Positions 1 to 64,000 of a stretch of DNA of 64,000 bases are shown one piece after another. Both the position numbers and the translations under genes were made by a program. The notes beneath the pieces are model-generated. The model made no database searches and was not told where the DNA came from. It saw only the letters and a list, made by a program, of their open reading frames with translations. The DNA lies in assembly GCA_977017575.1 (NCBI GenBank), contig CDRNVI010000030.1, positions 806,001-870,000 of the forward strand, written 5' to 3'. Source of the stretch: Paramoeba atlantica (Eukaryota > Protista > Discosea). How positions within the stretch are numbered: position 1 is the first letter of the stretch; each line of letters starts with the position of its first letter.

Positions 1-509
1 CAAATTATTAATATTATTAATAATTCAATATGCATTTACACGAGGGGCTGCGAGTGACACATGAGGAGCCCCTCGCACGTAGACATATGGTCGGCGTCAT
101 TTGCAGCAGTATGATGGCAGCACCAGGGAAGACAACGAGAAAAGCTCATTTTCGTTGCGACACATCATACAAATACAGAGTTTGGTATTTCCCGGCCCTC
201 GATATCAGCACTCCACAAGGGGTTGTTGTTGGTACAGCACATTTACCTGCGTCAGGCGTAGGCTCCTACTTCCCGCGTAGGTTGAGGTGCATATAGTGAT
301 GCTCGAAGCATTAGCATCGACTCCATAAGGAGATCCCCATCAATGCTCCTTTTCGGCATGAAAATATTGTTTGATACAAAATTAAGGGCGAGAAATTTGA
401 GTGTAAAAGCCCAATAATAATTTATTAATAATTTATTAATAATAATTATTATTACCGAACTGAATTATTAATAATCCTGCAGCTATGCATTCTGATCCTT
501 ACGAAATGA

Positions 510-1343
510 CTAGAGTTTCACATTCTCTGGAACATTCCCTTCTACACGTAGCTCCGCGTTCCTCGAGATATCCAAATGCATTAAGTGTGGGAGATTCAAT
601 GGAAACACTACACAGCCTACGAAACAATTTTCACCCAGAATCAGTGTTCGCAGAGAAGGAGGCAAGCCACTAAAATCCAAGTTCCCCGAAAAACGGTTTT
701 TACTAAGAGAGAGCTCTTGCAGTTCAATGGGTAGATGATTCAACTGTATCGGACCGGTGAAAGCATTATTATCCAAGTAAACCCACTGCGCGAATGGTGG
801 AAGTGTTGAAAGCAACAGTTCATCGGAGAACTCATTCTGTGATGCCTGTATCTCTCTCAAATACCGCGGAAGTCCATTCAGTATCAGTGGCCCGTTTAAT
901 CTATTGGCGCGTACACTCAATCTTTTCAACCATGGAGGAAGCCCGGCGACGTGCAAGGGTCCCGTAAACAAATTCTCATCCAAGAGAAGACTCTGTAGCA
1001 TCCGTGGGAGACATTCCGTGACAACGGGCCCTTGTAATTTATTTCCGCGTACAGTTTCTGTGCCCAGACTGAGCAACGTGAGTGTCTCAGGCAGGAACCT
1101 CCACTCAGGGACACCGCGAAGACTTCGGCCCTGCCACTGGATTTTGTTTACCTCTTCCTGCTCGTCCAGCGAACAGCTTACACCGTCCCACGAACAGGCA
1201 TGGGTGTGGATCTGCCACGTGGCATGTCGCGGGGTGATATGCTCTAGAAACCGATCCAACTGGTATTGAGGGGGGAGAGTGGCGGTTCGTATTCGGGCTC
1301 GTCGGGTGGGATCCGACGCGAGGGCCGTGTAGGCATGCGGCAT
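510..1343 (-). CDS. Small LRR family protein (LRRNT-like CxWxGVxC cap plus 23-aa repeats)
   Basis: 277-aa ORF; CSWDGVSC cap; repeats of LPxxLxxLxLxxNxFxGxL. Confidence 0.85.
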   Translation of the reverse strand: MPHAYTALASDPTRRARIRTATLPPQYQLDRFLEHITPRHATWQIHTHACSWDGVSCSLDEQEEVNKIQWQGRSLRGVPEWRFLPETLTLLSLGTETVRGNKLQGPVVTECLPRMLQSLLLDENLFTGPLHVAGLPPWLKRLSVRANRLNGPLILNGLPRYLREIQASQNEFSDELLLSTLPPFAQWVYLDNNAFTGPIQLNHLPIELQELSLSKNRFSGNLDFSGLPPSLRTLILGENCFVGCVVFPLNLPHLMHLDISRNAELRVEGNVPENVKL

Positions 1344-1513
1344 AATAAGTAAGAAAAACAGTTAAATCTTGCACCATAATTGCTTCGGTTCTACGGAACA
1401 CGAATAAATGCATCGGTTGCATGTTACATTAAATCATTACATAATGTAAAGATTTTTTATTATTCCATAGTTCGTACAGTATCTTTAACTGGATAGGGAT
1501 TCATTAAAATCGA

Positions 1514-1602
1514 TACTGCCCCCCCCGTTTAAGGGCACCTGATGCTTCGCAAAAAGCAAACTTAAGTGGGGAGAGCTTCCCGGGGGCGCTTAAAATTTAG
1601 TA
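1514..1602. mobile_element. Degenerate MITE of the TA-CTGT(C)n TIR family
   Basis: TACTGCCCCCCCCGTTTAAGGGCACC resembles the left end at 25899; degenerate inverted GGGGGCGCTTAAA downstream. Confidence 0.4.
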
Positions 1603-1696
1603 CGCGCGGGACAAAGTACTCCCCGTCTAATGTAAAAGGGGAACGCAAAATCAATAAACACATTCATGCAGCATATCTAGGTTCAACTCAGAAGTC

Positions 1697-2509
1697 TCAT
1701 GGAAGTTGCGCGCCCCAATGAATTCCATGAGGCACAGCTCCAGGAGGGGTATATCCCGAAAAATTATTCATTCCAAGGTGAACTCTTAGAAAACGTGGGT
1801 CCAATCGTTTTCCACCCTTACGTTTTACACGGGGCGGTGATGGACCGTACTCGCTAAGATCCCCTGAGTTCCTTACATGCATCCAACTGAAATCCACTGT
1901 ACCATGAAAAAAATTGCGCTGTAGGTCGAGTCGACGCAACTTTTTCGGGAGTCTTTCCGTCAATTCGATATTACCAGTCAAAAAATTAGAAGACAAGTTG
2001 ACAAAAACCATATTTGTCGGCAAAGTATTTAGGTCAATGGCTCCGCCAAATTGATTATTAGACAAGTCTATGTAGTTCATATGAGGGGGAAGCGAGTTTA
2101 ACGCAATTGGCCCATTGTGTTGGTTGTTTCTGATATCTAAATTTTGCAATTCTGAGGGGAGAAATGTAAGATCAATACCACCTCCAAGCTCTTGATCAGG
2201 AACAGAGATAAGTTGTACGGTTTGGGGGAGATAAGTCCAGGAAAGATTACCCTGCATGGTATAATGCGGAAAATAACCCCATTCCAGAGAGCGCACTACT
2301 TGATTCTCATCACATGTTGTTCCTTTCCACGTACAGGGTGAAACGTTCAGAGTGCGGAAGAAGCTACGTTTTTTCAATCGCCATGTTGGGTGACGACACT
2401 TCAAGTTTTCCGTGAATTGCCATAGCGCAGCCTCTTGCGGAAGTAGAGACGCATCGACACGTCCGCGACGTACATCAGAGCCATCGTCAAGACTTCTCAC
2501 AAACAACAT
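1697..2509 (-). CDS. Small LRR family protein
   Basis: 270-aa ORF; CTWKGTTC cap; LRR repeats; close paralog remnants at 5213 and 11490. Confidence 0.85.
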   Translation of the reverse strand: MLFVRSLDDGSDVRRGRVDASLLPQEAALWQFTENLKCRHPTWRLKKRSFFRTLNVSPCTWKGTTCDENQVVRSLEWGYFPHYTMQGNLSWTYLPQTVQLISVPDQELGGGIDLTFLPSELQNLDIRNNQHNGPIALNSLPPHMNYIDLSNNQFGGAIDLNTLPTNMVFVNLSSNFLTGNIELTERLPKKLRRLDLQRNFFHGTVDFSWMHVRNSGDLSEYGPSPPRVKRKGGKRLDPRFLRVHLGMNNFSGYTPPGAVPHGIHWGAQLP

Positions 2510-2676
2510 AGAAACGTTATTTCACGAAGGAAAGATGTCAATGTTGGCTAAGAGTGAAGTGTTCATTGAAAAAAATGGAAATTTTGCCTTAATTTAATTA
2601 AAGCAAAATGAATTTACTCTTGTTCTGTTTCTTGGTTGAAGCAATACAGTTTCTGTATTGCTCTGTGGTTTGAAGC

Positions 2677-2705
2677 AAGATACAGTTTCTGCACCTTGTT
2701 GGTAC
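2677..2705 (+). other. Spliced leader (mini-exon) 3' part plus splice-donor-like GTAC
   Basis: Matches the kinetoplastid SL core GATACAGTTTCTGTAC-N4-TTG|GTA with conserved spacing and one T>C change in the core. Confidence 0.75.
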
Positions 2706-3245
2706 TTTTTCCTTAGTTAATCCTTTCTTTCCCCGTCAACGGGTATACTCTTACTGTATTTTTATGCCCGTTGACGGCCGGCACTAAGGTCGGAACTGTC
2801 CCTCTTGTCGCTGAAGCAGGGGACGCGCCTTCACCCCTCCCCGACTCACTCCCCTGGAGTGAGTGTGCTTCCCCTTCTTGGCTTTCTGCGACTTTTTTCC
2901 TCTCCGAGAGGGCTATGCGTCACGGTGGCCTCCCTTGAGGACCACTAGACGTGTCCTCCGCCGACGAGACTCGGCTCTCTGCACCTGGCGGTCGCCCAGC
3001 TCTCCGCACCTCGGCTCTGTCGCAGCTCTCTGCACCCGGATTGCCCCCGAAACTGTAATATGGGGATTACGCATCCGGCTCTCTGCACCTGCATATGACA
3101 ACCGAGCTCTCTGCACCTGGGACGCCAGCTCTCCGCACCCGTACACCTCCGGCGAGGACGAAACCTCACATGATCCACCCGTCGTATGCGGGATAAGGAA
3201 ACAAACAACACAATAAAACAAACAACATAAAACAAACAACACAAG
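2677..3245 (+). mobile_element. Spliced-leader-headed non-coding retroposon-like element, copy E1
   Basis: Starts AAGATACAGTTTCTGCACCTTGTTG|GTAC; about 300 nt colinear with 11831-12328(-); ends in an (AAAC/ACA)-rich tail; possible CAAGAT duplication at 2676-2681 and 3242-3247. Confidence 0.75.
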
Positions 3246-3376
3246 ATCTTATGAATATAAAATTTCCTAATCCGAACCTAAGAGAATGGTATCGTTTTAG
3301 AAACTAACCCACTCACTACATTGGGCACTAGGAAAGAATATTCAAATTTCTAGTTGTGCACGACTTGCTATTCAAT

Positions 3377-4213
3377 TCAATACGTCTCTTGCAGTATGAG
3401 CTTCAGAAATGCAAGTAGATCCTCCTCCTCAACGGGACACGTGCTGTGATCCAAACCTTGATAGCTCTGAAACTTTACGGCTTTTAGACCATACGTCTGA
3501 CGCAGCTCCGTGACAGAGGCCGTACTCCAGGCAAGAGGAATCACACCATCACAAGTGCCGTGCGCAATCCATACGGGTGTGTCACAAACAGATGAGGGCA
3601 TCGGGAGAACCCGACCCATTTCCTTCGCGAACGGAGCAACTGCCGCACGCCCCGCAAGGTACCCGCTAAGTGCCACAACCCCAGCAAGCGGAGGAGAGGA
3701 CGTTAATAGGGTAAACAAACTCAACGCGGCGCCCTGACTAAACCCCCCAAGCACAATCTTCGGCGGGCCCTCTCCAGATTTCGCCCGTACGGCGGCCTCG
3801 CGTTCGACCAAATCGGTTAGGTATAACGAGGAGAGGGTGAGGGATTCAACATCCTCACGAGCGCTCACGTCCAGCCCATGGATGTCGTACCATGCAGGCA
3901 TGATGGCACCCCCGTTGAGTGTGACCGCCCGCGAGGGGGCCGTGGGGCAAACGAACCGCACATGGGGGAGGGAGAGACTGAGTTGTCGCATGAAGGGCGT
4001 CCACCCCGCGCCCGTGTCGCCGAGACCATGGGCAAAGATAAACGTAGCGCGGTGGGAGTCGGTGGGCTCCACAACGTGTGGGGTACCAAAGTGGGTTGTG
4101 AAGCCTTCGCGCACCCGGGAGCGGAGTTCGCTTTTTTCTACACACCCGGCGGAGGTTAGATTCATCGCGTGCAGCAGGGCTTGTAAACGAGCCGTGCTTA
4201 AAGTCTGAAGCAT
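3377..4213 (-). CDS. LYPLA1: Acyl-protein thioesterase / lysophospholipase (alpha/beta hydrolase) with short N-terminal HeH-like extension
   Basis: HGLGD, MPAWYDI, GFSQG nucleophile elbow, HGTCDGVIP, terminal H. Confidence 0.9.
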   Translation of the reverse strand: MLQTLSTARLQALLHAMNLTSAGCVEKSELRSRVREGFTTHFGTPHVVEPTDSHRATFIFAHGLGDTGAGWTPFMRQLSLSLPHVRFVCPTAPSRAVTLNGGAIMPAWYDIHGLDVSAREDVESLTLSSLYLTDLVEREAAVRAKSGEGPPKIVLGGFSQGAALSLFTLLTSSPPLAGVVALSGYLAGRAAVAPFAKEMGRVLPMPSSVCDTPVWIAHGTCDGVIPLAWSTASVTELRQTYGLKAVKFQSYQGLDHSTCPVEEEDLLAFLKLILQETY

Positions 4214-4507
4214 GGAAGAAAGAAAGCGGGGAAATGGCTATGAAGTACGCGGAAACACGTTTCCAAAGAAATCGAATAAAAATCCACCTAGGCTTGACTA
4301 AAAAAGTTGTGCCGCACCCTATTATAAAACAAACAATGCGTTTATCAAAGAGATAGGATATATTTGGGTAAACATGTCATGTTTCGGCGCAGCTGTAAAT
4401 TGTAAAAATGGCCTAGCAGCTTTAAACTGATTGTATGATAGACAAGTATTATAGACAACTCATTCTACTCAACAGTAAGATAACAAATACTTGGTGCAAG
4501 TTTGATG

Positions 4508-4945
4508 TCATTTACTCATTGTGCTCAAAAGTGCTATTTCCCAAATCGAAGCCGTTCTACTAAGATTGAGACGAGATTGGGTAATAGTTCTAATTTTACT
4601 TGTCAAAAGTAGAGCATCTCTGTCATCTGCGATTTTCTTGCAGACATTTAAAGCGCCAATCATGAGACGATATACGTCGGTATCGTTTCGCAAAAAAATC
4701 GCGATGAGAAAATGCACCAGCGAACGTCGAAAAAATCCCAGTGATAAAAACAACTCTGCGGAGTATCCGTGATAGTGCGCATTGTAGGGCTGATGTAAGA
4801 TCAACAATTCCATATCAGCAATAGTCTTCATGCGTTTTAGTGACAAATCGGACAACAACAGCTGAATATCGTGCGCTGTGCTCATCTCAATCATATTTTC
4901 AGCGAGTTCCAAATGTTGAGATCGCTTTATCTTTGCTGCAAGCAT
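4508..4945 (-). CDS. Hypothetical helical (TPR-like) protein
   Basis: 145-aa ATG ORF co-oriented with the cluster; amphipathic helical pattern. Confidence 0.5.
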   Translation of the reverse strand: MLAAKIKRSQHLELAENMIEMSTAHDIQLLLSDLSLKRMKTIADMELLILHQPYNAHYHGYSAELFLSLGFFRRSLVHFLIAIFLRNDTDVYRLMIGALNVCKKIADDRDALLLTSKIRTITQSRLNLSRTASIWEIALLSTMSK

Positions 4946-5212
4946 TTTTTTTGTACGCAGTAACCGTAGTCACAGTGTTGAAGACTAAATTAAAAACATC
5001 AGCATTTGTTTTGTTTTGTTTTGTGAATATGAGGTCCGGAGACAAGGGCTATGTAGCACCTTCGATGAATATTCATCAAAAGTGCGGCACCTTCAATGAA
5101 CGCTCATCGAAGGTACTACGTACCCACAAGAAAAAATGACGTAAATGGACGCGTTATTTTAAAGGCAAAAATTATGTGGAATTTACTGTTTCCACATTCA
5201 AATCAGAAGTTA

Positions 5213-5476
5213 CTAAAAATCTGAACAATAAAAAATCCTGGGAAAAATCCCAGGAGGTGCGTATCCCGTAAAATTATTCCTTCCAAGATAAGCATTTAGA
5301 AGACGTGGGTCCAATCCATTTCCACACTTACGCTTTTCAGGGGGCGGCGATGAACCGCACTCGCTAAGATTCTCTCCATTCCTTTCATGTATCCAACTCA
5401 GATTCACGATTCCACAAAAATCATTACGCTGTAGGTCGAGTCGACGCAGCGGTTTTGGGAGGTTACCGGTGAATTT
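5213..5476 (-). pseudogene. 3' fragment of the 1697-2509 LRR paralog
   Basis: LRRLDLQRNDFCG...SPPPEKRKCG...LDPRLL...NNFTGYAPPG aligns to the C-terminus of 1697-2509; 5' part replaced at a (TTC)n tract. Confidence 0.85.
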
Positions 5477-5646
5477 CGTTGAGTTTCCTCTTCTTCTTCT
5501 TCTTCGTTGAGTACTCAACGAACGGGATTCCGATTTCTGAAGTCATAAGAACTGCGGAGTGCGCGCACTGAACCTACCATGTATGTCTGCCACTTCCGCA
5601 GGATCGTGTATTATATTTTTTGTCTATAAAATATCTCCATTTTTCC

Positions 5647-6180
5647 TTACGATAAAATTACATTTCTTTTGGTATCTCTCTCCCGCCAGAAGATCAAAAT
5701 GAACAAGACCGGCGCTCTCCTGAAATTAATGAGGCCGAGCGACTCATGACGGTATTCAATGACGCCTTTGATCGTATTGCAGAACGTGTTCCACATGAGC
5801 GGCGTTCCACAGAGTTTGGCGAAATTTGCGTGCCAGACGACTTTGTACCGGATTTGTTTGTGTTCGGGGGTGGCGAAGCATTGGCTGCATTCAACAAGGG
5901 GAGGATGCGGTAACCTGGATGAGATCACATGGCCTGTTTGAAGATGCCGTGTATTACTTCCATGAGACGGATTATCTCCGAGATATGCCAGGAAAGCCTG
6001 ACATGATGGTTTGCCACCACCGTCTCCCGAATGAAAGAAACCCACTCGAATATTCTTGACACCTGCCATGCTCCTTCTTCTTTGGGCAGACGCCGCGAAC
6101 CATTTATATACTAGACAGATTTGCCAGAACCGTGGAGTGCAACGGAAGGTGATGCAGAAAATTATTCGAGCGCTTGGCAA
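5647..6180 (-). CDS. Hypothetical protein (likely ATG near 6070)
   Basis: ORF co-oriented with the cluster; no recognisable motif. Confidence 0.35.
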   Translation of the reverse strand: MPSARIIFCITFRCTPRFWQICLVYKWFAASAQRRRSMAGVKNIRVGFFHSGDGGGKPSCQAFLAYLGDNPSHGSNTRHLQTGHVISSRLPHPPLVECSQCFATPEHKQIRYKVVWHANFAKLCGTPLMWNTFCNTIKGVIEYRHESLGLINFRRAPVLFILIFWRERDTKRNVILS

Positions 6181-6527
6181 CGCAGCCTTGCATCAGGAGT
6201 CTTCGACCTACAAATTTGCCCAGGATGCAGGTTGACAAGACATTTATTGGGAAATGGAAGTACAACCGTGGGAACGTTCTATTGCTTCACCCTTAATGGA
6301 CCAAAATGGTTCAAATACTTAGAGGGGTGAAACCTGCTCGGTTCTAGCGTGTTCGCCCGTGTTCGGTCGAGTTAAAAGTTCGGACACTTAAGTTGTGGAG
6401 AATATGCAGTTTCTTTCTAATCTTTTATTTTGTATTTTGTAATTGTATAGCGTAATTTGACTACCAAAAAATACATATTTTAATAGCAATTTTTTGTTTC
6501 GTACCTAGTTTTTCGGGCTCACTTTGA

Positions 6528-7050
6528 ATGGAACACGATTTGCCCCCCGATCAAAACGTTTACATCGAAGACGTCTACGGAAATCCTTCCTCGGACACTT
6601 ATGAACGCCTTCGTAAGTGGGTGCGCCACCAGATGAAAGAAACCTTCTTGATACCACTAACCCGTAAGGAAATAGTGGATATCAAATTTGCGGGACTGAG
6701 CGCGGCCGAAAAAAATAGCATAAAATATGCTGAGAAGCGTATGCCACCTGCGGATCTCCCAGATCGTATAGAATCTTGTTCAAGACATGGCGCATACTGG
6801 TGTGACGCGTTCTTTGTGTGGAGTGCCCATCGACGAGCGTATATTATTGGAAGCTCTGGTCTTGTTAACTCAATCTCGTGATACGGGATTATTGTTCTTC
6901 AATGATGCTGAGCGCTCAATGCTCAACGGGGTAAAGGAAGAAGAAATGCCAGCTTATTGGCAGTGGAAAAGCTCGTGCGGGAAATCATTTCCCTGCCGGG
7001 TAAATGGGTAATTACCCACGTGGTGGTAAACGCGGGTAATTTACCCGGGT
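6528..7050 (+). pseudogene. Degenerate plus-strand ORF, probably transposon cargo
   Basis: 117-aa ORF continuing through stops; orientation opposite to host genes; flanked by GTTCG and GGGTA/TACCC clusters. Confidence 0.3.
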
Positions 7051-7387
7051 CATTGACCCATTTACCCGCTTTCACCCAGATTTACCAACCAACCATACGA
7101 TCCCGTACTAGAATAAAGCTCGATGACTGTGCCAACTTTGCTGAGCAAGTTGTCGCTACAGAAACAGTATCTCAATCCATAGAAGGAAAAATCCGTCTTT
7201 CATTCGGTTTCCCCCCTTTCCTATCCCCTAAACCAAACAATTTTTTTTAATTTTTTTAATTTTTTTTAATTTTTTTCTTGACCTGGCGGGCTAATCCCCG
7301 CTTCATACAGTACTAATACTATACTGTATAGTAATCACTGTACTAAAATCAAATACAACTACTGCGTACAATCCACATAATGTTAAG

Positions 7388-9505
7388 TCAGTTATGTTCT
7401 GTATCTGACAATGATTCAAGCTCACTATCATTTTCCAGCGAATCAGAATCACCTTGAGTCATATATCCTAGCTTGTCGCAATTTCCTCGCACGAATATCT
7501 GGTGCGATACAACATCGGGAGTAAGGGAGGCCTGGCGTGAGCTATACATATATCCAAGCACGGAAAGCCAGGAGTCGCACTTGTTGACCAGGGGTGGCGT
7601 CCAAACGTAGTGTACGGCAGCTTCGTAAATCGCTGGGAACATTTCACACCCAGGACCACACCACCATTCGTACTCGTTGCTGAACTTAGACGGATCCCAA
7701 CTGAAATCGAGGCATGCTAAGTATTTTTCCCACTCATCGGATGAAATACGAAAGATCGGCTGCTCGGCCGACGGACCGTCCGCATTTTTGTCAAAAACAT
7801 TATTTGCTCGAGCTACCGAGATGGGGAGAAGACCACAAGGACGAGCGAACTGAACGATCCATCCGGGACGGAACCAGAGAACATCGTTCCAAAAGCGCAT
7901 ATTATGATTTTTTTGTAGACGAGTCTTGTGATAAAGAAGTGCTTCTCGCATTCGCGAGGGCGCTTTGTCACTTTCGCTATGTTCGAACAAGAGCTGCAGC
8001 GTAGTTCCGACATGAGTTGCCATCGGTTTCCCCAACATGTCTGAAAATTTGTTCAATGCTGAATGCAAAACGCTGCATTGTTCAAGAAATGTAAAGCAGC
8101 TTGCTTTAATTTCCAAAGCTCCGTACCGGTCCAGCAAACGCTTACACTTAATAATGGACTTTGACGCCCGTGCCTTTTCACTTTCGCTGTACACAAATGC
8201 CGATACTGTGTCCATATTCTTCGCCAAAAATTGCATACATGTAAACTTATCCTGACACCAGCGCGTCACACCTCCGAGCTTCGGAGTTTCGACACCCTCA
8301 GTTTCACGCGCTACTTGCAAAGCACTAATCAATTTCGGTCCCTGAGCAAGAAGCTGGCGATGCTTCTCGTACCATGACGTGACATTGCATGACAGTGTGG
8401 CAATTAGAGAATTGGACATGTCCGGAGATACCTCCTTCAGCTTTTCGAGGCATCCGATTAGAGTAGATTGTAGTTGTTGACGGCAGAAAACTGGGGCATC
8501 CTCCCCAAGGCCATGGTACGATTGACGGAAGGTTTCTTCCGCCTTCAGAACTCCCTGATCGAAGCGAGCCAGAGCGAGATCCAGAGCAACTCCCTTGTAT
8601 TTCCCTTTTGCTGCACTCGCTCGTCCTCCTGAATAAAAGGACTGACTGAACGCTTTTTTGAAAAGAAAGCACGGTGACTCTTCGTAGGGCTTCAAGGTCG
8701 TTTGGCAAATGTTATTCAGCATATGACCTATGCAAGACAGGAGTATTATCGAAGGGACACGAGAAGATATGCCTTGCTGAAGTGCTGCAGTGTCACTCTC
8801 CCCAATCGGGGAAATTTGGTCATATATGCGTTTGAGAGCTCCTTCGCAATTGTTACGTGCCACGTGATTCACAGAACTTCCGTCCGCGATCATGAATTTT
8901 AGCTTTAAAAGTCGGTGCTCACCAAGATTCGCCTGAAGAGTAAACACTAGTTGTTCGGCTACTGTTTTTCCATCAAAAGCACGATGACTAGGAGAATAAA
9001 TGGGAGGTAAGACGTATTCTTCAGGGCCTACATATAAGACGGACAATAAAATGTGCTCAGACTTTGCTCGGTCGATTCCTGCATCAACGGCAATTCCGTA
9101 CACCATGTGTAAGTCAATGGCAGCGCAAAGCTTCTCCCAGACTTCGTGGGCTAAAATTTCACAGTGTTGATGCCACTTCTTCAAATTTGTTTCCGGAATA
9201 GCCTCTTTGATAACATTCGGTGGAAGGTCGGGGCGGAGATCCTCATACTTGCGAATCAGCCAAACGAATTTACTCGACGGAAGGTTTGTTAGGGTTTGTA
9301 GACATGGGAGCACCTTCCCAGTGAATCTTTGAACGGCCGCTCTCTGAATAAACGAAACCTGCGCAGTCGCCAAGCGAGCTCGCTCCACGCCCTCACGATA
9401 CTTGCGTACATGCTTATGATAGACGTTTTTAAATCGGCAATGAGATTGAAACGTGCTATATAATAATAACGTGCTATACGCTTTCACCGGATACAACCCC
9501 GACAT
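7388..9505 (-). mobile_element. hAT-like transposase, uninterrupted 705-aa ORF
   Basis: GIAVDAG (D1), IADGSSVN (D2), CIGH (CxxH), VTRW, C-terminal FPAIYEAA...PPLVNKCDSWLS resembling the hAT dimerisation motif. Confidence 0.7.
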
Positions 9506-10229
9506 TGTTCAGTACCTTTCACAGACGTTTAATTGCTCCAACGTTCAAGTTTTTTGCGCTATTTCAATGTTGCACATGAATTTAACTTTCGAACAGGCTT
9601 GTACTGTTCTTTATCCTTACATTGGCAATCGACTTTTTTCTCCTGCATGGTTTAGAAAGTCGATTATGGAACCTGTTCTTGCTGCCTCCAACAACGTAGG
9701 AAACATGGCTGATGTTGAAAGAAGATTTCGAGTGCGTGAAGAGAACTATTTTATGTGTACTTCAATTGTCGATGGACTTCCCGTCTTCAGCAGGGGCCCG
9801 CAAAGTCTGTATAACGGAAAGAACGCCACAAAATACTGGACTTTTCAGGTCTTCATCATGATCGACGGCTGTCCCTTAGCGTGGAGTGGGCCCTTTGAAG
9901 GTAGCATGCACGACAGTGAATACTTGGCTGGGTCCGATATTTATGGATGGACCCACAAGGTGGATGAAATGGTGATTGCAGACAAAGCTTACCGATCTGT
10001 GCGCCACTGTCTTTGCCAAGAAACAGGTTCTTCCCTCGATGATCTACATGTATTTGACATAGATTTTCGACGTGTGAGAAACCGAGTAGAACGGGTTTTT
10101 GGGCATTTAGACAAGCACAAACTGCTCCACTACAATCAGCATAGCAAAGAATTTCTGAAGTCGGCATTCGGACTTCTGTGGAACAGTGAGTGCGTCGACT
10201 GGCGTATTCGCCCTCGGCAACTTATTTAA
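9453..10229 (+). mobile_element. PIF/Harbinger-ISL2EU (IS5-like, DDE_Tnp_4) transposase
   Basis: IVDG...YNGK...Q...GPFEGSMHD...ADKAY...R.RVERVFG; all three catalytic residues present; likely ATG at 9568 or 9577. Confidence 0.85.
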
Positions 10230-10784
10230 CTTCGTTGACACTCCTTGATGTCGATCACCCTATGTACAAGAATGGGCATCTCGCGAGGATTGTTTCTGCA
10301 AGTTTCATAAGGGGGATGCGAATGACTCTCTCTCTATTAAGAACTACAGAACTCAGGTAACACAAGAGCTTCAAATCAAAGGAATTGAAACTGTTGGAAA
10401 GTGTTCATCGAAGTGTAAAGAAGCCCCTAAGACGTATGTAAAATTAAGTAAAAAGCAATTGAAAGAGAAAAATGAAAGTTTGCAGGAAAGGCGAAAGCAG
10501 GATTTGAAAATGAAAAAGCAAGAACGAAGAAAGAAGCATTCTGCTCTGGTAAAAGAGTTTCGATTAGACCAAAGCACTCTAAATTAGTAAAGATAAAATA
10601 TACGTGTACTGTATGTCGTGGTTTTGATAGTTTTTGCCCAATTTTAAAATCATGTACTTTACGTAATTTTTTGGGAGGTCATGGAATTTGCAATACAAAT
10701 CTCAAATTTGACTAAGTATTTTTTCCCACTGAAATGGCTTAGGAGTAGCGTGTTCGCCCAACTGACGTTTCTGCAGGTTTCACC

Positions 10785-11290
10785 CCTCTTAGTAAGTCCC
10801 CCACCGCTCTGATAACTACCCTCAAACGACGGGACATGCTTTGGACAAGAGGGAGGCATGCACTTGGAGGAACTTTCGCCCATGCTTTTTGGGCACGTTC
10901 CTGCGGGGGGGGTCGGGGTAATCTGCCTTTGCCTTTTTCAGTTCAACCCATAGGTTTTCTATGGTGTTTAAGTCGGGAGACTGAGGGGGCCAGTCAAGCA
11001 CACACAGCTCCTGCGAATTAATAAAATCGCGAGCCTTCTTACTCGTGTGCTTCGGAGCGTTATTCTGTTGGAAGACGATCCGATCCTTCGCGACACCCAG
11101 CTTTTGTACGGAAGGGGCAAATTTTGCTGCAGTATTTGAGCGTACTGCTCTGCGTTCATATTCCCGTGAACCAGCTCAGTGGTTCCCACACCGTGCTCCA
11201 TCATGCAACCCCATATCATGATGGAGCCGCCACCATAGTTGAGCATACCTTGTATGTTTCGCTCCGACATCTCCTCCCCAAAGTCTACCC
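10785..11290 (-). mobile_element. Tc1/mariner transposase remnant (frameshifted)
   Basis: GGGSIMIWGCM, GNMNAEQY, then in other frames QQNNAPKH and WPPQSPDLNTIENLW. Confidence 0.85.
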
Positions 11291-11830
11291 AAACCCACCC
11301 GCTACCATCAATAACTCGGTGTACTGTGTAACAAAGATCTATAATAGGATCTACAGTCTATAATAGGATCTATAATAGGAGAATAAAACCAAGTTGCTCT
11401 ATTTACTACATTACTTATGCGCAGTACACCGAGTTATTTACGAAAGATTGCCATTGAAACAGTTGAAAAAGGATCTTCACTTCGAATATTTACGAAGTGA
11501 GCTCAACACAATGGGCCCATCTAGATGGTTCCTTCGGATATCCAAATTTTGCAACTCCGAGGGGAGAAACGTAAGATCAGTACCACCTCCGAGCTTTTGA
11601 CCAGCAACATTTAAACCTTGTACGGTTTGAGGAAAATGAACACAGGAAAGAGTACCTTCCTTTGTTATAGTGAGATAGAAAATCCCAGTCTAGCATGCGT
11701 CAAATAACATGCTGTTCGATTCGAATCACATCTTGTTCCCTTCCACGTGCAAGGCGAGACGCTCAAAGTGCGAAAGGAGCTACGTTTTGTCAATCGTCAT
11801 GTTAGGTGGCGACTCTTCAACTTTTCCGTG

Positions 11831-12328
11831 TGTGTGTTGATCATGCGCTCGTTGGCGCAGAGACAATCCCCTTCATGCGGTGGCCGATATCATCGGCACA
11901 TAATCCGCCCACAACGGATGTCGCCAAAAGGGGTTCGACGCGGACTCTGTCGGTAGAGGGGGTCCAAGCAACTCGCCCTCTCTTTACGCATCCGGAGGGG
12001 CGCACTGCAACCGACCGCTGCCTCGCGATAAGACGAGGCAGAGTCACGCCCAGTGGTGCTCAAGGGAGGCCACCATGGCGCATAGCTCCGGGGAAAAGAC
12101 AGGCACGAGAAGAAGAGAGCCGGTGAGGGAAGAAAACTCACTCAAGGAGTGAGCCGGGGAGGGGTGAAAAGTCGGAAGTACGTCCCCTACTTCCACGACA
12201 AAGAGGGACAGTCCCTGCTACCCGTCAGCCGGAAACGGGTATTTAAAGGGAAAATGTATGCCCGTTTCCGGGAAAAGAAAGGAAGGGCTAGCAAAATGTA
12301 CCAACAAGGTACAGAAACTGTATCTTTA
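11831..12328 (-). mobile_element. Spliced-leader-headed non-coding retroposon-like element, copy E2
   Basis: Minus strand starts TAAAGATACAGTTTCTGTACCTTGTTG|GTAC; hairpins homologous to E1; (CA)n tail; insertion point defined by the intact paralog. Confidence 0.8.
12298..12328 (-). other. Spliced leader 3' part plus donor-like GTAC
   Basis: 16/16 match to GATACAGTTTCTGTAC, 7 nt to the TTG|GTA junction as in kinetoplastid SL RNAs. Confidence 0.8.
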
Positions 12329-12778
12329 TGCCGTAGCGCAACTTCTTGAGGAAGAAGAGATGCATCGACAGAAAAGAGAAGAGCTTGCAAAAAATCATAA
12401 AATAACGTTCAAGTTACTTCACTGAAAAAAGCTTTACACGCTCCCTGAGATATTATTGATGTCTATGATAATGTAGATTTTATCAAAATATATAGAAAAT
12501 ATAATAATAATATAATATTTTATAATGTTAATGTAAAATGTATACAAAAATATTTTTAAAGTATTTTTAAAAATAAGTTTTCTTCCTGAAGAAAGAAATG
12601 CGAATGAAAGTTTCATTATGAAACTGTCATTAGTTTTTTGTTTTTATGTAACATATTTTGCTGAGTAACAGGAAGCCCAGTTGTTTAAAGATTTGTAACG
12701 TTTGAATATCCGCACACATGCATAAATGATATGAAAGAATTTTAATTCACAAAATTACCTAAAAAACGTAAAGATAAA

Positions 12779-13510
12779 TCAATCGATGCGTACCGAACCA
12801 GGTAATGGCTTTGGTAGATAATCGAATATTCTATTTTTCGTGAGATCAATATGCTTTATGGACTTCGGAAGATAACGAAAATCGCAAAATCCAGAAAATT
12901 GATTGGCTTGAAGAAAGAGGTACTGGACCTCGTTTGGGAGTTTAGTCAAGTCTAGGCTTCCCGAAAAGAAGTTGTTGCTCACAGACACGCAAAGCAGAGC
13001 ACTCGGAAGCGTAGTCAGGTTCAATGAACCTTCTAGCTCATTTGTGTGCACGGAAAAATCCTCCATGGAGGGAGAAAGACGATCCAAGTCTATAATCCCG
13101 GAGAATTTATTTCTGGACAGCCACAGAACTGCCAAAGAAGGCGGAAGATTCGTAAGGCCCAACGAACCGTGTAGCTTATTAGTGTTAAAGCGAAGTGTGT
13201 GTAACTCTGGAGGCAACTCGTCGAGATTAATGGATCCGGTCAGACTATTATCTCCAAGAATAAGTTGCTTGACGGACAGCGGAGATCGCTCCAGATCTAG
13301 ACTGCCACGTAAGTTTTTGCTTTCCCAGAGAATGAACCGGACTTCTTTTCCTGAATCATCATCGCAATGCACACCCTCCCAGTCACAAGCCGGAGTGTGA
13401 GTGTTCCATGTTGCCCTTGGGTTTTCTATCGACTCAATGAAAACCCCTAATTGGAATTCTGGAGGGAGCTGGGATCCCCGAACTCTACCCTTTCGTATAT
13501 TTACGTCCAT
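12779..13510 (-). CDS. Small LRR family protein
   Basis: 243 aa; CDWEGVHC cap; 23-aa LRRs. Confidence 0.85.
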   Translation of the reverse strand: MDVNIRKGRVRGSQLPPEFQLGVFIESIENPRATWNTHTPACDWEGVHCDDDSGKEVRFILWESKNLRGSLDLERSPLSVKQLILGDNSLTGSINLDELPPELHTLRFNTNKLHGSLGLTNLPPSLAVLWLSRNKFSGIIDLDRLSPSMEDFSVHTNELEGSLNLTTLPSALLCVSVSNNFFSGSLDLTKLPNEVQYLFLQANQFSGFCDFRYLPKSIKHIDLTKNRIFDYLPKPLPGSVRID

Positions 13511-13799
13511 CGACTAGAGCGTTGCTTTGATCCGAATCTTCAGGGGTAAGAAGCTAATGAAGTAAATAAAAGGTCTAAATAAAAGGTCTGTATATTACTA
13601 TATCAAATTTATGAAGGAATGCGTAAACAATGAAGTTGCGAGATCGCAAGTTGAAGTATTTTTCAAAAATTACTGGTGTACTTATTTTTATTCTAAGAGG
13701 TTGCTGTAATTTTACGTGTAAGATCTAGTGTATTCCGTATGGAGAAAAGTGACAGCCCAACGTTCACCAAATGGTACTGTCGCTCTTGTGCTGATTTGT

Positions 13800-15107
13800 T
13801 TACTTACACTGAATAGAGCATGATATTCCAGAGGCAGCGCGAAATATGCGGTCGGAAACTGCAGCTACTATATTATCAAGACAATCTTCTTTTTGATGTA
13901 CGATCGGAAGAAGAATTGCCTTGGCGCAGGGGACATTTTCTGCCATTCGCATAAATGCATATAAGGATCTCGCTGCATCCTCTTCGTTCTCATTCACAGC
14001 CAGTTCAAAGTATTGTTTGGCGTGAGCGCGAAGTGAAATGAAATGTGCCCCGTAGTCAATGAGAACACAATCTTCAATAGACAATGCCAAAAAAGAATCG
14101 CTCTTCAGATCGGGGACCACACGTATTTGAAAACCTAGTTTCTCAAGACCCTTTTGCTGCTCGCATCTCACTTTATTTAGTTCATTTAAAGAAAGAAGAT
14201 AAGCGGGTATGCGCGGGGCATAGTGTGTAAGGAGCTGACCTGGTGCATCCAGGGTCATGGTTCGGCTACTTTCATAGTGTGCTTCCCGAACGGCAATAGC
14301 AATATCTGCAAGACTGTGATCATCAAGACATCGGCGTAAATTGCTAAATGTCACTTTTCCTCTTCGTAAAATTTCAATGTACTTACAGTTGTGTGTGAGA
14401 TTCGTCGTATCCGGAGTGTCTTCTGGATGCACGCGTACAACAGTGGATTCAATTCCAACAGAGGGATTTGCTTGCGCACCCCCGTTTATAATTAACAGCG
14501 ATTCATGTCCGGAAAACAGGCTCAAGTCTTTCTCATAATCCTCGAAATCTGAAGCCACATGTGCCGCAGTGGTGGGAGACACATGACCGAACCTATTTGC
14601 ACTTGGGGCCGCGATGGGAAGTTTACTCTGCTGAAGCAATCGTAGCGCAGCCATGTTGGATGGCACACGAACTCCCACCGTTCTGATCTGAGAACGAGAC
14701 ATTTGAGTCGATTGGCTAGATGCCCGGTTAGGAGATGGAATGCCGCATACTACATTGGGGACGTGTGCAGCTGCAGGATGGACTATAGTAAGGGGGCCCG
14801 GCCAAAAAGTTTTGGCCAAGGCATTGATGACATTAACACAAGACGACGGCAAACGAGGGAACACGTTTGAGGAAGGTAAATCCCACAGCGGTAGGGCAAG
14901 AGATAAATCGGAGACGTGGACTATTAGTGGATCAGTTGGCGGTCGACCCTTGAGAGCAAAAATCTTTTTACTAGCTGATGCATCTAATGCGTTGGCACCT
15001 AATCCGTACACCGTTTCTGTAGGAAAGGCAACAAGTTTACCCTCCTGCAAAGCTTGAGAACAACGCGTCACGTTTCCCTCAGTGTAATCCAAGCACTCAA
15101 TGATCAT
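13800..15107 (-). CDS. SUA5: Threonylcarbamoyl-AMP synthase (Sua5/YrdC family)
   Basis: VAFPTETVYGLGA, KGRP..DPLIVH, FWPGPLT, AAPSANRFG, GIESTVV, APGQLLTHYAP. Confidence 0.95.
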   Translation of the reverse strand: MIIECLDYTEGNVTRCSQALQEGKLVAFPTETVYGLGANALDASASKKIFALKGRPPTDPLIVHVSDLSLALPLWDLPSSNVFPRLPSSCVNVINALAKTFWPGPLTIVHPAAAHVPNVVCGIPSPNRASSQSTQMSRSQIRTVGVRVPSNMAALRLLQQSKLPIAAPSANRFGHVSPTTAAHVASDFEDYEKDLSLFSGHESLLIINGGAQANPSVGIESTVVRVHPEDTPDTTNLTHNCKYIEILRRGKVTFSNLRRCLDDHSLADIAIAVREAHYESSRTMTLDAPGQLLTHYAPRIPAYLLSLNELNKVRCEQQKGLEKLGFQIRVVPDLKSDSFLALSIEDCVLIDYGAHFISLRAHAKQYFELAVNENEEDAARSLYAFMRMAENVPCAKAILLPIVHQKEDCLDNIVAAVSDRIFRAASGISCSIQCK

Positions 15108-15376
15108 GAGAGTTCAATAATTCGATGATATCAATTCTAGACCATAAAAGCGATATTGTGTGCGTAGAAGAGAATAAACTCCTTTTTATTGAAAAAAGTT
15201 TCCTGTATGTATTATTCTTTGGACTAAGGATCCCATGAATTAAATTATTCCCATGCACTGAATAACTTAATGCTGTAAAACCCGAGAACCGTTTTTAATA
15301 ACCATAGCAGAGCCCATGGCATCAACACTGAAAGTGCGATGGGTTTGACACCAGATATTTAAGACCTGGCGTAATG

Positions 15377-16252
15377 TTAGGACCTGGTATCATATGAGTT
15401 TTTTGTGCCTCTGCGGGAGAGTAACCCCGGCCACGTATCCAACCCAAATCGCTCCATCGTACCACAGGATTGAATCAACGCGTGACGTCCTTGCGCTTTC
15501 CTTGGTTGTGGCGCCAAAGTACCGTCGACTTCGGACCTCTCGTGTGTTCGAACAGGTCCATTTCGATGGTACATTGCAACAAGATAACACTCCGCGGAAC
15601 ACTGCCTACATGCCTCCGGGCTTGTTGTACGTGAGATCTCAAAACACTCACGCGCACGACGTACCAGTGGCAACGTGTAGCTCTCCCCGCCCAACAGCTT
15701 ACACACGAAATGCCCCCCACGAGAGAGGTTAGCTACCGCAAAATTCAGCGCCTCCAAATTCAGTGCCACACTCGAGGTGAAATCCCGAACCGCTACCCCG
15801 GAACGTTGATGACTGCACATATCACTCAACACCACATCCAACCCGGAGCGTTGCACAAAGTACCGGCGAAGCTTTTCCTGTGCGAGTTCTGTTGTGAAAT
15901 CCCCTTGCAACAGCAGCACCGGCGGGAGGGTCTCGTTTTCTCTCTCCTTCCTTACGTCTGGACCAACCGGAAGAGGCTCCGTGGGGCGCAAATCCATCCC
16001 GACGACGGTGCATGGGCTTCCCACACGCTGGCGCACGACCTGCAGCCATGATCCCGGGGCACACCCCAGGTCGAGCACGCCGTGCGTGTGAACCTTCGAT
16101 AGAAGATGAAACCGGTCATCGAGCTGACAAAGCTTAAGCGCACTACGGCAGCGGTACCCGAGACGCGCGGACTCCCGGACGTGGGGGTCGTGGTGCTGGC
16201 GGATGGCCCAGGACCGGGGACGGAGGCGGTGGGAGGCGGTGGGGGAGAGCAT
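15377..16252 (-). CDS. MRM2: FtsJ/RlmE-family rRNA 2'-O-methyltransferase (MRM2-like)
   Basis: W..RQ..DP.V.....GYRCRSALKL, VLDLGCAPGSW, VLSDM, GGHFVCK, SAECY; symbol within the FtsJ family is tentative. Confidence 0.8.
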   Translation of the reverse strand: MLSPTASHRLRPRSWAIRQHHDPHVRESARLGYRCRSALKLCQLDDRFHLLSKVHTHGVLDLGCAPGSWLQVVRQRVGSPCTVVGMDLRPTEPLPVGPDVRKERENETLPPVLLLQGDFTTELAQEKLRRYFVQRSGLDVVLSDMCSHQRSGVAVRDFTSSVALNLEALNFAVANLSRGGHFVCKLLGGESYTLPLVRRARECFEISRTTSPEACRQCSAECYLVAMYHRNGPVRTHERSEVDGTLAPQPRKAQGRHALIQSCGTMERFGLDTWPGLLSRRGTKNSYDTRS

Positions 16253-16614
16253 GGAAGGGAGGAGGGAGGGTCATGTAGAGTAGGGTTTACTAAATTAAAG
16301 CGGGAGAGAAGAGATCGAGGAAAAAAGAAAGAATGAGGTAAAGCTTGGGTAACGGAGGTGAGAGGTGCGAAATAGGGAAAGGAGGTAGAGCGAAAAGGAT
16401 CACCTTTTTAATATGCATGCAATAGAATGGACAAAACAAATAAAAATCTATGGTTTCTGTTGCGGTGACATGTAGCGTCCAGGACAAGAACCTAAACACG
16501 AAGTCATGTGGTGCCCACCACACAACAAGCGCCCATCTATTGTACAACCCGGCAACACTCTGCGTCCACTCTTTCAAAATACTCCCTACTTGAGCCAACC
16601 CTCCACCTCTTTTC

Positions 16615-17523
16615 TCACAACATCTCGTACAACCCCAGCGCCCCTAGCGCCGCAATAATCCCCGCCAGGTACGGTTCCAGCGACCCTTTCTCACTATCCC
16701 GCACCCTCCCCCGCGCCGGGGCCTGATCCGGCCACACCAGCACCTTATTCCGGCGCAGGTCCAGCAACCGCAGCCGCGGCGACAGCCGCTGGATATCCAC
16801 CACCCCCGAGAGCTCGTTATCCTGCAGCAGGATATGCTCCAGCCTCGGGGGCAGCGCCCCGACCTCGATCCCCCCCGTGAAGTGGTTCGAGCACAGCGCG
16901 AGCATCTGCAGCGGGGCGGGGAGCGCGGTGAGGTCCACGGCCCCCGTGAAGGCGTTGTAGGAGAGCCGCAGGGAGCGCAGCCCGGGGGGGAGGGCGCCCC
17001 AGTCCACGTCCCCCGTCAGGCGGTTCCACCCCACGTGGAACCACAGCACCGAGGGGGGGAGGTGGGCCCAGGAGAGGTTGCCGAGGAGCCCGGCGCGCTC
17101 GAGGTTGACCTTCTCGAGGCCCCGGTGCGGGTCCTCGAAGGCCCCCGCGGTGAGGAGGGTCTGCACGACCGGGTCGTACTGCGCCCGGATGATGTGTTGG
17201 AAGAAGCGCTGGAGCTGCTGCTGGGGGGTGGGGAGGAGGGCGCGGGAGGGTTTCCCGAGGCGGGGGGAGGGGGAGGGGGGAGGGGGGGCGTCGGAGGGGG
17301 TGGTGAGGAGGGGGTGAGGGGAGGGGGAGAGAAGGAGGAGGGCGAGGGGGAGGAGAGGGGTGAGCAGCATGGATAGGGGGGTTAAGGAAAGGGGGGTAAG
17401 GAAGAGGGGAAGGAAAAGGTGGTCTTTGGTTTTTGATGGAAAGGGTGGATGGAGGATACAGAAAGGGTTTTGGGATGAGGAAAAGTGAGGATATAAAGAA
17501 AAGGGTTTTTTGAGGTTATACAA
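16615..17523 (-). CDS. Membrane-anchored LRR protein (likely start ATG 17370)
   Basis: MLLTPLLPLALLLL signal-like segment; LRR repeats; C-terminal hydrophobic helix; very GC-rich. Confidence 0.8.
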   Translation of the reverse strand: MYNLKKPFSLYPHFSSSQNPFCILHPPFPSKTKDHLFLPLFLTPLSLTPLSMLLTPLLPLALLLLSPSPHPLLTTPSDAPPPPSPSPRLGKPSRALLPTPQQQLQRFFQHIIRAQYDPVVQTLLTAGAFEDPHRGLEKVNLERAGLLGNLSWAHLPPSVLWFHVGWNRLTGDVDWGALPPGLRSLRLSYNAFTGAVDLTALPAPLQMLALCSNHFTGGIEVGALPPRLEHILLQDNELSGVVDIQRLSPRLRLLDLRRNKVLVWPDQAPARGRVRDSEKGSLEPYLAGIIAALGALGLYEML

Positions 17524-17554
17524 TAAAGGTTATACAATAAAGGTTATACAATAA
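17513..17554. repeat. Tandem repeat, 3 x 14 bp (AGGTTATACAATAA)
   Basis: Direct reading. Confidence 0.9.
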
Positions 17555-17630
17555 AGGAGGATTATGAAATTTTTGAGGTTTGTAAGATGAAGTAGGGTTA
17601 TGACAATATGCGCAATGTAGGTGTGTCGGA

Positions 17631-19358
17631 TTATAACCACCTACGTAGGAAATTCTGCGCAGCAACGCGGAGTGAAGGAAGTTGCAGTCCAGGCTTCGTC
17701 GCTGGGGAAGCGCGAAACAACGCCTGTTGGGGTGCAACGTTGACATTGTTCACGGATCTTGCCGTGGGCAACGTGGGCTTCAGAGGTTTGTTGTCAAAGA
17801 GTGGAGCGAATGGAGTAGTGTTGTCGTTAATCGAATCAGGCAAAACCTCTGTGCATTTAATACGTAGTCGGTGTTTCTGATAGTGCGCGAGGACATCGCT
17901 CACACTGTGGCTTGGATCCACATAGGCTACAGCAGATTGGCTCTGTGCCCACTCGATCTTTCCTTTAAGCGGCAACAGAGAGGCAGCAGCTTCAATATCA
18001 GATACCTCCTCCGCGTACTCCAAGCGAAACACATGAGTGGAAGGCATCCATTGATATCCTTTTGCAAGGTGAATGTAATAGAGTGACCGAAACAATACCA
18101 TACTATTTTGATACTTTGATAGCATTGAGACCGTGACACGCTTTCGGAACTGTTCGAAAACGTATCCTGTACAGAGAGCGTCAAATGCCGCCTCGTGGGC
18201 AAGTGCCGGTTGGGCGCGCCGCTCGGAACGTTTCTTTAGAGCTTCGGCATAGCGTTCGAAACCTAGTGGAAACTCAATCCCCGGAACTGGAGATAATTGA
18301 ATGTGATGAGGGGATTCTAGGACTTGAGGAAAGGGAGGATCGGATTCCTTTGTTCTAGCAAGCTTTTGGGCTTTCTCTTCTTCAGCCAGAAAATAAGTAA
18401 ATAAATTTTGTAGAGCGGTTGACTCAAAAAGCGGAAGCAATCCGCACGAAGAAGCAAGTATTTTAGTGTCCCAAATGGCGGGAAAATTTTCTTTCGCGTA
18501 GCGCTGCAGTGATTCAATGTCCTCCGGAACAATGCCGTCCATATGAGCGATCAGAAACAACAGATCCATGAGAAGGTTGTGCCCAACTATTGGTTTCTTC
18601 GACTCCACAAGAGTTTTGTAAATCTTACGAAAACCAACAAAAGAAAGGTGCTTCTCAATTGCTTTCTGAATTTGAGAACTCCGGTCTTGCCTACTTGCAA
18701 TCCAAAACTTGTTCCGCTGAAAAAATCTAACATCAAGCTGCAACGCCTGAATATGTCGCTCAACAAGCTTCTGAAGCGATCTATCCTGAACTTCTGGGAG
18801 CGGCAATTCAGCACTTTCAGAGTCTCGCAACCAGGATTCTATTCTCTCCCGTACAGGTTGGACTTCTGGATTTTCACAATCAATAGAGCTTCCCGGTTTA
18901 GGACTCAGGGAATCACATAGCGCCTGAAAGTGCCGTGCCTCTTCTGAGGCCGTGCAATAACCCACACCCTCATAAATCCACTTTTGAAAATCCATGTTGT
19001 GGTGCCTATTAAAATGAATCGCCTCGGGTTCCAACACTAGACTGCGGGTGGCTCGCCGTTCGATATCGCCGCTTGGGAATACGAAGAAGTTGAATGGACG
19101 GGCCAAAATAACGTCTGTATCGTTGTTTGCTAATGTCCGTCTCTCAAACAAACATAGACCAATTTGTATGAGACCGTAGGTCTCTGCAACTTTTCTTTTC
19201 GTAGAATAACTCTTAGAAGGGCTATCGAAACATGATTCCTTCAAGTCAGGTAACGTAATTCCAGTCATTTCGGCATCCAAGGCCACAAATTCGCTTCGCT
19301 CTAGAAGCTCACCAAATTCGCGTTCTACGGCTAAGAAGTTTGATTTCGTAACGTCCAT
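17631..19358 (-). CDS. PARN: Poly(A)-specific ribonuclease (CAF1/DEDDh family)
   Basis: ALDAEMTG, FNFFVFP, DFQKWIYEGV, PIVGHNLLMDL, WDTK, HEAAFDALCTG; first ATG at 19358 (ORF open to 19397). Confidence 0.92.
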   Translation of the reverse strand: MDVTKSNFLAVEREFGELLERSEFVALDAEMTGITLPDLKESCFDSPSKSYSTKRKVAETYGLIQIGLCLFERRTLANNDTDVILARPFNFFVFPSGDIERRATRSLVLEPEAIHFNRHHNMDFQKWIYEGVGYCTASEEARHFQALCDSLSPKPGSSIDCENPEVQPVRERIESWLRDSESAELPLPEVQDRSLQKLVERHIQALQLDVRFFQRNKFWIASRQDRSSQIQKAIEKHLSFVGFRKIYKTLVESKKPIVGHNLLMDLLFLIAHMDGIVPEDIESLQRYAKENFPAIWDTKILASSCGLLPLFESTALQNLFTYFLAEEEKAQKLARTKESDPPFPQVLESPHHIQLSPVPGIEFPLGFERYAEALKKRSERRAQPALAHEAAFDALCTGYVFEQFRKRVTVSMLSKYQNSMVLFRSLYYIHLAKGYQWMPSTHVFRLEYAEEVSDIEAAASLLPLKGKIEWAQSQSAVAYVDPSHSVSDVLAHYQKHRLRIKCTEVLPDSINDNTTPFAPLFDNKPLKPTLPTARSVNNVNVAPQQALFRASPATKPGLQLPSLRVAAQNFLRRWL

Positions 19359-19728
19359 TATTTCATTGAAGAAGATCCTCGTGACAAGACACTGCAAAAA
19401 ATAACAACAAAGTGCTAAAGGACATCATGCATTATACAACTAGACGTAGAAAATATGATGCCAATACCATTATACAGCACAATACACACAGCGACACACA
19501 GAGTAAAAGTACGGGTGTAAAATATACAGATACCTAGATAATATTTAATATATACCTAGATACCTACAATTCCAAAGGCAAGACTAAATAATTGCCCATC
19601 TCACTATATTTACAGCAACATTTGCCCATATGACGACTTTGCAAGGCTGAATCCGGATTATCAAAAGTCCCAAGTACGAGCAAATGCAGAATCCCCTCCC
19701 CACCTCTTGTCCCCACCTCTTGTCCTTA

Positions 19729-21309
19729 CTACCCGTCCTTAAACTGGACTGGACAAGTGAGATAGTACTTCAAATCCCGGTACATTCCATGATACAACCG
19801 CTGATCTACCGTGACGTGGTTTTGCGAGAACCCATCCTTCTCTTCATCATAATACAAATCAATCCCTGGCAACGGAACCTCATCCCGCTGCCGCGTCCTC
19901 GACCACCCCTTCACATAATACCCATGCGCCCGACGCACCTGACGCTGCCACACCTCCGGAATCTCCACCGCACACAACGTCAACCTACTCGGATCCACCT
20001 TCCCATACGCCGCCTCAATCTCCCACGGTCGCGACCACCACGCGGACCACCCCCCTCCCCCCCCTCCCCCACACAACCCACTGCACAGACACGCCATACA
20101 CCCCCGGGGCCGCACCCTCTCCCGCATCCCCTCCCTCTCCTCCTCTCGTGGGAGTACCGTACACGGGCTCTCCCACAGCCCCCTCGGTAACTCCAGGTCA
20201 TAGAACACGTGTTCCAGTCTCAGGTAGTACCACTCCCCACGCACGGGGTAGATCGCCATCGGGAGGGCTCTGCCGCTCAGCGTGGCGGAGGCCGCCATGG
20301 CGAGTTCCGGGTGCGTACGAACCGCCTCGAGGGTCGCGGGGGACCCGAGATAGGCCAGTCGACCGGCAGCGTACCCCTCGGAGAGGTAGCGGGGGGCGTA
20401 GAGCGTGAGGGTACAGTGGGGGTAGTCCAGGGTGTAGGGGCGTCCAGGAGAGGAAGAAGAAGAAGAGGGGGGAACGGTGTGAAGAGCGTTAAGCCGCTCG
20501 GGGGGGATGTGCCGGGTCCGGGTGTAGCCTTGGCGCTCGGGGTGTTGGGGGACGGGTGGGGCTCCCCACCAGTAGGTGTTGAGTTGTGCCCAGAAACGGA
20601 AGGGGTCGAGGAGAAGGTTGCGGAGGTAGGGGGTGGAGGTAGGGGGTGGGGGATGGGTAAGGGGGGAGGTGGGGGAGGGACGAAGGTGAGGGGGGGAGCG
20701 TTGTTTGGTTTCACGTTTGGGAAGTCGTGAGCGGGGGTGGGTGGGGAGGTGACCGGGGAGAGGAGGAGATGGTCTTTCAGAGATCATATGGGTGGGGAAG
20801 TCGGAAGCAAGGTGAGATTGCTGCGTGTCGTTTCGCCCATCGAATAAAGGAGAGGAGGCGAAAACAACGTCTTTAGCTGTTGGGAGAGTTGTGCCCTCCT
20901 CGCTTGATAATTCGTCTGGCGCTGTGGGACTGTGGGGATGATATGGCAGTGAGGTGGAATTTATGAAGTGTTTATCGCTGACCATTCGTAAGGACGAGTC
21001 GTCGCCCTCTTCCGAGGACTGTGTCCCCACAAAATCAAAAGTTTCTGTTTCGCGCTTCTGCGTATTCATACCAGATGCCGTTGAACTTTCTCTCGACATT
21101 TGCAAGACATTTTTAGAGGAGGCTTTCATTTTACCGGGTAGCGAAGGTCTGGTGTTAGAGTCAATTTTCGCACAGTCCACTAAATTAGTAACCTCGATCC
21201 CAAATAGGAGGATGACTACGGGAAGGACAGTAAAAGTAATAGAGTAGGAAACGCGACGCGCTTGACATTTTTCCTCCGCAAAGGAATCAATTGGAAACGT
21301 CACGTGCAT
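19729..21309 (-). CDS. Hypothetical protein with N-terminal hydrophobic segment and low-complexity middle
   Basis: 526-aa ATG ORF co-oriented with the cluster. Confidence 0.7.
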   Translation of the reverse strand: MHVTFPIDSFAEEKCQARRVSYSITFTVLPVVILLFGIEVTNLVDCAKIDSNTRPSLPGKMKASSKNVLQMSRESSTASGMNTQKRETETFDFVGTQSSEEGDDSSLRMVSDKHFINSTSLPYHPHSPTAPDELSSEEGTTLPTAKDVVFASSPLFDGRNDTQQSHLASDFPTHMISERPSPPLPGHLPTHPRSRLPKRETKQRSPPHLRPSPTSPLTHPPPPTSTPYLRNLLLDPFRFWAQLNTYWWGAPPVPQHPERQGYTRTRHIPPERLNALHTVPPSSSSSSPGRPYTLDYPHCTLTLYAPRYLSEGYAAGRLAYLGSPATLEAVRTHPELAMAASATLSGRALPMAIYPVRGEWYYLRLEHVFYDLELPRGLWESPCTVLPREEEREGMRERVRPRGCMACLCSGLCGGGGGGGWSAWWSRPWEIEAAYGKVDPSRLTLCAVEIPEVWQRQVRRAHGYYVKGWSRTRQRDEVPLPGIDLYYDEEKDGFSQNHVTVDQRLYHGMYRDLKYYLTCPVQFKDG

Positions 21310-21504
21310 TATTGGTGCGAATACGGACCAAAAGAGACTTAATTTATATTGAAAGCACTGCAGATACTATGCCCCCCGCAAATTGCCGCGGTTTTTGACC
21401 GAAACGTACTATACTATACTATAAGTGGGGAGTGAAGTTTAAAATTCCCGTTTTCAGGGAAGCTCTTGAGAAGCATTTATAAATCTTGAGAACGGAGTAA
21501 TTTA

Positions 21505-21690
21505 TCTTTTTTAGACTCTTCGTTAAACGAGGTGGTTGTTTTCAACTTAGAAGTCACTCATGCTGCGCGCTTCGCGTTGAAAACTACCCCCGCGTTTATT
21601 ACCGCTCTACCCTCGATTATTGAAAAAAAAGTGAACAAAAACAGTGAAAATATAAGGAGGAAATACAAAGAGGAAAAGAATACATTGCGG
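21505..21690 (+). repeat. Fused B-palindrome and A-end of the asymmetric hairpin element family
   Basis: Matches 31257, 40035 and 48250 (B end) and 39286 and 37766 (A end). Confidence 0.8.
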
Positions 21691-21699
21691 GGGTTGTTT

Positions 21700-22179
21700 A
21701 CAACCTCTTGCTCTCCCTTCTTTATGGTGTCCGGGGTAGGGTGGATCGAGGAGGGTGTGAAAAGGGGGTCCAGTCCCCCTTATCCTCGATTCGGGCGCAA
21801 ATCGCTGTGCCTAAAAACGTAAGACTCGGGATTCGAACCCAGTTAGTCCATTTGGTATGACATCCAACGTCCTGTAAGGGGAATCTCTCCGAAAGGATCC
21901 GAAGGAGGAATCATCGCGGTCACTTACGGATATTCAGTCCGCATTCCAGGATGTCATCGGCACTCGTAGCGATCCTACGTGCGGGGTTCATCTACACGAA
22001 TGCCTCCTGCAAGCTAGCCTCAGTACCGAGCCATGGATGACTTCGTTCTTAAAAACTAAAGTTCGCAGCGCAGTTGGGGACAAGCCAAATGCTATGTACT
22101 GCGCAAAGCAGATGGTGAGTGTCCCTCCAGGGTCTCGTATTCCGCATTTGGAAAATGAAGATGCCCGACTGTCCGTCTG
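21700..22179. other. GC-rich non-coding structured island (E5) with B-box-like GGTTCGAATCC on the minus strand
   Basis: No credible ORF; GTGCCGATGAYATC shared with E2; truncated by a Merlin-like TIR at 22180. Confidence 0.35.
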
Positions 22180-24219
22180 GGCGTTACTATGCAAGCTCGG
22201 TGCCCTATTATTGTCTCATCGGTGAGGAAGGCCCCATAGGTGAAACTGAAGCAAAATTCGGGGTTTTTCAGTTTTTGTCCATCAAATTCTCTGATTGTAG
22301 AAAATACTTATCCAGAGATCTTATTCGTGTTTTCTTGAGTTTTTCGCTATTCTTTTCGTCATTTTCAGTTACTTGGTCTATCTTTCCATGCCTTTCACGG
22401 CATGTGTTGGGCTTGCTTGTCGGCGAAAGCTAACAATAAGTAAGATTGGAACTTGGACCGAAAAGCAGTGCGTGGAGTGGCTACAAAATCATAAGTTGGT
22501 GACACAAAAGGTCATATGTTGCAGACGAAATCATACGACTGACCACACTATGGAAATCAATGGTGAAAAATGGAAGTGCACGAAGTCTTGCAAAGGTATA
22601 GAAGGGATGTATGAGAAGGCGGGTCCACTATTGCCGGGAAGGGCGCAGCGAAGCGCTAAACAAACACTGAAGTACATACAGTCCAGCTCTTGGCTTCCCC
22701 AGGCTCCAGAGCGCAAAGAGAATTGCGCTTGCGTATACATACATGTATAGCATGTATAGCATTGCGCTTGCGTATGTATAGTGTCCACATTTTAGGCCTA
22801 AGTTTATTGATGACGCTTACATAAGGTGACCCCTTCCTTATGGTATCTCCACTTGGAGCGAGCTCTGGAGAGAGGTAAAGCGACGTGGCTTCACATGTTC
22901 AATAACATGCCTAAGGAACATGTTGAAAAACTCAAAAGAAAAGATTGTACTCAGAACAGCTTTAAAGACCCCTTTCTTATCTAATAATCATAAGGAGCGC
23001 ACAGTGCAATTTGCCACTGAAATGCTACAGTGGAGCGACGCTGCGCTGGAAAATATTATTTTCTGCGATGTAAAATTTTTTACGTGCAAAAGATCCACCC
23101 GACCCACGTACCTTTACCGAAAATCTGACCCCCCCAAAGAACAAACAGGGGAATTGGAACCCTATCATGGTGGAGAAGGTATTATGGTTTGGATGGGGGT
23201 GAGCTTAAAGCATGGGTTTGATTTACACGTTTTTCCTACCCATGATTCTCAAGGAAACAAAGTAACGGTAAAGGGACAATTTTTTTACCAAGCCATGAAA
23301 AAGAGGGGGGGGGTCTGTTCTAATATTTAAGGAGACAATAGTGATGGACAATTGCCCGGCACATAATAAGGATCGTGCCGCTGCCCAAGAAAAGGGTTAT
23401 TCTTGGCTCCAGCACAATCCCCCGATCTAAACCCCATAGAGAATCTTTGGTCAATAATGGACGGGATAAAGGACCAAATTCAACCCAAAAATCAACAACA
23501 ATTACTCTCCGCAATTCATGTTTCCTATGGTAAACTTAAGACAGAACAAAGATCTAAATTTGAGAATACGCTAAAACGCTTCAGAAAGCGTTGTAGAAAA
23601 GCACGGTGCACAGTGCGGATACTAAAAGGGGTTACTAACAATCTTCTTGGGGAAAAACGTTATTTTTTAACTTTTTTGCATCATTTTTATGTGACAATTC
23701 GTGTTTTTGACCTATCCGGCATTTGTACTTCCACTTTGATACGTCATCCAGTTTTCCCGTCTTTCCTCCTATATCACCTTCCATTTCTAGAAGAGAAGGT
23801 GCTAAATTCTAGAACGTTCCTGCTTTTTTCTAAATTGTTTAGAAAAAAATACGAAAAGTTTTAAAAAAATCGCCCCCCTTCGGGGGGGGGCACACAAAAA
23901 ACGAAGTATAAAGGGGGGGGGCTGACCAGCGAAGTATAAAGGGGGGTCACAGTATGTTAAAAGCTACCAACACGAAGACACACAACTCTATGAGAGCTCT
24001 CGAGTGCGCTATTATTTTCCAAAATTGAAAAGTTTTTACAAATTTTAGACCCCCCCCCCTAGATGGAAGTTTTCACCCCTTCCGCACTTTAAACCTAAGT
24101 TGTCAGTTTAAGTTTTTCAACATTTTTTGAGCAATTTTTGAACAGATTTATGAAAAAAGCGAAAAAACCGAATTTTGCTTCAGTTTAGCCGCCCCATACT
24201 ATGGGGCCATAGTAACGCC
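22180..24219 (+). mobile_element. Merlin-like (IS1016/ISXO2-type) element relic with nested Tc1
   Basis: Long imperfect TIRs GGCGTTACTATG...GCCCCATAG...AAACTGAAGCAAAATTCGG at both ends; relic N-terminus TEKQCVEWLQNHKL...C...WKCTKSC; no TSD found. Confidence 0.6.
22830..23952 (+). mobile_element. Tc1/mariner transposase pseudogene with right TIR
   Basis: KTPFLS..HK..R, IFCDVK, GIMVWMG, MDNCPAH (frameshift), PAQSPDLNPIENLW; ends GGGGGGTCACAG-TA. Confidence 0.85.
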
Positions 24220-25021
24220 AGAAGAGCTGGAAAAGATAATGCTGAACGACACTGAAGAGCAACCCAACGAAAAAATTGTCAATTGTTTGGCCGCTCACGC
24301 ACTTTTTTCAAGTGAATCGGGCAAACCAGGCAGCATCATTTGCAATGGATCCTCGGTCAGCACAAAGGCGTCTTCGACGAAGTTTCCCACAGGGCGGAAT
24401 CTTCAAAGCAGTCCCCGACAACTCGACGTGAAGATTATGATGTTCATTCCTTCTGAAGTGCTTAGAAAGAGACAAAGTGTCATAAAAAGATCAAGACACA
24501 ATGGGATTAAAAGAATGTGTAGTTCGCTTTGACAACCCAGAAGAGCTGCGTGTTAGATCAGTTAGATACGTAGCGTGCAGTTTATTTGTGGGCTTCTTTT
24601 CGCGTCGCATAGGCAGATAAATTATGCAGATTTATTATGCCAATCGTCGGTATCAGACTGCGCTACGAATGTACAACTTTTTGCTTCTGAAATTCCTCAA
24701 GTTTCTTCCTGGATTGGTTACGCTAAAGAGTTATGAACTACAGTATGTAGTTAGTTGGAAACTACATTTGATACCTAGTTATTTTAGAGCACATTCAATC
24801 ATCAGTGCAATGGCCTATTCCACACTTATACGTGATGGGTTACTCTTTGACATACAGTGTATTCCTAGAAGCTGTATGGCGTAGTGTATAATACACATCC
24901 AGAACAAATGGGTTCATTGTCGCAGTGGTCATCTGATAAAGTCACATCTATGCATTACTTTACAAACCAGTCTCAAGAAAAGCAAGCGGTTTCCTATTGT
25001 AATTCACTCAACTATAAACCC

Positions 25022-25098
25022 TTTATATCAAAGGAAATCCTTTTTATATCAAAGGAAATCCTTTTTATATCAAAGGAAATCCTTTATATGAAAGGAAA
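25022..25098. repeat. Tandem repeat, about 3.5 x 21 bp (TTTATATCAAAGGAAATCCTT)
   Basis: Direct reading. Confidence 0.9.
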
Positions 25099-25475
25099 TG
25101 CCCACCCGGAGGCCTGTATCAGAAACCGTAATCAAAGAACGCTATCGTGAGAACATGCGGAACAGAGTTCGTCGTGGACTCTCGCAATATGCAGTAGCGC
25201 CAACGGCTGAAAAAAGAACGTACTTCATTCGGCTAGAGCAATTACTCGAGGTACACGGCATTGCTAATATCACCGAAGAACCCTTCTTGGCCCTCTGCGT
25301 GAGCCTCTCCAGGTTCTATCGCCCAGGAACCTTGGGATCATTCCGTACTGCACTCGTATGGCGACAGCTAGAAGACATGCCCGAGTCTAGTTGCTGGACG
25401 TTAGGGGCCTATTGTCTACACTTACCTCGGAAGGAGGCAACATGCCCCTCTCCCCTATGTTGGAGAAAAGACTAG
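25098..25475 (+). pseudogene. Probable N-terminal fragment of a VIPER/TATE-like tyrosine recombinase
   Basis: Y..RLEQL.......F......L...Y.PGTLGSFRTAL resembles a YR core-binding domain; plus strand. Confidence 0.4.
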
Positions 25476-25900
25476 CCCATAGGTTGATAGAACAGTCGGA
25501 AAAACACTTTAATTGGAATCCTCTTGTGTAAGCGTAGGTCCAACGGAGACACCAAAAGTTCACGATGGGCCCCACTAGACATACCTTGACCGGGTACGGC
25601 GGGTACGTACCCGCCTGTACCCACTATATCGGGTACCGTACGAGCTATAAAAAAGAGCGGGGTTTATAGCATAGCATGAGAGGTAGCCACCTAATTTCTT
25701 CCGCATATACATTTGTTTCCTCTTTCAAGATATGTCAAGTACTACAGAATATACATACAGAATTGTATGTAAGTCAAGTAGGCACAAAAGGTACTGACTC
25801 CGTGATACATCCTTATGTCTTTACGTTTCCTGTGAATGAACATTTTTTTGTTTAATTGCTGTGGATCAATTATTTCATAAGCATTTCATATTTAAAATTA

Positions 25901-26110
25901 CTGTCCCGCCCCGTTTAAGCGCACCTCGTTTTCCGCGAAAAGTGCGCTTAAACGGGGGGTCTGAATCACTACGTAGAAGAAGAAGAAGAAGAATCACTAC
26001 GTAAAAAAAGAATTGGCGCCGCTTCGCGGCGCCGGGCTCTTTCCTTCAACTCTTTGTGCGCTTAAACGGGGGAGTCTGACCGGGTGCGCTTAAGGGGTGG
26101 GGGGGACTTT
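25901..26110. mobile_element. MITE, TA-CTGTCCC TIR family
   Basis: TA|CTGTCCCGCCCCGTTTAAGCGCACC with inverted GTGCGCTTAAACGGGGG copies at 25942, 26056 and 26083. Confidence 0.65.
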
Positions 26111-26586
26111 ATATTATACAGGGGGGATCAGCTAATGCTGGGGGGGTCTAAAATTTGCAAAGCTTGGCCAATTTTGGAAAATAATAGCGCATTCGAGAGC
26201 TCTCACACAGCCCTTCTGTGGAGGATATGCCGTTGTGCATAAAATCAACAATTTTATAAAATGGTATACCTGGTTGGGTACCATAATGCATGTATCGGCT
26301 CTCCACGTGAATAAGAAGTGTATAATGAAGTGAATAAGAAGCAATTCTGATTAAAACGAGCTAGAAATCTTGTTACTGCTTCCTTTTTTCAGTACGCAAC
26401 GCCGCCGGATTGCAAAGCGGGTTCGAGCCTCCATGCCAAACGATTCCTCGCAACACGTCGATGCCGGGAGTAACCTGCCTCTCGAACGGGGCAGAAGAGC
26501 TAAGAGAAATTCAGAAGAGGAAGCACCCTACGATTTATGAAGCTGCAAAGCATAATACAGACCCATGTACATGTACATAGTTTTCA

Positions 26587-27050
26587 TTGATATATTATTT
26601 ATTTCCCAATGAAATAGTAGTAGGTGAAGGATATACGTTCGAGTCTCACTGCAAAACAAAAAATCATTATCTTGAGCACAGAAGGAAGTGCATTATGAAA
26701 GGTGAAAATCAGGAAAACGTTAGAGGGGACCTTTGTCAAGTAGAACGGTTTACGAAAAAGGTAGTTCCTTGTCTACAAAGCCTTACGAACCTTTCTAGAA
26801 CTCGATTCCTTTGGCTCATTAAAAAAATGGAGCAATTGCGACCAGCTGTTGACTCTCAGATGCTCGAGAAACATCTCCCAAAAAGTTTGTCAACGATGAC
26901 AGCCGAGCCATCGTTCACGAAATATGGACAAAGCTATGCATTGAAATTGACTCGTGCGCATTTTTTGGCATCGCGGTGGATGCAGGCATTGAATCCTCTA
27001 GTCTAGAGGATTTTCTAGGGGCCCTACCCGAGAGACAGGAGGCCGTATTG
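26587..27050 (+). pseudogene. Frameshifted 5' fragment of the hAT-like gene family of 7388-9505
   Basis: TFESHC, VERFTKKVVPCLQSLTNL..F.WLI.K.E.LRP, then in another frame HEIWTKLC..ID....GIAVDAGI. Confidence 0.85.
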
Positions 27051-27727
27051 TCACCCAACGTCCAAGAGGACCAGTAACCCGTTGTTCATTCGAGGTAGTT
27101 CCCGTGTCCGATGAATGGGGCTCTGAGGGAAGGTTACTATTTCCAGGAAGGGGAGAGATGAAGGGACATCACCGGGAGCATTAACGTTTTCCGGAAGAGA
27201 GAAAGATGAATGGAAGTCAACTGAGGGGTTACCATTTTCCGGTAGGAAAAGAAATGAAAGGGATTGGCTGGACGGGTTAGTCATCATACCAGCCCGCAAT
27301 CGGCTCCTACCTCGGAGAACCATCAGTTCAAAAGAGTAAAAAATGAGTCAAATACTGTGTAACAAGATGTAATAAGGTACTCGTGGGACGTATATCACAT
27401 TACACTAGAAAAAAAAAAATCGGCGCCGCTTCGCGACGCCTCGTGCCCAAGGCTCTGTCAAAAAGGACAATTAAATAGGGGGGGTAGAGGGGTGACAATT
27501 AAGTAGGGGGGGTACAGTACCTGCAATCTTGGCAGTCACTGGAGGTCAGAGGAGTCCACATCCGACTTTCAGAAAAGCTGTTTTACCGACTCTCGGTTTC
27601 GAAAGGGGCAGAGAGCGTTTTTATTCTCCGAAAACAAAGGAAGAAACTATCTAAATTACAGCTTTACGAATTTTCTCTGTACATTTTCTCTTTATGTGAA
27701 ATAGTTACTCATATAGCATACGATGCA

Positions 27728-28930
27728 CTAATTCGGAGTGTGCCTTGCTGGCGCACCCCACCGTGAGCCTGCGGCACAGGTACGGGGGTCATTATCCTTG
27801 GAGGCCCACATAGTGCTCTTGTCTTGAGTCGCCGAATTCCCCATTCGACCCTTGGCCCGGGGGAACATTTCCGTTACCCCATCCGTCATATTGAGCGCTG
27901 CAGCGCGACGATACCGGCGGTTGGAGACGAACGGCGGAGTCGCTACCTCGGTGTTATCAACAGACCAGTCAAACTGCACTGTGTGCTGAGAGCGCTCCTC
28001 CGGAGTCTCCCCGAACCACTGATAGTCAACTCGGATGTAGTGGTTTTGGTTCGGGCGCTCATTGTACACACGCCAGGCTTCCGTCACGTCGCGTATCCCG
28101 TTTCCGAGAAAATGTGTCGCTGCAATGACTTCACGCAACAAATCCCTTTTGGTGTACGGACCAGTGTGCTGATATTGATGCAAAGGAAATTTCCCTTCGG
28201 GATGCTCCTTCGCGGCATTCGTGCTGAATAGATGCAAATTTTCGTTTTCTAAGCCGCCGTAGGAAAATTCGCTCGGCACTTGGGATTCTGATTTTATACC
28301 AGACTCTGGAGGATTATTCCCTTGTCCATTTTTTCCTTGTGTATCGTGATCCTCCTTATATCCAGAACCTTCCGAAGAAGCTTTTTCATGGAACTCATGT
28401 GGTCGCGATTCTCCATAGATCGGGAATATGAACTGACGCTCGTCAAGACAATTAATGACCAAGTAGGGAAGATCACCGTATTCAAGCAGCATTTCAGTTT
28501 CCACGTAGCACTGAGCATTATGAAATGTGATAGGAATCATGCATTCTCGTGCAAACTGCCTAGCTAACTCAATTCTCCGCTTACCACGTGGCGTCAGAGA
28601 ATGTTGAAAATAATAACAATAAATCGACTTTGTAAATGGATGTACGTGGCACTCGTTTTCCAATAACACGGCATACGGCCATACGATTTCTGTCGCTTCA
28701 TTACCGAAAAGCTTTTTGGCTTTCGGAAGGTGCTTCCATGTATCAAGATCTTTCCATTCGGCAATACTTTGAAGTTGAGTTTTTTTCATAAATTTCCATT
28801 GTTCGATTTCTTTTTCACTTATTTGACGACGACCAGGCCCGCGATGCAGTCCCCGAGGCTTCCGTGGAGTAGAAACGGGTGAGTTTTCGGTTAGCTGCTC
28901 TAGATTGCGAAATATTGAAGCACGACGCAT
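27728..28930 (-). CDS. Conserved hypothetical protein, possibly a kinetoplastid mitoribosomal subunit
   Basis: 400-aa ORF; basic N-terminal presequence-like MRRASIFR; PITFHNAQCYVETEMLLEY recalled as kinetoplastid-like (unverified). Confidence 0.6.
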   Translation of the reverse strand: MRRASIFRNLEQLTENSPVSTPRKPRGLHRGPGRRQISEKEIEQWKFMKKTQLQSIAEWKDLDTWKHLPKAKKLFGNEATEIVWPYAVLLENECHVHPFTKSIYCYYFQHSLTPRGKRRIELARQFARECMIPITFHNAQCYVETEMLLEYGDLPYLVINCLDERQFIFPIYGESRPHEFHEKASSEGSGYKEDHDTQGKNGQGNNPPESGIKSESQVPSEFSYGGLENENLHLFSTNAAKEHPEGKFPLHQYQHTGPYTKRDLLREVIAATHFLGNGIRDVTEAWRVYNERPNQNHYIRVDYQWFGETPEERSQHTVQFDWSVDNTEVATPPFVSNRRYRRAAALNMTDGVTEMFPRAKGRMGNSATQDKSTMWASKDNDPRTCAAGSRWGAPARHTPN

Positions 28931-29145
28931 TTATTTAAAAAATTAAAAAAACGATTTAATTTTTTAATAATTTAAGGAACCTTATTTCTAACTCAATAAA
29001 TGTATTTCGTGATGTAGATGTGTACATTACAATTTTGATTGTAGAAGAACCACAAATAACCAACACCAAAAGTTAAAACAAAACGTAATTTAATTTTCAT
29101 GGTTCTCGCGAACATCAAAACCAAACCCCTTTTAAAAAACCGGTT

Positions 29146-29523
29146 AAAGGGAACCGGTTTTGCGCCAAAAAACTATCTAAAAAATTGCCAAGAAGTCTTA
29201 CTTTTTCTTCTTTTCCATCACTAATTGAATGTTCTATTTTACTCATGGCTCAAAGCTTTTAGCACACTCTACACGTTGGTATACAAGCTTGTGGTCCAAT
29301 AGCCATTGAATAATGTCCCTTTCGCTTATCGCTCCCAAAACTGTGTATGACCAGTTGTCGGTACAAGAAAAATCAGTGCAATGCCGACAATTTATGTCCA
29401 AAGTAGCCAAAAAGGTGGAAAAGTATCAGAAAAACTGATGTATTATCTTCAAAATTGTTCTTTAGAATAATTATGACTCTTTTTCGAAAATTTTTATCTT
29501 TTGGCGCAAAACCGATTCCCTTT
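29146..29523 (-). mobile_element. Short Merlin-like non-autonomous relic
   Basis: 25-bp inverted repeats with 1 mismatch (29146-29170, 29499-29523); minus strand encodes SERDIIQWLLDHKLVYQRVECAK, similar to the relic at about 22450. Confidence 0.6.
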
Positions 29524-29608
29524 CACCAAAAAACCGTATTAATAAAGCTTTTTTCTGTTGACCCCTGAACCCCACGACCGCTAAAGTTTTGGATAAATAA
29601 TATTTGTA

Positions 29609-31251
29609 CTGTACCCCCCCGTTTATAATAGCCTCGCTTTTGCCCAAATGAACCTATAAAGGGGGGAGGGCGATTAAAAGTCGGCACAGAAATTGCCCTA
29701 CATTTGGGAGCGAGGAACCAGGAATTATTTAATCGCTAAGTGGGCCCCTGCGCTCTGCCAAAGTAAAATGTCCAGCACGAACCCGCGCCACACCTCGAAG
29801 AACCATGTGAAAATAAATATCAAAATATTTAAGATGGTGCAAGAAAAATAAAAAACTCTTCCGCGGGGAGAGGTCGAGGCTATTAAACCCCTCCGCATCA
29901 AAAAGGCACCCACCCTTATTTTTCGCATGAGGGGGGCTAGGGGGGTTATCGCACCACTTTATCGTGCAAAATTTTGAGATCTGTACGTTCCCGTTGTCTT
30001 TAGGTCATTTCGAAAAATAAAAAAAGTTGAATTTGTTTCTAATTTTTTTTCACTTTTCATGCCAAAAAATACGTATCGACTCCCCAGGGGTGGTCTTACA
30101 GAAAGTGGAAAAGTGTTATTACGCATGAGGCTTGGCCAAGGGGTTGCGATAAGGCAACTAGACCGCGAGTTTAATGTCAATGTGAAGCATATTCGAAAAT
30201 ATTTGAAAAAAAATCGCCGGAAAATATTTATTCTCTGAGCCCTGAAATAAAAAAAAGAACCAAAAAACGGAGAAGCCTCGTTAAAGATACTATTGAACCT
30301 TTAGACCGAGCGGGGGTCCCCATAAATGGGTCTGCTCGCAAGATTCGCGGTAAATTGAAGAGAAAGGGTATAAATGAATCTTCAGACACCGTTAATAGAG
30401 ATATTAACGGTGTCTGAACGGCTACACATATGGGTTACGGCCTTTATCTCAAGGACTGACAGAGGTGCAGAAAAACAAAAGGGTGTTGTTTGCTAAAAAT
30501 TGGGAAAAGTTAAAGTGGGACACCTCTCTTTTAGTTTTCACTGATGAGAAAATATTTGATACGAATGATCATCGATCAAAAATGTGGGTAGCTCCCGGCC
30601 AAAAGCCTGTGAAGCGGCAAAGAGTGCGTTGGGCACCCAAATGTCATGTGTGGGGAGCCGTGGGAGTAGGCTATAGACACCTTGTTATTCTCCCCACCAA
30701 CTCAAATACATATGTTTCGTACATTAAAACATTAAAAAAAGTATCATTCCCCCCAAACTGTATTTTTCAGCAAGATGGGGCAACACCTCACACTGCCAAG
30801 GAAACAAAAGCGTACCTTGAGGACAGCAAAATGAAATTATTGAAAAATTGGCCGCCCAACTACCCCGATCTCTCACCAATAGAAAACGTGTGGAGCATGG
30901 TACAAAATCTTGTAGATGAATACAATCCTGCAAAGAAAGAAGATCTCATAAAAAGCGTACGTAAAGCTTGGCGTAAATTGCCTCAAGATTATATTGATGA
31001 TTCGGTTTTGAGCTTCGATGCTCGCCTCAAAGCTTGTGTGGCGAGTAACGGAGAAAAGGTGACAAAATGGTAATCTCTTTCTAAAATATACGTATTCGTT
31101 TCTTTTTGTCTCATTTTTTCGCGCGCAAAGTCTGTGCGTTGAGATCTGCAAAATGCAACAAAAATCAGCTCAAACGGACATTTGGCTGAAAAGTTAAGGG
31201 TGGGTGCCTTATTGGTACGGAGGGGTTTATAAACAGGGGGGGGGGGTACAG
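29609..31251 (+). mobile_element. Tc1/mariner element with both TIRs and TA TSD; 5' part of the transposase decayed
   Basis: TA|CTGTACCCCCCCGTTTATAA ... TTTATAAACAG(G)nTACAG|TA. Confidence 0.9.
30465..31073 (+). CDS. Tc1 transposase catalytic domain (DD35E spacing)
   Basis: FTDEK, VWGAVG, FQQDGATPH, WPPNYPDLSPIENVW; 35 residues counted between D and E. Confidence 0.9.
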   Translation: MQKNKRVLFAKNWEKLKWDTSLLVFTDEKIFDTNDHRSKMWVAPGQKPVKRQRVRWAPKCHVWGAVGVGYRHLVILPTNSNTYVSYIKTLKKVSFPPNCIFQQDGATPHTAKETKAYLEDSKMKLLKNWPPNYPDLSPIENVWSMVQNLVDEYNPAKKEDLIKSVRKAWRKLPQDYIDDSVLSFDARLKACVASNGEKVTKW

Positions 31252-31256
31252 TAAAT

Positions 31257-31862
31257 TCTTTTTTAGGCTCTTCGCTAAACGCGGTGGTCGTTTTCAACTT
31301 AGAAATCACTCATGCTGCGCGCTTCGCGTTGAAAACTACCTCCGCGTTTAATGAAGAGCCCAAAAAAGAAAAATCGCCAAAAGGTCATGTATAATCTGGT
31401 TTTTTGGATGAAAAACCTCGATTTTTCGACAAAAATTGCGAAATTTTAACGCTAATTTGGGCCGTTTTTGATGCCTTACCAGTAGGGGCAGGAGGCGAAT
31501 CTGTCGAAACAAACGTCGTAGAATGGCAGTAGAGGTCCAAAACTCTTAAAATACGTTTTAGGCACAGCAGCAGTAATAATTTTTGTAATAGAAATTATTA
31601 ATAATTTTTATTATTATAAGAAGGTGAATTATTAATAATTATTATGAGGACTTCTTTAGCCCTCATGGGGCGTATAGTAAGCGTACACATGTGTACATGT
31701 GGATATTTTTTTCAATTTGTTTTCAGTTTTGGACCACCGGAGCCCCATTTTATATTTTTTTCTTCTATTATATTACTGTGTTTCTCTTTATATTTTCACT
31801 GTTTTTGTTCACGTTTTTTTCAATAATCGAGTGTAGAGCGGTAGTTTTACAACCACCGCAAT
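31257..31862 (-). mobile_element. Asymmetric hairpin-ended non-autonomous element (B end left, A end right)
   Basis: About 110-bp palindrome at the left; A-end in reverse complement at the right; interior matches 48362-48555. Confidence 0.7.
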
Positions 31863-32233
31863 ATTATTGACCATATAACCGTGGGATAATACTTGTACTA
31901 TTTGCAAGAAAAAAGTTCGGTATAGAGAGAAGAAATTACTAGAAAGAAAAAGAAAAAGAGTACTTCCTTACGAAAGGCTAGTAATGTTACGTAGCGGCAA
32001 GAATAACTAGAACCTATCAAAGTGATATAAGAAATATAACATATTTTGAATTGCTGCACAAAATTACTTACACTTCCATGACCTAAATGCAAGAAAGACT
32101 AAACAAAGAAGGGAAAAAGTGAAATTATTAGACTACCTAAATTACGCTCTTCCCATTTGTCTTATATTTTATTAGTTATATTGGTGCATGGTGAATCATA
32201 TTTAAACATAAAGAAAATTAACAAAGAAGCGGA

Positions 32234-33682
32234 TTATTCAGTTGACGGCTTGCTTAGGCAAAACCCTTGCTCCCAACACCATTTCCAGTAGAATTCAAGA
32301 TGATGAAACCAATATGGCGAACGAGTCTTTATATCCATCAATTGAGGAAGTAAAATTGTTCTGCGTTGTACGCATACACGACGCAATACAGAAGCAAGTA
32401 TGCAAACCTCTAACAGCTCACTAAAATTTTTTAAAGCGGTATACGACTCCAACAGTCGGTGTTCAGTGCGATGCATTATGTAAATTGTATTTCCCCATCT
32501 CAAATCTAAGTTATTGGAGTTTTTCACGTCAGTGGTGTAATCCATGAGCTCCATGAAAGTCTTTGATATCGGATGGCGGCGCTGGGCGCTACCAAACATG
32601 TAGTAGTTTACCTCCACAGGGGCAGGGTAGCCTCGAAAAGGGGACACATGCACAGTGCCATTCTGGCAGAAAAACTTCGCACTGAGATTTTCGAATCCAT
32701 AGCCAGGAACGAGCGTTAAAATTCCTTGTAGGTTGGACTCGGTAGTAACCAAAAAACTTATTGGTGTATTATGATTTATATCAGAACCGGCGGAGTTATC
32801 ACACAAATCAGGAAAATTGTCCACTGGTAACGCGATTTGGGGAGAAGCACTATTCAAAGTATGATTCGTAATGCATGAAAGTGAGGAGATTGGGTCGTGA
32901 CGATGAAAGAAATGATGAAGGAAAGATGCCATTTGCAGGAATGGGAAGCATGTCCCTTCAACGCGATTTTCCTGTACGATTTCAGTGACTCGACTTTGAT
33001 TCTCTGCTACACACGATGGAAGCGTTAGTGTAGTGGTATAAATAAACTGAAAGAAACGCCCTGTACCTGCAATTTTCGAAGAAAGAAGCGACCCATACTG
33101 TAAAGAAGGATCATATGGTGCATGAAGCGTAGAATGAAAGCGGATCGAACTGCTACCAATCGACGCATCTTCCGGCACTGGAGTTACTTTCGGACCATGT
33201 GTTTGACGAAATCCTTTTCTCAGTTGCAGACCGAGACAGAACATTGGACCCATATCCTTCAAATCGATTGCTTTTACATCGACAAGAACGCGTAGTGGAG
33301 CTCTGGGATGAATGATTCCGGATTTGCTGCAATTTTCTGAATAATTTTCATCACATTGGGTTGACAGGCTATGACTCGTTTCAAAATTTACACATTCAGC
33401 TAAGTCTTTCAATGTTTCGTTTGATCCTAAGAGCAAAGCGTCGATTCGACTTCCGTAGAGCATTTCGCGAACAGAAGAAAAAATACGTAGTCGAGTAAGG
33501 GGCAAAGACAATGAGGATATGCATCGCAAAGCATGGAATGAAAGGCCTGAGGTACCATGACTGTTTTCAAAATCGTGCTCACCGACAGCCTCGATACAGT
33601 GGCCAAGACGCAACAATGCAGAAACGTGGGTAGCAGTGTGAGTGGTGAAGCCGAATATTCCATACCGAAGTGCAAACCGCAT
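32234..33682 (-). CDS. Divergent oxidoreductase-like protein (possible Gfo/Idh/MocA fold)
   Basis: 482-aa ORF; N-terminal RYGIFG...H...L beta-alpha Rossmann-like start; IDALLLGS. Confidence 0.55.
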   Translation of the reverse strand: MRFALRYGIFGFTTHTATHVSALLRLGHCIEAVGEHDFENSHGTSGLSFHALRCISSLSLPLTRLRIFSSVREMLYGSRIDALLLGSNETLKDLAECVNFETSHSLSTQCDENYSENCSKSGIIHPRAPLRVLVDVKAIDLKDMGPMFCLGLQLRKGFRQTHGPKVTPVPEDASIGSSSIRFHSTLHAPYDPSLQYGSLLSSKIAGTGRFFQFIYTTTLTLPSCVAENQSRVTEIVQENRVEGTCFPFLQMASFLHHFFHRHDPISSLSCITNHTLNSASPQIALPVDNFPDLCDNSAGSDINHNTPISFLVTTESNLQGILTLVPGYGFENLSAKFFCQNGTVHVSPFRGYPAPVEVNYYMFGSAQRRHPISKTFMELMDYTTDVKNSNNLDLRWGNTIYIMHRTEHRLLESYTALKNFSELLEVCILASVLRRVCVQRRTILLPQLMDIKTRSPYWFHHLEFYWKWCWEQGFCLSKPSTE

Positions 33683-33936
33683 TCTAGAATAACTGTGCTT
33701 CTAAGTTTGATTCAAACGAAAAAGGTTTACATTTTTGAGTACACGTTGAAGAATTAATAATTAATTTGACTTCACCACTAAAAGACTGGTGTATAGTATA
33801 AGTTATGTACGTAATGTTGAGTGTTGACTTTAAAATCTTCAAAATAGTTGATTTTTTTGTTGAAAACTATTCAGAGGAGCAAAAAATGCTATAAGAAAAA
33901 AAGGTAGTGATGCTTCTGATGATATTTCATCTGAAG

Positions 33937-34806
33937 TCACACGCTCGTTTTCAAATCAAGAAGAGCTAGGTGCATGCCATCTGCAAAACTTTGCAGAGAA
34001 TTCATTGAGATGCTTCGTGCTGTATGGCTCTCCAAAAATACAGGTGATAAGCAAGGAGAAGAATCTTTCTCCGAAGTATTTAACAATAGCGCACCACAAA
34101 CCTCCTGAATAAGAGGTTCGCCGCTAAAAAGAGTAGAGAGCAAAACAAGGTACTTCCGAGCCTTCTCGAGAGATTCCGCAGACTGAGACTGAGACCTTTC
34201 GTCAACCTGAAGATACTTGCCGTCACGGGGAGAGTTCGAAGCTTTTCTCTCCGCGTGCTCACTAGTAGATTCAAGCCCTGGTGAATCCTTGAGAGTCCAT
34301 TCCTTGCTCCCTACAACATTACACTGCTTCTTCAGATTTCTAACCAGCGTAAACAAGAGATGAACCCTACTGTCCGTAAAATTTTGCTCTTGTATGCGTT
34401 GAATGGCTGGTAAAGTTTGTTTATATCTCGCGGCTAATTGATCCATAGAATTCAGTATCGTTGAAAAGTTTTGTCGGAGATACATCGTATCAGAAAGAGA
34501 CCTGTCGAATCTACGAAGACGCTCAGTCCAAAGAGATTCAATACTTTGTAAGCGCAAGGTTGCATCTTCTATTTCATGTTCAAGGACCTTGTCTTTTTCT
34601 TTGAATCTTTGTTCATCGTCTTGTATTGCATTGCTCACTTCGTCAATTTGATTTTGAATTTCACGACGCTTTTTCCATATTTTTGAGAATTGAGTATATT
34701 CGAGAGCACCAACGGTCATCATTGTACCAGCACTCGCACCGATAATTAACCTCCGTACAATCTCATACATAAATTTAGGAGCAGTAGTAGTAGTAGTAAC
34801 AGTCAC
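33937..34806 (-). CDS. Hypothetical TM plus coiled-coil protein (likely ATG 34770)
   Basis: Basic N-terminus, one hydrophobic helix, long heptad region. Confidence 0.7.
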   Translation of the reverse strand: MTVTTTTTAPKFMYEIVRRLIIGASAGTMMTVGALEYTQFSKIWKKRREIQNQIDEVSNAIQDDEQRFKEKDKVLEHEIEDATLRLQSIESLWTERLRRFDRSLSDTMYLRQNFSTILNSMDQLAARYKQTLPAIQRIQEQNFTDSRVHLLFTLVRNLKKQCNVVGSKEWTLKDSPGLESTSEHAERKASNSPRDGKYLQVDERSQSQSAESLEKARKYLVLLSTLFSGEPLIQEVCGALLLNTSEKDSSPCLSPVFLESHTARSISMNSLQSFADGMHLALLDLKTSV

Positions 34807-35024
34807 TATAATAGTCTTTGGTCAAAATGTAAAATAAGAACAAATCTAACATGTATCACATCCATCCAATAATAAAAATAATTTACCATAACAAAACAAT
34901 AGTAGATGACAGTAAAAGCTCAATGAGTTAGACTCAGACAATATTATTTCAAGATTAGCAACAGCACCAAATTATTTTTGATGCATCGCAAGACTCTGTC
35001 ATGTCAAGAGTCGAGATGTCCCTT

Positions 35025-36914
35025 TCAATTTTCTTTACGGAGAATAATCTTTAATTTTCCTGATTTTGCTTTGATGTTTAATTTATTATGGGTGTCTAGG
35101 TTTCTACCGGATCGAACATCCAATAAGGCGTGTTTTCCCACGGAATCACCCAAACCTCGAAGTTCGCTAATAGGATCAACGCACTCTGAATGTGTTTTTG
35201 ACTCAAGAGAAGCCGAACGTTTATGTTCACTTTTTTCGGACAAGGAACTGTGAGAAGCAAGTGGTTTGAATCGAATGCGCTGTCCCTTAGGGCGTTTTAG
35301 CGTTTCTTGCCTCGTAGATAAGCTTGTCCCCGAATTGTGCGTTGTACTTAAGCGGATGTCTTGTCGCTGTTCAGAATCTACAGTCGACAAGCTTTGACTT
35401 GATAATGCCTTTTTTATTTGAGATGACCGAGTTGGGTTCTGTCCAAGAAGCGTGCTTGAACCATCTTGATTTCCAATCGATATTTTTGCTTTTCCGAACG
35501 AAAAATCTGAGCGCACAGAACTGTCTAACGAACGATCATTTGACCCAGCGGAATACATCTTTTGCTCACGCAGTTTCTGAAAAGTAGTTGAACTGCGTGT
35601 GCTGAAGCCGCTTTTTTCATAGCTTTTGTAAAAAGTCATTTCTTCACCAGCACCGTCAGCATCCAATTGTGTATCCATCGTGAACTGATGTTGTAGTGAT
35701 TGCCGTATTTTTTCGCGATCGCACCATCGAGTATCTTGAAAATACGCGTGATTCAGGATTTCCTGCGTAGTAGGCCTTCTTCGAGGATCCCACTGTAGCA
35801 AAACTTTAATTATGTCAAGAGCATCTGGAGAAGGGATAGTTTGCGCATTGCGGAGAAGATATGAGTCAAGTGAATGATGCTTTTTCTTTTTAAGAGTTCG
35901 TGTCAACGCGTTTTCTTTCGATTTAGCCCCTTCTCTGGCTTTGTCGCAAGCTAACCCATCAATGGCCCAACCCAATTCAGAGGGTGGGGTCCCGAGCAGA
36001 GATCCCACGTATCCAAAGAAGACCCCTTCTGCCTTGTCAAGTGGGACACTGCGCAGAAGCTCGTCGCATTCAAATAGAGGTCTACATAAAAACATTTCAG
36101 CCAAAACACACCCAAGAGACCACATGTCGGGAGCTTGCTTGTAGTCGTTGTATGTTCCAAAGTAAACTTCGGGGGCCCTATAGTATAAAGTTGCTACGCG
36201 GGGAGTAAGTTTTAAATCGCGATTTACAGTTTTTTTCATGTCATCACACGAAGAATATGGACGAGATTCGCTTGACATTCGAGAAGCGCTCCTCCATTCC
36301 CTGGCTAAACTAAAGTCACAAAGTTTCAATTCACCGCTTCTATTTATTAATATATTTGAAGTTTTGATGTCTCGATGTAAAATTTGACAGTGATGCAAAA
36401 CACAAACCGCTTGCAATAGTTGGTGAAAATAGTAAGCTACGACCTCTTGGCGCAACACGTTTGCTTTCCTGAGTACTCGATATAAATCGTATTCCATGTA
36501 CTCAAACACAAGAGCTGTATATTGCATATCTTGCGAGAACAAAACCCCTTTGAGCTCTATCAATGTTGAATTCCACACGTTTGACGTTTTCTTTAGTCCG
36601 TTAAGAAATTTCAAGATTCGAATCTCACGAATAGTGGAGGTTGGAAATCCAGATAAACGTTTGCTACGAAGTAAAAAAGCATTTCGTATTTTCTTTATCG
36701 CGAAAAGAGAGTTTGTCTTCTTACAACGAGCAAGATAAACACTCCCATACGACCCCCTGCCGAGAGTTCTGATTATTTCAAAAGCCGATTCAATGTTTGG
36801 ACGCGGTATCGGAAGCTCAGGCAAACAGGTATCAAGATCGTGATCATTTCGATTTTTCAACATTTCTATCTTAGTTACTGCACCATATTTACACTTGATA
36901 GGGCATTGTATCAA
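35025..36914 (-). CDS. Cdc2-related (CDK) Ser/Thr kinase with long C-terminal tail (likely ATG 36863)
   Basis: GRGSYGSVY, AIKK, GFPTSTIREI, HRDIKTSN, DFS, VATLYYRAPE, DMWSLGC. Confidence 0.92.
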   Translation of the reverse strand: MIQCPIKCKYGAVTKIEMLKNRNDHDLDTCLPELPIPRPNIESAFEIIRTLGRGSYGSVYLARCKKTNSLFAIKKIRNAFLLRSKRLSGFPTSTIREIRILKFLNGLKKTSNVWNSTLIELKGVLFSQDMQYTALVFEYMEYDLYRVLRKANVLRQEVVAYYFHQLLQAVCVLHHCQILHRDIKTSNILINRSGELKLCDFSLAREWRSASRMSSESRPYSSCDDMKKTVNRDLKLTPRVATLYYRAPEVYFGTYNDYKQAPDMWSLGCVLAEMFLCRPLFECDELLRSVPLDKAEGVFFGYVGSLLGTPPSELGWAIDGLACDKAREGAKSKENALTRTLKKKKHHSLDSYLLRNAQTIPSPDALDIIKVLLQWDPRRRPTTQEILNHAYFQDTRWCDREKIRQSLQHQFTMDTQLDADGAGEEMTFYKSYEKSGFSTRSSTTFQKLREQKMYSAGSNDRSLDSSVRSDFSFGKAKISIGNQDGSSTLLGQNPTRSSQIKKALSSQSLSTVDSEQRQDIRLSTTHNSGTSLSTRQETLKRPKGQRIRFKPLASHSSLSEKSEHKRSASLESKTHSECVDPISELRGLGDSVGKHALLDVRSGRNLDTHNKLNIKAKSGKLKIILRKEN

Positions 36915-37136
36915 ACCGTAAGTTCGTGATATTTATGTTGGGGAAAGGGCAGTATTCTCCGAACTATTACTCACGATACTAATTTAAGGCAAAAAGTAGC
37001 ATAGTACGTTAGACTTATCTAATGAATATTAAACCATACTCCGGGTTAATACCGTTACCCCCCTAGTTATCTCGCATTCGAAAGTACAAAAGCATATCAC
37101 TCGGGATGAAATTAGCGAAATGCGACGAGTCTTTTG

Positions 37137-37760
37137 TAAGAAGAAGAAGAATAAGAAGAAGACAGAAGAAGACACGGAGGGCTCTGCAGCGCCAACCGGT
37201 AGGGTAGAGTCTCAGGCCACCGACCTTCATCGTCTTGCTACCCCCTTCCCAGACGGCACTCGACGCCTTGCGGCCCGAGCACGGCTACCCAACCGTAGCT
37301 ACCAGGACGGGCGTCCAACCCCGTTGCATCGTGTAGGCTGTGTCTCAAGCCTCCTTTGCGTAAGCAGCTCGCAATTTGGCGGCTGCGCTAGAGCCTGGTT
37401 CAGCTCGGCGGTTCCGGGTCGGTTCTCCAGGGGAGCGGGGTTGAGTGTGGGCCTTGAAGGCACTCCTGATCGCTTTCCCTTTGTAGTGAGGCCGCCAGGT
37501 TGCAAGTTTTGTCGATAGCGGGAATCGAACCAACAACCTGCAGGTTGTAAGGCCCACCATCTACCAACTACGGTCTACTTTGTAAGAGCGTCTTCCAATT
37601 TTTGGACTACGGCAGGTTCGTGGAGCGCTGCCTAAAACACTATCGCCCAAGACTAGAGAGGGTTGTTGTGGAAAGTCTTAAAGTTATACGATCTGCAATC
37701 CCTGGTGAATCTGACTAACTTCTCGCAGTGGGATGTCAGAGATCTCTCGTGGTAAGACAA
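37137..37760 (-). other. GC-rich non-coding island (E3) with degenerate tRNA-like module and (TCT)n tail; SINE-like
   Basis: Minus strand has D-arm CCGT-AGTTGGTAG-ATGG and GGTTCGATTCC at 37511-37578 and a simple-repeat tail at 37137-37172. Confidence 0.45.
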
Positions 37761-37765
37761 ATGTA

Positions 37766-37860
37766 CAATTGCGGTGGTTGTAGAACTACCTCTCTACCCT
37801 CGATTATTGAAAAAAAAGTGAACAATAACAGTGAAAATATAAAGAGGAACACAGTAATAA
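37766..37860 (+). repeat. Solo A-end of the hairpin-ended element family
   Basis: ATTGCGGTGGTTGTAGAACTACC...CGATTATTGAAAAAAAAGTGAAC matches 39286. Confidence 0.85.
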
Positions 37861-37894
37861 GCTCCCCATAGCGAATAGTCATCCCCCTCTTTTT

Positions 37895-38165
37895 TTCGTA
37901 CAGCGAGGCTTAGGGGGGTTGCGATACCACTTTCTCGTTCAAAATTTTGAGATCTGTACGTTTCCGCTGTTTTCAGACCTCTTTACAAATAAAAAATAAA
38001 AAGGATTCAATGAAAATGGCGTCACAGCTCCTCGCTAGGGGAACGAGACCTCTCGTTTGCAACAAAAATGAGAAAAAACAGATAAACAACAAAAATCAGC
38101 TCAAATGGACACTTGGCTGAAAAGTTAGAGGGGGGTGACTTTTCGCTGTGGGGGATTTATAATGA
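37895..38165 (+). mobile_element. Internally deleted derivative of the 29609-31251 Tc1 family
   Basis: AAAATTTTGAGATCTGTACGTT and CAAAAATCAGCTCAAAYGGACAYTTGGCTGAAAAGTTA shared with 29968 and 31155. Confidence 0.75.
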
Positions 38166-38500
38166 ATGTGTTCCGGGTTATTGTGCCCCCTGCACAATAA
38201 CTGGCTCTAGGCACAATAACTAAATATTGGAAAAAGCCAGGGTTCGCGGAAACTTTTTTATACCGTTACACCCCCCTGACTTAGCCTCATAAAAACGGGC
38301 AAAAATCGGGATTTGAGGCTAGGTCAGGGGGGAGAACCGATTTTTTAACCCCCCCCTGACTTAGCCTCAAATCCCGATCACGTCAATTTCTTTGTAGAAA
38401 AAAAATTAAATTACCAATTCAAGGTACTGTTGGTATGAGTATTAGAAAAAGGAATATATCAGAATTCGCTTTACGAATATTCAGTAGAAAGTATATGTTA

Positions 38501-40297
38501 CAGGGGTCCGAAAAACTTTTAAAGTTTTATTTATAGCAAAAAAAAATATAGTACTATATTGATGCTACAAGTACTTCAAAAACTTCAAAAACTATAAATA
38601 AATAGGCAACCATTTTCGGCCTTCGGACTGGTACTTCGCTCGTCAGGTGGTCTATGGCAGGGAATGATCAAAGGTCAAGAGGGTTATGTCAGACATTTTT
38701 TTCAAAAGCCTATCTTCTTTGCTGCGGATGCACATCAAAACGGGTTGCAGCTTGACAAATATCCGTTGCACGTCCGAATATTATGAACAAGTTAGAATAC
38801 GCAATATCGGAAAATCACGGAATCGACGTCGCTGAAGCGTTGGCCTTAGAACTGGAAGCAAACAAATCGATGGATTTGAAGCCAAGTTTAGTTATTATTG
38901 CATCTGATAATAATGTGGTAAGCCGCAGTTTGGATAAGGGTTTTAACTCTTCTTGTGGCGTTGGCATAATAATAAGCGAATTAACACAATGAATTATTCT
39001 TGAGGGAATGAAATAGTGCTGGCAGATGTAGCGCCACGAGAAAATACTGGTGACATACATAGGTACGCGACTTGAAAAAACTGCAGGGACTTTGGTTTCT
39101 GAAATACCTTATGGCCCAGATGCCACCTGATCTTACCTCCGAACCAACCCGAAACGTTCGTGCTACACGACCCTCGATCAGTCAACAAACCTCTGTTGAA
39201 CGTCCGAGCCGTCAAACGCCGATATGAAGCTCTATAGACAAAAAACCATTTATGTTTGAGGCAAGAAATCACTAAGGAATACTTTATTGCGGTGGTTGTA
39301 AAACTACCGCTCTACACTCGATTATTGAAAAAAAAGTGAACAAAAACAGTGAAAATATAAAGAGGAACACAGTAATATAATAGAAGAAAAAAATATAAAA
39401 TGGGGCTCCGGTGGTCCAAAACTGAAAAAAAAATTTGAAAAAAATGGGGGGTCCATGGGGGGGGTCCAGGGGGGGGATCATGGTCGAGCAAATTTTTTCG
39501 AAAAAATTAGTTTTCGAAAAAAAACCGCAGAAAGGGTAGGCGGGGTAGCCGGGGACCCCCCCGCGTATCCGCAGGACGGGTCCGCCAAGTTCGGATTTTT
39601 TCGGAAAAAATTTTTTGAAAAAAAATTCAACTTGGCGAAAAATATGACAAAAAAAATATTTTTCCAAAATCGTTTCCCCTATTGTATTTTGATAGCTTGG
39701 GACCTACACTAGCTTTCTCCGCAGTTGTTTCCGCAAGGTATCACTTCTTCTAACCGTGGTGCGCCCCTCAAAATGACCCATTTTTGACTAAAAAAGGTGA
39801 AAAAGTATTTTTCGGACCTAAAGGGGTATTTTTGTGTCGAAAGAATGGTATGGTTGGAGTCGCATTCTCCACCCAATACGTTCGGTAGGCTTCCACTCAT
39901 GCCTGCGAGTGATTTCCCACGCGCAAATGTCGGATTTAGTGCTCTGAGAGCAAAAATATGCGAAAATGACCCCATTTTTACCCGAAATTCGGCTATTTTT
40001 GGCTATAATCTTTCCGTTTTCCAGGCTAAATTTTCTTTTTTAGGCTCTTCGTTAAACGCGGCGGTAGTTTTCAACACGAAGCGCGCAGCATGAGTGACTT
40101 CTAAGTTGAAAACAACCACCGTGTTTAACGAAGAGCCTAAAAAAGAATTACACAGAAGAAAATATATAAAATGTTATCTGTCACTCTTCAATTGTCGAAA
40201 TCTCTAGGTGAAAAATATAGTTTAATATATAGCATGAAATAAAATATAGTACTATAAAGTACTATATTTATAGTTTTTGAAGTTTTTCGGACCCCTG
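38501..40297. mobile_element. TIR element relic (CAGGGGTCCGAAAAACT) hosting a nested insertion
   Basis: 17-bp perfect inverted repeat at 38501 and 40281-40297, with further similar subterminal blocks; TSD not clear. Confidence 0.6.
39286..40146 (+). mobile_element. Asymmetric hairpin-ended non-autonomous element (A end left, B end right)
   Basis: A end at 39286; B palindrome at 40035-40146; interior colinear with the reverse complement of 48500-48680. Confidence 0.7.
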
Positions 40298-40316
40298 CTT
40301 ATTTCCTAAACAGAAT

Positions 40317-42272
40317 TTGATATTTTTGAAGACTTTCAAAGGCTCTCCTAACGGCTCGATGGTCCCGTGTTCGGTAAATGGCATAGAAAAACTCCTCAAT
40401 TTATCAAGTGCTAATTCGTATTTGTTTCCCCGTTGTATTAGGACACATTTCGGTAAAGCACTTCAGGACGCCTCGCGTTTGTTCGACTGGCCTCCGGGGC
40501 TGGTATTTTCACGTCAATGTCTGCGCCATACTGGTCATACCGCTAGGTTACAATACGCTAACGACGCCGTTGGAGCGGCACTTTCTAGGACAAGCGAATC
40601 TACTTTGAAGCATTATGTTAGGCCCAACAGCTGCCGGAAACGAAGGCAGTCTTGTTCGAAATGATGCAATTCCAAAATCTGGTACCAGTAGTATTGTTGA
40701 TTGGGGCGCCTCACGGTTCAAAAACTTATGAAAGGTGTAGCTCGTGTTACTCTAGATTACAGCCAGCTAAAAATGGCTACCTAAAATGAAGTATTTTCTT
40801 AAATTTAAAACAAGTTTAATATTATGTGCCTCGGTACGGGAAATACGACACATGTTTTGTCGTTTTTCCACCAATTAAAAGAAGAAATTGTCACAATTCA
40901 ATTTTCATTACTAATATAATTTCTACAGATAATTCACATTATACTGCTGTAATTTAGCATGGATAATAAAGATACACCGTTATATTCGCGCACGGTGGCT
41001 CACAATTGCACGAAAATATTCAAAGGAAAAATATGTGGGGCCAACGTGCCTTTGGCCGAGCTTGTAGCGTTGGAGGTGCTATGTAACAAAATTTTGCAGT
41101 GCACCGTGCTTCCCATGGGGTTTGTGAATTCTTGTGGTATATGCCAGTCCATTGTCTGGGGAATACTACTCAACTTGACAGATGCAGTTCGAAAATCGGT
41201 GTACACATGTGACGGAGCTCCAGCATGTATTGCGCTCGAAACTGGGGGTGCCATATTCCTAGTGTATGATAGCATTCTTCTTTTCGTGCCACGTACCCAG
41301 CAAGACGAGTGGAAACGATTAATTCAACGTAATTTTGAAAGATTGGCTCGTATGAAACTAAAATATCTGCAGCTAGAGGCAATAGATTCTGAATTTACCT
41401 ATTGTGGAATCCGAATGAGGCTTACTTCACAGGGTAACGAATGGATTTTAGACCCCTCTACTCTCACAATGTAGAAAACCATGGCTGAAGCATACCTTCC
41501 ACACATATACATACGGAGTATACATACGTATACTCCGAGGTCCTTCTTCTCTCTCCATGGATATTACAGATTTGCAGCTGCTGTTGCAGAATTCGATCGT
41601 TCTAAGTTAGGCCGAGCTTCAAAAATACAAAGTTCTCTTGGTAGGGACACGGAATGGGACTTCGCTTTGCCAGAATTAGAAGTTGGAATTCAACTTGTTC
41701 GAAGAATGATTGCAAATTTGTCTATCAAGTGGCTACATCCTCGATCTCACTTGAGTGTATCGTCTTTGAAGACCGTATATATTGCCGTAGACGCAACGCC
41801 CTCAAGATGGGCTATTAAGGGATTAAAAGCTTCACATTCTATCATCGACTTCGATAATTTTAGATCGCGGGGAGACTCCTCTGAGAACGAATATGATATT
41901 ACAATAGCAGAAACCTTGGCGTTGGAATCGGGAATACGAGTCGGAAAAAGTCAGCAAGCTGAAACAATGTACATGATGAGCGATAACGTGGCTGCCGGAC
42001 GAGCCGTGGAGAAAAAGTATAGCCCTGTCGCAGATATCGACGTTATTATACAACGTATTGCTACTTTACTTGGTACTTCAACAGTAATCATAGTCGACAC
42101 TCCTTCGGAGGAGAACGTTGCTGATATTTACACCCGCCCAAGTAGAGAGACTACCCAATTAGAGAAAAATTATCGAGAAGCGTGCTCCTTGGAAGGATTA
42201 GAACGTGCAGAAAGATATTGGATATATACGGCCAAGACTTTTTGTCCGCGCATGTGCAATAACAAAGGCTAA
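40317..42272 (+). mobile_element. Degenerate VIPER-like tyrosine-recombinase retroelement (YR, then RT, then RNase H)
   Basis: CLRH...STLKHY.RPN (YR C-terminus); VLPMGFVNSC...VYDSIL...FTYCG (RT); YIAVDA...AETLAL...SDNVAA...SEENVADIYTR (RNase H). Confidence 0.75.
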
Positions 42273-42570
42273 GCGGGCAGTTACTTATAATATGTTATAA
42301 ATGTGTTATCATAATATGTTGATAATAAAGTAATGTTAATAATATGTTATAAATTATTGTTAGTTTAAGAATCTTATAAAGTGCGTTTTCGATGCCTTTA
42401 AACCATCGTTTTTCCCGTTATCTCATAAAGGCGAACTTACACATTTGCAGCGCAGACACTCGGCGATGATAGAATCTTCTAGGCACGTACTGGAGGACAC
42501 TTTATCATCTCATAGAATCTGTGTTACCGTAAAGCCGGAGAAGGGGTAACAAAATTTCACTTACTACATA

Positions 42571-43993
42571 CTGTCCCCCCCCACTTATGCGCAACCGTTT
42601 GACACGGCTACTTAAGCGCAATATTTGAGGCATTTTAATATTGAGGCATTTTTTTTAGTTAGGAACGGAACTGATCGAAGTCCTTCCAACAGTGAATTAC
42701 TTGAAAATTCCCATGATTTACCTGTCCGAGTAAATTCTAATGCTTCCACGAAACATCCGAGCAGTGTAGCTGCGAACTTTGATACTACCGGTCGTATCCA
42801 CGAAAATCCTGTTATACCCACGAAAATACCCACGAAAATACAAGCAAAGATGCCGATAAAGGTTCCAATAAAGACTTCAGTCAAGAGTCCCATCAAGGCC
42901 CCTTTAATAGTTTCGCCACCTGTGATTGCTAACAAGGACGCGAAAGATGGTACCATACTTATCACTGCTCGTGGAAACGATTTATCTTCCTTCCCAGAAG
43001 CTCATGACGTAGATCGTGATGCAGACACGTCAACTCCTCCTCCGGAACAGGAAACACGACGGTGGAAGAGCTATCGACGGGCGGGCGCGCTAATCCCATC
43101 TTCTTGTTTGGATGGTATGTGTCAGAAGGTTATTTCCCTTTTTAAAAGGCTCCATCCAGAACACGGGGTTCTTTTTCTTGGGCCTTTCGTTGTACAGATG
43201 TTACTGGCTCGTGGTACCCTGCCCTGCGCTATTGACCACGGTACAAGAATTCATGCGTGCCTATTGTATACCAACCATTTCGTACTTGTGATTGTCCGTG
43301 GACATATCATAACTGTGTACGATAGTATGCTGTCGTATTCCCCTCACGCGGCTCGGGACAACATCCTTTCTTTTAAGACACGTATAGCTGAACTCTTGTG
43401 TTTATCTCCACGAACGTATATCATAACACGACTACACTACTAACTTTTATAAATTTATGGGCGCCGTGATACTATATTGAGAACGATGTGCTGTTGTGAT
43501 ATTACGTTCCGCTGTGTACTACTACAGCCTTCTACTGCATCATACGTAAATATACATGGATATACATGTATAAATTTATTACTGCGCCTACAAAAGTTGT
43601 TAAAAAATAAGTTACAAGCAGTCTCCTTTTTAGAGTAACTTCACTTTTAGTCATTTTCTGTTTCTTTTAATGAATCGTAGCTACAATAAGCAAATGCACA
43701 GAATCGTCAAACATGTTGCATCCCATCCCATCCCATCCCCCCCCCCCCCCGCACTTACCGAAGACACGGTGAGGAACAGCTTGAAGACGGCACCGATTAG
43801 AAGATGACTCACGAAACATAAGTAGACAACATAAATACTAAGAAGCACAGATGATATCCGTGCCGCGAAGCGGCGCGACTTTTTTTATGTTTTTTTTGTC
43901 CGAAATATCTTTTCCCCTTGAGATATTTCTGACCCGGCTACTTAAGCGCAATTTTCGGCCAAAACCCGGTTGCGCTTAAGTGGGGGGGGACAG
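42571..43993 (+). mobile_element. Non-autonomous TA-flanked TIR element carrying a Ulp1/C48-like protease fragment
   Basis: 27-bp TIRs with 1 mismatch (CTGTCCCCCCCCACTTAWGCGCAACCG), TA at both sides; ORF 42625-43443 contains NHFVLVIV...VYDS. Confidence 0.8.
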
Positions 43994-44849
43994 TAATATG
44001 TAGCATTAGTGCCTTTGTACTCCTTCCACCCCAAAAGACAACAAATCAGGGGCTGGAAACAATGTCGTTATATCCACGCGGGTATACATAAAACGTCTTT
44101 TATGTCCCAAGGGCATAAAATATGCCTTTTCGCTTATCCAAAAATTCGGTAGAGTAGAACTGCCATGACTTTTTCTTTGCGTTCGAACTTCAGGTTACCT
44201 GTTATTGCAGGGGAATTGAAAGCGAAGGAGGGCGAAAGGGAAGATGGGTGGAAGGGAAGTCTGTGTGAAGGGGGTGAAGAGGGTGAAAGGGAGTGAAGGA
44301 TCTCGCATTACACGAATAGGTACTTTTCGATTGAGTGAGTTGACAGTAAGAAAAAAATGTGCGTAAAGAAAGATAGTAAAAATGCTACTAAACAGTGCAA
44401 CTGATTCGCAAAATGCAGTCAAAACCAAAAAAATACGTTATATCAGCCCAAATGCAAAATTGAATACAAAAAATTCGAACACCGAGAAAAGAATCGCGCA
44501 TCAACTGCCAATGTGACATCGATTGGTGTTGATATTTTCAATCAATTTTCAATAAATACAACACTGTAGACACCTGGAGAGATCAGAAAGTTCGAACTCT
44601 TAATCAGTTAGATATCAGCCCAAATAACTTAGACACGAAAAACATAAACTTTAAAAATATAAAACAATTGCACCAATTTTGACAATTAGCGTTTTTTAAG
44701 GCAGGAATAACCCAGTGAAATCAAGCATGCATAAAACGAACGGAATAAAAAGGGCAAGAAAATGCATCAAAAAAGCATCTCAAAGAATGAGGCAAGATCA
44801 AAAATCTTGTACAAATTGTAAACTTGAAATATAAGGCTAAAATATATAT

Positions 44850-47696
44850 TTATTGACAATTATCTACGAACTTTCGTACATAAGTGCGTAGTCGAACTAG
44901 TATTTCTGGGTTAGGCGATACTAAATCTAGCGCTCTAAAGTATGTTAAAAACTGAGATACATCTGTATTATTTCTGAAAAGTCTTGCTTCTGAAAAGGGT
45001 TCTGTGAATCCTCTTGTTAAAGGATCAAGTGAATTTCTTCTTTTGTCAAACATCGAAATCAATGAGAGTCCGAGCTCTAAGCATCGACGAGCCTTTTGAG
45101 CGCAATCTATGATGTGTGAAGGTACTCCGCAATGGAAGGCCACAGGTAGGGCATGAGAATCTTGCGCCACGCAACCCTGTTTCTTGCGATAAGTGTAGCG
45201 AAGAGCAGATGTGGCTCCTTTTTCTAAACATAGTGTCGCAGGGCTTTGTTGCAAGTGTAAGTGTTCCGAAACCTCAACGCGCATGGTGCTGATTTCGACC
45301 ACGCGAGAATGAGGCTCCGATCGCAAGAAAGGACACATGCGCAGAGCTTCAGTGTAATGAGTAGAAAGACAAAAGTACGGATGGACGGTTTGCTTTGCTT
45401 TCAAAAAGTGAGAAATCACAGCAGAAAGCAGCGCTACACCATCTTGCGCCAAAGTACCACGCCCGAATTCATCAATCAGAAAAAGTGGTGGAGCATAAAG
45501 GGTATCATGCGATACCCTACATAAACGTTTTTCATTATTTTCATCCCGGCTGCACAGTGAAGCAAATCGCAACATACGGCTAACTTTTTGCAGATCCGAT
45601 GCAAAGGAACGGTGTAACGAGCTACCCATGCAAGACAAAATAGCAGATACGGGACCCACATGGGCGGACTCTGCGGGAACAAAGGATCCAATGTGAACCA
45701 TAAACACAAGCACACCGATTAGCTTTAAAAAAACACTTTTTCCCGAGTTATTGGCTCCTGTTAGAAATAGGAACCTCCTAGCTTCGTTGTCAGCACTCCC
45801 AAACAGGAGATCATTGGCTATAATAGGATGAGAAGGTGTCGATGTTAGTAACGGGTGTCGGGCTTCTTGAAAACGAAGAATGGACTGTTTAGACAGAATC
45901 GGCCGAGTCCAGCCTCTTTGACTCGCCGTGAGAGACAGTGCAAGAATGGCGTCTAGTATCCATACAACTTCCAACGTTTTTGGTGATAAAAATTGCTGAA
46001 TAGCTTTATCTTTTGTAAAGGAATCTTCTAGTCCATGAAGAACCACAACTTCAGCGTTCTTCAACGCTCCATGAATATCACCCAAAGAGTTGTCCAAGTC
46101 CTTCGTAGCTGCATTCTTAAACAATGCGTGTTCTTCCGTAGAAGAAATGTGTGACCAGTCATATTTTTGCGTGAGCTCATGTATTACAGTCTGGGGAGAG
46201 TCTTCTAGGTCTCTGAGACTAATTGATATTAAATAACCGTACCGAGGAAAGAATAGGACAGATATAGTCAACTGTGAAGCAAGCTCTGTAGAAACATGAC
46301 GAAGCTGTGTTCTCGCAACTTCCGTTAAATACTGAGGAAGCCGCTGTCGAACGTCGCAAAGCCGATCAAGCTCTGCATCACATCCTTCCCGAATGATATA
46401 TTCTGACTTTTTCATGCTTTCCTCGAGATTTAGAACGTTTACTATTTGGCATGCTGCATTCTGAAACTGCGTAAAATATTCTTTTACATTTGATGGGAAA
46501 TTATCTTGACAGTATTGTCGTAAAAGACTTGGAAGATGAACAAAAGGTTCTCCCGCAACGACGGGCAAACATTCATTGGTTTTCTCTGGCTCAAGAAAAA
46601 ATCGTAACAAAGATATGTAGTTGTACAATATCTTGTACATTTTGTACCAATCAACTACAGTACCTGCGCAATTCCGAATTTTAGCTGCAATTTTGTTTGG
46701 AGAATTAATGAATGAAAGGGCCTCTCGTAGTACTTCAATTTTTCTTGATCCCATAAAGAATTCTATGGCGTCATATCGAGATTCTAAAACGTAACTATCA
46801 TTAGTAAGATGTAAAAACCATGACCTCAGCAATGCGGACCCTTGACGCGTTTTTGTTTGTGCCATAATGCCGAAAAGAGAAAGTCCCTCTTTCGGTCGTC
46901 CGATGAGTTGATGTGAAGCTGGATGAGGGTCTGACTTGAAGATTTGAAGCTCAAGATAACACTCGTGGTCCACAAATACATGATCGCTCATGAAGTGTGG
47001 TATGACGTTAAATCGAAATCCCGTTCCTGCTGGGGTAGTATTTTTAAAACGTCGCACATGTGAAATCATGACACTCAACGCACATAAAACAGTGGGTGAT
47101 TGTACATTAACATGTGAATGAATGAGATCAAATATTCTTTCGTCAACCGCATCAGAGTCGACAATGTATCCGTCATAGAACGTCAGTGCAGTAGGCGAGC
47201 CCCTCTCATTTTTTATAATACGAAGTGAAATCAATCTCTCACGAGCAGTATTCAAAGCAAATTCAATAGTATGCAAGTACTTCACCTTCGGTGGCAGGAG
47301 ACGGAGAACACCTTCATCGCTTTCGGTACTATCAAAAAAAGCAGACGGCTTTCGAGAAGTATGCATTTGATGCGAATTATCCATACTGCTTTCATGTTTG
47401 CGGTACAAGGAAGTTGTAGAACAAGTGAGAACGTGAGGAAGAACAGTTTTTTCAGGCACCAAGTAAAGAGTAGGACGAATTGCCGCTCGAAATTGTTCCA
47501 AAAATAGAAAAGGTGGTCGGCAAGCATTTCGAACGATTCCCAAAGAAAACACATGAGATTGAGTTAAGCTCTTTTCTGAAGGAACATCTGAAATTTCGTG
47601 AGTACTTAAACCTGAAGCATCCTTGTATATCGCGTATCCAACATCGTCACCTCCAGGGCCCCAGCATAAAGCAACGATACAGTCCGTAAGCGACAT
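44850..47696 (-). CDS. MSH5: MutS homolog 5-like protein
   Basis: No mismatch-binding domain I; QTKTRQGSALLRSWF; EARHPL; TGANNSGKS; GSFVPA; IDEFGRGT..DG; STHY. Confidence 0.85.
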   Translation of the reverse strand: MSLTDCIVALCWGPGGDDVGYAIYKDASGLSTHEISDVPSEKSLTQSHVFSLGIVRNACRPPFLFLEQFRAAIRPTLYLVPEKTVLPHVLTCSTTSLYRKHESSMDNSHQMHTSRKPSAFFDSTESDEGVLRLLPPKVKYLHTIEFALNTARERLISLRIIKNERGSPTALTFYDGYIVDSDAVDERIFDLIHSHVNVQSPTVLCALSVMISHVRRFKNTTPAGTGFRFNVIPHFMSDHVFVDHECYLELQIFKSDPHPASHQLIGRPKEGLSLFGIMAQTKTRQGSALLRSWFLHLTNDSYVLESRYDAIEFFMGSRKIEVLREALSFINSPNKIAAKIRNCAGTVVDWYKMYKILYNYISLLRFFLEPEKTNECLPVVAGEPFVHLPSLLRQYCQDNFPSNVKEYFTQFQNAACQIVNVLNLEESMKKSEYIIREGCDAELDRLCDVRQRLPQYLTEVARTQLRHVSTELASQLTISVLFFPRYGYLISISLRDLEDSPQTVIHELTQKYDWSHISSTEEHALFKNAATKDLDNSLGDIHGALKNAEVVVLHGLEDSFTKDKAIQQFLSPKTLEVVWILDAILALSLTASQRGWTRPILSKQSILRFQEARHPLLTSTPSHPIIANDLLFGSADNEARRFLFLTGANNSGKSVFLKLIGVLVFMVHIGSFVPAESAHVGPVSAILSCMGSSLHRSFASDLQKVSRMLRFASLCSRDENNEKRLCRVSHDTLYAPPLFLIDEFGRGTLAQDGVALLSAVISHFLKAKQTVHPYFCLSTHYTEALRMCPFLRSEPHSRVVEISTMRVEVSEHLHLQQSPATLCLEKGATSALRYTYRKKQGCVAQDSHALPVAFHCGVPSHIIDCAQKARRCLELGLSLISMFDKRRNSLDPLTRGFTEPFSEARLFRNNTDVSQFLTYFRALDLVSPNPEILVRLRTYVRKFVDNCQ

Positions 47697-47779
47697 AGCA
47701 GTAATAATAAAGTATTACATAAAACGTTTACGGTAAAAGTACACCGAATAAAGATATTTCTAGTTTACAGGCAAGGAAG

Positions 47780-48230
47780 TAACCTTATCGAGCTTATTCA
47801 CAAGTGAAGCGATTCGTATCGGGGTGAATCACTTCCTTTCAGACCTCAGCGCGCACCTTTTGGCTTACAGGCCCTTGAAAAAGGGGGAATACGGCGAAGC
47901 ATTACGATTGCTGTGTGTGGAGTCTGTCCGCTTTAGTGTGGGACTTCTCAGCGCGGATTCACGGGGATTATGTCCCGACGGACCTGCATCGTGTGGCTAC
48001 GCGCAGACGAGGGTGGTTACCAGACGAAAAGCCGAAGGACCCGCCCACTGTTGAACGTCGGAGATTTCACGGACCGTCAGTGCTGAAGCGGACCAACAAT
48101 GGGCAAGGGTCCGACAGTGGAAATGGCCCTATGGGAGTGGTACTGAACGCCTCTCCTCAAACAGCAAAATGAAAGCCGAGCCGAACTGCGACTCCCGCAT
48201 GACGTAACTCTTTCGAAAGTGACAATGGCA
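47780..48230 (+). other. GC-rich non-coding structured island (E4), possible distant relative of E2
   Basis: GGATTATGTCCCGA matches E2 at 13/14, with weak colinear flanking blocks. Confidence 0.3.
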
Positions 48231-49063
48231 TATAAATACATAATTTATTTCTTTTTTAGGCTCTTCGTTAAACGCGGTGGTTGTTTTCAACTTAGAAGTC
48301 ACTCATGTTGCGCGATTCACGTTGAAAACTACCAACGCGTTTAACGAAGAGCCTAAAAAAGAAAAATCGCCAAAAGATCATGAATAATCTATTTTTTTGG
48401 GTAAAAAAGCTCGATTTTACGGCGAAAATTGTGAAATTTCAACCCGAATTTGGGCCGTTTTTGATGCCTTACCAGTAGGGTCAGGAGGCGAATATGTCGA
48501 AAAAAACGTCGTAGAATGGTAGCTGAGGTCCCAAACTCTCAAAATACGTTTTAGGAGTCGATTTTGGAAAAATAATATTTTTACTTTTTTTTGGGTCAAT
48601 TTTTTTGGTCATCCCTAAAATTTCAGAAATTTTGACCTTGTCGGACCCCTCCCTGCGCGTACCAGGGGGGGGGGGTCACCCCCAGGGGGGGGTGGAAAAT
48701 TATCGGCGCGACCTACTCCACCACTTCCCTGCGCTCGATTTTGAAAAGCAAAAAATTCGAAAATAATTTCGCGACGTACAGTCAGTAAAAAAACCTTTCG
48801 AATGTTTCGAATTCTTTTTCTTTTGTATACAGCCATTGATTAATTATCACTTTTGCGCTGGTAATGTGCGCTAGTAGTGTAGGCATGAGTGTCACCTAAT
48901 AGTACCCATAGATAGTTCACCTCAGTTCGTTCTGCCCAAGAATTAAGAATAAATTTAACAAAAATTAGCATTCGAAAGGTGATTTTGCTACCTAACATAA
49001 ATAAAATATTGCATCAAAAAATAGATAAAAAGTAATTGCCCAAGAGAGTATATGCCCATAAAT

Positions 49064-49489
49064 TTAATACTTTGTATTCCCCCCACGAGCCTTCAACACT
49101 GCTTTCATACGGGCAGGCATGTTGTCCACCTGGGTACGACATACTGAGGCCGGTATGTTCGCCCACTGCTTCTTAACCCTCTCCCACAACTCTCGGACCC
49201 CACTTGGCGGATCATCGTGGTCCGCAAGGCGCCGCTTGAGCTCCCCCCAAACATTCTCGATGGGGTTTAAGTCAGGTGACTGCGGGGGCCACCGCATGAC
49301 TTCAAACCCGGTACCCTGGAGGTGCCGTTGCGCACACCGGCTGGTATGCTTGGGGTCGTTATCCTGTTGGAAGATAACATTTCCAGGATCCAAGCCCATG
49401 CCATCAATTGATGGGACAAGATTTTCCTGTAAAATCTCGACGTACTGCTCTGCATTCAAGTTCCCTTGAACCAGACGCACATGCCCCAC
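49064..49489 (-). mobile_element. Tc1 transposase C-terminal fragment (DD34E)
   Basis: FQQDNDPKH...WPPQSPDLNPIENVW...GGNTKY; 34 residues counted. Confidence 0.9.
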
Positions 49490-49653
49490 ACCACTTTGGG
49501 ACCCGCTATTATAAAGGATTTCGAAAACCCGCTATCATAAAGCTCCGAAATTCGCGTTTGTAAGTACCGTGGTATGGACCTCATACAGAGTGCAAAAATT
49601 AATCAAGAAAGTAATAGTGTAAATTTAAATTAATCCAAAGTTTCTTCTTTTCT

Positions 49654-49865
49654 ATGAGGCCCACACCACGGTACTTACAAACGCAAATTTCGGAGCTTTA
49701 TGATAGCGGGTTTTCGATGAGTTACATTTCTGTTAATTTAAATCTAAGCATACCTACAGTTTCTAAAGTATTAAAGGCAGAAAGACCTGCTACTCGCAGG
49801 CTAAAGGGGGGTCGCCCTCGCAAGATTTCCGAGTCGTGCGCACGACGTGCGCGACGACTTGTGTT
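49654..49865 (+). mobile_element. Tc1 transposase N-terminal HTH fragment
   Basis: I.ELYDSG.SMSYIS..LNLS..TVSKVL...GGRPRKI. Confidence 0.8.
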
Positions 49866-50557
49866 TTGGACCACCGTGGCCCCCTTTTATATATTTTTCT
49901 TCTATTATATTACTGTGTTCATCTAATATTTTCACTGTTTTTGTTCACTTTTTCAATAATCGAGGGTAGAGCGGTAGTTATACAACCACGGCAATGTACA
50001 GTTATACGAAGAGATACTGTATTTGTATATTTATACTTGTATATTTCTTTCCTTTCTGGTGGGCATGCCGATACAGCAATATCTGGCGCGTACATCGACA
50101 CTGTGCAACACATGCGATTAATTTGTAGAATAGTTAAAAGACGAAATAGATAAGAACTATACTTGGAGAATGGCAGCAGACTCTGCAATGCGTTTAGACT
50201 TAAATTTTTTGAGGGGCTGAAGGAAGAGTTTACAGTCTCGTGTAAGTCTTCCCAGTGTTCTCACCTAGTTGCCCCGATTGACCGCTGACACCCTGAGAAG
50301 CCCGTAACATAGGCCTAACCTAACGTTCTTCGGCATGAAACCGAGAAACGAAAAAACAATCTTTTACCCTATTCTGGTACATTCTCACCCATCCCGACCC
50401 AAAAATCAAATAACAATTTCAAATAATAATTTATAAAGCTCTCCTCAATCAACGGAGAGGTTTCCTCCTCTATACTGAACTGAATATTGAACTGAGTACT
50501 ACGTAAGGTGGAAGAAAATTTACTTCTTTAGTGCTTATTTAGGCTTTAAGTAAAATC

Positions 50558-51214
50558 TCAATTTGTTGAATTTACAATTTTTGTCCTTGACCAAAAAATA
50601 TGCCGCAGTGTTGATGGTAAAGTAGAAGAGATAATATTGCCTTCCAGATCAACATTCGAGCTGATATTAAGATACGTCAAATTTGAAGGGAGAGACGAGA
50701 CATCTACATTGCCGCTAAATTGGTTTCCCCACACATCGAGTTGTTCGAGTCTTGAAGGAAGTTGTTCAAGATTCAATTTACCAGAAAATTTGTTTCCCGA
50801 AAGAAAGAGGCTTCGTAATCTGTGAGGAAGATTTGCCCAATCGACTTCGCCATAGAATTGATTTTGCCGAATTTCTAATGCCTGTAGAGTGCTAGGAAGA
50901 CGGTTCCATTGCAGAGTACCGGAAAGATCACGGAATGCCCAGTTGATGGATTCAATATACCTGTCGCCGTCACAACATACGCCCTCCCATTCGCAAGCAG
51001 GGATAATCGAATTCCATGAGGACAGAGGATTCCCAACGTTTTGAATGAACAGTTCCAATGAATATTCATCAGGAAGCGTTGCACCTCTTATTTTTCCGCA
51101 ATGCATAGTTGTGGAATCCTTGCTGCGTGCAAACAACAAATTAAATGAATAAGACGGAGACATCAGAGCACAGAATGAGAGATCACATAACATTAAAGTA
51201 AAATCTCGCGACAT
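50558..51214 (-). CDS. Small LRR family protein
   Basis: CEWEGVCC cap; LRRs. Confidence 0.85.
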   Translation of the reverse strand: MSRDFTLMLCDLSFCALMSPSYSFNLLFARSKDSTTMHCGKIRGATLPDEYSLELFIQNVGNPLSSWNSIIPACEWEGVCCDGDRYIESINWAFRDLSGTLQWNRLPSTLQALEIRQNQFYGEVDWANLPHRLRSLFLSGNKFSGKLNLEQLPSRLEQLDVWGNQFSGNVDVSSLPSNLTYLNISSNVDLEGNIISSTLPSTLRHIFWSRTKIVNSTN

Positions 51215-51365
51215 TCTTTTTAGCGATTTACTAGCACTCTCATCAATATCTACTACAAACTCAAGGGTAATCTATTACAAACTCAAAAGTGCTTGACGTT
51301 GGCCTTCCTCCATAATGTAGCCTGTACCCCCAATATTCCCTTCAAGTTATCTGTACTTCGGTTAA

Positions 51366-52136
51366 TTAGCGCAGAAAAAATCCACCATTTATAGATTTTT
51401 TCCCTTGTCCATTAGGGTATTTCAATTTTAACTTTTCATTACCCCCAATACCTAGCATATGTAGAGTGGCCGGTACAAGTTTTAAATTTAGCGTTCCTTC
51501 GAACTCGTTTCCGCGTAGATCTATTTGAGAGAGTGTTGGAGGAAGGTTTTGTAGAACAATGGGACCACTAAAAAAATTATACGCTGCCCAAAGTGTTGAA
51601 ATTTGTTTGGGTAAATGACAAAATGAAAGATCGCCGGTAAACTCATTAGAGTTAATCTCCAAAGAAAGGAGTCCTGGAGGCAAATGGGCACCAAGCTCGA
51701 CATTCCCAGTGAAAAAATTCTTGCTAATCGTTAATTTTTCCAATGTGACAGGAAGACTGCAAAAATCGAATTCTCCATGAAGTCGGTTCATATCAGCATG
51801 AAATTGCCGCAATCGACCTGGAAGATCAGAGGTGTTTAAAGTACAATTTATTTGGTTTTGTCGAAGGTCAATGAGCAAGACACTGTCAGGAATAAATTCC
51901 CAGTTTAAGGATCCGGAAAAAAATCTCGATTGCCAACATAACTGAACAGGCTCCTCGTCCTTCCAGATTACGCCTCGCCACGAGGAAGGAGGTAAACTGA
52001 ATTCATTTCGAAATGTGACCATGTCTTTGACTAGCTTTGCAAGTTGAAACTCAACGGGCATAGACGCCCCACGCGTCTTGTAGCCTACCCGAGGTGCAAT
52101 AGGATCGGCACAGTGCACCAGGAGAGCCATTATCAA
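51366..52136 (-). CDS. Small LRR family protein (likely ATG 52130)
   Basis: RGASMPVEFQL, W.GV, LRRs. Confidence 0.85.
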   Translation of the reverse strand: MIMALLVHCADPIAPRVGYKTRGASMPVEFQLAKLVKDMVTFRNEFSLPPSSWRGVIWKDEEPVQLCWQSRFFSGSLNWEFIPDSVLLIDLRQNQINCTLNTSDLPGRLRQFHADMNRLHGEFDFCSLPVTLEKLTISKNFFTGNVELGAHLPPGLLSLEINSNEFTGDLSFCHLPKQISTLWAAYNFFSGPIVLQNLPPTLSQIDLRGNEFEGTLNLKLVPATLHMLGIGGNEKLKLKYPNGQGKKSINGGFFLR

Positions 52137-52379
52137 AGCTGTAATAAATTAGTACAAAATTAATAAGTTGAAGCAAAAAAGTGAGTCTCAATATATTGTG
52201 ACCAGAAATTCATGATTTCATCGTGATTAAGTGCCAAATACACCGCGTACTTTTTTTGATGCACGTGATTTGTACTCTATGTTCGTTCATAATACTATCT
52301 CTATGCTACTTGAGATTTGAGGAGCTTATCTCAAATGACCAGTGCCATGAGATAGCACCCCGTTGCTACCTGTATCTCT

Positions 52380-53333
52380 TCACAAAAAGTATTCACAGGG
52401 CGGTTGTTTAGCACATATCCCACGGTGCTCGGCGGGACACGCCTCGAAATATTTCACAGAGGTATACGGCTCGATGCATCCCCCCGGAGAGGTTCCCTCT
52501 ACATCATCCGAGTGTATGGTTAACATCGACGCCACGTTACCGCAGCGGTAGACATAATTCGGGGCACTCCACACCGTGACCAGGGTGCCCCCGAACCAGC
52601 TCTTGTAGCCTTCCATCACAAGCTGGTGCGCTCGAGCGACCAGGGAGAGCGTGTTGCGGGCTAGAAACTCCCGCACGACATCGGCGCCGAAAACGTACCC
52701 CGCCCCACGGGGTGAAAATCCCCACCCCGAGATCCCCTCCTCCGGGTCGGACCACAACAAGTCCGCCATCGCGCCCTCCGCCGGGATCTCCTGCCTGCGG
52801 TCAATACACCGAATCTGGTCCAGCGTCGACAGCGCGGGGCTCAGCCCCCCGTGTACACAAAACACCCGCTGCTCCACCACCGCACACAACGGGAGGTAGT
52901 CGAACAGCTCCGTACAGGTGCGCCACACATTCACGCTGCCGTACTTCCGCAGACACTCATCATAGAACCCGTAGACCTGGGTGACTTGTCGACTCTCGTG
53001 GTTCCCCCGGAGGAGCGTCACCCGGTCCGGCCACCGTACCTTTAGCGCGAGGAGAAACAGAAACGTCTCGACGCTGTTAAACCCGCGGTCGACGAAATCC
53101 CCCATAAAGACGTAGTTCGTCTCGGGGACCTGCCCGCCGTGACGGAAGAGCTCCAGGAGGTCGTAGAACTGCCCGTGGAGGTCGCCGCAGAGCGTGACGG
53201 GGGCGTAGACCACCTCGACGTTGTTCTCCTCCATGAAGAGGTCACGAGCGCGGAAGCAGAGCTCGTAGACGGATTTCTCCGGAATCACCTCGGCGCGTCG
53301 CAGGGCCTCGATGATTTCCTGGATGTCAAACAT
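52380..53333 (-). CDS. PPP4C: Ser/Thr protein phosphatase 4 catalytic subunit
   Basis: [38 protein letters not shown]-terminal YFL. Confidence 0.9.
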
Positions 53334-53497
53334 GGAGAAAAAGGAGGGGGCGGGGGGAAGAAAGTTATGGGCCCTAGAAAATGGTTGTTGAGGCGTAGTG
53401 AAAAAATGAGTGTAGAGATGAACGAATGTAGGTGAGAAAATAATTGTCCGGTTTTAAAAAAGGAAGAAAAAAGGCGGATAAAGTATTGGACAACGAG

Positions 53498-54547
53498 TTA
53501 ATCAAATTTGAGGTCTTTTTCAAAAGGAGTGTTGTGACGTAAATGCCAAGGAAAAAGAAAAAAATATAGGATGTACGTCGCGTGGTTAAATTTACCAGGT
53601 TGCTCCACAGCTTTGGGACAAGTTCCAAGTGTTGAAACAATATTGTTTAAAATTTCATCCGTGCTGAGAAATTTCTCTGCGACTGAGTATCCCTCCGTAG
53701 ATTTAGAAACGCTGTGCTTTTTTATCGAAAAAAACACAGATGGAAGTTTGTGCCAAATACCCAAAAAAAGATCGCAGGCGTGAGCGTTTGATGTGTAGTA
53801 GAATTCTCGAGTCGTTTTATCCAAGCATAACATATGCAAATGCCAAGCGGTAAAAATACTAAGCGCCAGTGATACTGACCCACATAGAAAAAGACAGAAA
53901 CGAAGCAAAGGAGAAGCCAGAACAACACTACCTGATACCTTGTGATAAAGATGGGATGCACACGCTCGTTCGTGGTACGTCATCCATTCAAGAAAAATCC
54001 CCATCAGCAAAATCGTGCAATAAGTAGTAAAGGTCCATAAATATATTATAAAGAGAATAAAGTACTTAAAATTGAGTATCCCGACGCATTGGTTGATCCA
54101 AAAACAGTGGTGATCTCTGCGTGATATACAATACCCACAAATGTAACAGTGCCAAGCTCGAGAGGGAATCAAATCTGTTGGACGACATTCTGTACAAAAA
54201 TGAGTATTTGCCCATGTTTGCGACAGTTTCACAATAGGTGCTTTATGCCCAGTTGCTGACTCATAAGCTACTTTTCCGGGGTTTGTAAAAATAGCAAAAA
54301 CGTAACTCATCAGCATTCCGTAGGAAAAAATACCAAGGAGCAAGTAATGCACACCACGTGATATGTGACTTGATTGAACACATATGGAAGGTGAGATTAG
54401 AAACCAAAATACGTAGAGCACAAGACACATGAGAATGGTAGCAAAAAAGATACTAAACACGCCAAAGAGGAAACCAAGCCATGAATACAGCTTTGTGATG
54501 CAAATTTTCTTCCTACCTGATATGGTAGCAGAAAATAGCTTTTTCAT
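53498..54547 (-). CDS. DHHC-type protein S-palmitoyltransferase
   Basis: C..C...P.RA.HC..CG.CI.R.DHHC.W...CVG..N.KYF; TM helices; TTRE. Confidence 0.95.
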   Translation of the reverse strand: MKKLFSATISGRKKICITKLYSWLGFLFGVFSIFFATILMCLVLYVFWFLISPSICVQSSHISRGVHYLLLGIFSYGMLMSYVFAIFTNPGKVAYESATGHKAPIVKLSQTWANTHFCTECRPTDLIPSRAWHCYICGYCISRRDHHCFWINQCVGILNFKYFILFIIYLWTFTTYCTILLMGIFLEWMTYHERACASHLYHKVSGSVVLASPLLRFCLFLCGSVSLALSIFTAWHLHMLCLDKTTREFYYTSNAHACDLFLGIWHKLPSVFFSIKKHSVSKSTEGYSVAEKFLSTDEILNNIVSTLGTCPKAVEQPGKFNHATYILYFFLFPWHLRHNTPFEKDLKFD

Positions 54548-54881
54548 GCAAAAACGTTGTAAGGCTATGACTCAACAACGCATAACTCAACATTGCATCA
54601 CGTCAGGTGTTTTGCAAAGTTATTCTGCACCCCTTCATTGTAACATGATTCGCGATAAAACCATAAAAATAATTGTACGTGCATTTCGTTTTACAGATCT
54701 GCTGCCAAAGCGTACTCGATTGGTCAAAGAAACATACTCCTTATGTCACTAAAAACAAATTTTCATTATAAGACATACCAAGCGCCTAGAATCCCTTTTA
54801 CCCCAAAAACTGTTTTGATTGGCTTATACACCTACGATAACATCAAAAGTTATATTTTTTCACATTGCTTCGCTTACTATC

Positions 54882-55676
54882 TTACTCTTCAAGAATTTGG
54901 TGATCTGTGAGTGCTGGGTGAAAATCCTCACTTTGAATATCTGGAATAAAAGATGAAAACTGATTCTGCGTTAAGTCAAGTAGGAAAAGAGAAACAGGAA
55001 GAGTAGTCATATTCACTGCACCACTTAAACGGTTGTTTGATAGCTTTATTTCCATAATCGTTTCTGGTAAAGTACTCAAATCGATGCTTCCGGTGAATCG
55101 ATTGCCGGAAAGTTTGAGGAGTTGTATTTTTGGCGGAAGTGAACGCAGGTCAAGAGTGCCAGAAAAATTACAATTGTTGAGCTCAAGTGCAACAAGCGAG
55201 GACGGAAGTGCCGAAAGGTCGACTGGCCCCACAAACTCGTTATTCGAAAGATAAACATCTGTGAGTTCTTCAGGCCATTGATCAACGTTAATTTCCCCAT
55301 TAAATCGATTGTGCAATAAATACAAAGCTCTCAGTTCACGAGGAAGCGATTCGAACGGGACGGAACCGAAAAGTATGTTGTTCGCAAGCGACAGATGCTT
55401 TAGACTACTTGGTAGACATGAGAAGTTAACTTCCCCAGTCAGTAACATGTAACTCCATGTAATTTCTTGCACGTATCCTTGGTCGTTGCAGTACACGCCA
55501 CTCCACTTACACCCTGGGACGGACGTGTTCCACGACGAATGTCTTTTTTGCACAATACCTCTCACGACACGGTCCAAATCATACTCAACAGGGAGAGAGG
55601 CGCCACGAATTTTACCAACGCGTCCGGTTGTGACTTCCGCGCCCAGGACATAGAAGTACTGAGTCAGGAAAGGCAT
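54882..55676 (-). CDS. Small LRR family protein
   Basis: CKWSGVYC cap; LRRs. Confidence 0.85.
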   Translation of the reverse strand: MPFLTQYFYVLGAEVTTGRVGKIRGASLPVEYDLDRVVRGIVQKRHSSWNTSVPGCKWSGVYCNDQGYVQEITWSYMLLTGEVNFSCLPSSLKHLSLANNILFGSVPFESLPRELRALYLLHNRFNGEINVDQWPEELTDVYLSNNEFVGPVDLSALPSSLVALELNNCNFSGTLDLRSLPPKIQLLKLSGNRFTGSIDLSTLPETIMEIKLSNNRLSGAVNMTTLPVSLFLLDLTQNQFSSFIPDIQSEDFHPALTDHQILEE

Positions 55677-56019
55677 ACCGTGAGCGTTTGTTGTGATGAT
55701 TTACAAACTGTACGGTAAAATAAATGGTTTCTAAAGCTCTATTTGAAAAGGTAAATAATTATTAGGAGGAAATGATATCTTTGTAATTGACAACCATAAA
55801 TCGTATGAGTGGAAGATACATATAAAACAATAAGCAAAAACAAAGTAGAAAATTAGTCATAGTTATACATTGCTATGGATGATAGCGCCAAGTGGTATTG
55901 TCCTTTGAATTTCATGCCCTCTCTATGGCTCGTAGTCGAAAAAAGAACTCATGGTGAGACTGACTAACACTAATTGGAGCCGCATAACTTCCCAAATACT
56001 GTTCGAAACAACATCTGTT

Positions 56020-56820
56020 CTAAACACTGTTCGAAATGTCATCTTTCTGGGGAAGAAACATCACTACGCGAGGCAAAGTTCCCTGCGGTTCATATCCACT
56101 GAAAAGGTTCATTCGAAGATCTATTTGAGGTGGATCAATGTATTTCCCCATACAATATTCGGTAAGATCAAGTACACCAGTAAATTCATTTGCTCCCAAA
56201 TAAATTTTGCTTAGACTGGGAGAAAGAATGCCTATTTTGAGCAACCCACCCAATTTATTTCCGGAAAGGGCTAGGAAGTTCATCGCAGGAGGAAGAAAGT
56301 CTAAAACAATGCCACCTGAAAATTTATTGCTGTTCGCAGAAAGCAAACGAAATCCAGGAGGAAGATTCATTAGATCGACTGTACCTGAAAGAGCATTATT
56401 GTTGATGAAGAATGAAACCATGGCAGGAGGGAGGGTCGTGAAATCTATTGCACCTGTATGCCTATCCCGATGATGGCTACACTGCACAGTCTCGATCGTT
56501 CGGGGAAGGAAATCCCATGTCAAATTTCCGTAAAAAGACACCAAATTTTTGTTCCAATTGAGTTCAACAATGCTTCCATTTAGATTACAACGAACACCGT
56601 CCCACTTACATACCGGGAGTTCTTTCGTTCCACCGAAAAGTGATCTTTTGCGTAGGTTCCATGAAGATGGACGGGAATGTACTTGATTGACGAATTGTTC
56701 CATCATAGATTCTTGTGACAATATACCGCTCCCTACTTTACTGGGACGTAAGTCGGCGCCATCATCTATATTTCGAACAAATACGACTTTCGGAATTGGT
56801 ACGTACTGCAGGAAAAGCAT
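56020..56820 (-). CDS. Small LRR family protein (subfamily of 1697-2509)
   Basis: FVRNIDDG.D.R, W.LRKRS.F, CKWDGVRC; LRRs. Confidence 0.85.
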   Translation of the reverse strand: MLFLQYVPIPKVVFVRNIDDGADLRPSKVGSGILSQESMMEQFVNQVHSRPSSWNLRKRSLFGGTKELPVCKWDGVRCNLNGSIVELNWNKNLVSFYGNLTWDFLPRTIETVQCSHHRDRHTGAIDFTTLPPAMVSFFINNNALSGTVDLMNLPPGFRLLSANSNKFSGGIVLDFLPPAMNFLALSGNKLGGLLKIGILSPSLSKIYLGANEFTGVLDLTEYCMGKYIDPPQIDLRMNLFSGYEPQGTLPRVVMFLPQKDDISNSV

Positions 56821-56932
56821 TTTAAATATCTCAAATAATTAATCAGAATTTTTAAGACAGAATCTGATGAGATAATTAAAAAAATGCTTTCATAAAGTAT
56901 CGTAAGGGGCCCGTAAAAGTACGACACGTTTT

Positions 56933-57636
56933 TTAAAAGAAAATCACAAACCCGGGGATTAGAAGACCAAAATACGTAAGGCTACGCATATTTTCAAATT
57001 TTGATACTTTGAAATCGCGCACCTCTACGCGGATACCTGGATTACGATTTAAACAAAGAAGTTTTAGAGATTTAGGGAGCGAATTCAACCCAACGTGCTC
57101 AGTCCAATAATTTTTGGCAAGACTTAAGAATACCATGCTAGCTGGAAGAAATTTAAACGGCAAGGGACCATAAAATTGATTCTCCTCTAAATTTAGCATG
57201 GTCACTTTCTTGGAAGTACTTCCAGAGGAAGCGTACAGTTAAGTTGGTTCCTGAATAGGTTAAGACTTTCTATCGTAGAAGGTAGTTGTTACCAAATACC
57301 GCACCCTCGAAGAAAAAGAGCGCGCCATATAATCCTTACGACCTCACCATTCCTATTGTTTTCAACGCCGAACCATGAAGAAGCTGGCACTTCATTTTTC
57401 CATGATGAATCAGGGTATTCGACATTCCGAACGAAACGTTAAAATTTGTATTCCACAGGAAGACAACTACTGTGGACTTTGCTGAGACGAGAAATATTCG
57501 AAGGTTTTTTCATGTGATCGCATAGACCTACAAAAAGCATTGCTATAACTATAAGATGGAAAAGAAGGGACGCTGCTTCAAATTTTCGTACTGAGGAAGA
57601 AATATACAACTGATCAAAAAAAGCACACCCCTCCAA
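56933..57636 (-). pseudogene. LRR pseudogene with two in-frame TAA stops
   Basis: CLPVEYKF*RFVRNV...W.GV...IW*QLPSTIESLNL...NQFYGPL. Confidence 0.8.
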
Positions 57637-57801
57637 TTACTACATTTTCGTATTATAATACATGAATGTAAAATTCTGGGTCTAATTACTATCACTGTGG
57701 TTACAGTACTCATAAATATTAATCCATAGAATTCGGAAGATAGATTAAGAGAAAACTATTAAGGAAAAACTATATGATCACCCCACGCACACGCAAAAAA
57801 T

Positions 57802-60231
57802 TTAAGCCTTGTAGCCCCTCCGTATCCGAAATTTAATATTCTTTTTAGCCTGCTGTCCGCGACGCCTATCTTTTTGCTTTTGAGAAAGCTGTTGCCGGCG
57901 ACGTACAGTGCTGCTACGCTGCGTCATAGAAAACAGTTTTCTTTTTCGACTTTCGCCATGAGTATGCGAACCGCTTCGCAAACTCTTCTTGTAGCCTATA
58001 GAATGTTTTTTTCGTTCTTCTTCTATTTGAGACTTTTTTTCCTCATATTGGATCGTGCGCTGCTTGTTGCTGTGTTTCTCAATGATTGAAGGATCAACAC
58101 TATCATTGGCTTGTAAATCAGATATGGTTAACACATGCTTTGCTATTGAATTTTTGCCTTTCTTTGCAGTATTTTGAATTTTTTTAATTTTGGAGAAGTC
58201 CTCGGAAGTAAGTAAAACCTCCCGCGCATCTAGTAACTCAGTAGAAGCTGGAGTTGGAACTTCGTCGTTGTTTTGTTCAATAATGGGTATTAGATCTGGC
58301 AATGATCCGGTATCAGATTCCCAGTATTCAGCAGAACTGTTGTCACTGCTATTTATTGAGTCCGTTGATTGCTGTAGAGCATCCGTATTAGTAGAAGCTA
58401 CTGAACTACATTCATATGTTTTCACCCCCTGGAGCACTCCCTTTTCTTCGATTTCATGGGGTGGCCTTTGAAAACTGCAACTCTCAGTCATGAAGGAGTT
58501 TGGATTGTCCTCAACAGCGGAATCAACTACCTCGCACTCTGCTTCTTGAAATGAATCACTGCCCCGTTCACAACCGGTTGACTCTTCGTGGTCAGTGTAT
58601 TCTGAGTTGAAAAACGAATCGTTTTCGTTTGATTGATATTCTAGTCCATCTTCTACAAGATTCTGTTCTTGAATGGCATTATTTCGACTCGCATTTAACA
58701 AATCTAAACCAGTAATTTGATCTAAAGGTGCAGCTTCACCGTATCGTTTGGGTGGAAAAATTGGCACTGTTTCCTTTGAACGTTTGCGATACTTGGGTGG
58801 GAGCATTTCGGGTTGAGTTTGACGATAAAATCGCAGCAAAGAACGGGCTGCTGAAGCAACCCCTGGTGATTGTCGATGCTTAACATAATCCAGTAAACTG
58901 TGGAGTACATCAGTTTCCATAGACCATGGTTGTCGTTTGCAGATTTCGCGAAGGGTGTTAATCCCAATTGTAATAGAGTCTGGTGTGGCTTTGTCGTGCA
59001 CAAAGTGACTGGTAATCGTTCGACACAAGGGTTGCAGTTCCTGCGGTGGAATCTCGTCGTGCACGGCCTCCACAGCCAAAGTAAGTATTAGAGTAACGTC
59101 ACGTTGATAAGGTTCTAAGTACCGCTGTAAATAACTGTAATACGGAAATAAGAGCACGCGATGCACACATATGATGCGAGATAATACTTGCATCATACGT
59201 AAGCGTACTTCAAAACGTTCCGTTGTCCGACGTAAAGTGGCGAAAAGTTTTTCAGCATATCCTTGTGGGTCACGCAACATTCGGATGGGATCATGCTGAG
59301 AAGGCAGCCCAGAAGAAAAGGAGTCTTGCTCCGACTCAGACGCATCGTTTGAAGCTCCAGCACGTTGTAGTACATGTTGTACAGACTTTTTAAGTTTCTG
59401 CTCCCTACCTCTCGTCTTTTTTCTTACCCTAAATGAGTGGTGCAGGGAGCCTACCTGTGTCTGCACGCCTTTCCTTTCCGCATCTGTGATATCTTTCTGA
59501 AGGGTATGCAACCGCCGTAGAAGAAAATATAGAGCAATTTTCACGACCCGACTGTGTTTCGAAAATACGGCCTGTGATATAAAATGCACCGAAAGTTCAT
59601 CTCTCCATCGTGGATTGCGACGATAAAGATCAATAAAAAGAAGTAATGCATAACGGGATGAAACTGGATCCTCTTCTTCAATCAAATCATTCACGTGGCA
59701 TTGCATGCTTTTCAGGGAGCGAGAGTTTCCAACCAAATCCCCGCGACACAAGTCGCTCGCAAGATGTCGAATGAGTAAGCGACGAAGATTCTTATCTGGC
59801 GCCGAAAGCATCGAGAGAAAGAAAGGTATTGTGTCGCTCGATAAAAGCAGTTTGCGGGAGCGTAAAGAGATCACTCCTTGCATCAAAGCTTGTATAATTT
59901 TCGGCGGATAGCGATTCAAACAAGGAAGCGATTTGGCGTTCAACCTAGCTGAAGTTTGGTGAGAAAAGTGAAACAGTTCATATACTAAGTGAAGCAACCG
60001 ACTAGGAACACCATCATGAACCTCGCGACAAACGTTGAACACAATATTAATAGAACTAATCATGGTATCTACAGGCACCGAAGCTGTACTTACCTTTAGT
60101 AGAGACAACAAAGCCTCAAAATGTGTGACATATTGTGCATACTCCTCGGCATAGCTTCCGGGATCCTTTCTCATTCGTTCCTGCAAAAGCTCTATAGATC
60201 CTGTAAATGGAAGCTCAAGGCTGCTGTTCAT
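57802..60231 (-). CDS. SDA1: Sda1 60S ribosome biogenesis factor
   Basis: LQ..MRKDP.SY.EE; HEAT-like body; YL.PYQRDVT; GINT.REIC.RQP; acidic region; basic C-terminus. Confidence 0.92.
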   Translation of the reverse strand: MNSSLELPFTGSIELLQERMRKDPGSYAEEYAQYVTHFEALLSLLKVSTASVPVDTMISSINIVFNVCREVHDGVPSRLLHLVYELFHFSHQTSARLNAKSLPCLNRYPPKIIQALMQGVISLRSRKLLLSSDTIPFFLSMLSAPDKNLRRLLIRHLASDLCRGDLVGNSRSLKSMQCHVNDLIEEEDPVSSRYALLLFIDLYRRNPRWRDELSVHFISQAVFSKHSRVVKIALYFLLRRLHTLQKDITDAERKGVQTQVGSLHHSFRVRKKTRGREQKLKKSVQHVLQRAGASNDASESEQDSFSSGLPSQHDPIRMLRDPQGYAEKLFATLRRTTERFEVRLRMMQVLSRIICVHRVLLFPYYSYLQRYLEPYQRDVTLILTLAVEAVHDEIPPQELQPLCRTITSHFVHDKATPDSITIGINTLREICKRQPWSMETDVLHSLLDYVKHRQSPGVASAARSLLRFYRQTQPEMLPPKYRKRSKETVPIFPPKRYGEAAPLDQITGLDLLNASRNNAIQEQNLVEDGLEYQSNENDSFFNSEYTDHEESTGCERGSDSFQEAECEVVDSAVEDNPNSFMTESCSFQRPPHEIEEKGVLQGVKTYECSSVASTNTDALQQSTDSINSSDNSSAEYWESDTGSLPDLIPIIEQNNDEVPTPASTELLDAREVLLTSEDFSKIKKIQNTAKKGKNSIAKHVLTISDLQANDSVDPSIIEKHSNKQRTIQYEEKKSQIEEERKKHSIGYKKSLRSGSHTHGESRKRKLFSMTQRSSTVRRRQQLSQKQKDRRRGQQAKKNIKFRIRRGYKA

Positions 60232-60410
60232 TGTGATGTTAGAAAAATTTATGAAAGTTGCGCTGCATATGATAAAAAGCTGTTAGCACATTAATTAACA
60301 TTAAGAGAGTACCAAATTAAATTATTTCAGATAAGAAATCGCATCTCGTTTTTATATGATGATGCTTATAGGCCGACCCTGTAATACATGAATAACTAAA
60401 CAAGGTAAGG

Positions 60411-60809
60411 CTATTTACTGTGCTCTTTATCGCCTGAATTGTTGTTCTTGAATTTATGAAGATCATTTATTAATTGATTGCTTTGTATTTGTAAAAGAGA
60501 CAGCACGGCAGTGTGGCGTAGCAAAACTAATCGAAGTGACGTAAGGAGCTTTGTATTTGTTAACTTTCCAGGCAGTGAGACGTCTTCTAAGAAATTAGAA
60601 ATTTCATTTTTTGATAAATTGTGGTCGTGTAATTCTTGAAAAACCTGTATACCCATCGCAAAAGAATATAACAACCGCAACCCACTTAAGACAGATAGAA
60701 CTGGCGGGTTCCCAAATTGAGTCAACATCGAATTAATAATTTCAAGGAAACTGTCGCTATTTTGTGCCTCCAGTCTATTTTTCAGTTCAATCGGCTCATG
60801 ATAAATCAT
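60411..60809 (-). CDS. Hypothetical helical protein
   Basis: 132-aa ATG ORF co-oriented with the cluster. Confidence 0.45.
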   Translation of the reverse strand: MIYHEPIELKNRLEAQNSDSFLEIINSMLTQFGNPPVLSVLSGLRLLYSFAMGIQVFQELHDHNLSKNEISNFLEDVSLPGKLTNTKLLTSLRLVLLRHTAVLSLLQIQSNQLINDLHKFKNNNSGDKEHSK

Positions 60810-61204
60810 ATGCGCTGTAAAACTCTAGTTGCACATCAAATAGTTATCAAATTATTCAATAAACTACAAAAAAATACTATCGAATTTGAAAAAGGGTTCA
60901 AACACGCAGGGCAAACAATTCTACTCTTAACACCCCGTTTCGCCAATATAGACGGCGCAGTTTAAGCGCTATCTCTGCTTTAACTATTATTACTTTTAGC
61001 AAGTTCGCCTCCAAAAGCGGAGGTGGTATTCAACGCGAGGGGCGCATCGATATGCCTTCTAAACTTAAAACAGCCACTGTATTATCCAGATGGCAAACAA
61101 GGTTGGTTATTAAAACTATTTAGATTTTTTTTGAGAAGCGGCGGACCAGAATATCCAAAAAAGGTAACGGTATATTAAGCAACACACCCATCAAGGCAAA
61201 CGAA

Positions 61205-62230
61205 TTAATCAGAATCTTTCCATATTAGACAACAGTGCCATAACAAAGGCACCGCGAACACAAGTCCTATTGCTATCACAGCGGGAGGACCGATAACAGG
61301 ACCTAATATAAACATTGCCACATCGCATAAAAGAATACACCCCAGAAGACTTGAAAAAATTCGCTTGCGCAGTAAGAAACGACCCAGGACATCTCTCCAG
61401 TCATCCTCTATAGGAGCAAGCACCCCGGAAACCTTCCCTTTGGATGACATACTCGAGCGCGTGCTCATGGAGGGGGAAGGCTCCACACGGGGACTTTCCC
61501 CATCCTCACCCACGCGCCGGTTTACCTCTGCCTCGCCGAGCACCCACTGCATCTCCTCCCCACTGTCCTCCACGCAGTACGGGAGCTTCCACGTGCCATG
61601 CCACATCACCTCATACCACGGACGAATGCGGTTGTGTTCCCACACGAAGGTGAGATTGATCCCGTCGAAGAACAGCGACGGGGGTGGAACCCACACACGG
61701 TCACTCGAGCGAAGTCGTGGAAACCTTTTCACCTCCATGGTTTCGGGGGGAAAGGTATTTCCCGGACGAGGGTCCGAGGCGTTGCTTTCGGAGGGTGAGG
61801 GCATACTGTGGGAGGACAACCCCCGCCACACGACGCGGTCAATAACCTGGCGAATGTCAAGTCTGCGGAACTCTTCGCGGCTCAGTGGGGTGAAGCCACG
61901 TATGAGGTGGAATCGTCGCAACAGGGGGACGAAGAGCTCTCGACAGCGCCCGGAGCGAGCACTTTCGCAGTAGGCACGAAACCCTGCTCGGTAGAATTCA
62001 TCAATCAAGGAGACGTCCAAGGTTTGTTCCGGGGGCAAGCGCATTCCGCACCAACCCTTGCGCTCAGGACAGAATTCTAAGACATCGATTGGTGGTTTCG
62101 GGATGGGAGAAAACTTTAGAGAACCAGCGTCCGCAGGGTTGACCCCGGAAAGGTGACTTAAGAGAAGGATTTGTGAGCACCAAAGTAAAAAACGCACCAC
62201 CCTCTCGATTGAGCAACAATGATCTATCAT
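61205..62230 (-). CDS. Hypothetical membrane protein
   Basis: 341 aa; N-terminal hydrophobic segment; two C-terminal TM helices. Confidence 0.7.
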   Translation of the reverse strand: MIDHCCSIERVVRFLLWCSQILLLSHLSGVNPADAGSLKFSPIPKPPIDVLEFCPERKGWCGMRLPPEQTLDVSLIDEFYRAGFRAYCESARSGRCRELFVPLLRRFHLIRGFTPLSREEFRRLDIRQVIDRVVWRGLSSHSMPSPSESNASDPRPGNTFPPETMEVKRFPRLRSSDRVWVPPPSLFFDGINLTFVWEHNRIRPWYEVMWHGTWKLPYCVEDSGEEMQWVLGEAEVNRRVGEDGESPRVEPSPSMSTRSSMSSKGKVSGVLAPIEDDWRDVLGRFLLRKRIFSSLLGCILLCDVAMFILGPVIGPPAVIAIGLVFAVPLLWHCCLIWKDSD

Positions 62231-62576
62231 TTATCTAAAAGAAAGAATACAGTCTTGCAGAATATCGAGGACATTGTTCATCAAAGTATGCAGCTTGCTC
62301 AACATAATCTACGATTTTGTTTTATGAATTACTTTCTAAAATGAATTTGTATGTTTACAGTATAGTTGGAGTGATTTTTCTTCCCCATCTTGTGCTGTTG
62401 AGCTTTTCATGTCAAGCATTACATTCTAAATTTTAGAGATATCTTAAATTCAGTAATATTTCTACTCGACTGATTACAACTATTCGACTGGTAAAAATTA
62501 TTTTAAAAAAGAATTATTGTAAAAATTATTGTGTCATCTCAAAATTTTACTCAAACTTTGGTCGTAGTACTGAATT

Positions 62577-63341
62577 CTAGTATATAAGGGCAATAAAACA
62601 GGAGAACAACGCAAAAACACAAACAATCAAAGCAATTATGATCAGATAGCGGTGATGCAAAGATGGAACAAAATCGATATCTTGATCAAATTGATTACCA
62701 GAAAAGGTCGCATGTACCAGTGATGGCGGAAGCAGAGTGACGTTCAGAGATCCCGAAAGCAGGTTATGCCTGACATCCAAGTATTCCAAATTAGGAGGAA
62801 GAAAGCGCAATTCCAAAGGTCCATTGAATTTGTTTTCATGAGCATCCAAATATCTAAGGGGTGCGGGGAGAGAAGTCAAGTCCATGAAGCCTTGTATGTT
62901 ATTTTTTGAGAGGGAGAGATGTCGCAAATTAGTCGGTAATTGTGTGAAATCGAGAGTTCCAAAAAAGTGGTTTCCATCTATCATAAGATATTCCAGCTGA
63001 GATGGAAGCTGCCAAGGAGACACTATGCCATTTAGCGAATGTGAACACAGGTTAATGTATCGCACGGAGCGAGGTAGGGCGCCCCACACGACGGTACCAT
63101 GGAGAGAGTTTGTCTCTTTTCCATATAGACTCGTAGAAGACCAATGTAGCGCCTCCACAACTCCATGCGGGGTACATCTTACACCTTTCCAAGTCCGTAT
63201 GTCCCTCTCAGGGTGCCATGAAATGGGAGTGCCGACCAGAAGTCGCACAAAAGTCCACATCTGCTCCCCCGGAGAATGCATCAGAGAGCGTCGGGACTTA
63301 CCAGCGCGACTGGCATGCACGGGAGGTGAGGATTCCTCCAT
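62577..63341 (-). CDS. LRR family protein with C-terminal TM anchor
   Basis: TWKGVRC cap; LRRs; YLIIIALIVCVFALFSCFIALIY tail. Confidence 0.85.
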   Translation of the reverse strand: MEESSPPVHASRAGKSRRSLMHSPGEQMWTFVRLLVGTPISWHPERDIRTWKGVRCTPHGVVEALHWSSTSLYGKETNSLHGTVVWGALPRSVRYINLCSHSLNGIVSPWQLPSQLEYLMIDGNHFFGTLDFTQLPTNLRHLSLSKNNIQGFMDLTSLPAPLRYLDAHENKFNGPLELRFLPPNLEYLDVRHNLLSGSLNVTLLPPSLVHATFSGNQFDQDIDFVPSLHHRYLIIIALIVCVFALFSCFIALIY

Positions 63342-63528
63342 AAAAATTCAACAAGGAGAGTGAAAACTTAAGATTAAAGGATAATTCAAACCTAAAAAAC
63401 GTACATTAAAAAAGGATATTGCAAACATGATGATATAGTAGTGTTTTGTCGATAGTACGGAAAGTGAGCCACTGATTTCTGCAGCCCCTTAATTATAAAT
63501 TGATAAGTTCTATCATTCGACTTTATGA

Positions 63529-63600
63529 AAATACACCTTCTTGTAATAGAATAAATACACCTTCTTGTAATAGAATAAATACACCTTCTTGTAATAGAAT
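63529..63600. repeat. Tandem repeat, 3 x 24 bp (AAATACACCTTCTTGTAATAGAAT)
   Basis: Direct reading. Confidence 0.9.
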
Positions 63601-64000
63601 AAGATACTTTTTGGTCAAAGGGGCATATTTTGTACCAAATATTTTTTTCAATGAAATTTCTCCCCGACGAGTAGAAAAAAGTTCTTAAACCTACAAAAAC
63701 ATTTTATCGTTCCTCATTAGTACTGTCCAGAAATATTACAAATGCTTGTATTGCGGGATTGCAATCACCTTTCACCTTCGCACAGCGCTGAAGAGTTTTT
63801 ACACATTCTAGGAAGGAATGCTCATCTCGTACGTCGATGGTGGGATTTAGTTCACTCAAATGTATCATACCCTTTGCAGTCGAAGCTCATATTGTTGCAC
63901 GAAATGTGATTTGAAAGGTGTTGCCAACTTTCTTTGCATAACGGTTCCTTCGTAATGAAAGATTCTAATAAATTATTAGAATTTATTCAAATACTATAAA

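Follow-up and report, generated by a model that had tools for sequence, protein, structure and literature searches.

Spliced-leader relics at the heads of a SINE-like non-coding family and of LINEs in a deep-branching kinetoplastid genome

Perkinsela was reported to possess one intact spliced-leader (SL) RNA gene, read as having a 38-nt exon and a 468-nt intron (Tanifuji et al., 2017; PMC5601477), and the genome of Perkinsela sp. CCAP 1560/4 additionally holds >500 dispersed fragments of SL RNA genes, most of them about 370 nt long and without the mini-exon (PMC5601477, Supplementary Note 1.3, Tables S1.3.1-2). That study also reported >30 stand-alone modules consisting of the mini-exon plus 20 nt, as well as 24 cases beside ingi-like retrotransposons and the SL on a LINE transcript, and its authors proposed retroposition via reverse transcription (PMC5601477). 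In dinoflagellates, retrogenes carry relict DinoSL sequence at their 5' ends (PMC6050394, PMC5585692). The CRE clade of trypanosomatids (SLACS, CZAR, CRE1/2), whose elements combine a reverse transcriptase (RT) with a restriction-like endonuclease (RLE), is confined to SL genes (PMC12278014, PMC5814959); ingi and L1Tc use Pr77, giving unspliced RNA, and have RIME, NARTc and SIDER as their non-autonomous partners (PMC3383444, PMC2323293). Here we describe a non-coding, SL-headed repeat family, termed E, in a stretch of DNA of 64 kb (the window) and in further contigs of the same organism, drawn from ENA assembly ERZ24900291.

Contig ctg3951l of that assembly matches the window at 99.7% identity. 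Nearly all long ORFs of the window lie on the minus strand, and ordinary eukaryotic housekeeping genes (Sua5, FtsJ, CAF1/PARN, a protein kinase, MutS, SDA1, a PP1-type phosphatase and DHHC) are mixed with numerous small LRR proteins and with two ORFs for DDE transposases; strand polarity and an abundance of small LRR genes have likewise been noted for Perkinsela (PMC5601477). Sua5 and SDA1 have their closest named relatives in the free-living prokinetoplastids PhF_6 and PhM_4 (41-43% identity), and SDA1 is 33% identical to a Trypanosoma SDA1. The host genome is that of a deep-branching kinetoplastid, to which, among named organisms, prokinetoplastids stand nearest.

Two copies of the family, E1 and E2, lie in the window in opposite orientations, with the following parts:

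2644-2660, plus strand: part of the E1 head and its flank in duplicate, ATACAGTTTCTGTAT within a perfect palindrome of 9 bp that lies 16 nt upstream of E1
2677-3245, plus strand: E1, whole element (direct reading)
2677-2701, plus strand: E1 head, a relic of SL exon nt 14-38 (identified from the exon of contig L003 and a 38-nt relic in ctg3842l)
2702-3199, plus strand: E1 body, structured, non-coding and RNA-like (from structure, covariation and lack of an ORF; a copy in L005 ends at 3199)
3200-3245, plus strand: A/C-rich ACAAACAA-type tail of E1, 46 nt (direct reading)
11831-12329, minus strand: E2, whole element, with its head at the 12329 end (direct reading)
12302-12329, minus strand: E2 head, a relic of SL exon nt 11-38, 28/28 identical, starting ATAAAG at 12329
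11831-12301, minus strand: E2 body with the 3' end (supported by a copy in L005, 93% identical)

The initial annotation had drawn attention to a shared 29-mer at the start of both inserts, and this is indeed present at 2677-2705 and 12326-12298. Its 27-mer core, GATACAGTTTCTGYACCTTGTTGGTAC, occurs exactly twice in the 64 kb, at 2679-2705 (plus) and 12298-12324 (minus), with zero occurrences expected by chance (100 shuffles). The roughly 300 nt of colinear non-coding body, followed by divergence and A/C ends, were likewise borne out: BLAST aligns window positions 2677-2953 with 12326-12045 at 72% identity over 290 nt, MAFFT finds E1 and E2 colinear for ~300-330 nt before their 3' parts become unrelated, and stops close all six frames of both elements, with frames that are not conserved between them. 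The family thus divides into two subfamilies, E1-type and E2-type, with an element size of ~0.5 kb. In E1 the last ~200 nt of the body are specific to this type; they contain seven CTCTCTGCACC-like boxes and close with a hairpin that has GATAAGGA after it. E2 terminates in a short CAACACACA, and its precise 3' limit could lie anywhere from 11825 to 11831. The E1 tail is a variable feature, since an E1-type copy elsewhere has none. A TGTACC/GGTACA hairpin spans the head-body junction of E2. The duplicate upstream of E1 is a stutter at the 5' junction, and similar stuttered or duplicated partial heads occur at several other SL-headed 5' junctions.

The reference for the head is L003, a metagenome contig of 1785 bp that represents a tandem unit, as its two ends overlap. 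It carries a 5S rRNA gene (98 bits) and, on the opposite strand, an SL RNA gene made up of the exon AACTTTAACGATAAAGATACAGTTTCTGTACCTTGTTG, a canonical intron starting GTATGAGAAGC, a terminal G+C stem-loop and a T-run. L003 is tied to the window organism by its identical exon only and is taken to come from the same or a sister organism; a complete copy of this exon (38/38) lies directly after an A-rich tail in ctg3842l of the window's own assembly. The E2 head is identical to SL exon nt 11-38 at 28/28 positions, the L003 exon ending with exactly this 28-mer, and the E1 head matches nt 14-38 at 24/25 positions, with one T-to-C site. On these matches, we take the E head to be genuine SL exon sequence of this organism. 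The 25-mer around which the initial annotation had built its case is therefore contained in the organism's SL, as L003 and the 38/38 relic both attest, and the objection that the true SL might differ falls away. The E1 match starts at nt 14, and the E2 match begins one base earlier than reported, at 12329 (nt 11). The metagenome search that returned L003 also gave two chance matches in coding DNA (L002 and L004), the E core and an SL 23-mer were absent from the viral_contigs and genome_contigs collections, and a literature search with the head sequence yielded no match.

The GTA that follows the E head equals the first three bases of the SL intron (chance 1 in 64), and beyond it the E body resembles the L003 intron no more than shuffled sequences do. 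No other 25-nt window of the element is conserved as well as the head: E1 and E2 are identical at 24/25 head positions, compared with 63% across the aligned body (P about 2e-4). SL nt 1-10 are missing from all E heads, which begin at nt 10/11 in three copies and at nt 14 in E1, and the nt 10/11 start is found in 3/4 E copies versus 0/16 other SL heads (Fisher P 0.0035). The three heads share the same start base with a C in front of each, which we considered as a shared derived base and rejected: in the window copy at least, the C comes from the flank, as the uninterrupted paralogue of the E2 site also has GGCA.

That paralogue, and the gene that E2 splits, are located as follows:

11494-11830, minus strand: LRR pseudogene, the half downstream of E2, 75% identical to 2089-2414, with an in-frame stop and frameshifts
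12330-12420, minus strand: LRR pseudogene, the N-terminal piece upstream of E2, matching 2418-2459
2089-2459, minus strand: uninterrupted paralogue ('empty site'), part of the intact LRR ORF 1697-2509

Self-BLAST on plus-strand coordinates pairs 2089-2414 with 11494-11830 and 2418-2459 with 12329-12370, placing the insertion point of E2 at 2414-2418 of the paralogue, with 0-3 nt of ambiguity or deletion. E2 splits a decayed LRR gene between the codons equivalent to ALWQF and TENLK, and this pair of a filled and an empty site establishes E2 as an insertion. The independent ENA assembly reproduces E2 at 99.7% identity.

To follow the family beyond the window we used a sample of ~197 kb of the same organism that is biased to transposon-rich contigs. 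L005 (ctg3842l) was reached through P0241, the one real protein-level match to an E1 ORF, which turned out to be another E copy, and L006-L014 were added by contig walking and look-ups of 90%-identity clusters. A profile search (nhmmer) found five E copies in this sample:

window 2677-3245, plus strand: E1, head from SL nt 14, A/C tail
window 12329-11831, minus strand: E2, head from SL nt 11
L005 18860-18282, minus strand: E2-type copy, 93% identical to E2, with the head starting at the same base and 80 nt duplicated internally
L005 10102-10496, plus strand: E1-type copy, 94% identical to E1, headless, without the first ~140 nt and without an A/C tail
L013 ~18965-19055, plus strand: short fragment, head from nt 11, GTAC and ~55 nt of body

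The flanks of these copies are mutually unrelated, the E2-type copy of L005 being bordered on both sides by stretches that match LINE sequence elsewhere in that contig, and the copies are neither arranged in tandem nor linked to 5S genes. An nhmmer extension of the match between E1 and the L005 E1-type copy into the flanks was taken as alignment overrun, as BLAST supports only window positions 2818-3199. The tails vary, and no target-site duplication >6 bp was detected at the four copies inspected. E is thus a real, mobile, multi-copy, non-coding family with a headless copy and variable tails. Because its head is the organism's SL and further copies exist, the original proposal of a SINE-like family with an SL head holds, with additional copies of like head, body and tail architecture on other contigs.

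The body has no discernible coding capacity or membership in a described RNA family. Apart from P0241, protein-level searches returned only a spurious bacterial CNA-B-type repeat protein for an E2 ORF; no Rfam family was found in the whole window at gathering score or in either element at E<=10, a threshold at which ribozyme families were also without a match, and no tRNA was found. E accordingly has no classical SINE head (tRNA, 7SL or 5S with an internal Pol III promoter). Both elements are predicted to fold more stably than shuffled sequences (minimum-free-energy z-scores of -3.1 and -4.0), and a consensus structure over four copies contains 70 pairs, with 97% of cells paired. Compensatory changes affect 11 of these pairs, as against 0-4 in controls with slid partners, in a comparison that rests on two independent lineages and on a structure derived from the same sequences; examples are a 14-bp hairpin with swaps of UA/CG to GC/AU and the 14-pair GGUGGCCUC hairpin. 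The modelling thus describes the conserved ~300 nt of the body as a highly base-paired RNA module with compensatory changes. An HDV-like or pseudoknot fold between the head and the loop of the first hairpin, sought by eye, was dropped because E1 and E2 would pair in different registers.

E is not the only carrier of SL sequence in this genome. About 16 further SL relics were found in the sampled contigs, each of which ends at exon nt 38 and continues, beyond a short U/C-rich leader, into mutually unrelated sequence. Most lie at the 5' ends of LINE ORF arrays, many of them 20-40 nt upstream of the first ATG, and several are directly preceded by the A-rich 3' tail of an upstream element; none of the relics seen has an L003-like promoter before it or SL intron beyond the element. 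The LINEs concerned belong to two classes with the same join at the exon end. The APE-type LINEs have an LsmAD-like ORF1, one array also showing APE, RT and RNase H, and their SL heads start at nt 1-3. The RLE-type LINEs show only an RT in Pfam and give R2 proteins as best matches in the PDB, and their heads start at nt 13-16 (4/4). RT ORFs of this second class measure 1617, 1459 and 1109 aa: the longest contains a CCHC finger followed by an RPD..E.T RLE motif, and the shortest terminates at the CCHC finger, RLE-like sequence following shortly after the stop codon. Head starts vary within LINE families (nt 13 and 16 in one, 13 and 14 in another). In LINE-C, an RLE-type family, the SL is joined at points 12 nt apart in two copies, which fits what alternative SL addition sites would give.

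Several features connect E with the RLE-type class. The E head starts group with those of the RLE-type LINEs, all eight heads of this combined set being truncated to nt 10-16, and apart from the full-length APE-type heads. At the opposite end, where the initial annotation had advised looking for a CRE/SLACS-like ORF with a matching 3' end, RLE-type LINEs with short 3' matches were found. The terminal hairpin of the E1 type, together with GATAAGGA, can be aligned to the beginning of the LINE-C 3' UTR (P<=0.001 versus shuffles), with one stem pair compensatorily changed, and the same hairpin, 14/15 identical, opens the 3' UTR of the LINE encoding the 1617-aa RT (P about 0.01). The last ~70 nt of the E2 type are colinear with the whole 81-nt 3' UTR of that LINE (P about 0.01), in which a hairpin, a CTCTGC box, a second hairpin, CATGA and a ACAAACAA-type tail follow one another; tails of this type occur on both E1 and an RLE-type LINE. 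All of these are short matches of modest significance, either blocks of 15-26 nt or an alignment over 70 nt with gaps. The resemblance of E 3' ends to RLE-LINE 3' UTRs in both subfamilies is suggestive of the usual SINE/LINE signature. E as the 5' UTR of a LINE was also considered and rejected, BLAST and nhmmer finding no E body beside any LINE ORF in the sample.

We consider it reasonably probable that E is a non-autonomous partner of RLE-type LINEs that is copied from SL-bearing and, most simply, trans-spliced RNA. A master copy would be transcribed, probably within a polycistron, and its RNA would gain the SL by trans-splicing, so that the join falls exactly at the exon end. The reverse transcriptase of an RLE-type LINE would recognise the LINE-like 3' end of the E RNA and copy it into new sites by target-primed reverse transcription, with the cDNA stopping, or being joined, short of the first 10-15 nt of the SL, the presumed cause of the truncated heads. 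Such a template would account for the exon-end join common to E and unrelated elements, for the two joins of LINE-C and for the gap in conservation between head and body; of the three models put forward in the initial annotation, the one invoking a retroposed trans-spliced RNA consequently fits best, given ~16 relics joined at the exon end and LINE-C joins 12 nt apart. A source locus, with an acceptor site before a headless body, was not found in the sample. The fixed, truncated start of the E head is more easily squared with a 5' end that is inherited or processed than with trans-splicing anew in each cycle.

Other origins have to be weighed against copying from trans-spliced RNA. The masters of E and of the RLE-type LINEs might instead reside in SL RNA genes, at or just after the end of the exon, with the dispersed copies being off-target insertions; this we regard as unlikely. 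The elements would then be co-transcribed from the strong SL promoter and would acquire their 5' end by processing near exon nt 10-16, for instance through a self-cleaving fold like those of R2 or L1Tc, and the dispersed copies would bring the upstream SL piece along. Residence in SL genes would agree with the confinement of truncated heads to E and the RLE-type LINEs, with the RLE type of these partners, as in the CRE clade (PMC12278014), and with the prevailing E start at nt 10/11, which is homologous to the insertion point of CRE, SLACS and CZAR at nt 11/12 of a 39-nt SL (PMC5814959). The GTA after the head would then be the start of the intron, and a head that is the best-conserved window, next to a strongly structured 5' module, would also be in keeping with it. 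However, L003, the sole SL gene unit at hand, is without E or LINE sequence, and no RLE-LINE or E copy seen is flanked by an SL promoter, SL intron or 5S gene; of the earlier model of an element resident in SL genes, the involvement of R2/CRE-like LINEs gained support from the shared 3'-end motifs, but the residence itself did not. The join at exon nt 38 is, moreover, also found on unrelated elements including an APE-type LINE, where trans-splicing explains it without extra assumptions, head starts differ within LINE families, and no ribozyme of Rfam matches. That the conserved, base-paired E 5' module (including the SL relic and the junction hairpin) is a self-processing or promoter unit that sets the RNA 5' end at nt 10/11, with the masters of E and of the RLE-type LINEs in SL genes as a CRE-like lineage that uses the exon-intron border and spreads through the whole genome, seems to us unlikely; were it true, the module would be a counterpart of Pr77/L1TcRz in L1Tc or of the ribozyme of R2, which draws on host-gene sequence, and the Perkinsela 'SL RNA pseudogenes' would be a SINE family of this kind.

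A further model, raised at the outset and matching how the Perkinsela repeats were annotated, takes E copies for pseudogenes retroposed from an SL RNA whose intron is exceptionally long; we consider this improbable, and it is the weakest of the three initial models. The dimensions would suit it, as E2 comprises 28 nt of exon and ~470 nt of further sequence, near the 468-nt 'intron' reported for Perkinsela, where the many dispersed copies mostly lack the mini-exon, and so would the GTA after the exon and the hairpin over the E2 junction. Yet L003 encodes a canonical short SL RNA with the same exon, linked to 5S, SL nt 1-10 are in no E copy, and the 3' halves of the two subfamilies are unrelated to each other and resemble LINE 3' UTRs; since the E body is unrelated to the canonical SL intron, we reject the SL RNA itself as the origin. 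Template switching has a precedent in U6/L1 chimeras, and a LINE enzyme could have jumped once, in an ancestor, from a headless body RNA to SL RNA or an SL-capped mRNA, with the head being inherited ever since. The fixed truncated start and the stuttered heads, which indicate template jumps, would be explained, and unspliced SL RNA could supply the GTA, but a jump would seldom be exact at the exon end, where all ~20 relics nevertheless stop, and the conservation of the head far above the body average is not predicted for an unconstrained inherited relic, so that we think this very improbable. Finally, the small copy number within the window might be thought to point to a chance SL-like motif, an assembly artefact or a segmental duplication, and hence to no mobility at all; zero chance matches expected, the recovery of E2 in an independent assembly, the unrelated flanks of all copies and the empty paralogous site make this scarcely conceivable.

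Set against classical categories, E resembles a SINE in its dispersed copies, its filled and empty sites, its lack of coding capacity and its LINE-like 3' end with a tail, and departs from one in showing no target-site duplication >6 bp. As in an SL-tagged retrocopy, its genomic relic sits at the 5' end and is joined at the exon end. E differs from an SL RNA gene or pseudogene in having neither a complete exon, nor the GTATGAGAAGC intron, nor a tandem arrangement. With the CRE clade, the present elements share the setting of kinetoplastid LINEs with RT, RLE and zinc finger, an association with the SL, and an E start at the position homologous to the CRE insertion point; the candidate partner LINEs have RT, CCHC finger and RLE as CRE elements do, a likeness drawn from motifs and PDB matches. 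Whereas CRE elements lie inside the SL exon with SL gene on both sides, E has SL nt 11-38 at its 5' side only, is dispersed outside SL genes with an LRR pseudogene or unique DNA as 3' flank, and contains no ORF and hence neither RT nor RLE.

RIME, NARTc and SIDER are, like E, non-coding kinetoplastid retroposons (theirs of 0.26-0.55 kb and trans-mobilised) with a conserved 5' module and an A-rich tail. They differ in their Pr77 signature, unspliced transcripts, 12-bp duplications and APE-type LINE partners, in place of which E has an SL relic head, no clear duplications and an RLE-LINE-like 3' end. The R2 RNA reportedly keeps upstream 28S sequence at its 5' end after ribozyme processing of a co-transcript. 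It thereby offers a parallel, as an analogy for residence in SL genes only, of an RLE-type LINE RNA that starts with a piece of a host RNA gene and has a structured 5' module; for E, unlike R2, both a ribozyme and residence in the SL gene are hypothetical. DinoSL relics resemble those found here in that genomic SL joined at the exon end marks copies of trans-spliced RNA, and they too are 5'-truncated and sometimes tandem, but the tagged units of dinoflagellates are retrocopies of protein-coding mRNAs, in contrast to the retrotransposons and the non-coding SINE-like family tagged in this kinetoplastid.

A close parallel is Perkinsela, which shares the prokinetoplastid grade, the many small LRR genes and the dispersed units of ~370-500 nt related to the SL exon. 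The SL sequences differ, the Perkinsela SL primer ending in GTTCAGTTTCTGTACTTAATTG. The published account reads the Perkinsela repeat as SL intron, whereas here a canonical short-intron SL gene coexists, with the same exon, with an unrelated body; measured against the published description, the present family also differs in its LINE-like 3' ends and in the implication of RLE-type LINEs. The Perkinsela repeats read as 'SL intron' may accordingly belong to the same class of element. The family is not categorically new, as Perkinsela fragments and dinoflagellate SL relics had already been reported, and the initial remark that nothing of the sort was described must be narrowed to that extent. We found no earlier account of a SINE-like element that is headed by an SL relic, has a 3' end like that of a LINE, and occurs with SL-headed LINEs from two classes beside a canonical SL gene.

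Trypanosomatid retroposons are known either to work through unspliced RNA from an internal promoter (ingi/L1Tc and their short partners) or to reside in SL genes (CRE). The genomic SL relics on both LINE classes and on the SINE-like family of the present genome point to routine retrotransposition from SL-bearing RNA in a kinetoplastid, in which the relic serves, as in dinoflagellates, as a built-in tag of retrocopies. E and its putative partners would also constitute a candidate SINE/LINE pair for RLE-type LINEs outside animals. More speculatively, such relics might be relevant to the large proportion of non-AG (TG) 'acceptors' reported for Perkinsela, as a relic ending in TTG before a gene would look like a TG acceptor.

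The spliced leader (SL) relics in this organism, genomic pieces of the 38-nt SL exon that end at exon nt 38, are identical to the SL exon of a 1.78-kb tandem repeat unit (L003, 1-1785; JGI metagenome Ga0316204), in which an SL RNA gene is joined to a 5S rRNA gene on the opposite strand. A second kind of short SL-headed element, of ~680 nt, lies at 9231-9915 (plus strand) of L012, a sequence from the same organism: it runs from a full 38-nt SL through a U/C-rich leader and a G+C-rich non-coding body to a C/A-rich, poly(A)-like tail, and directly abuts a LINE head downstream. A U/C-rich leader, ~20 nt and A(A/C)TTATTTTCTTTTC-like, immediately follows the SL relic in most LINE-type heads (e.g., L005 17778-17760, minus strand) and is common to elements that are otherwise unrelated. 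A polypyrimidine tract is expected 5' of a 3' splice site, and the position of the leader, 3' of the relic, is contrary to that expectation.

Several heads are stuttered. Immediately 5' of the main relic, the SL 5' portion, or the head together with flank, is repeated in part, which suggests template jumps while the 5' junction forms:
window 2644-2701
L012 9220-9270 and 9915-9970
L014 9693-9728, a duplication of internal GTACYTTGTTG
L010 (ctg3842l record), about 6218 and 8495

Four otherwise full-length relics differ at nt 2, reading A(T/C)CTTTAACG in place of AACTTTAACG (L005 17816, 2467 and 2309, all minus strand; ctg3842l record, about 50699). Reverse transcriptase misreading cap-4-modified nucleotides could account for this variant, as could simple inheritance.

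The independent ENA contig ctg3951l terminates at about window position 4050, 0.8 kb from the SL-headed copy E1, and runs 27 kb past the right end of the window; the first 14.7 kb of this extension contain neither SL relics nor E copies.

Kinetoplastids have few DNA transposons. The window encodes two transposase domains and contains short dispersed repeats of at least two families (80-97% identity), which lie in both orientations and may be MITE relatives of the DDE_3 element at about 30.5-31.9 kb:
9453-10229, plus, ORF with DDE_Tnp_4 domain (Harbinger/PIF-like)
30465-31073, plus, ORF with DDE_3 domain (Tc1/IS630-like)
21498-21667, 31254-31863, 37759-37859, 39286-39445, 40031-40150, 48241-48555 and 49863-50003, short dispersed repeats

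Another repeat, ~80-100 nt long and starting CAGGGGGGTAAAT..., is MITE-like and forms inverted pairs at two unrelated loci, one in the window (23975-24055 and 26116-26210) and one in L005 (10538-10642 and 11177-11283), where it is placed between an E1-type copy and a LINE 3' end.

Small LRR/FNIP-repeat proteins of 220-300 aa form one family dispersed along the polycistron of the window, all on the minus strand:
510-1343
1697-2509
12779-13510
16615-17523
50558-51214
54882-55676
62577-63341

A further member, at 11494-12420, is a pseudogene interrupted by the SL-headed copy E2. Leucine-rich proteins in the hundreds have been reported from Perkinsela (PMC5601477), and their abundance is an oddity common to Perkinsela and the window.
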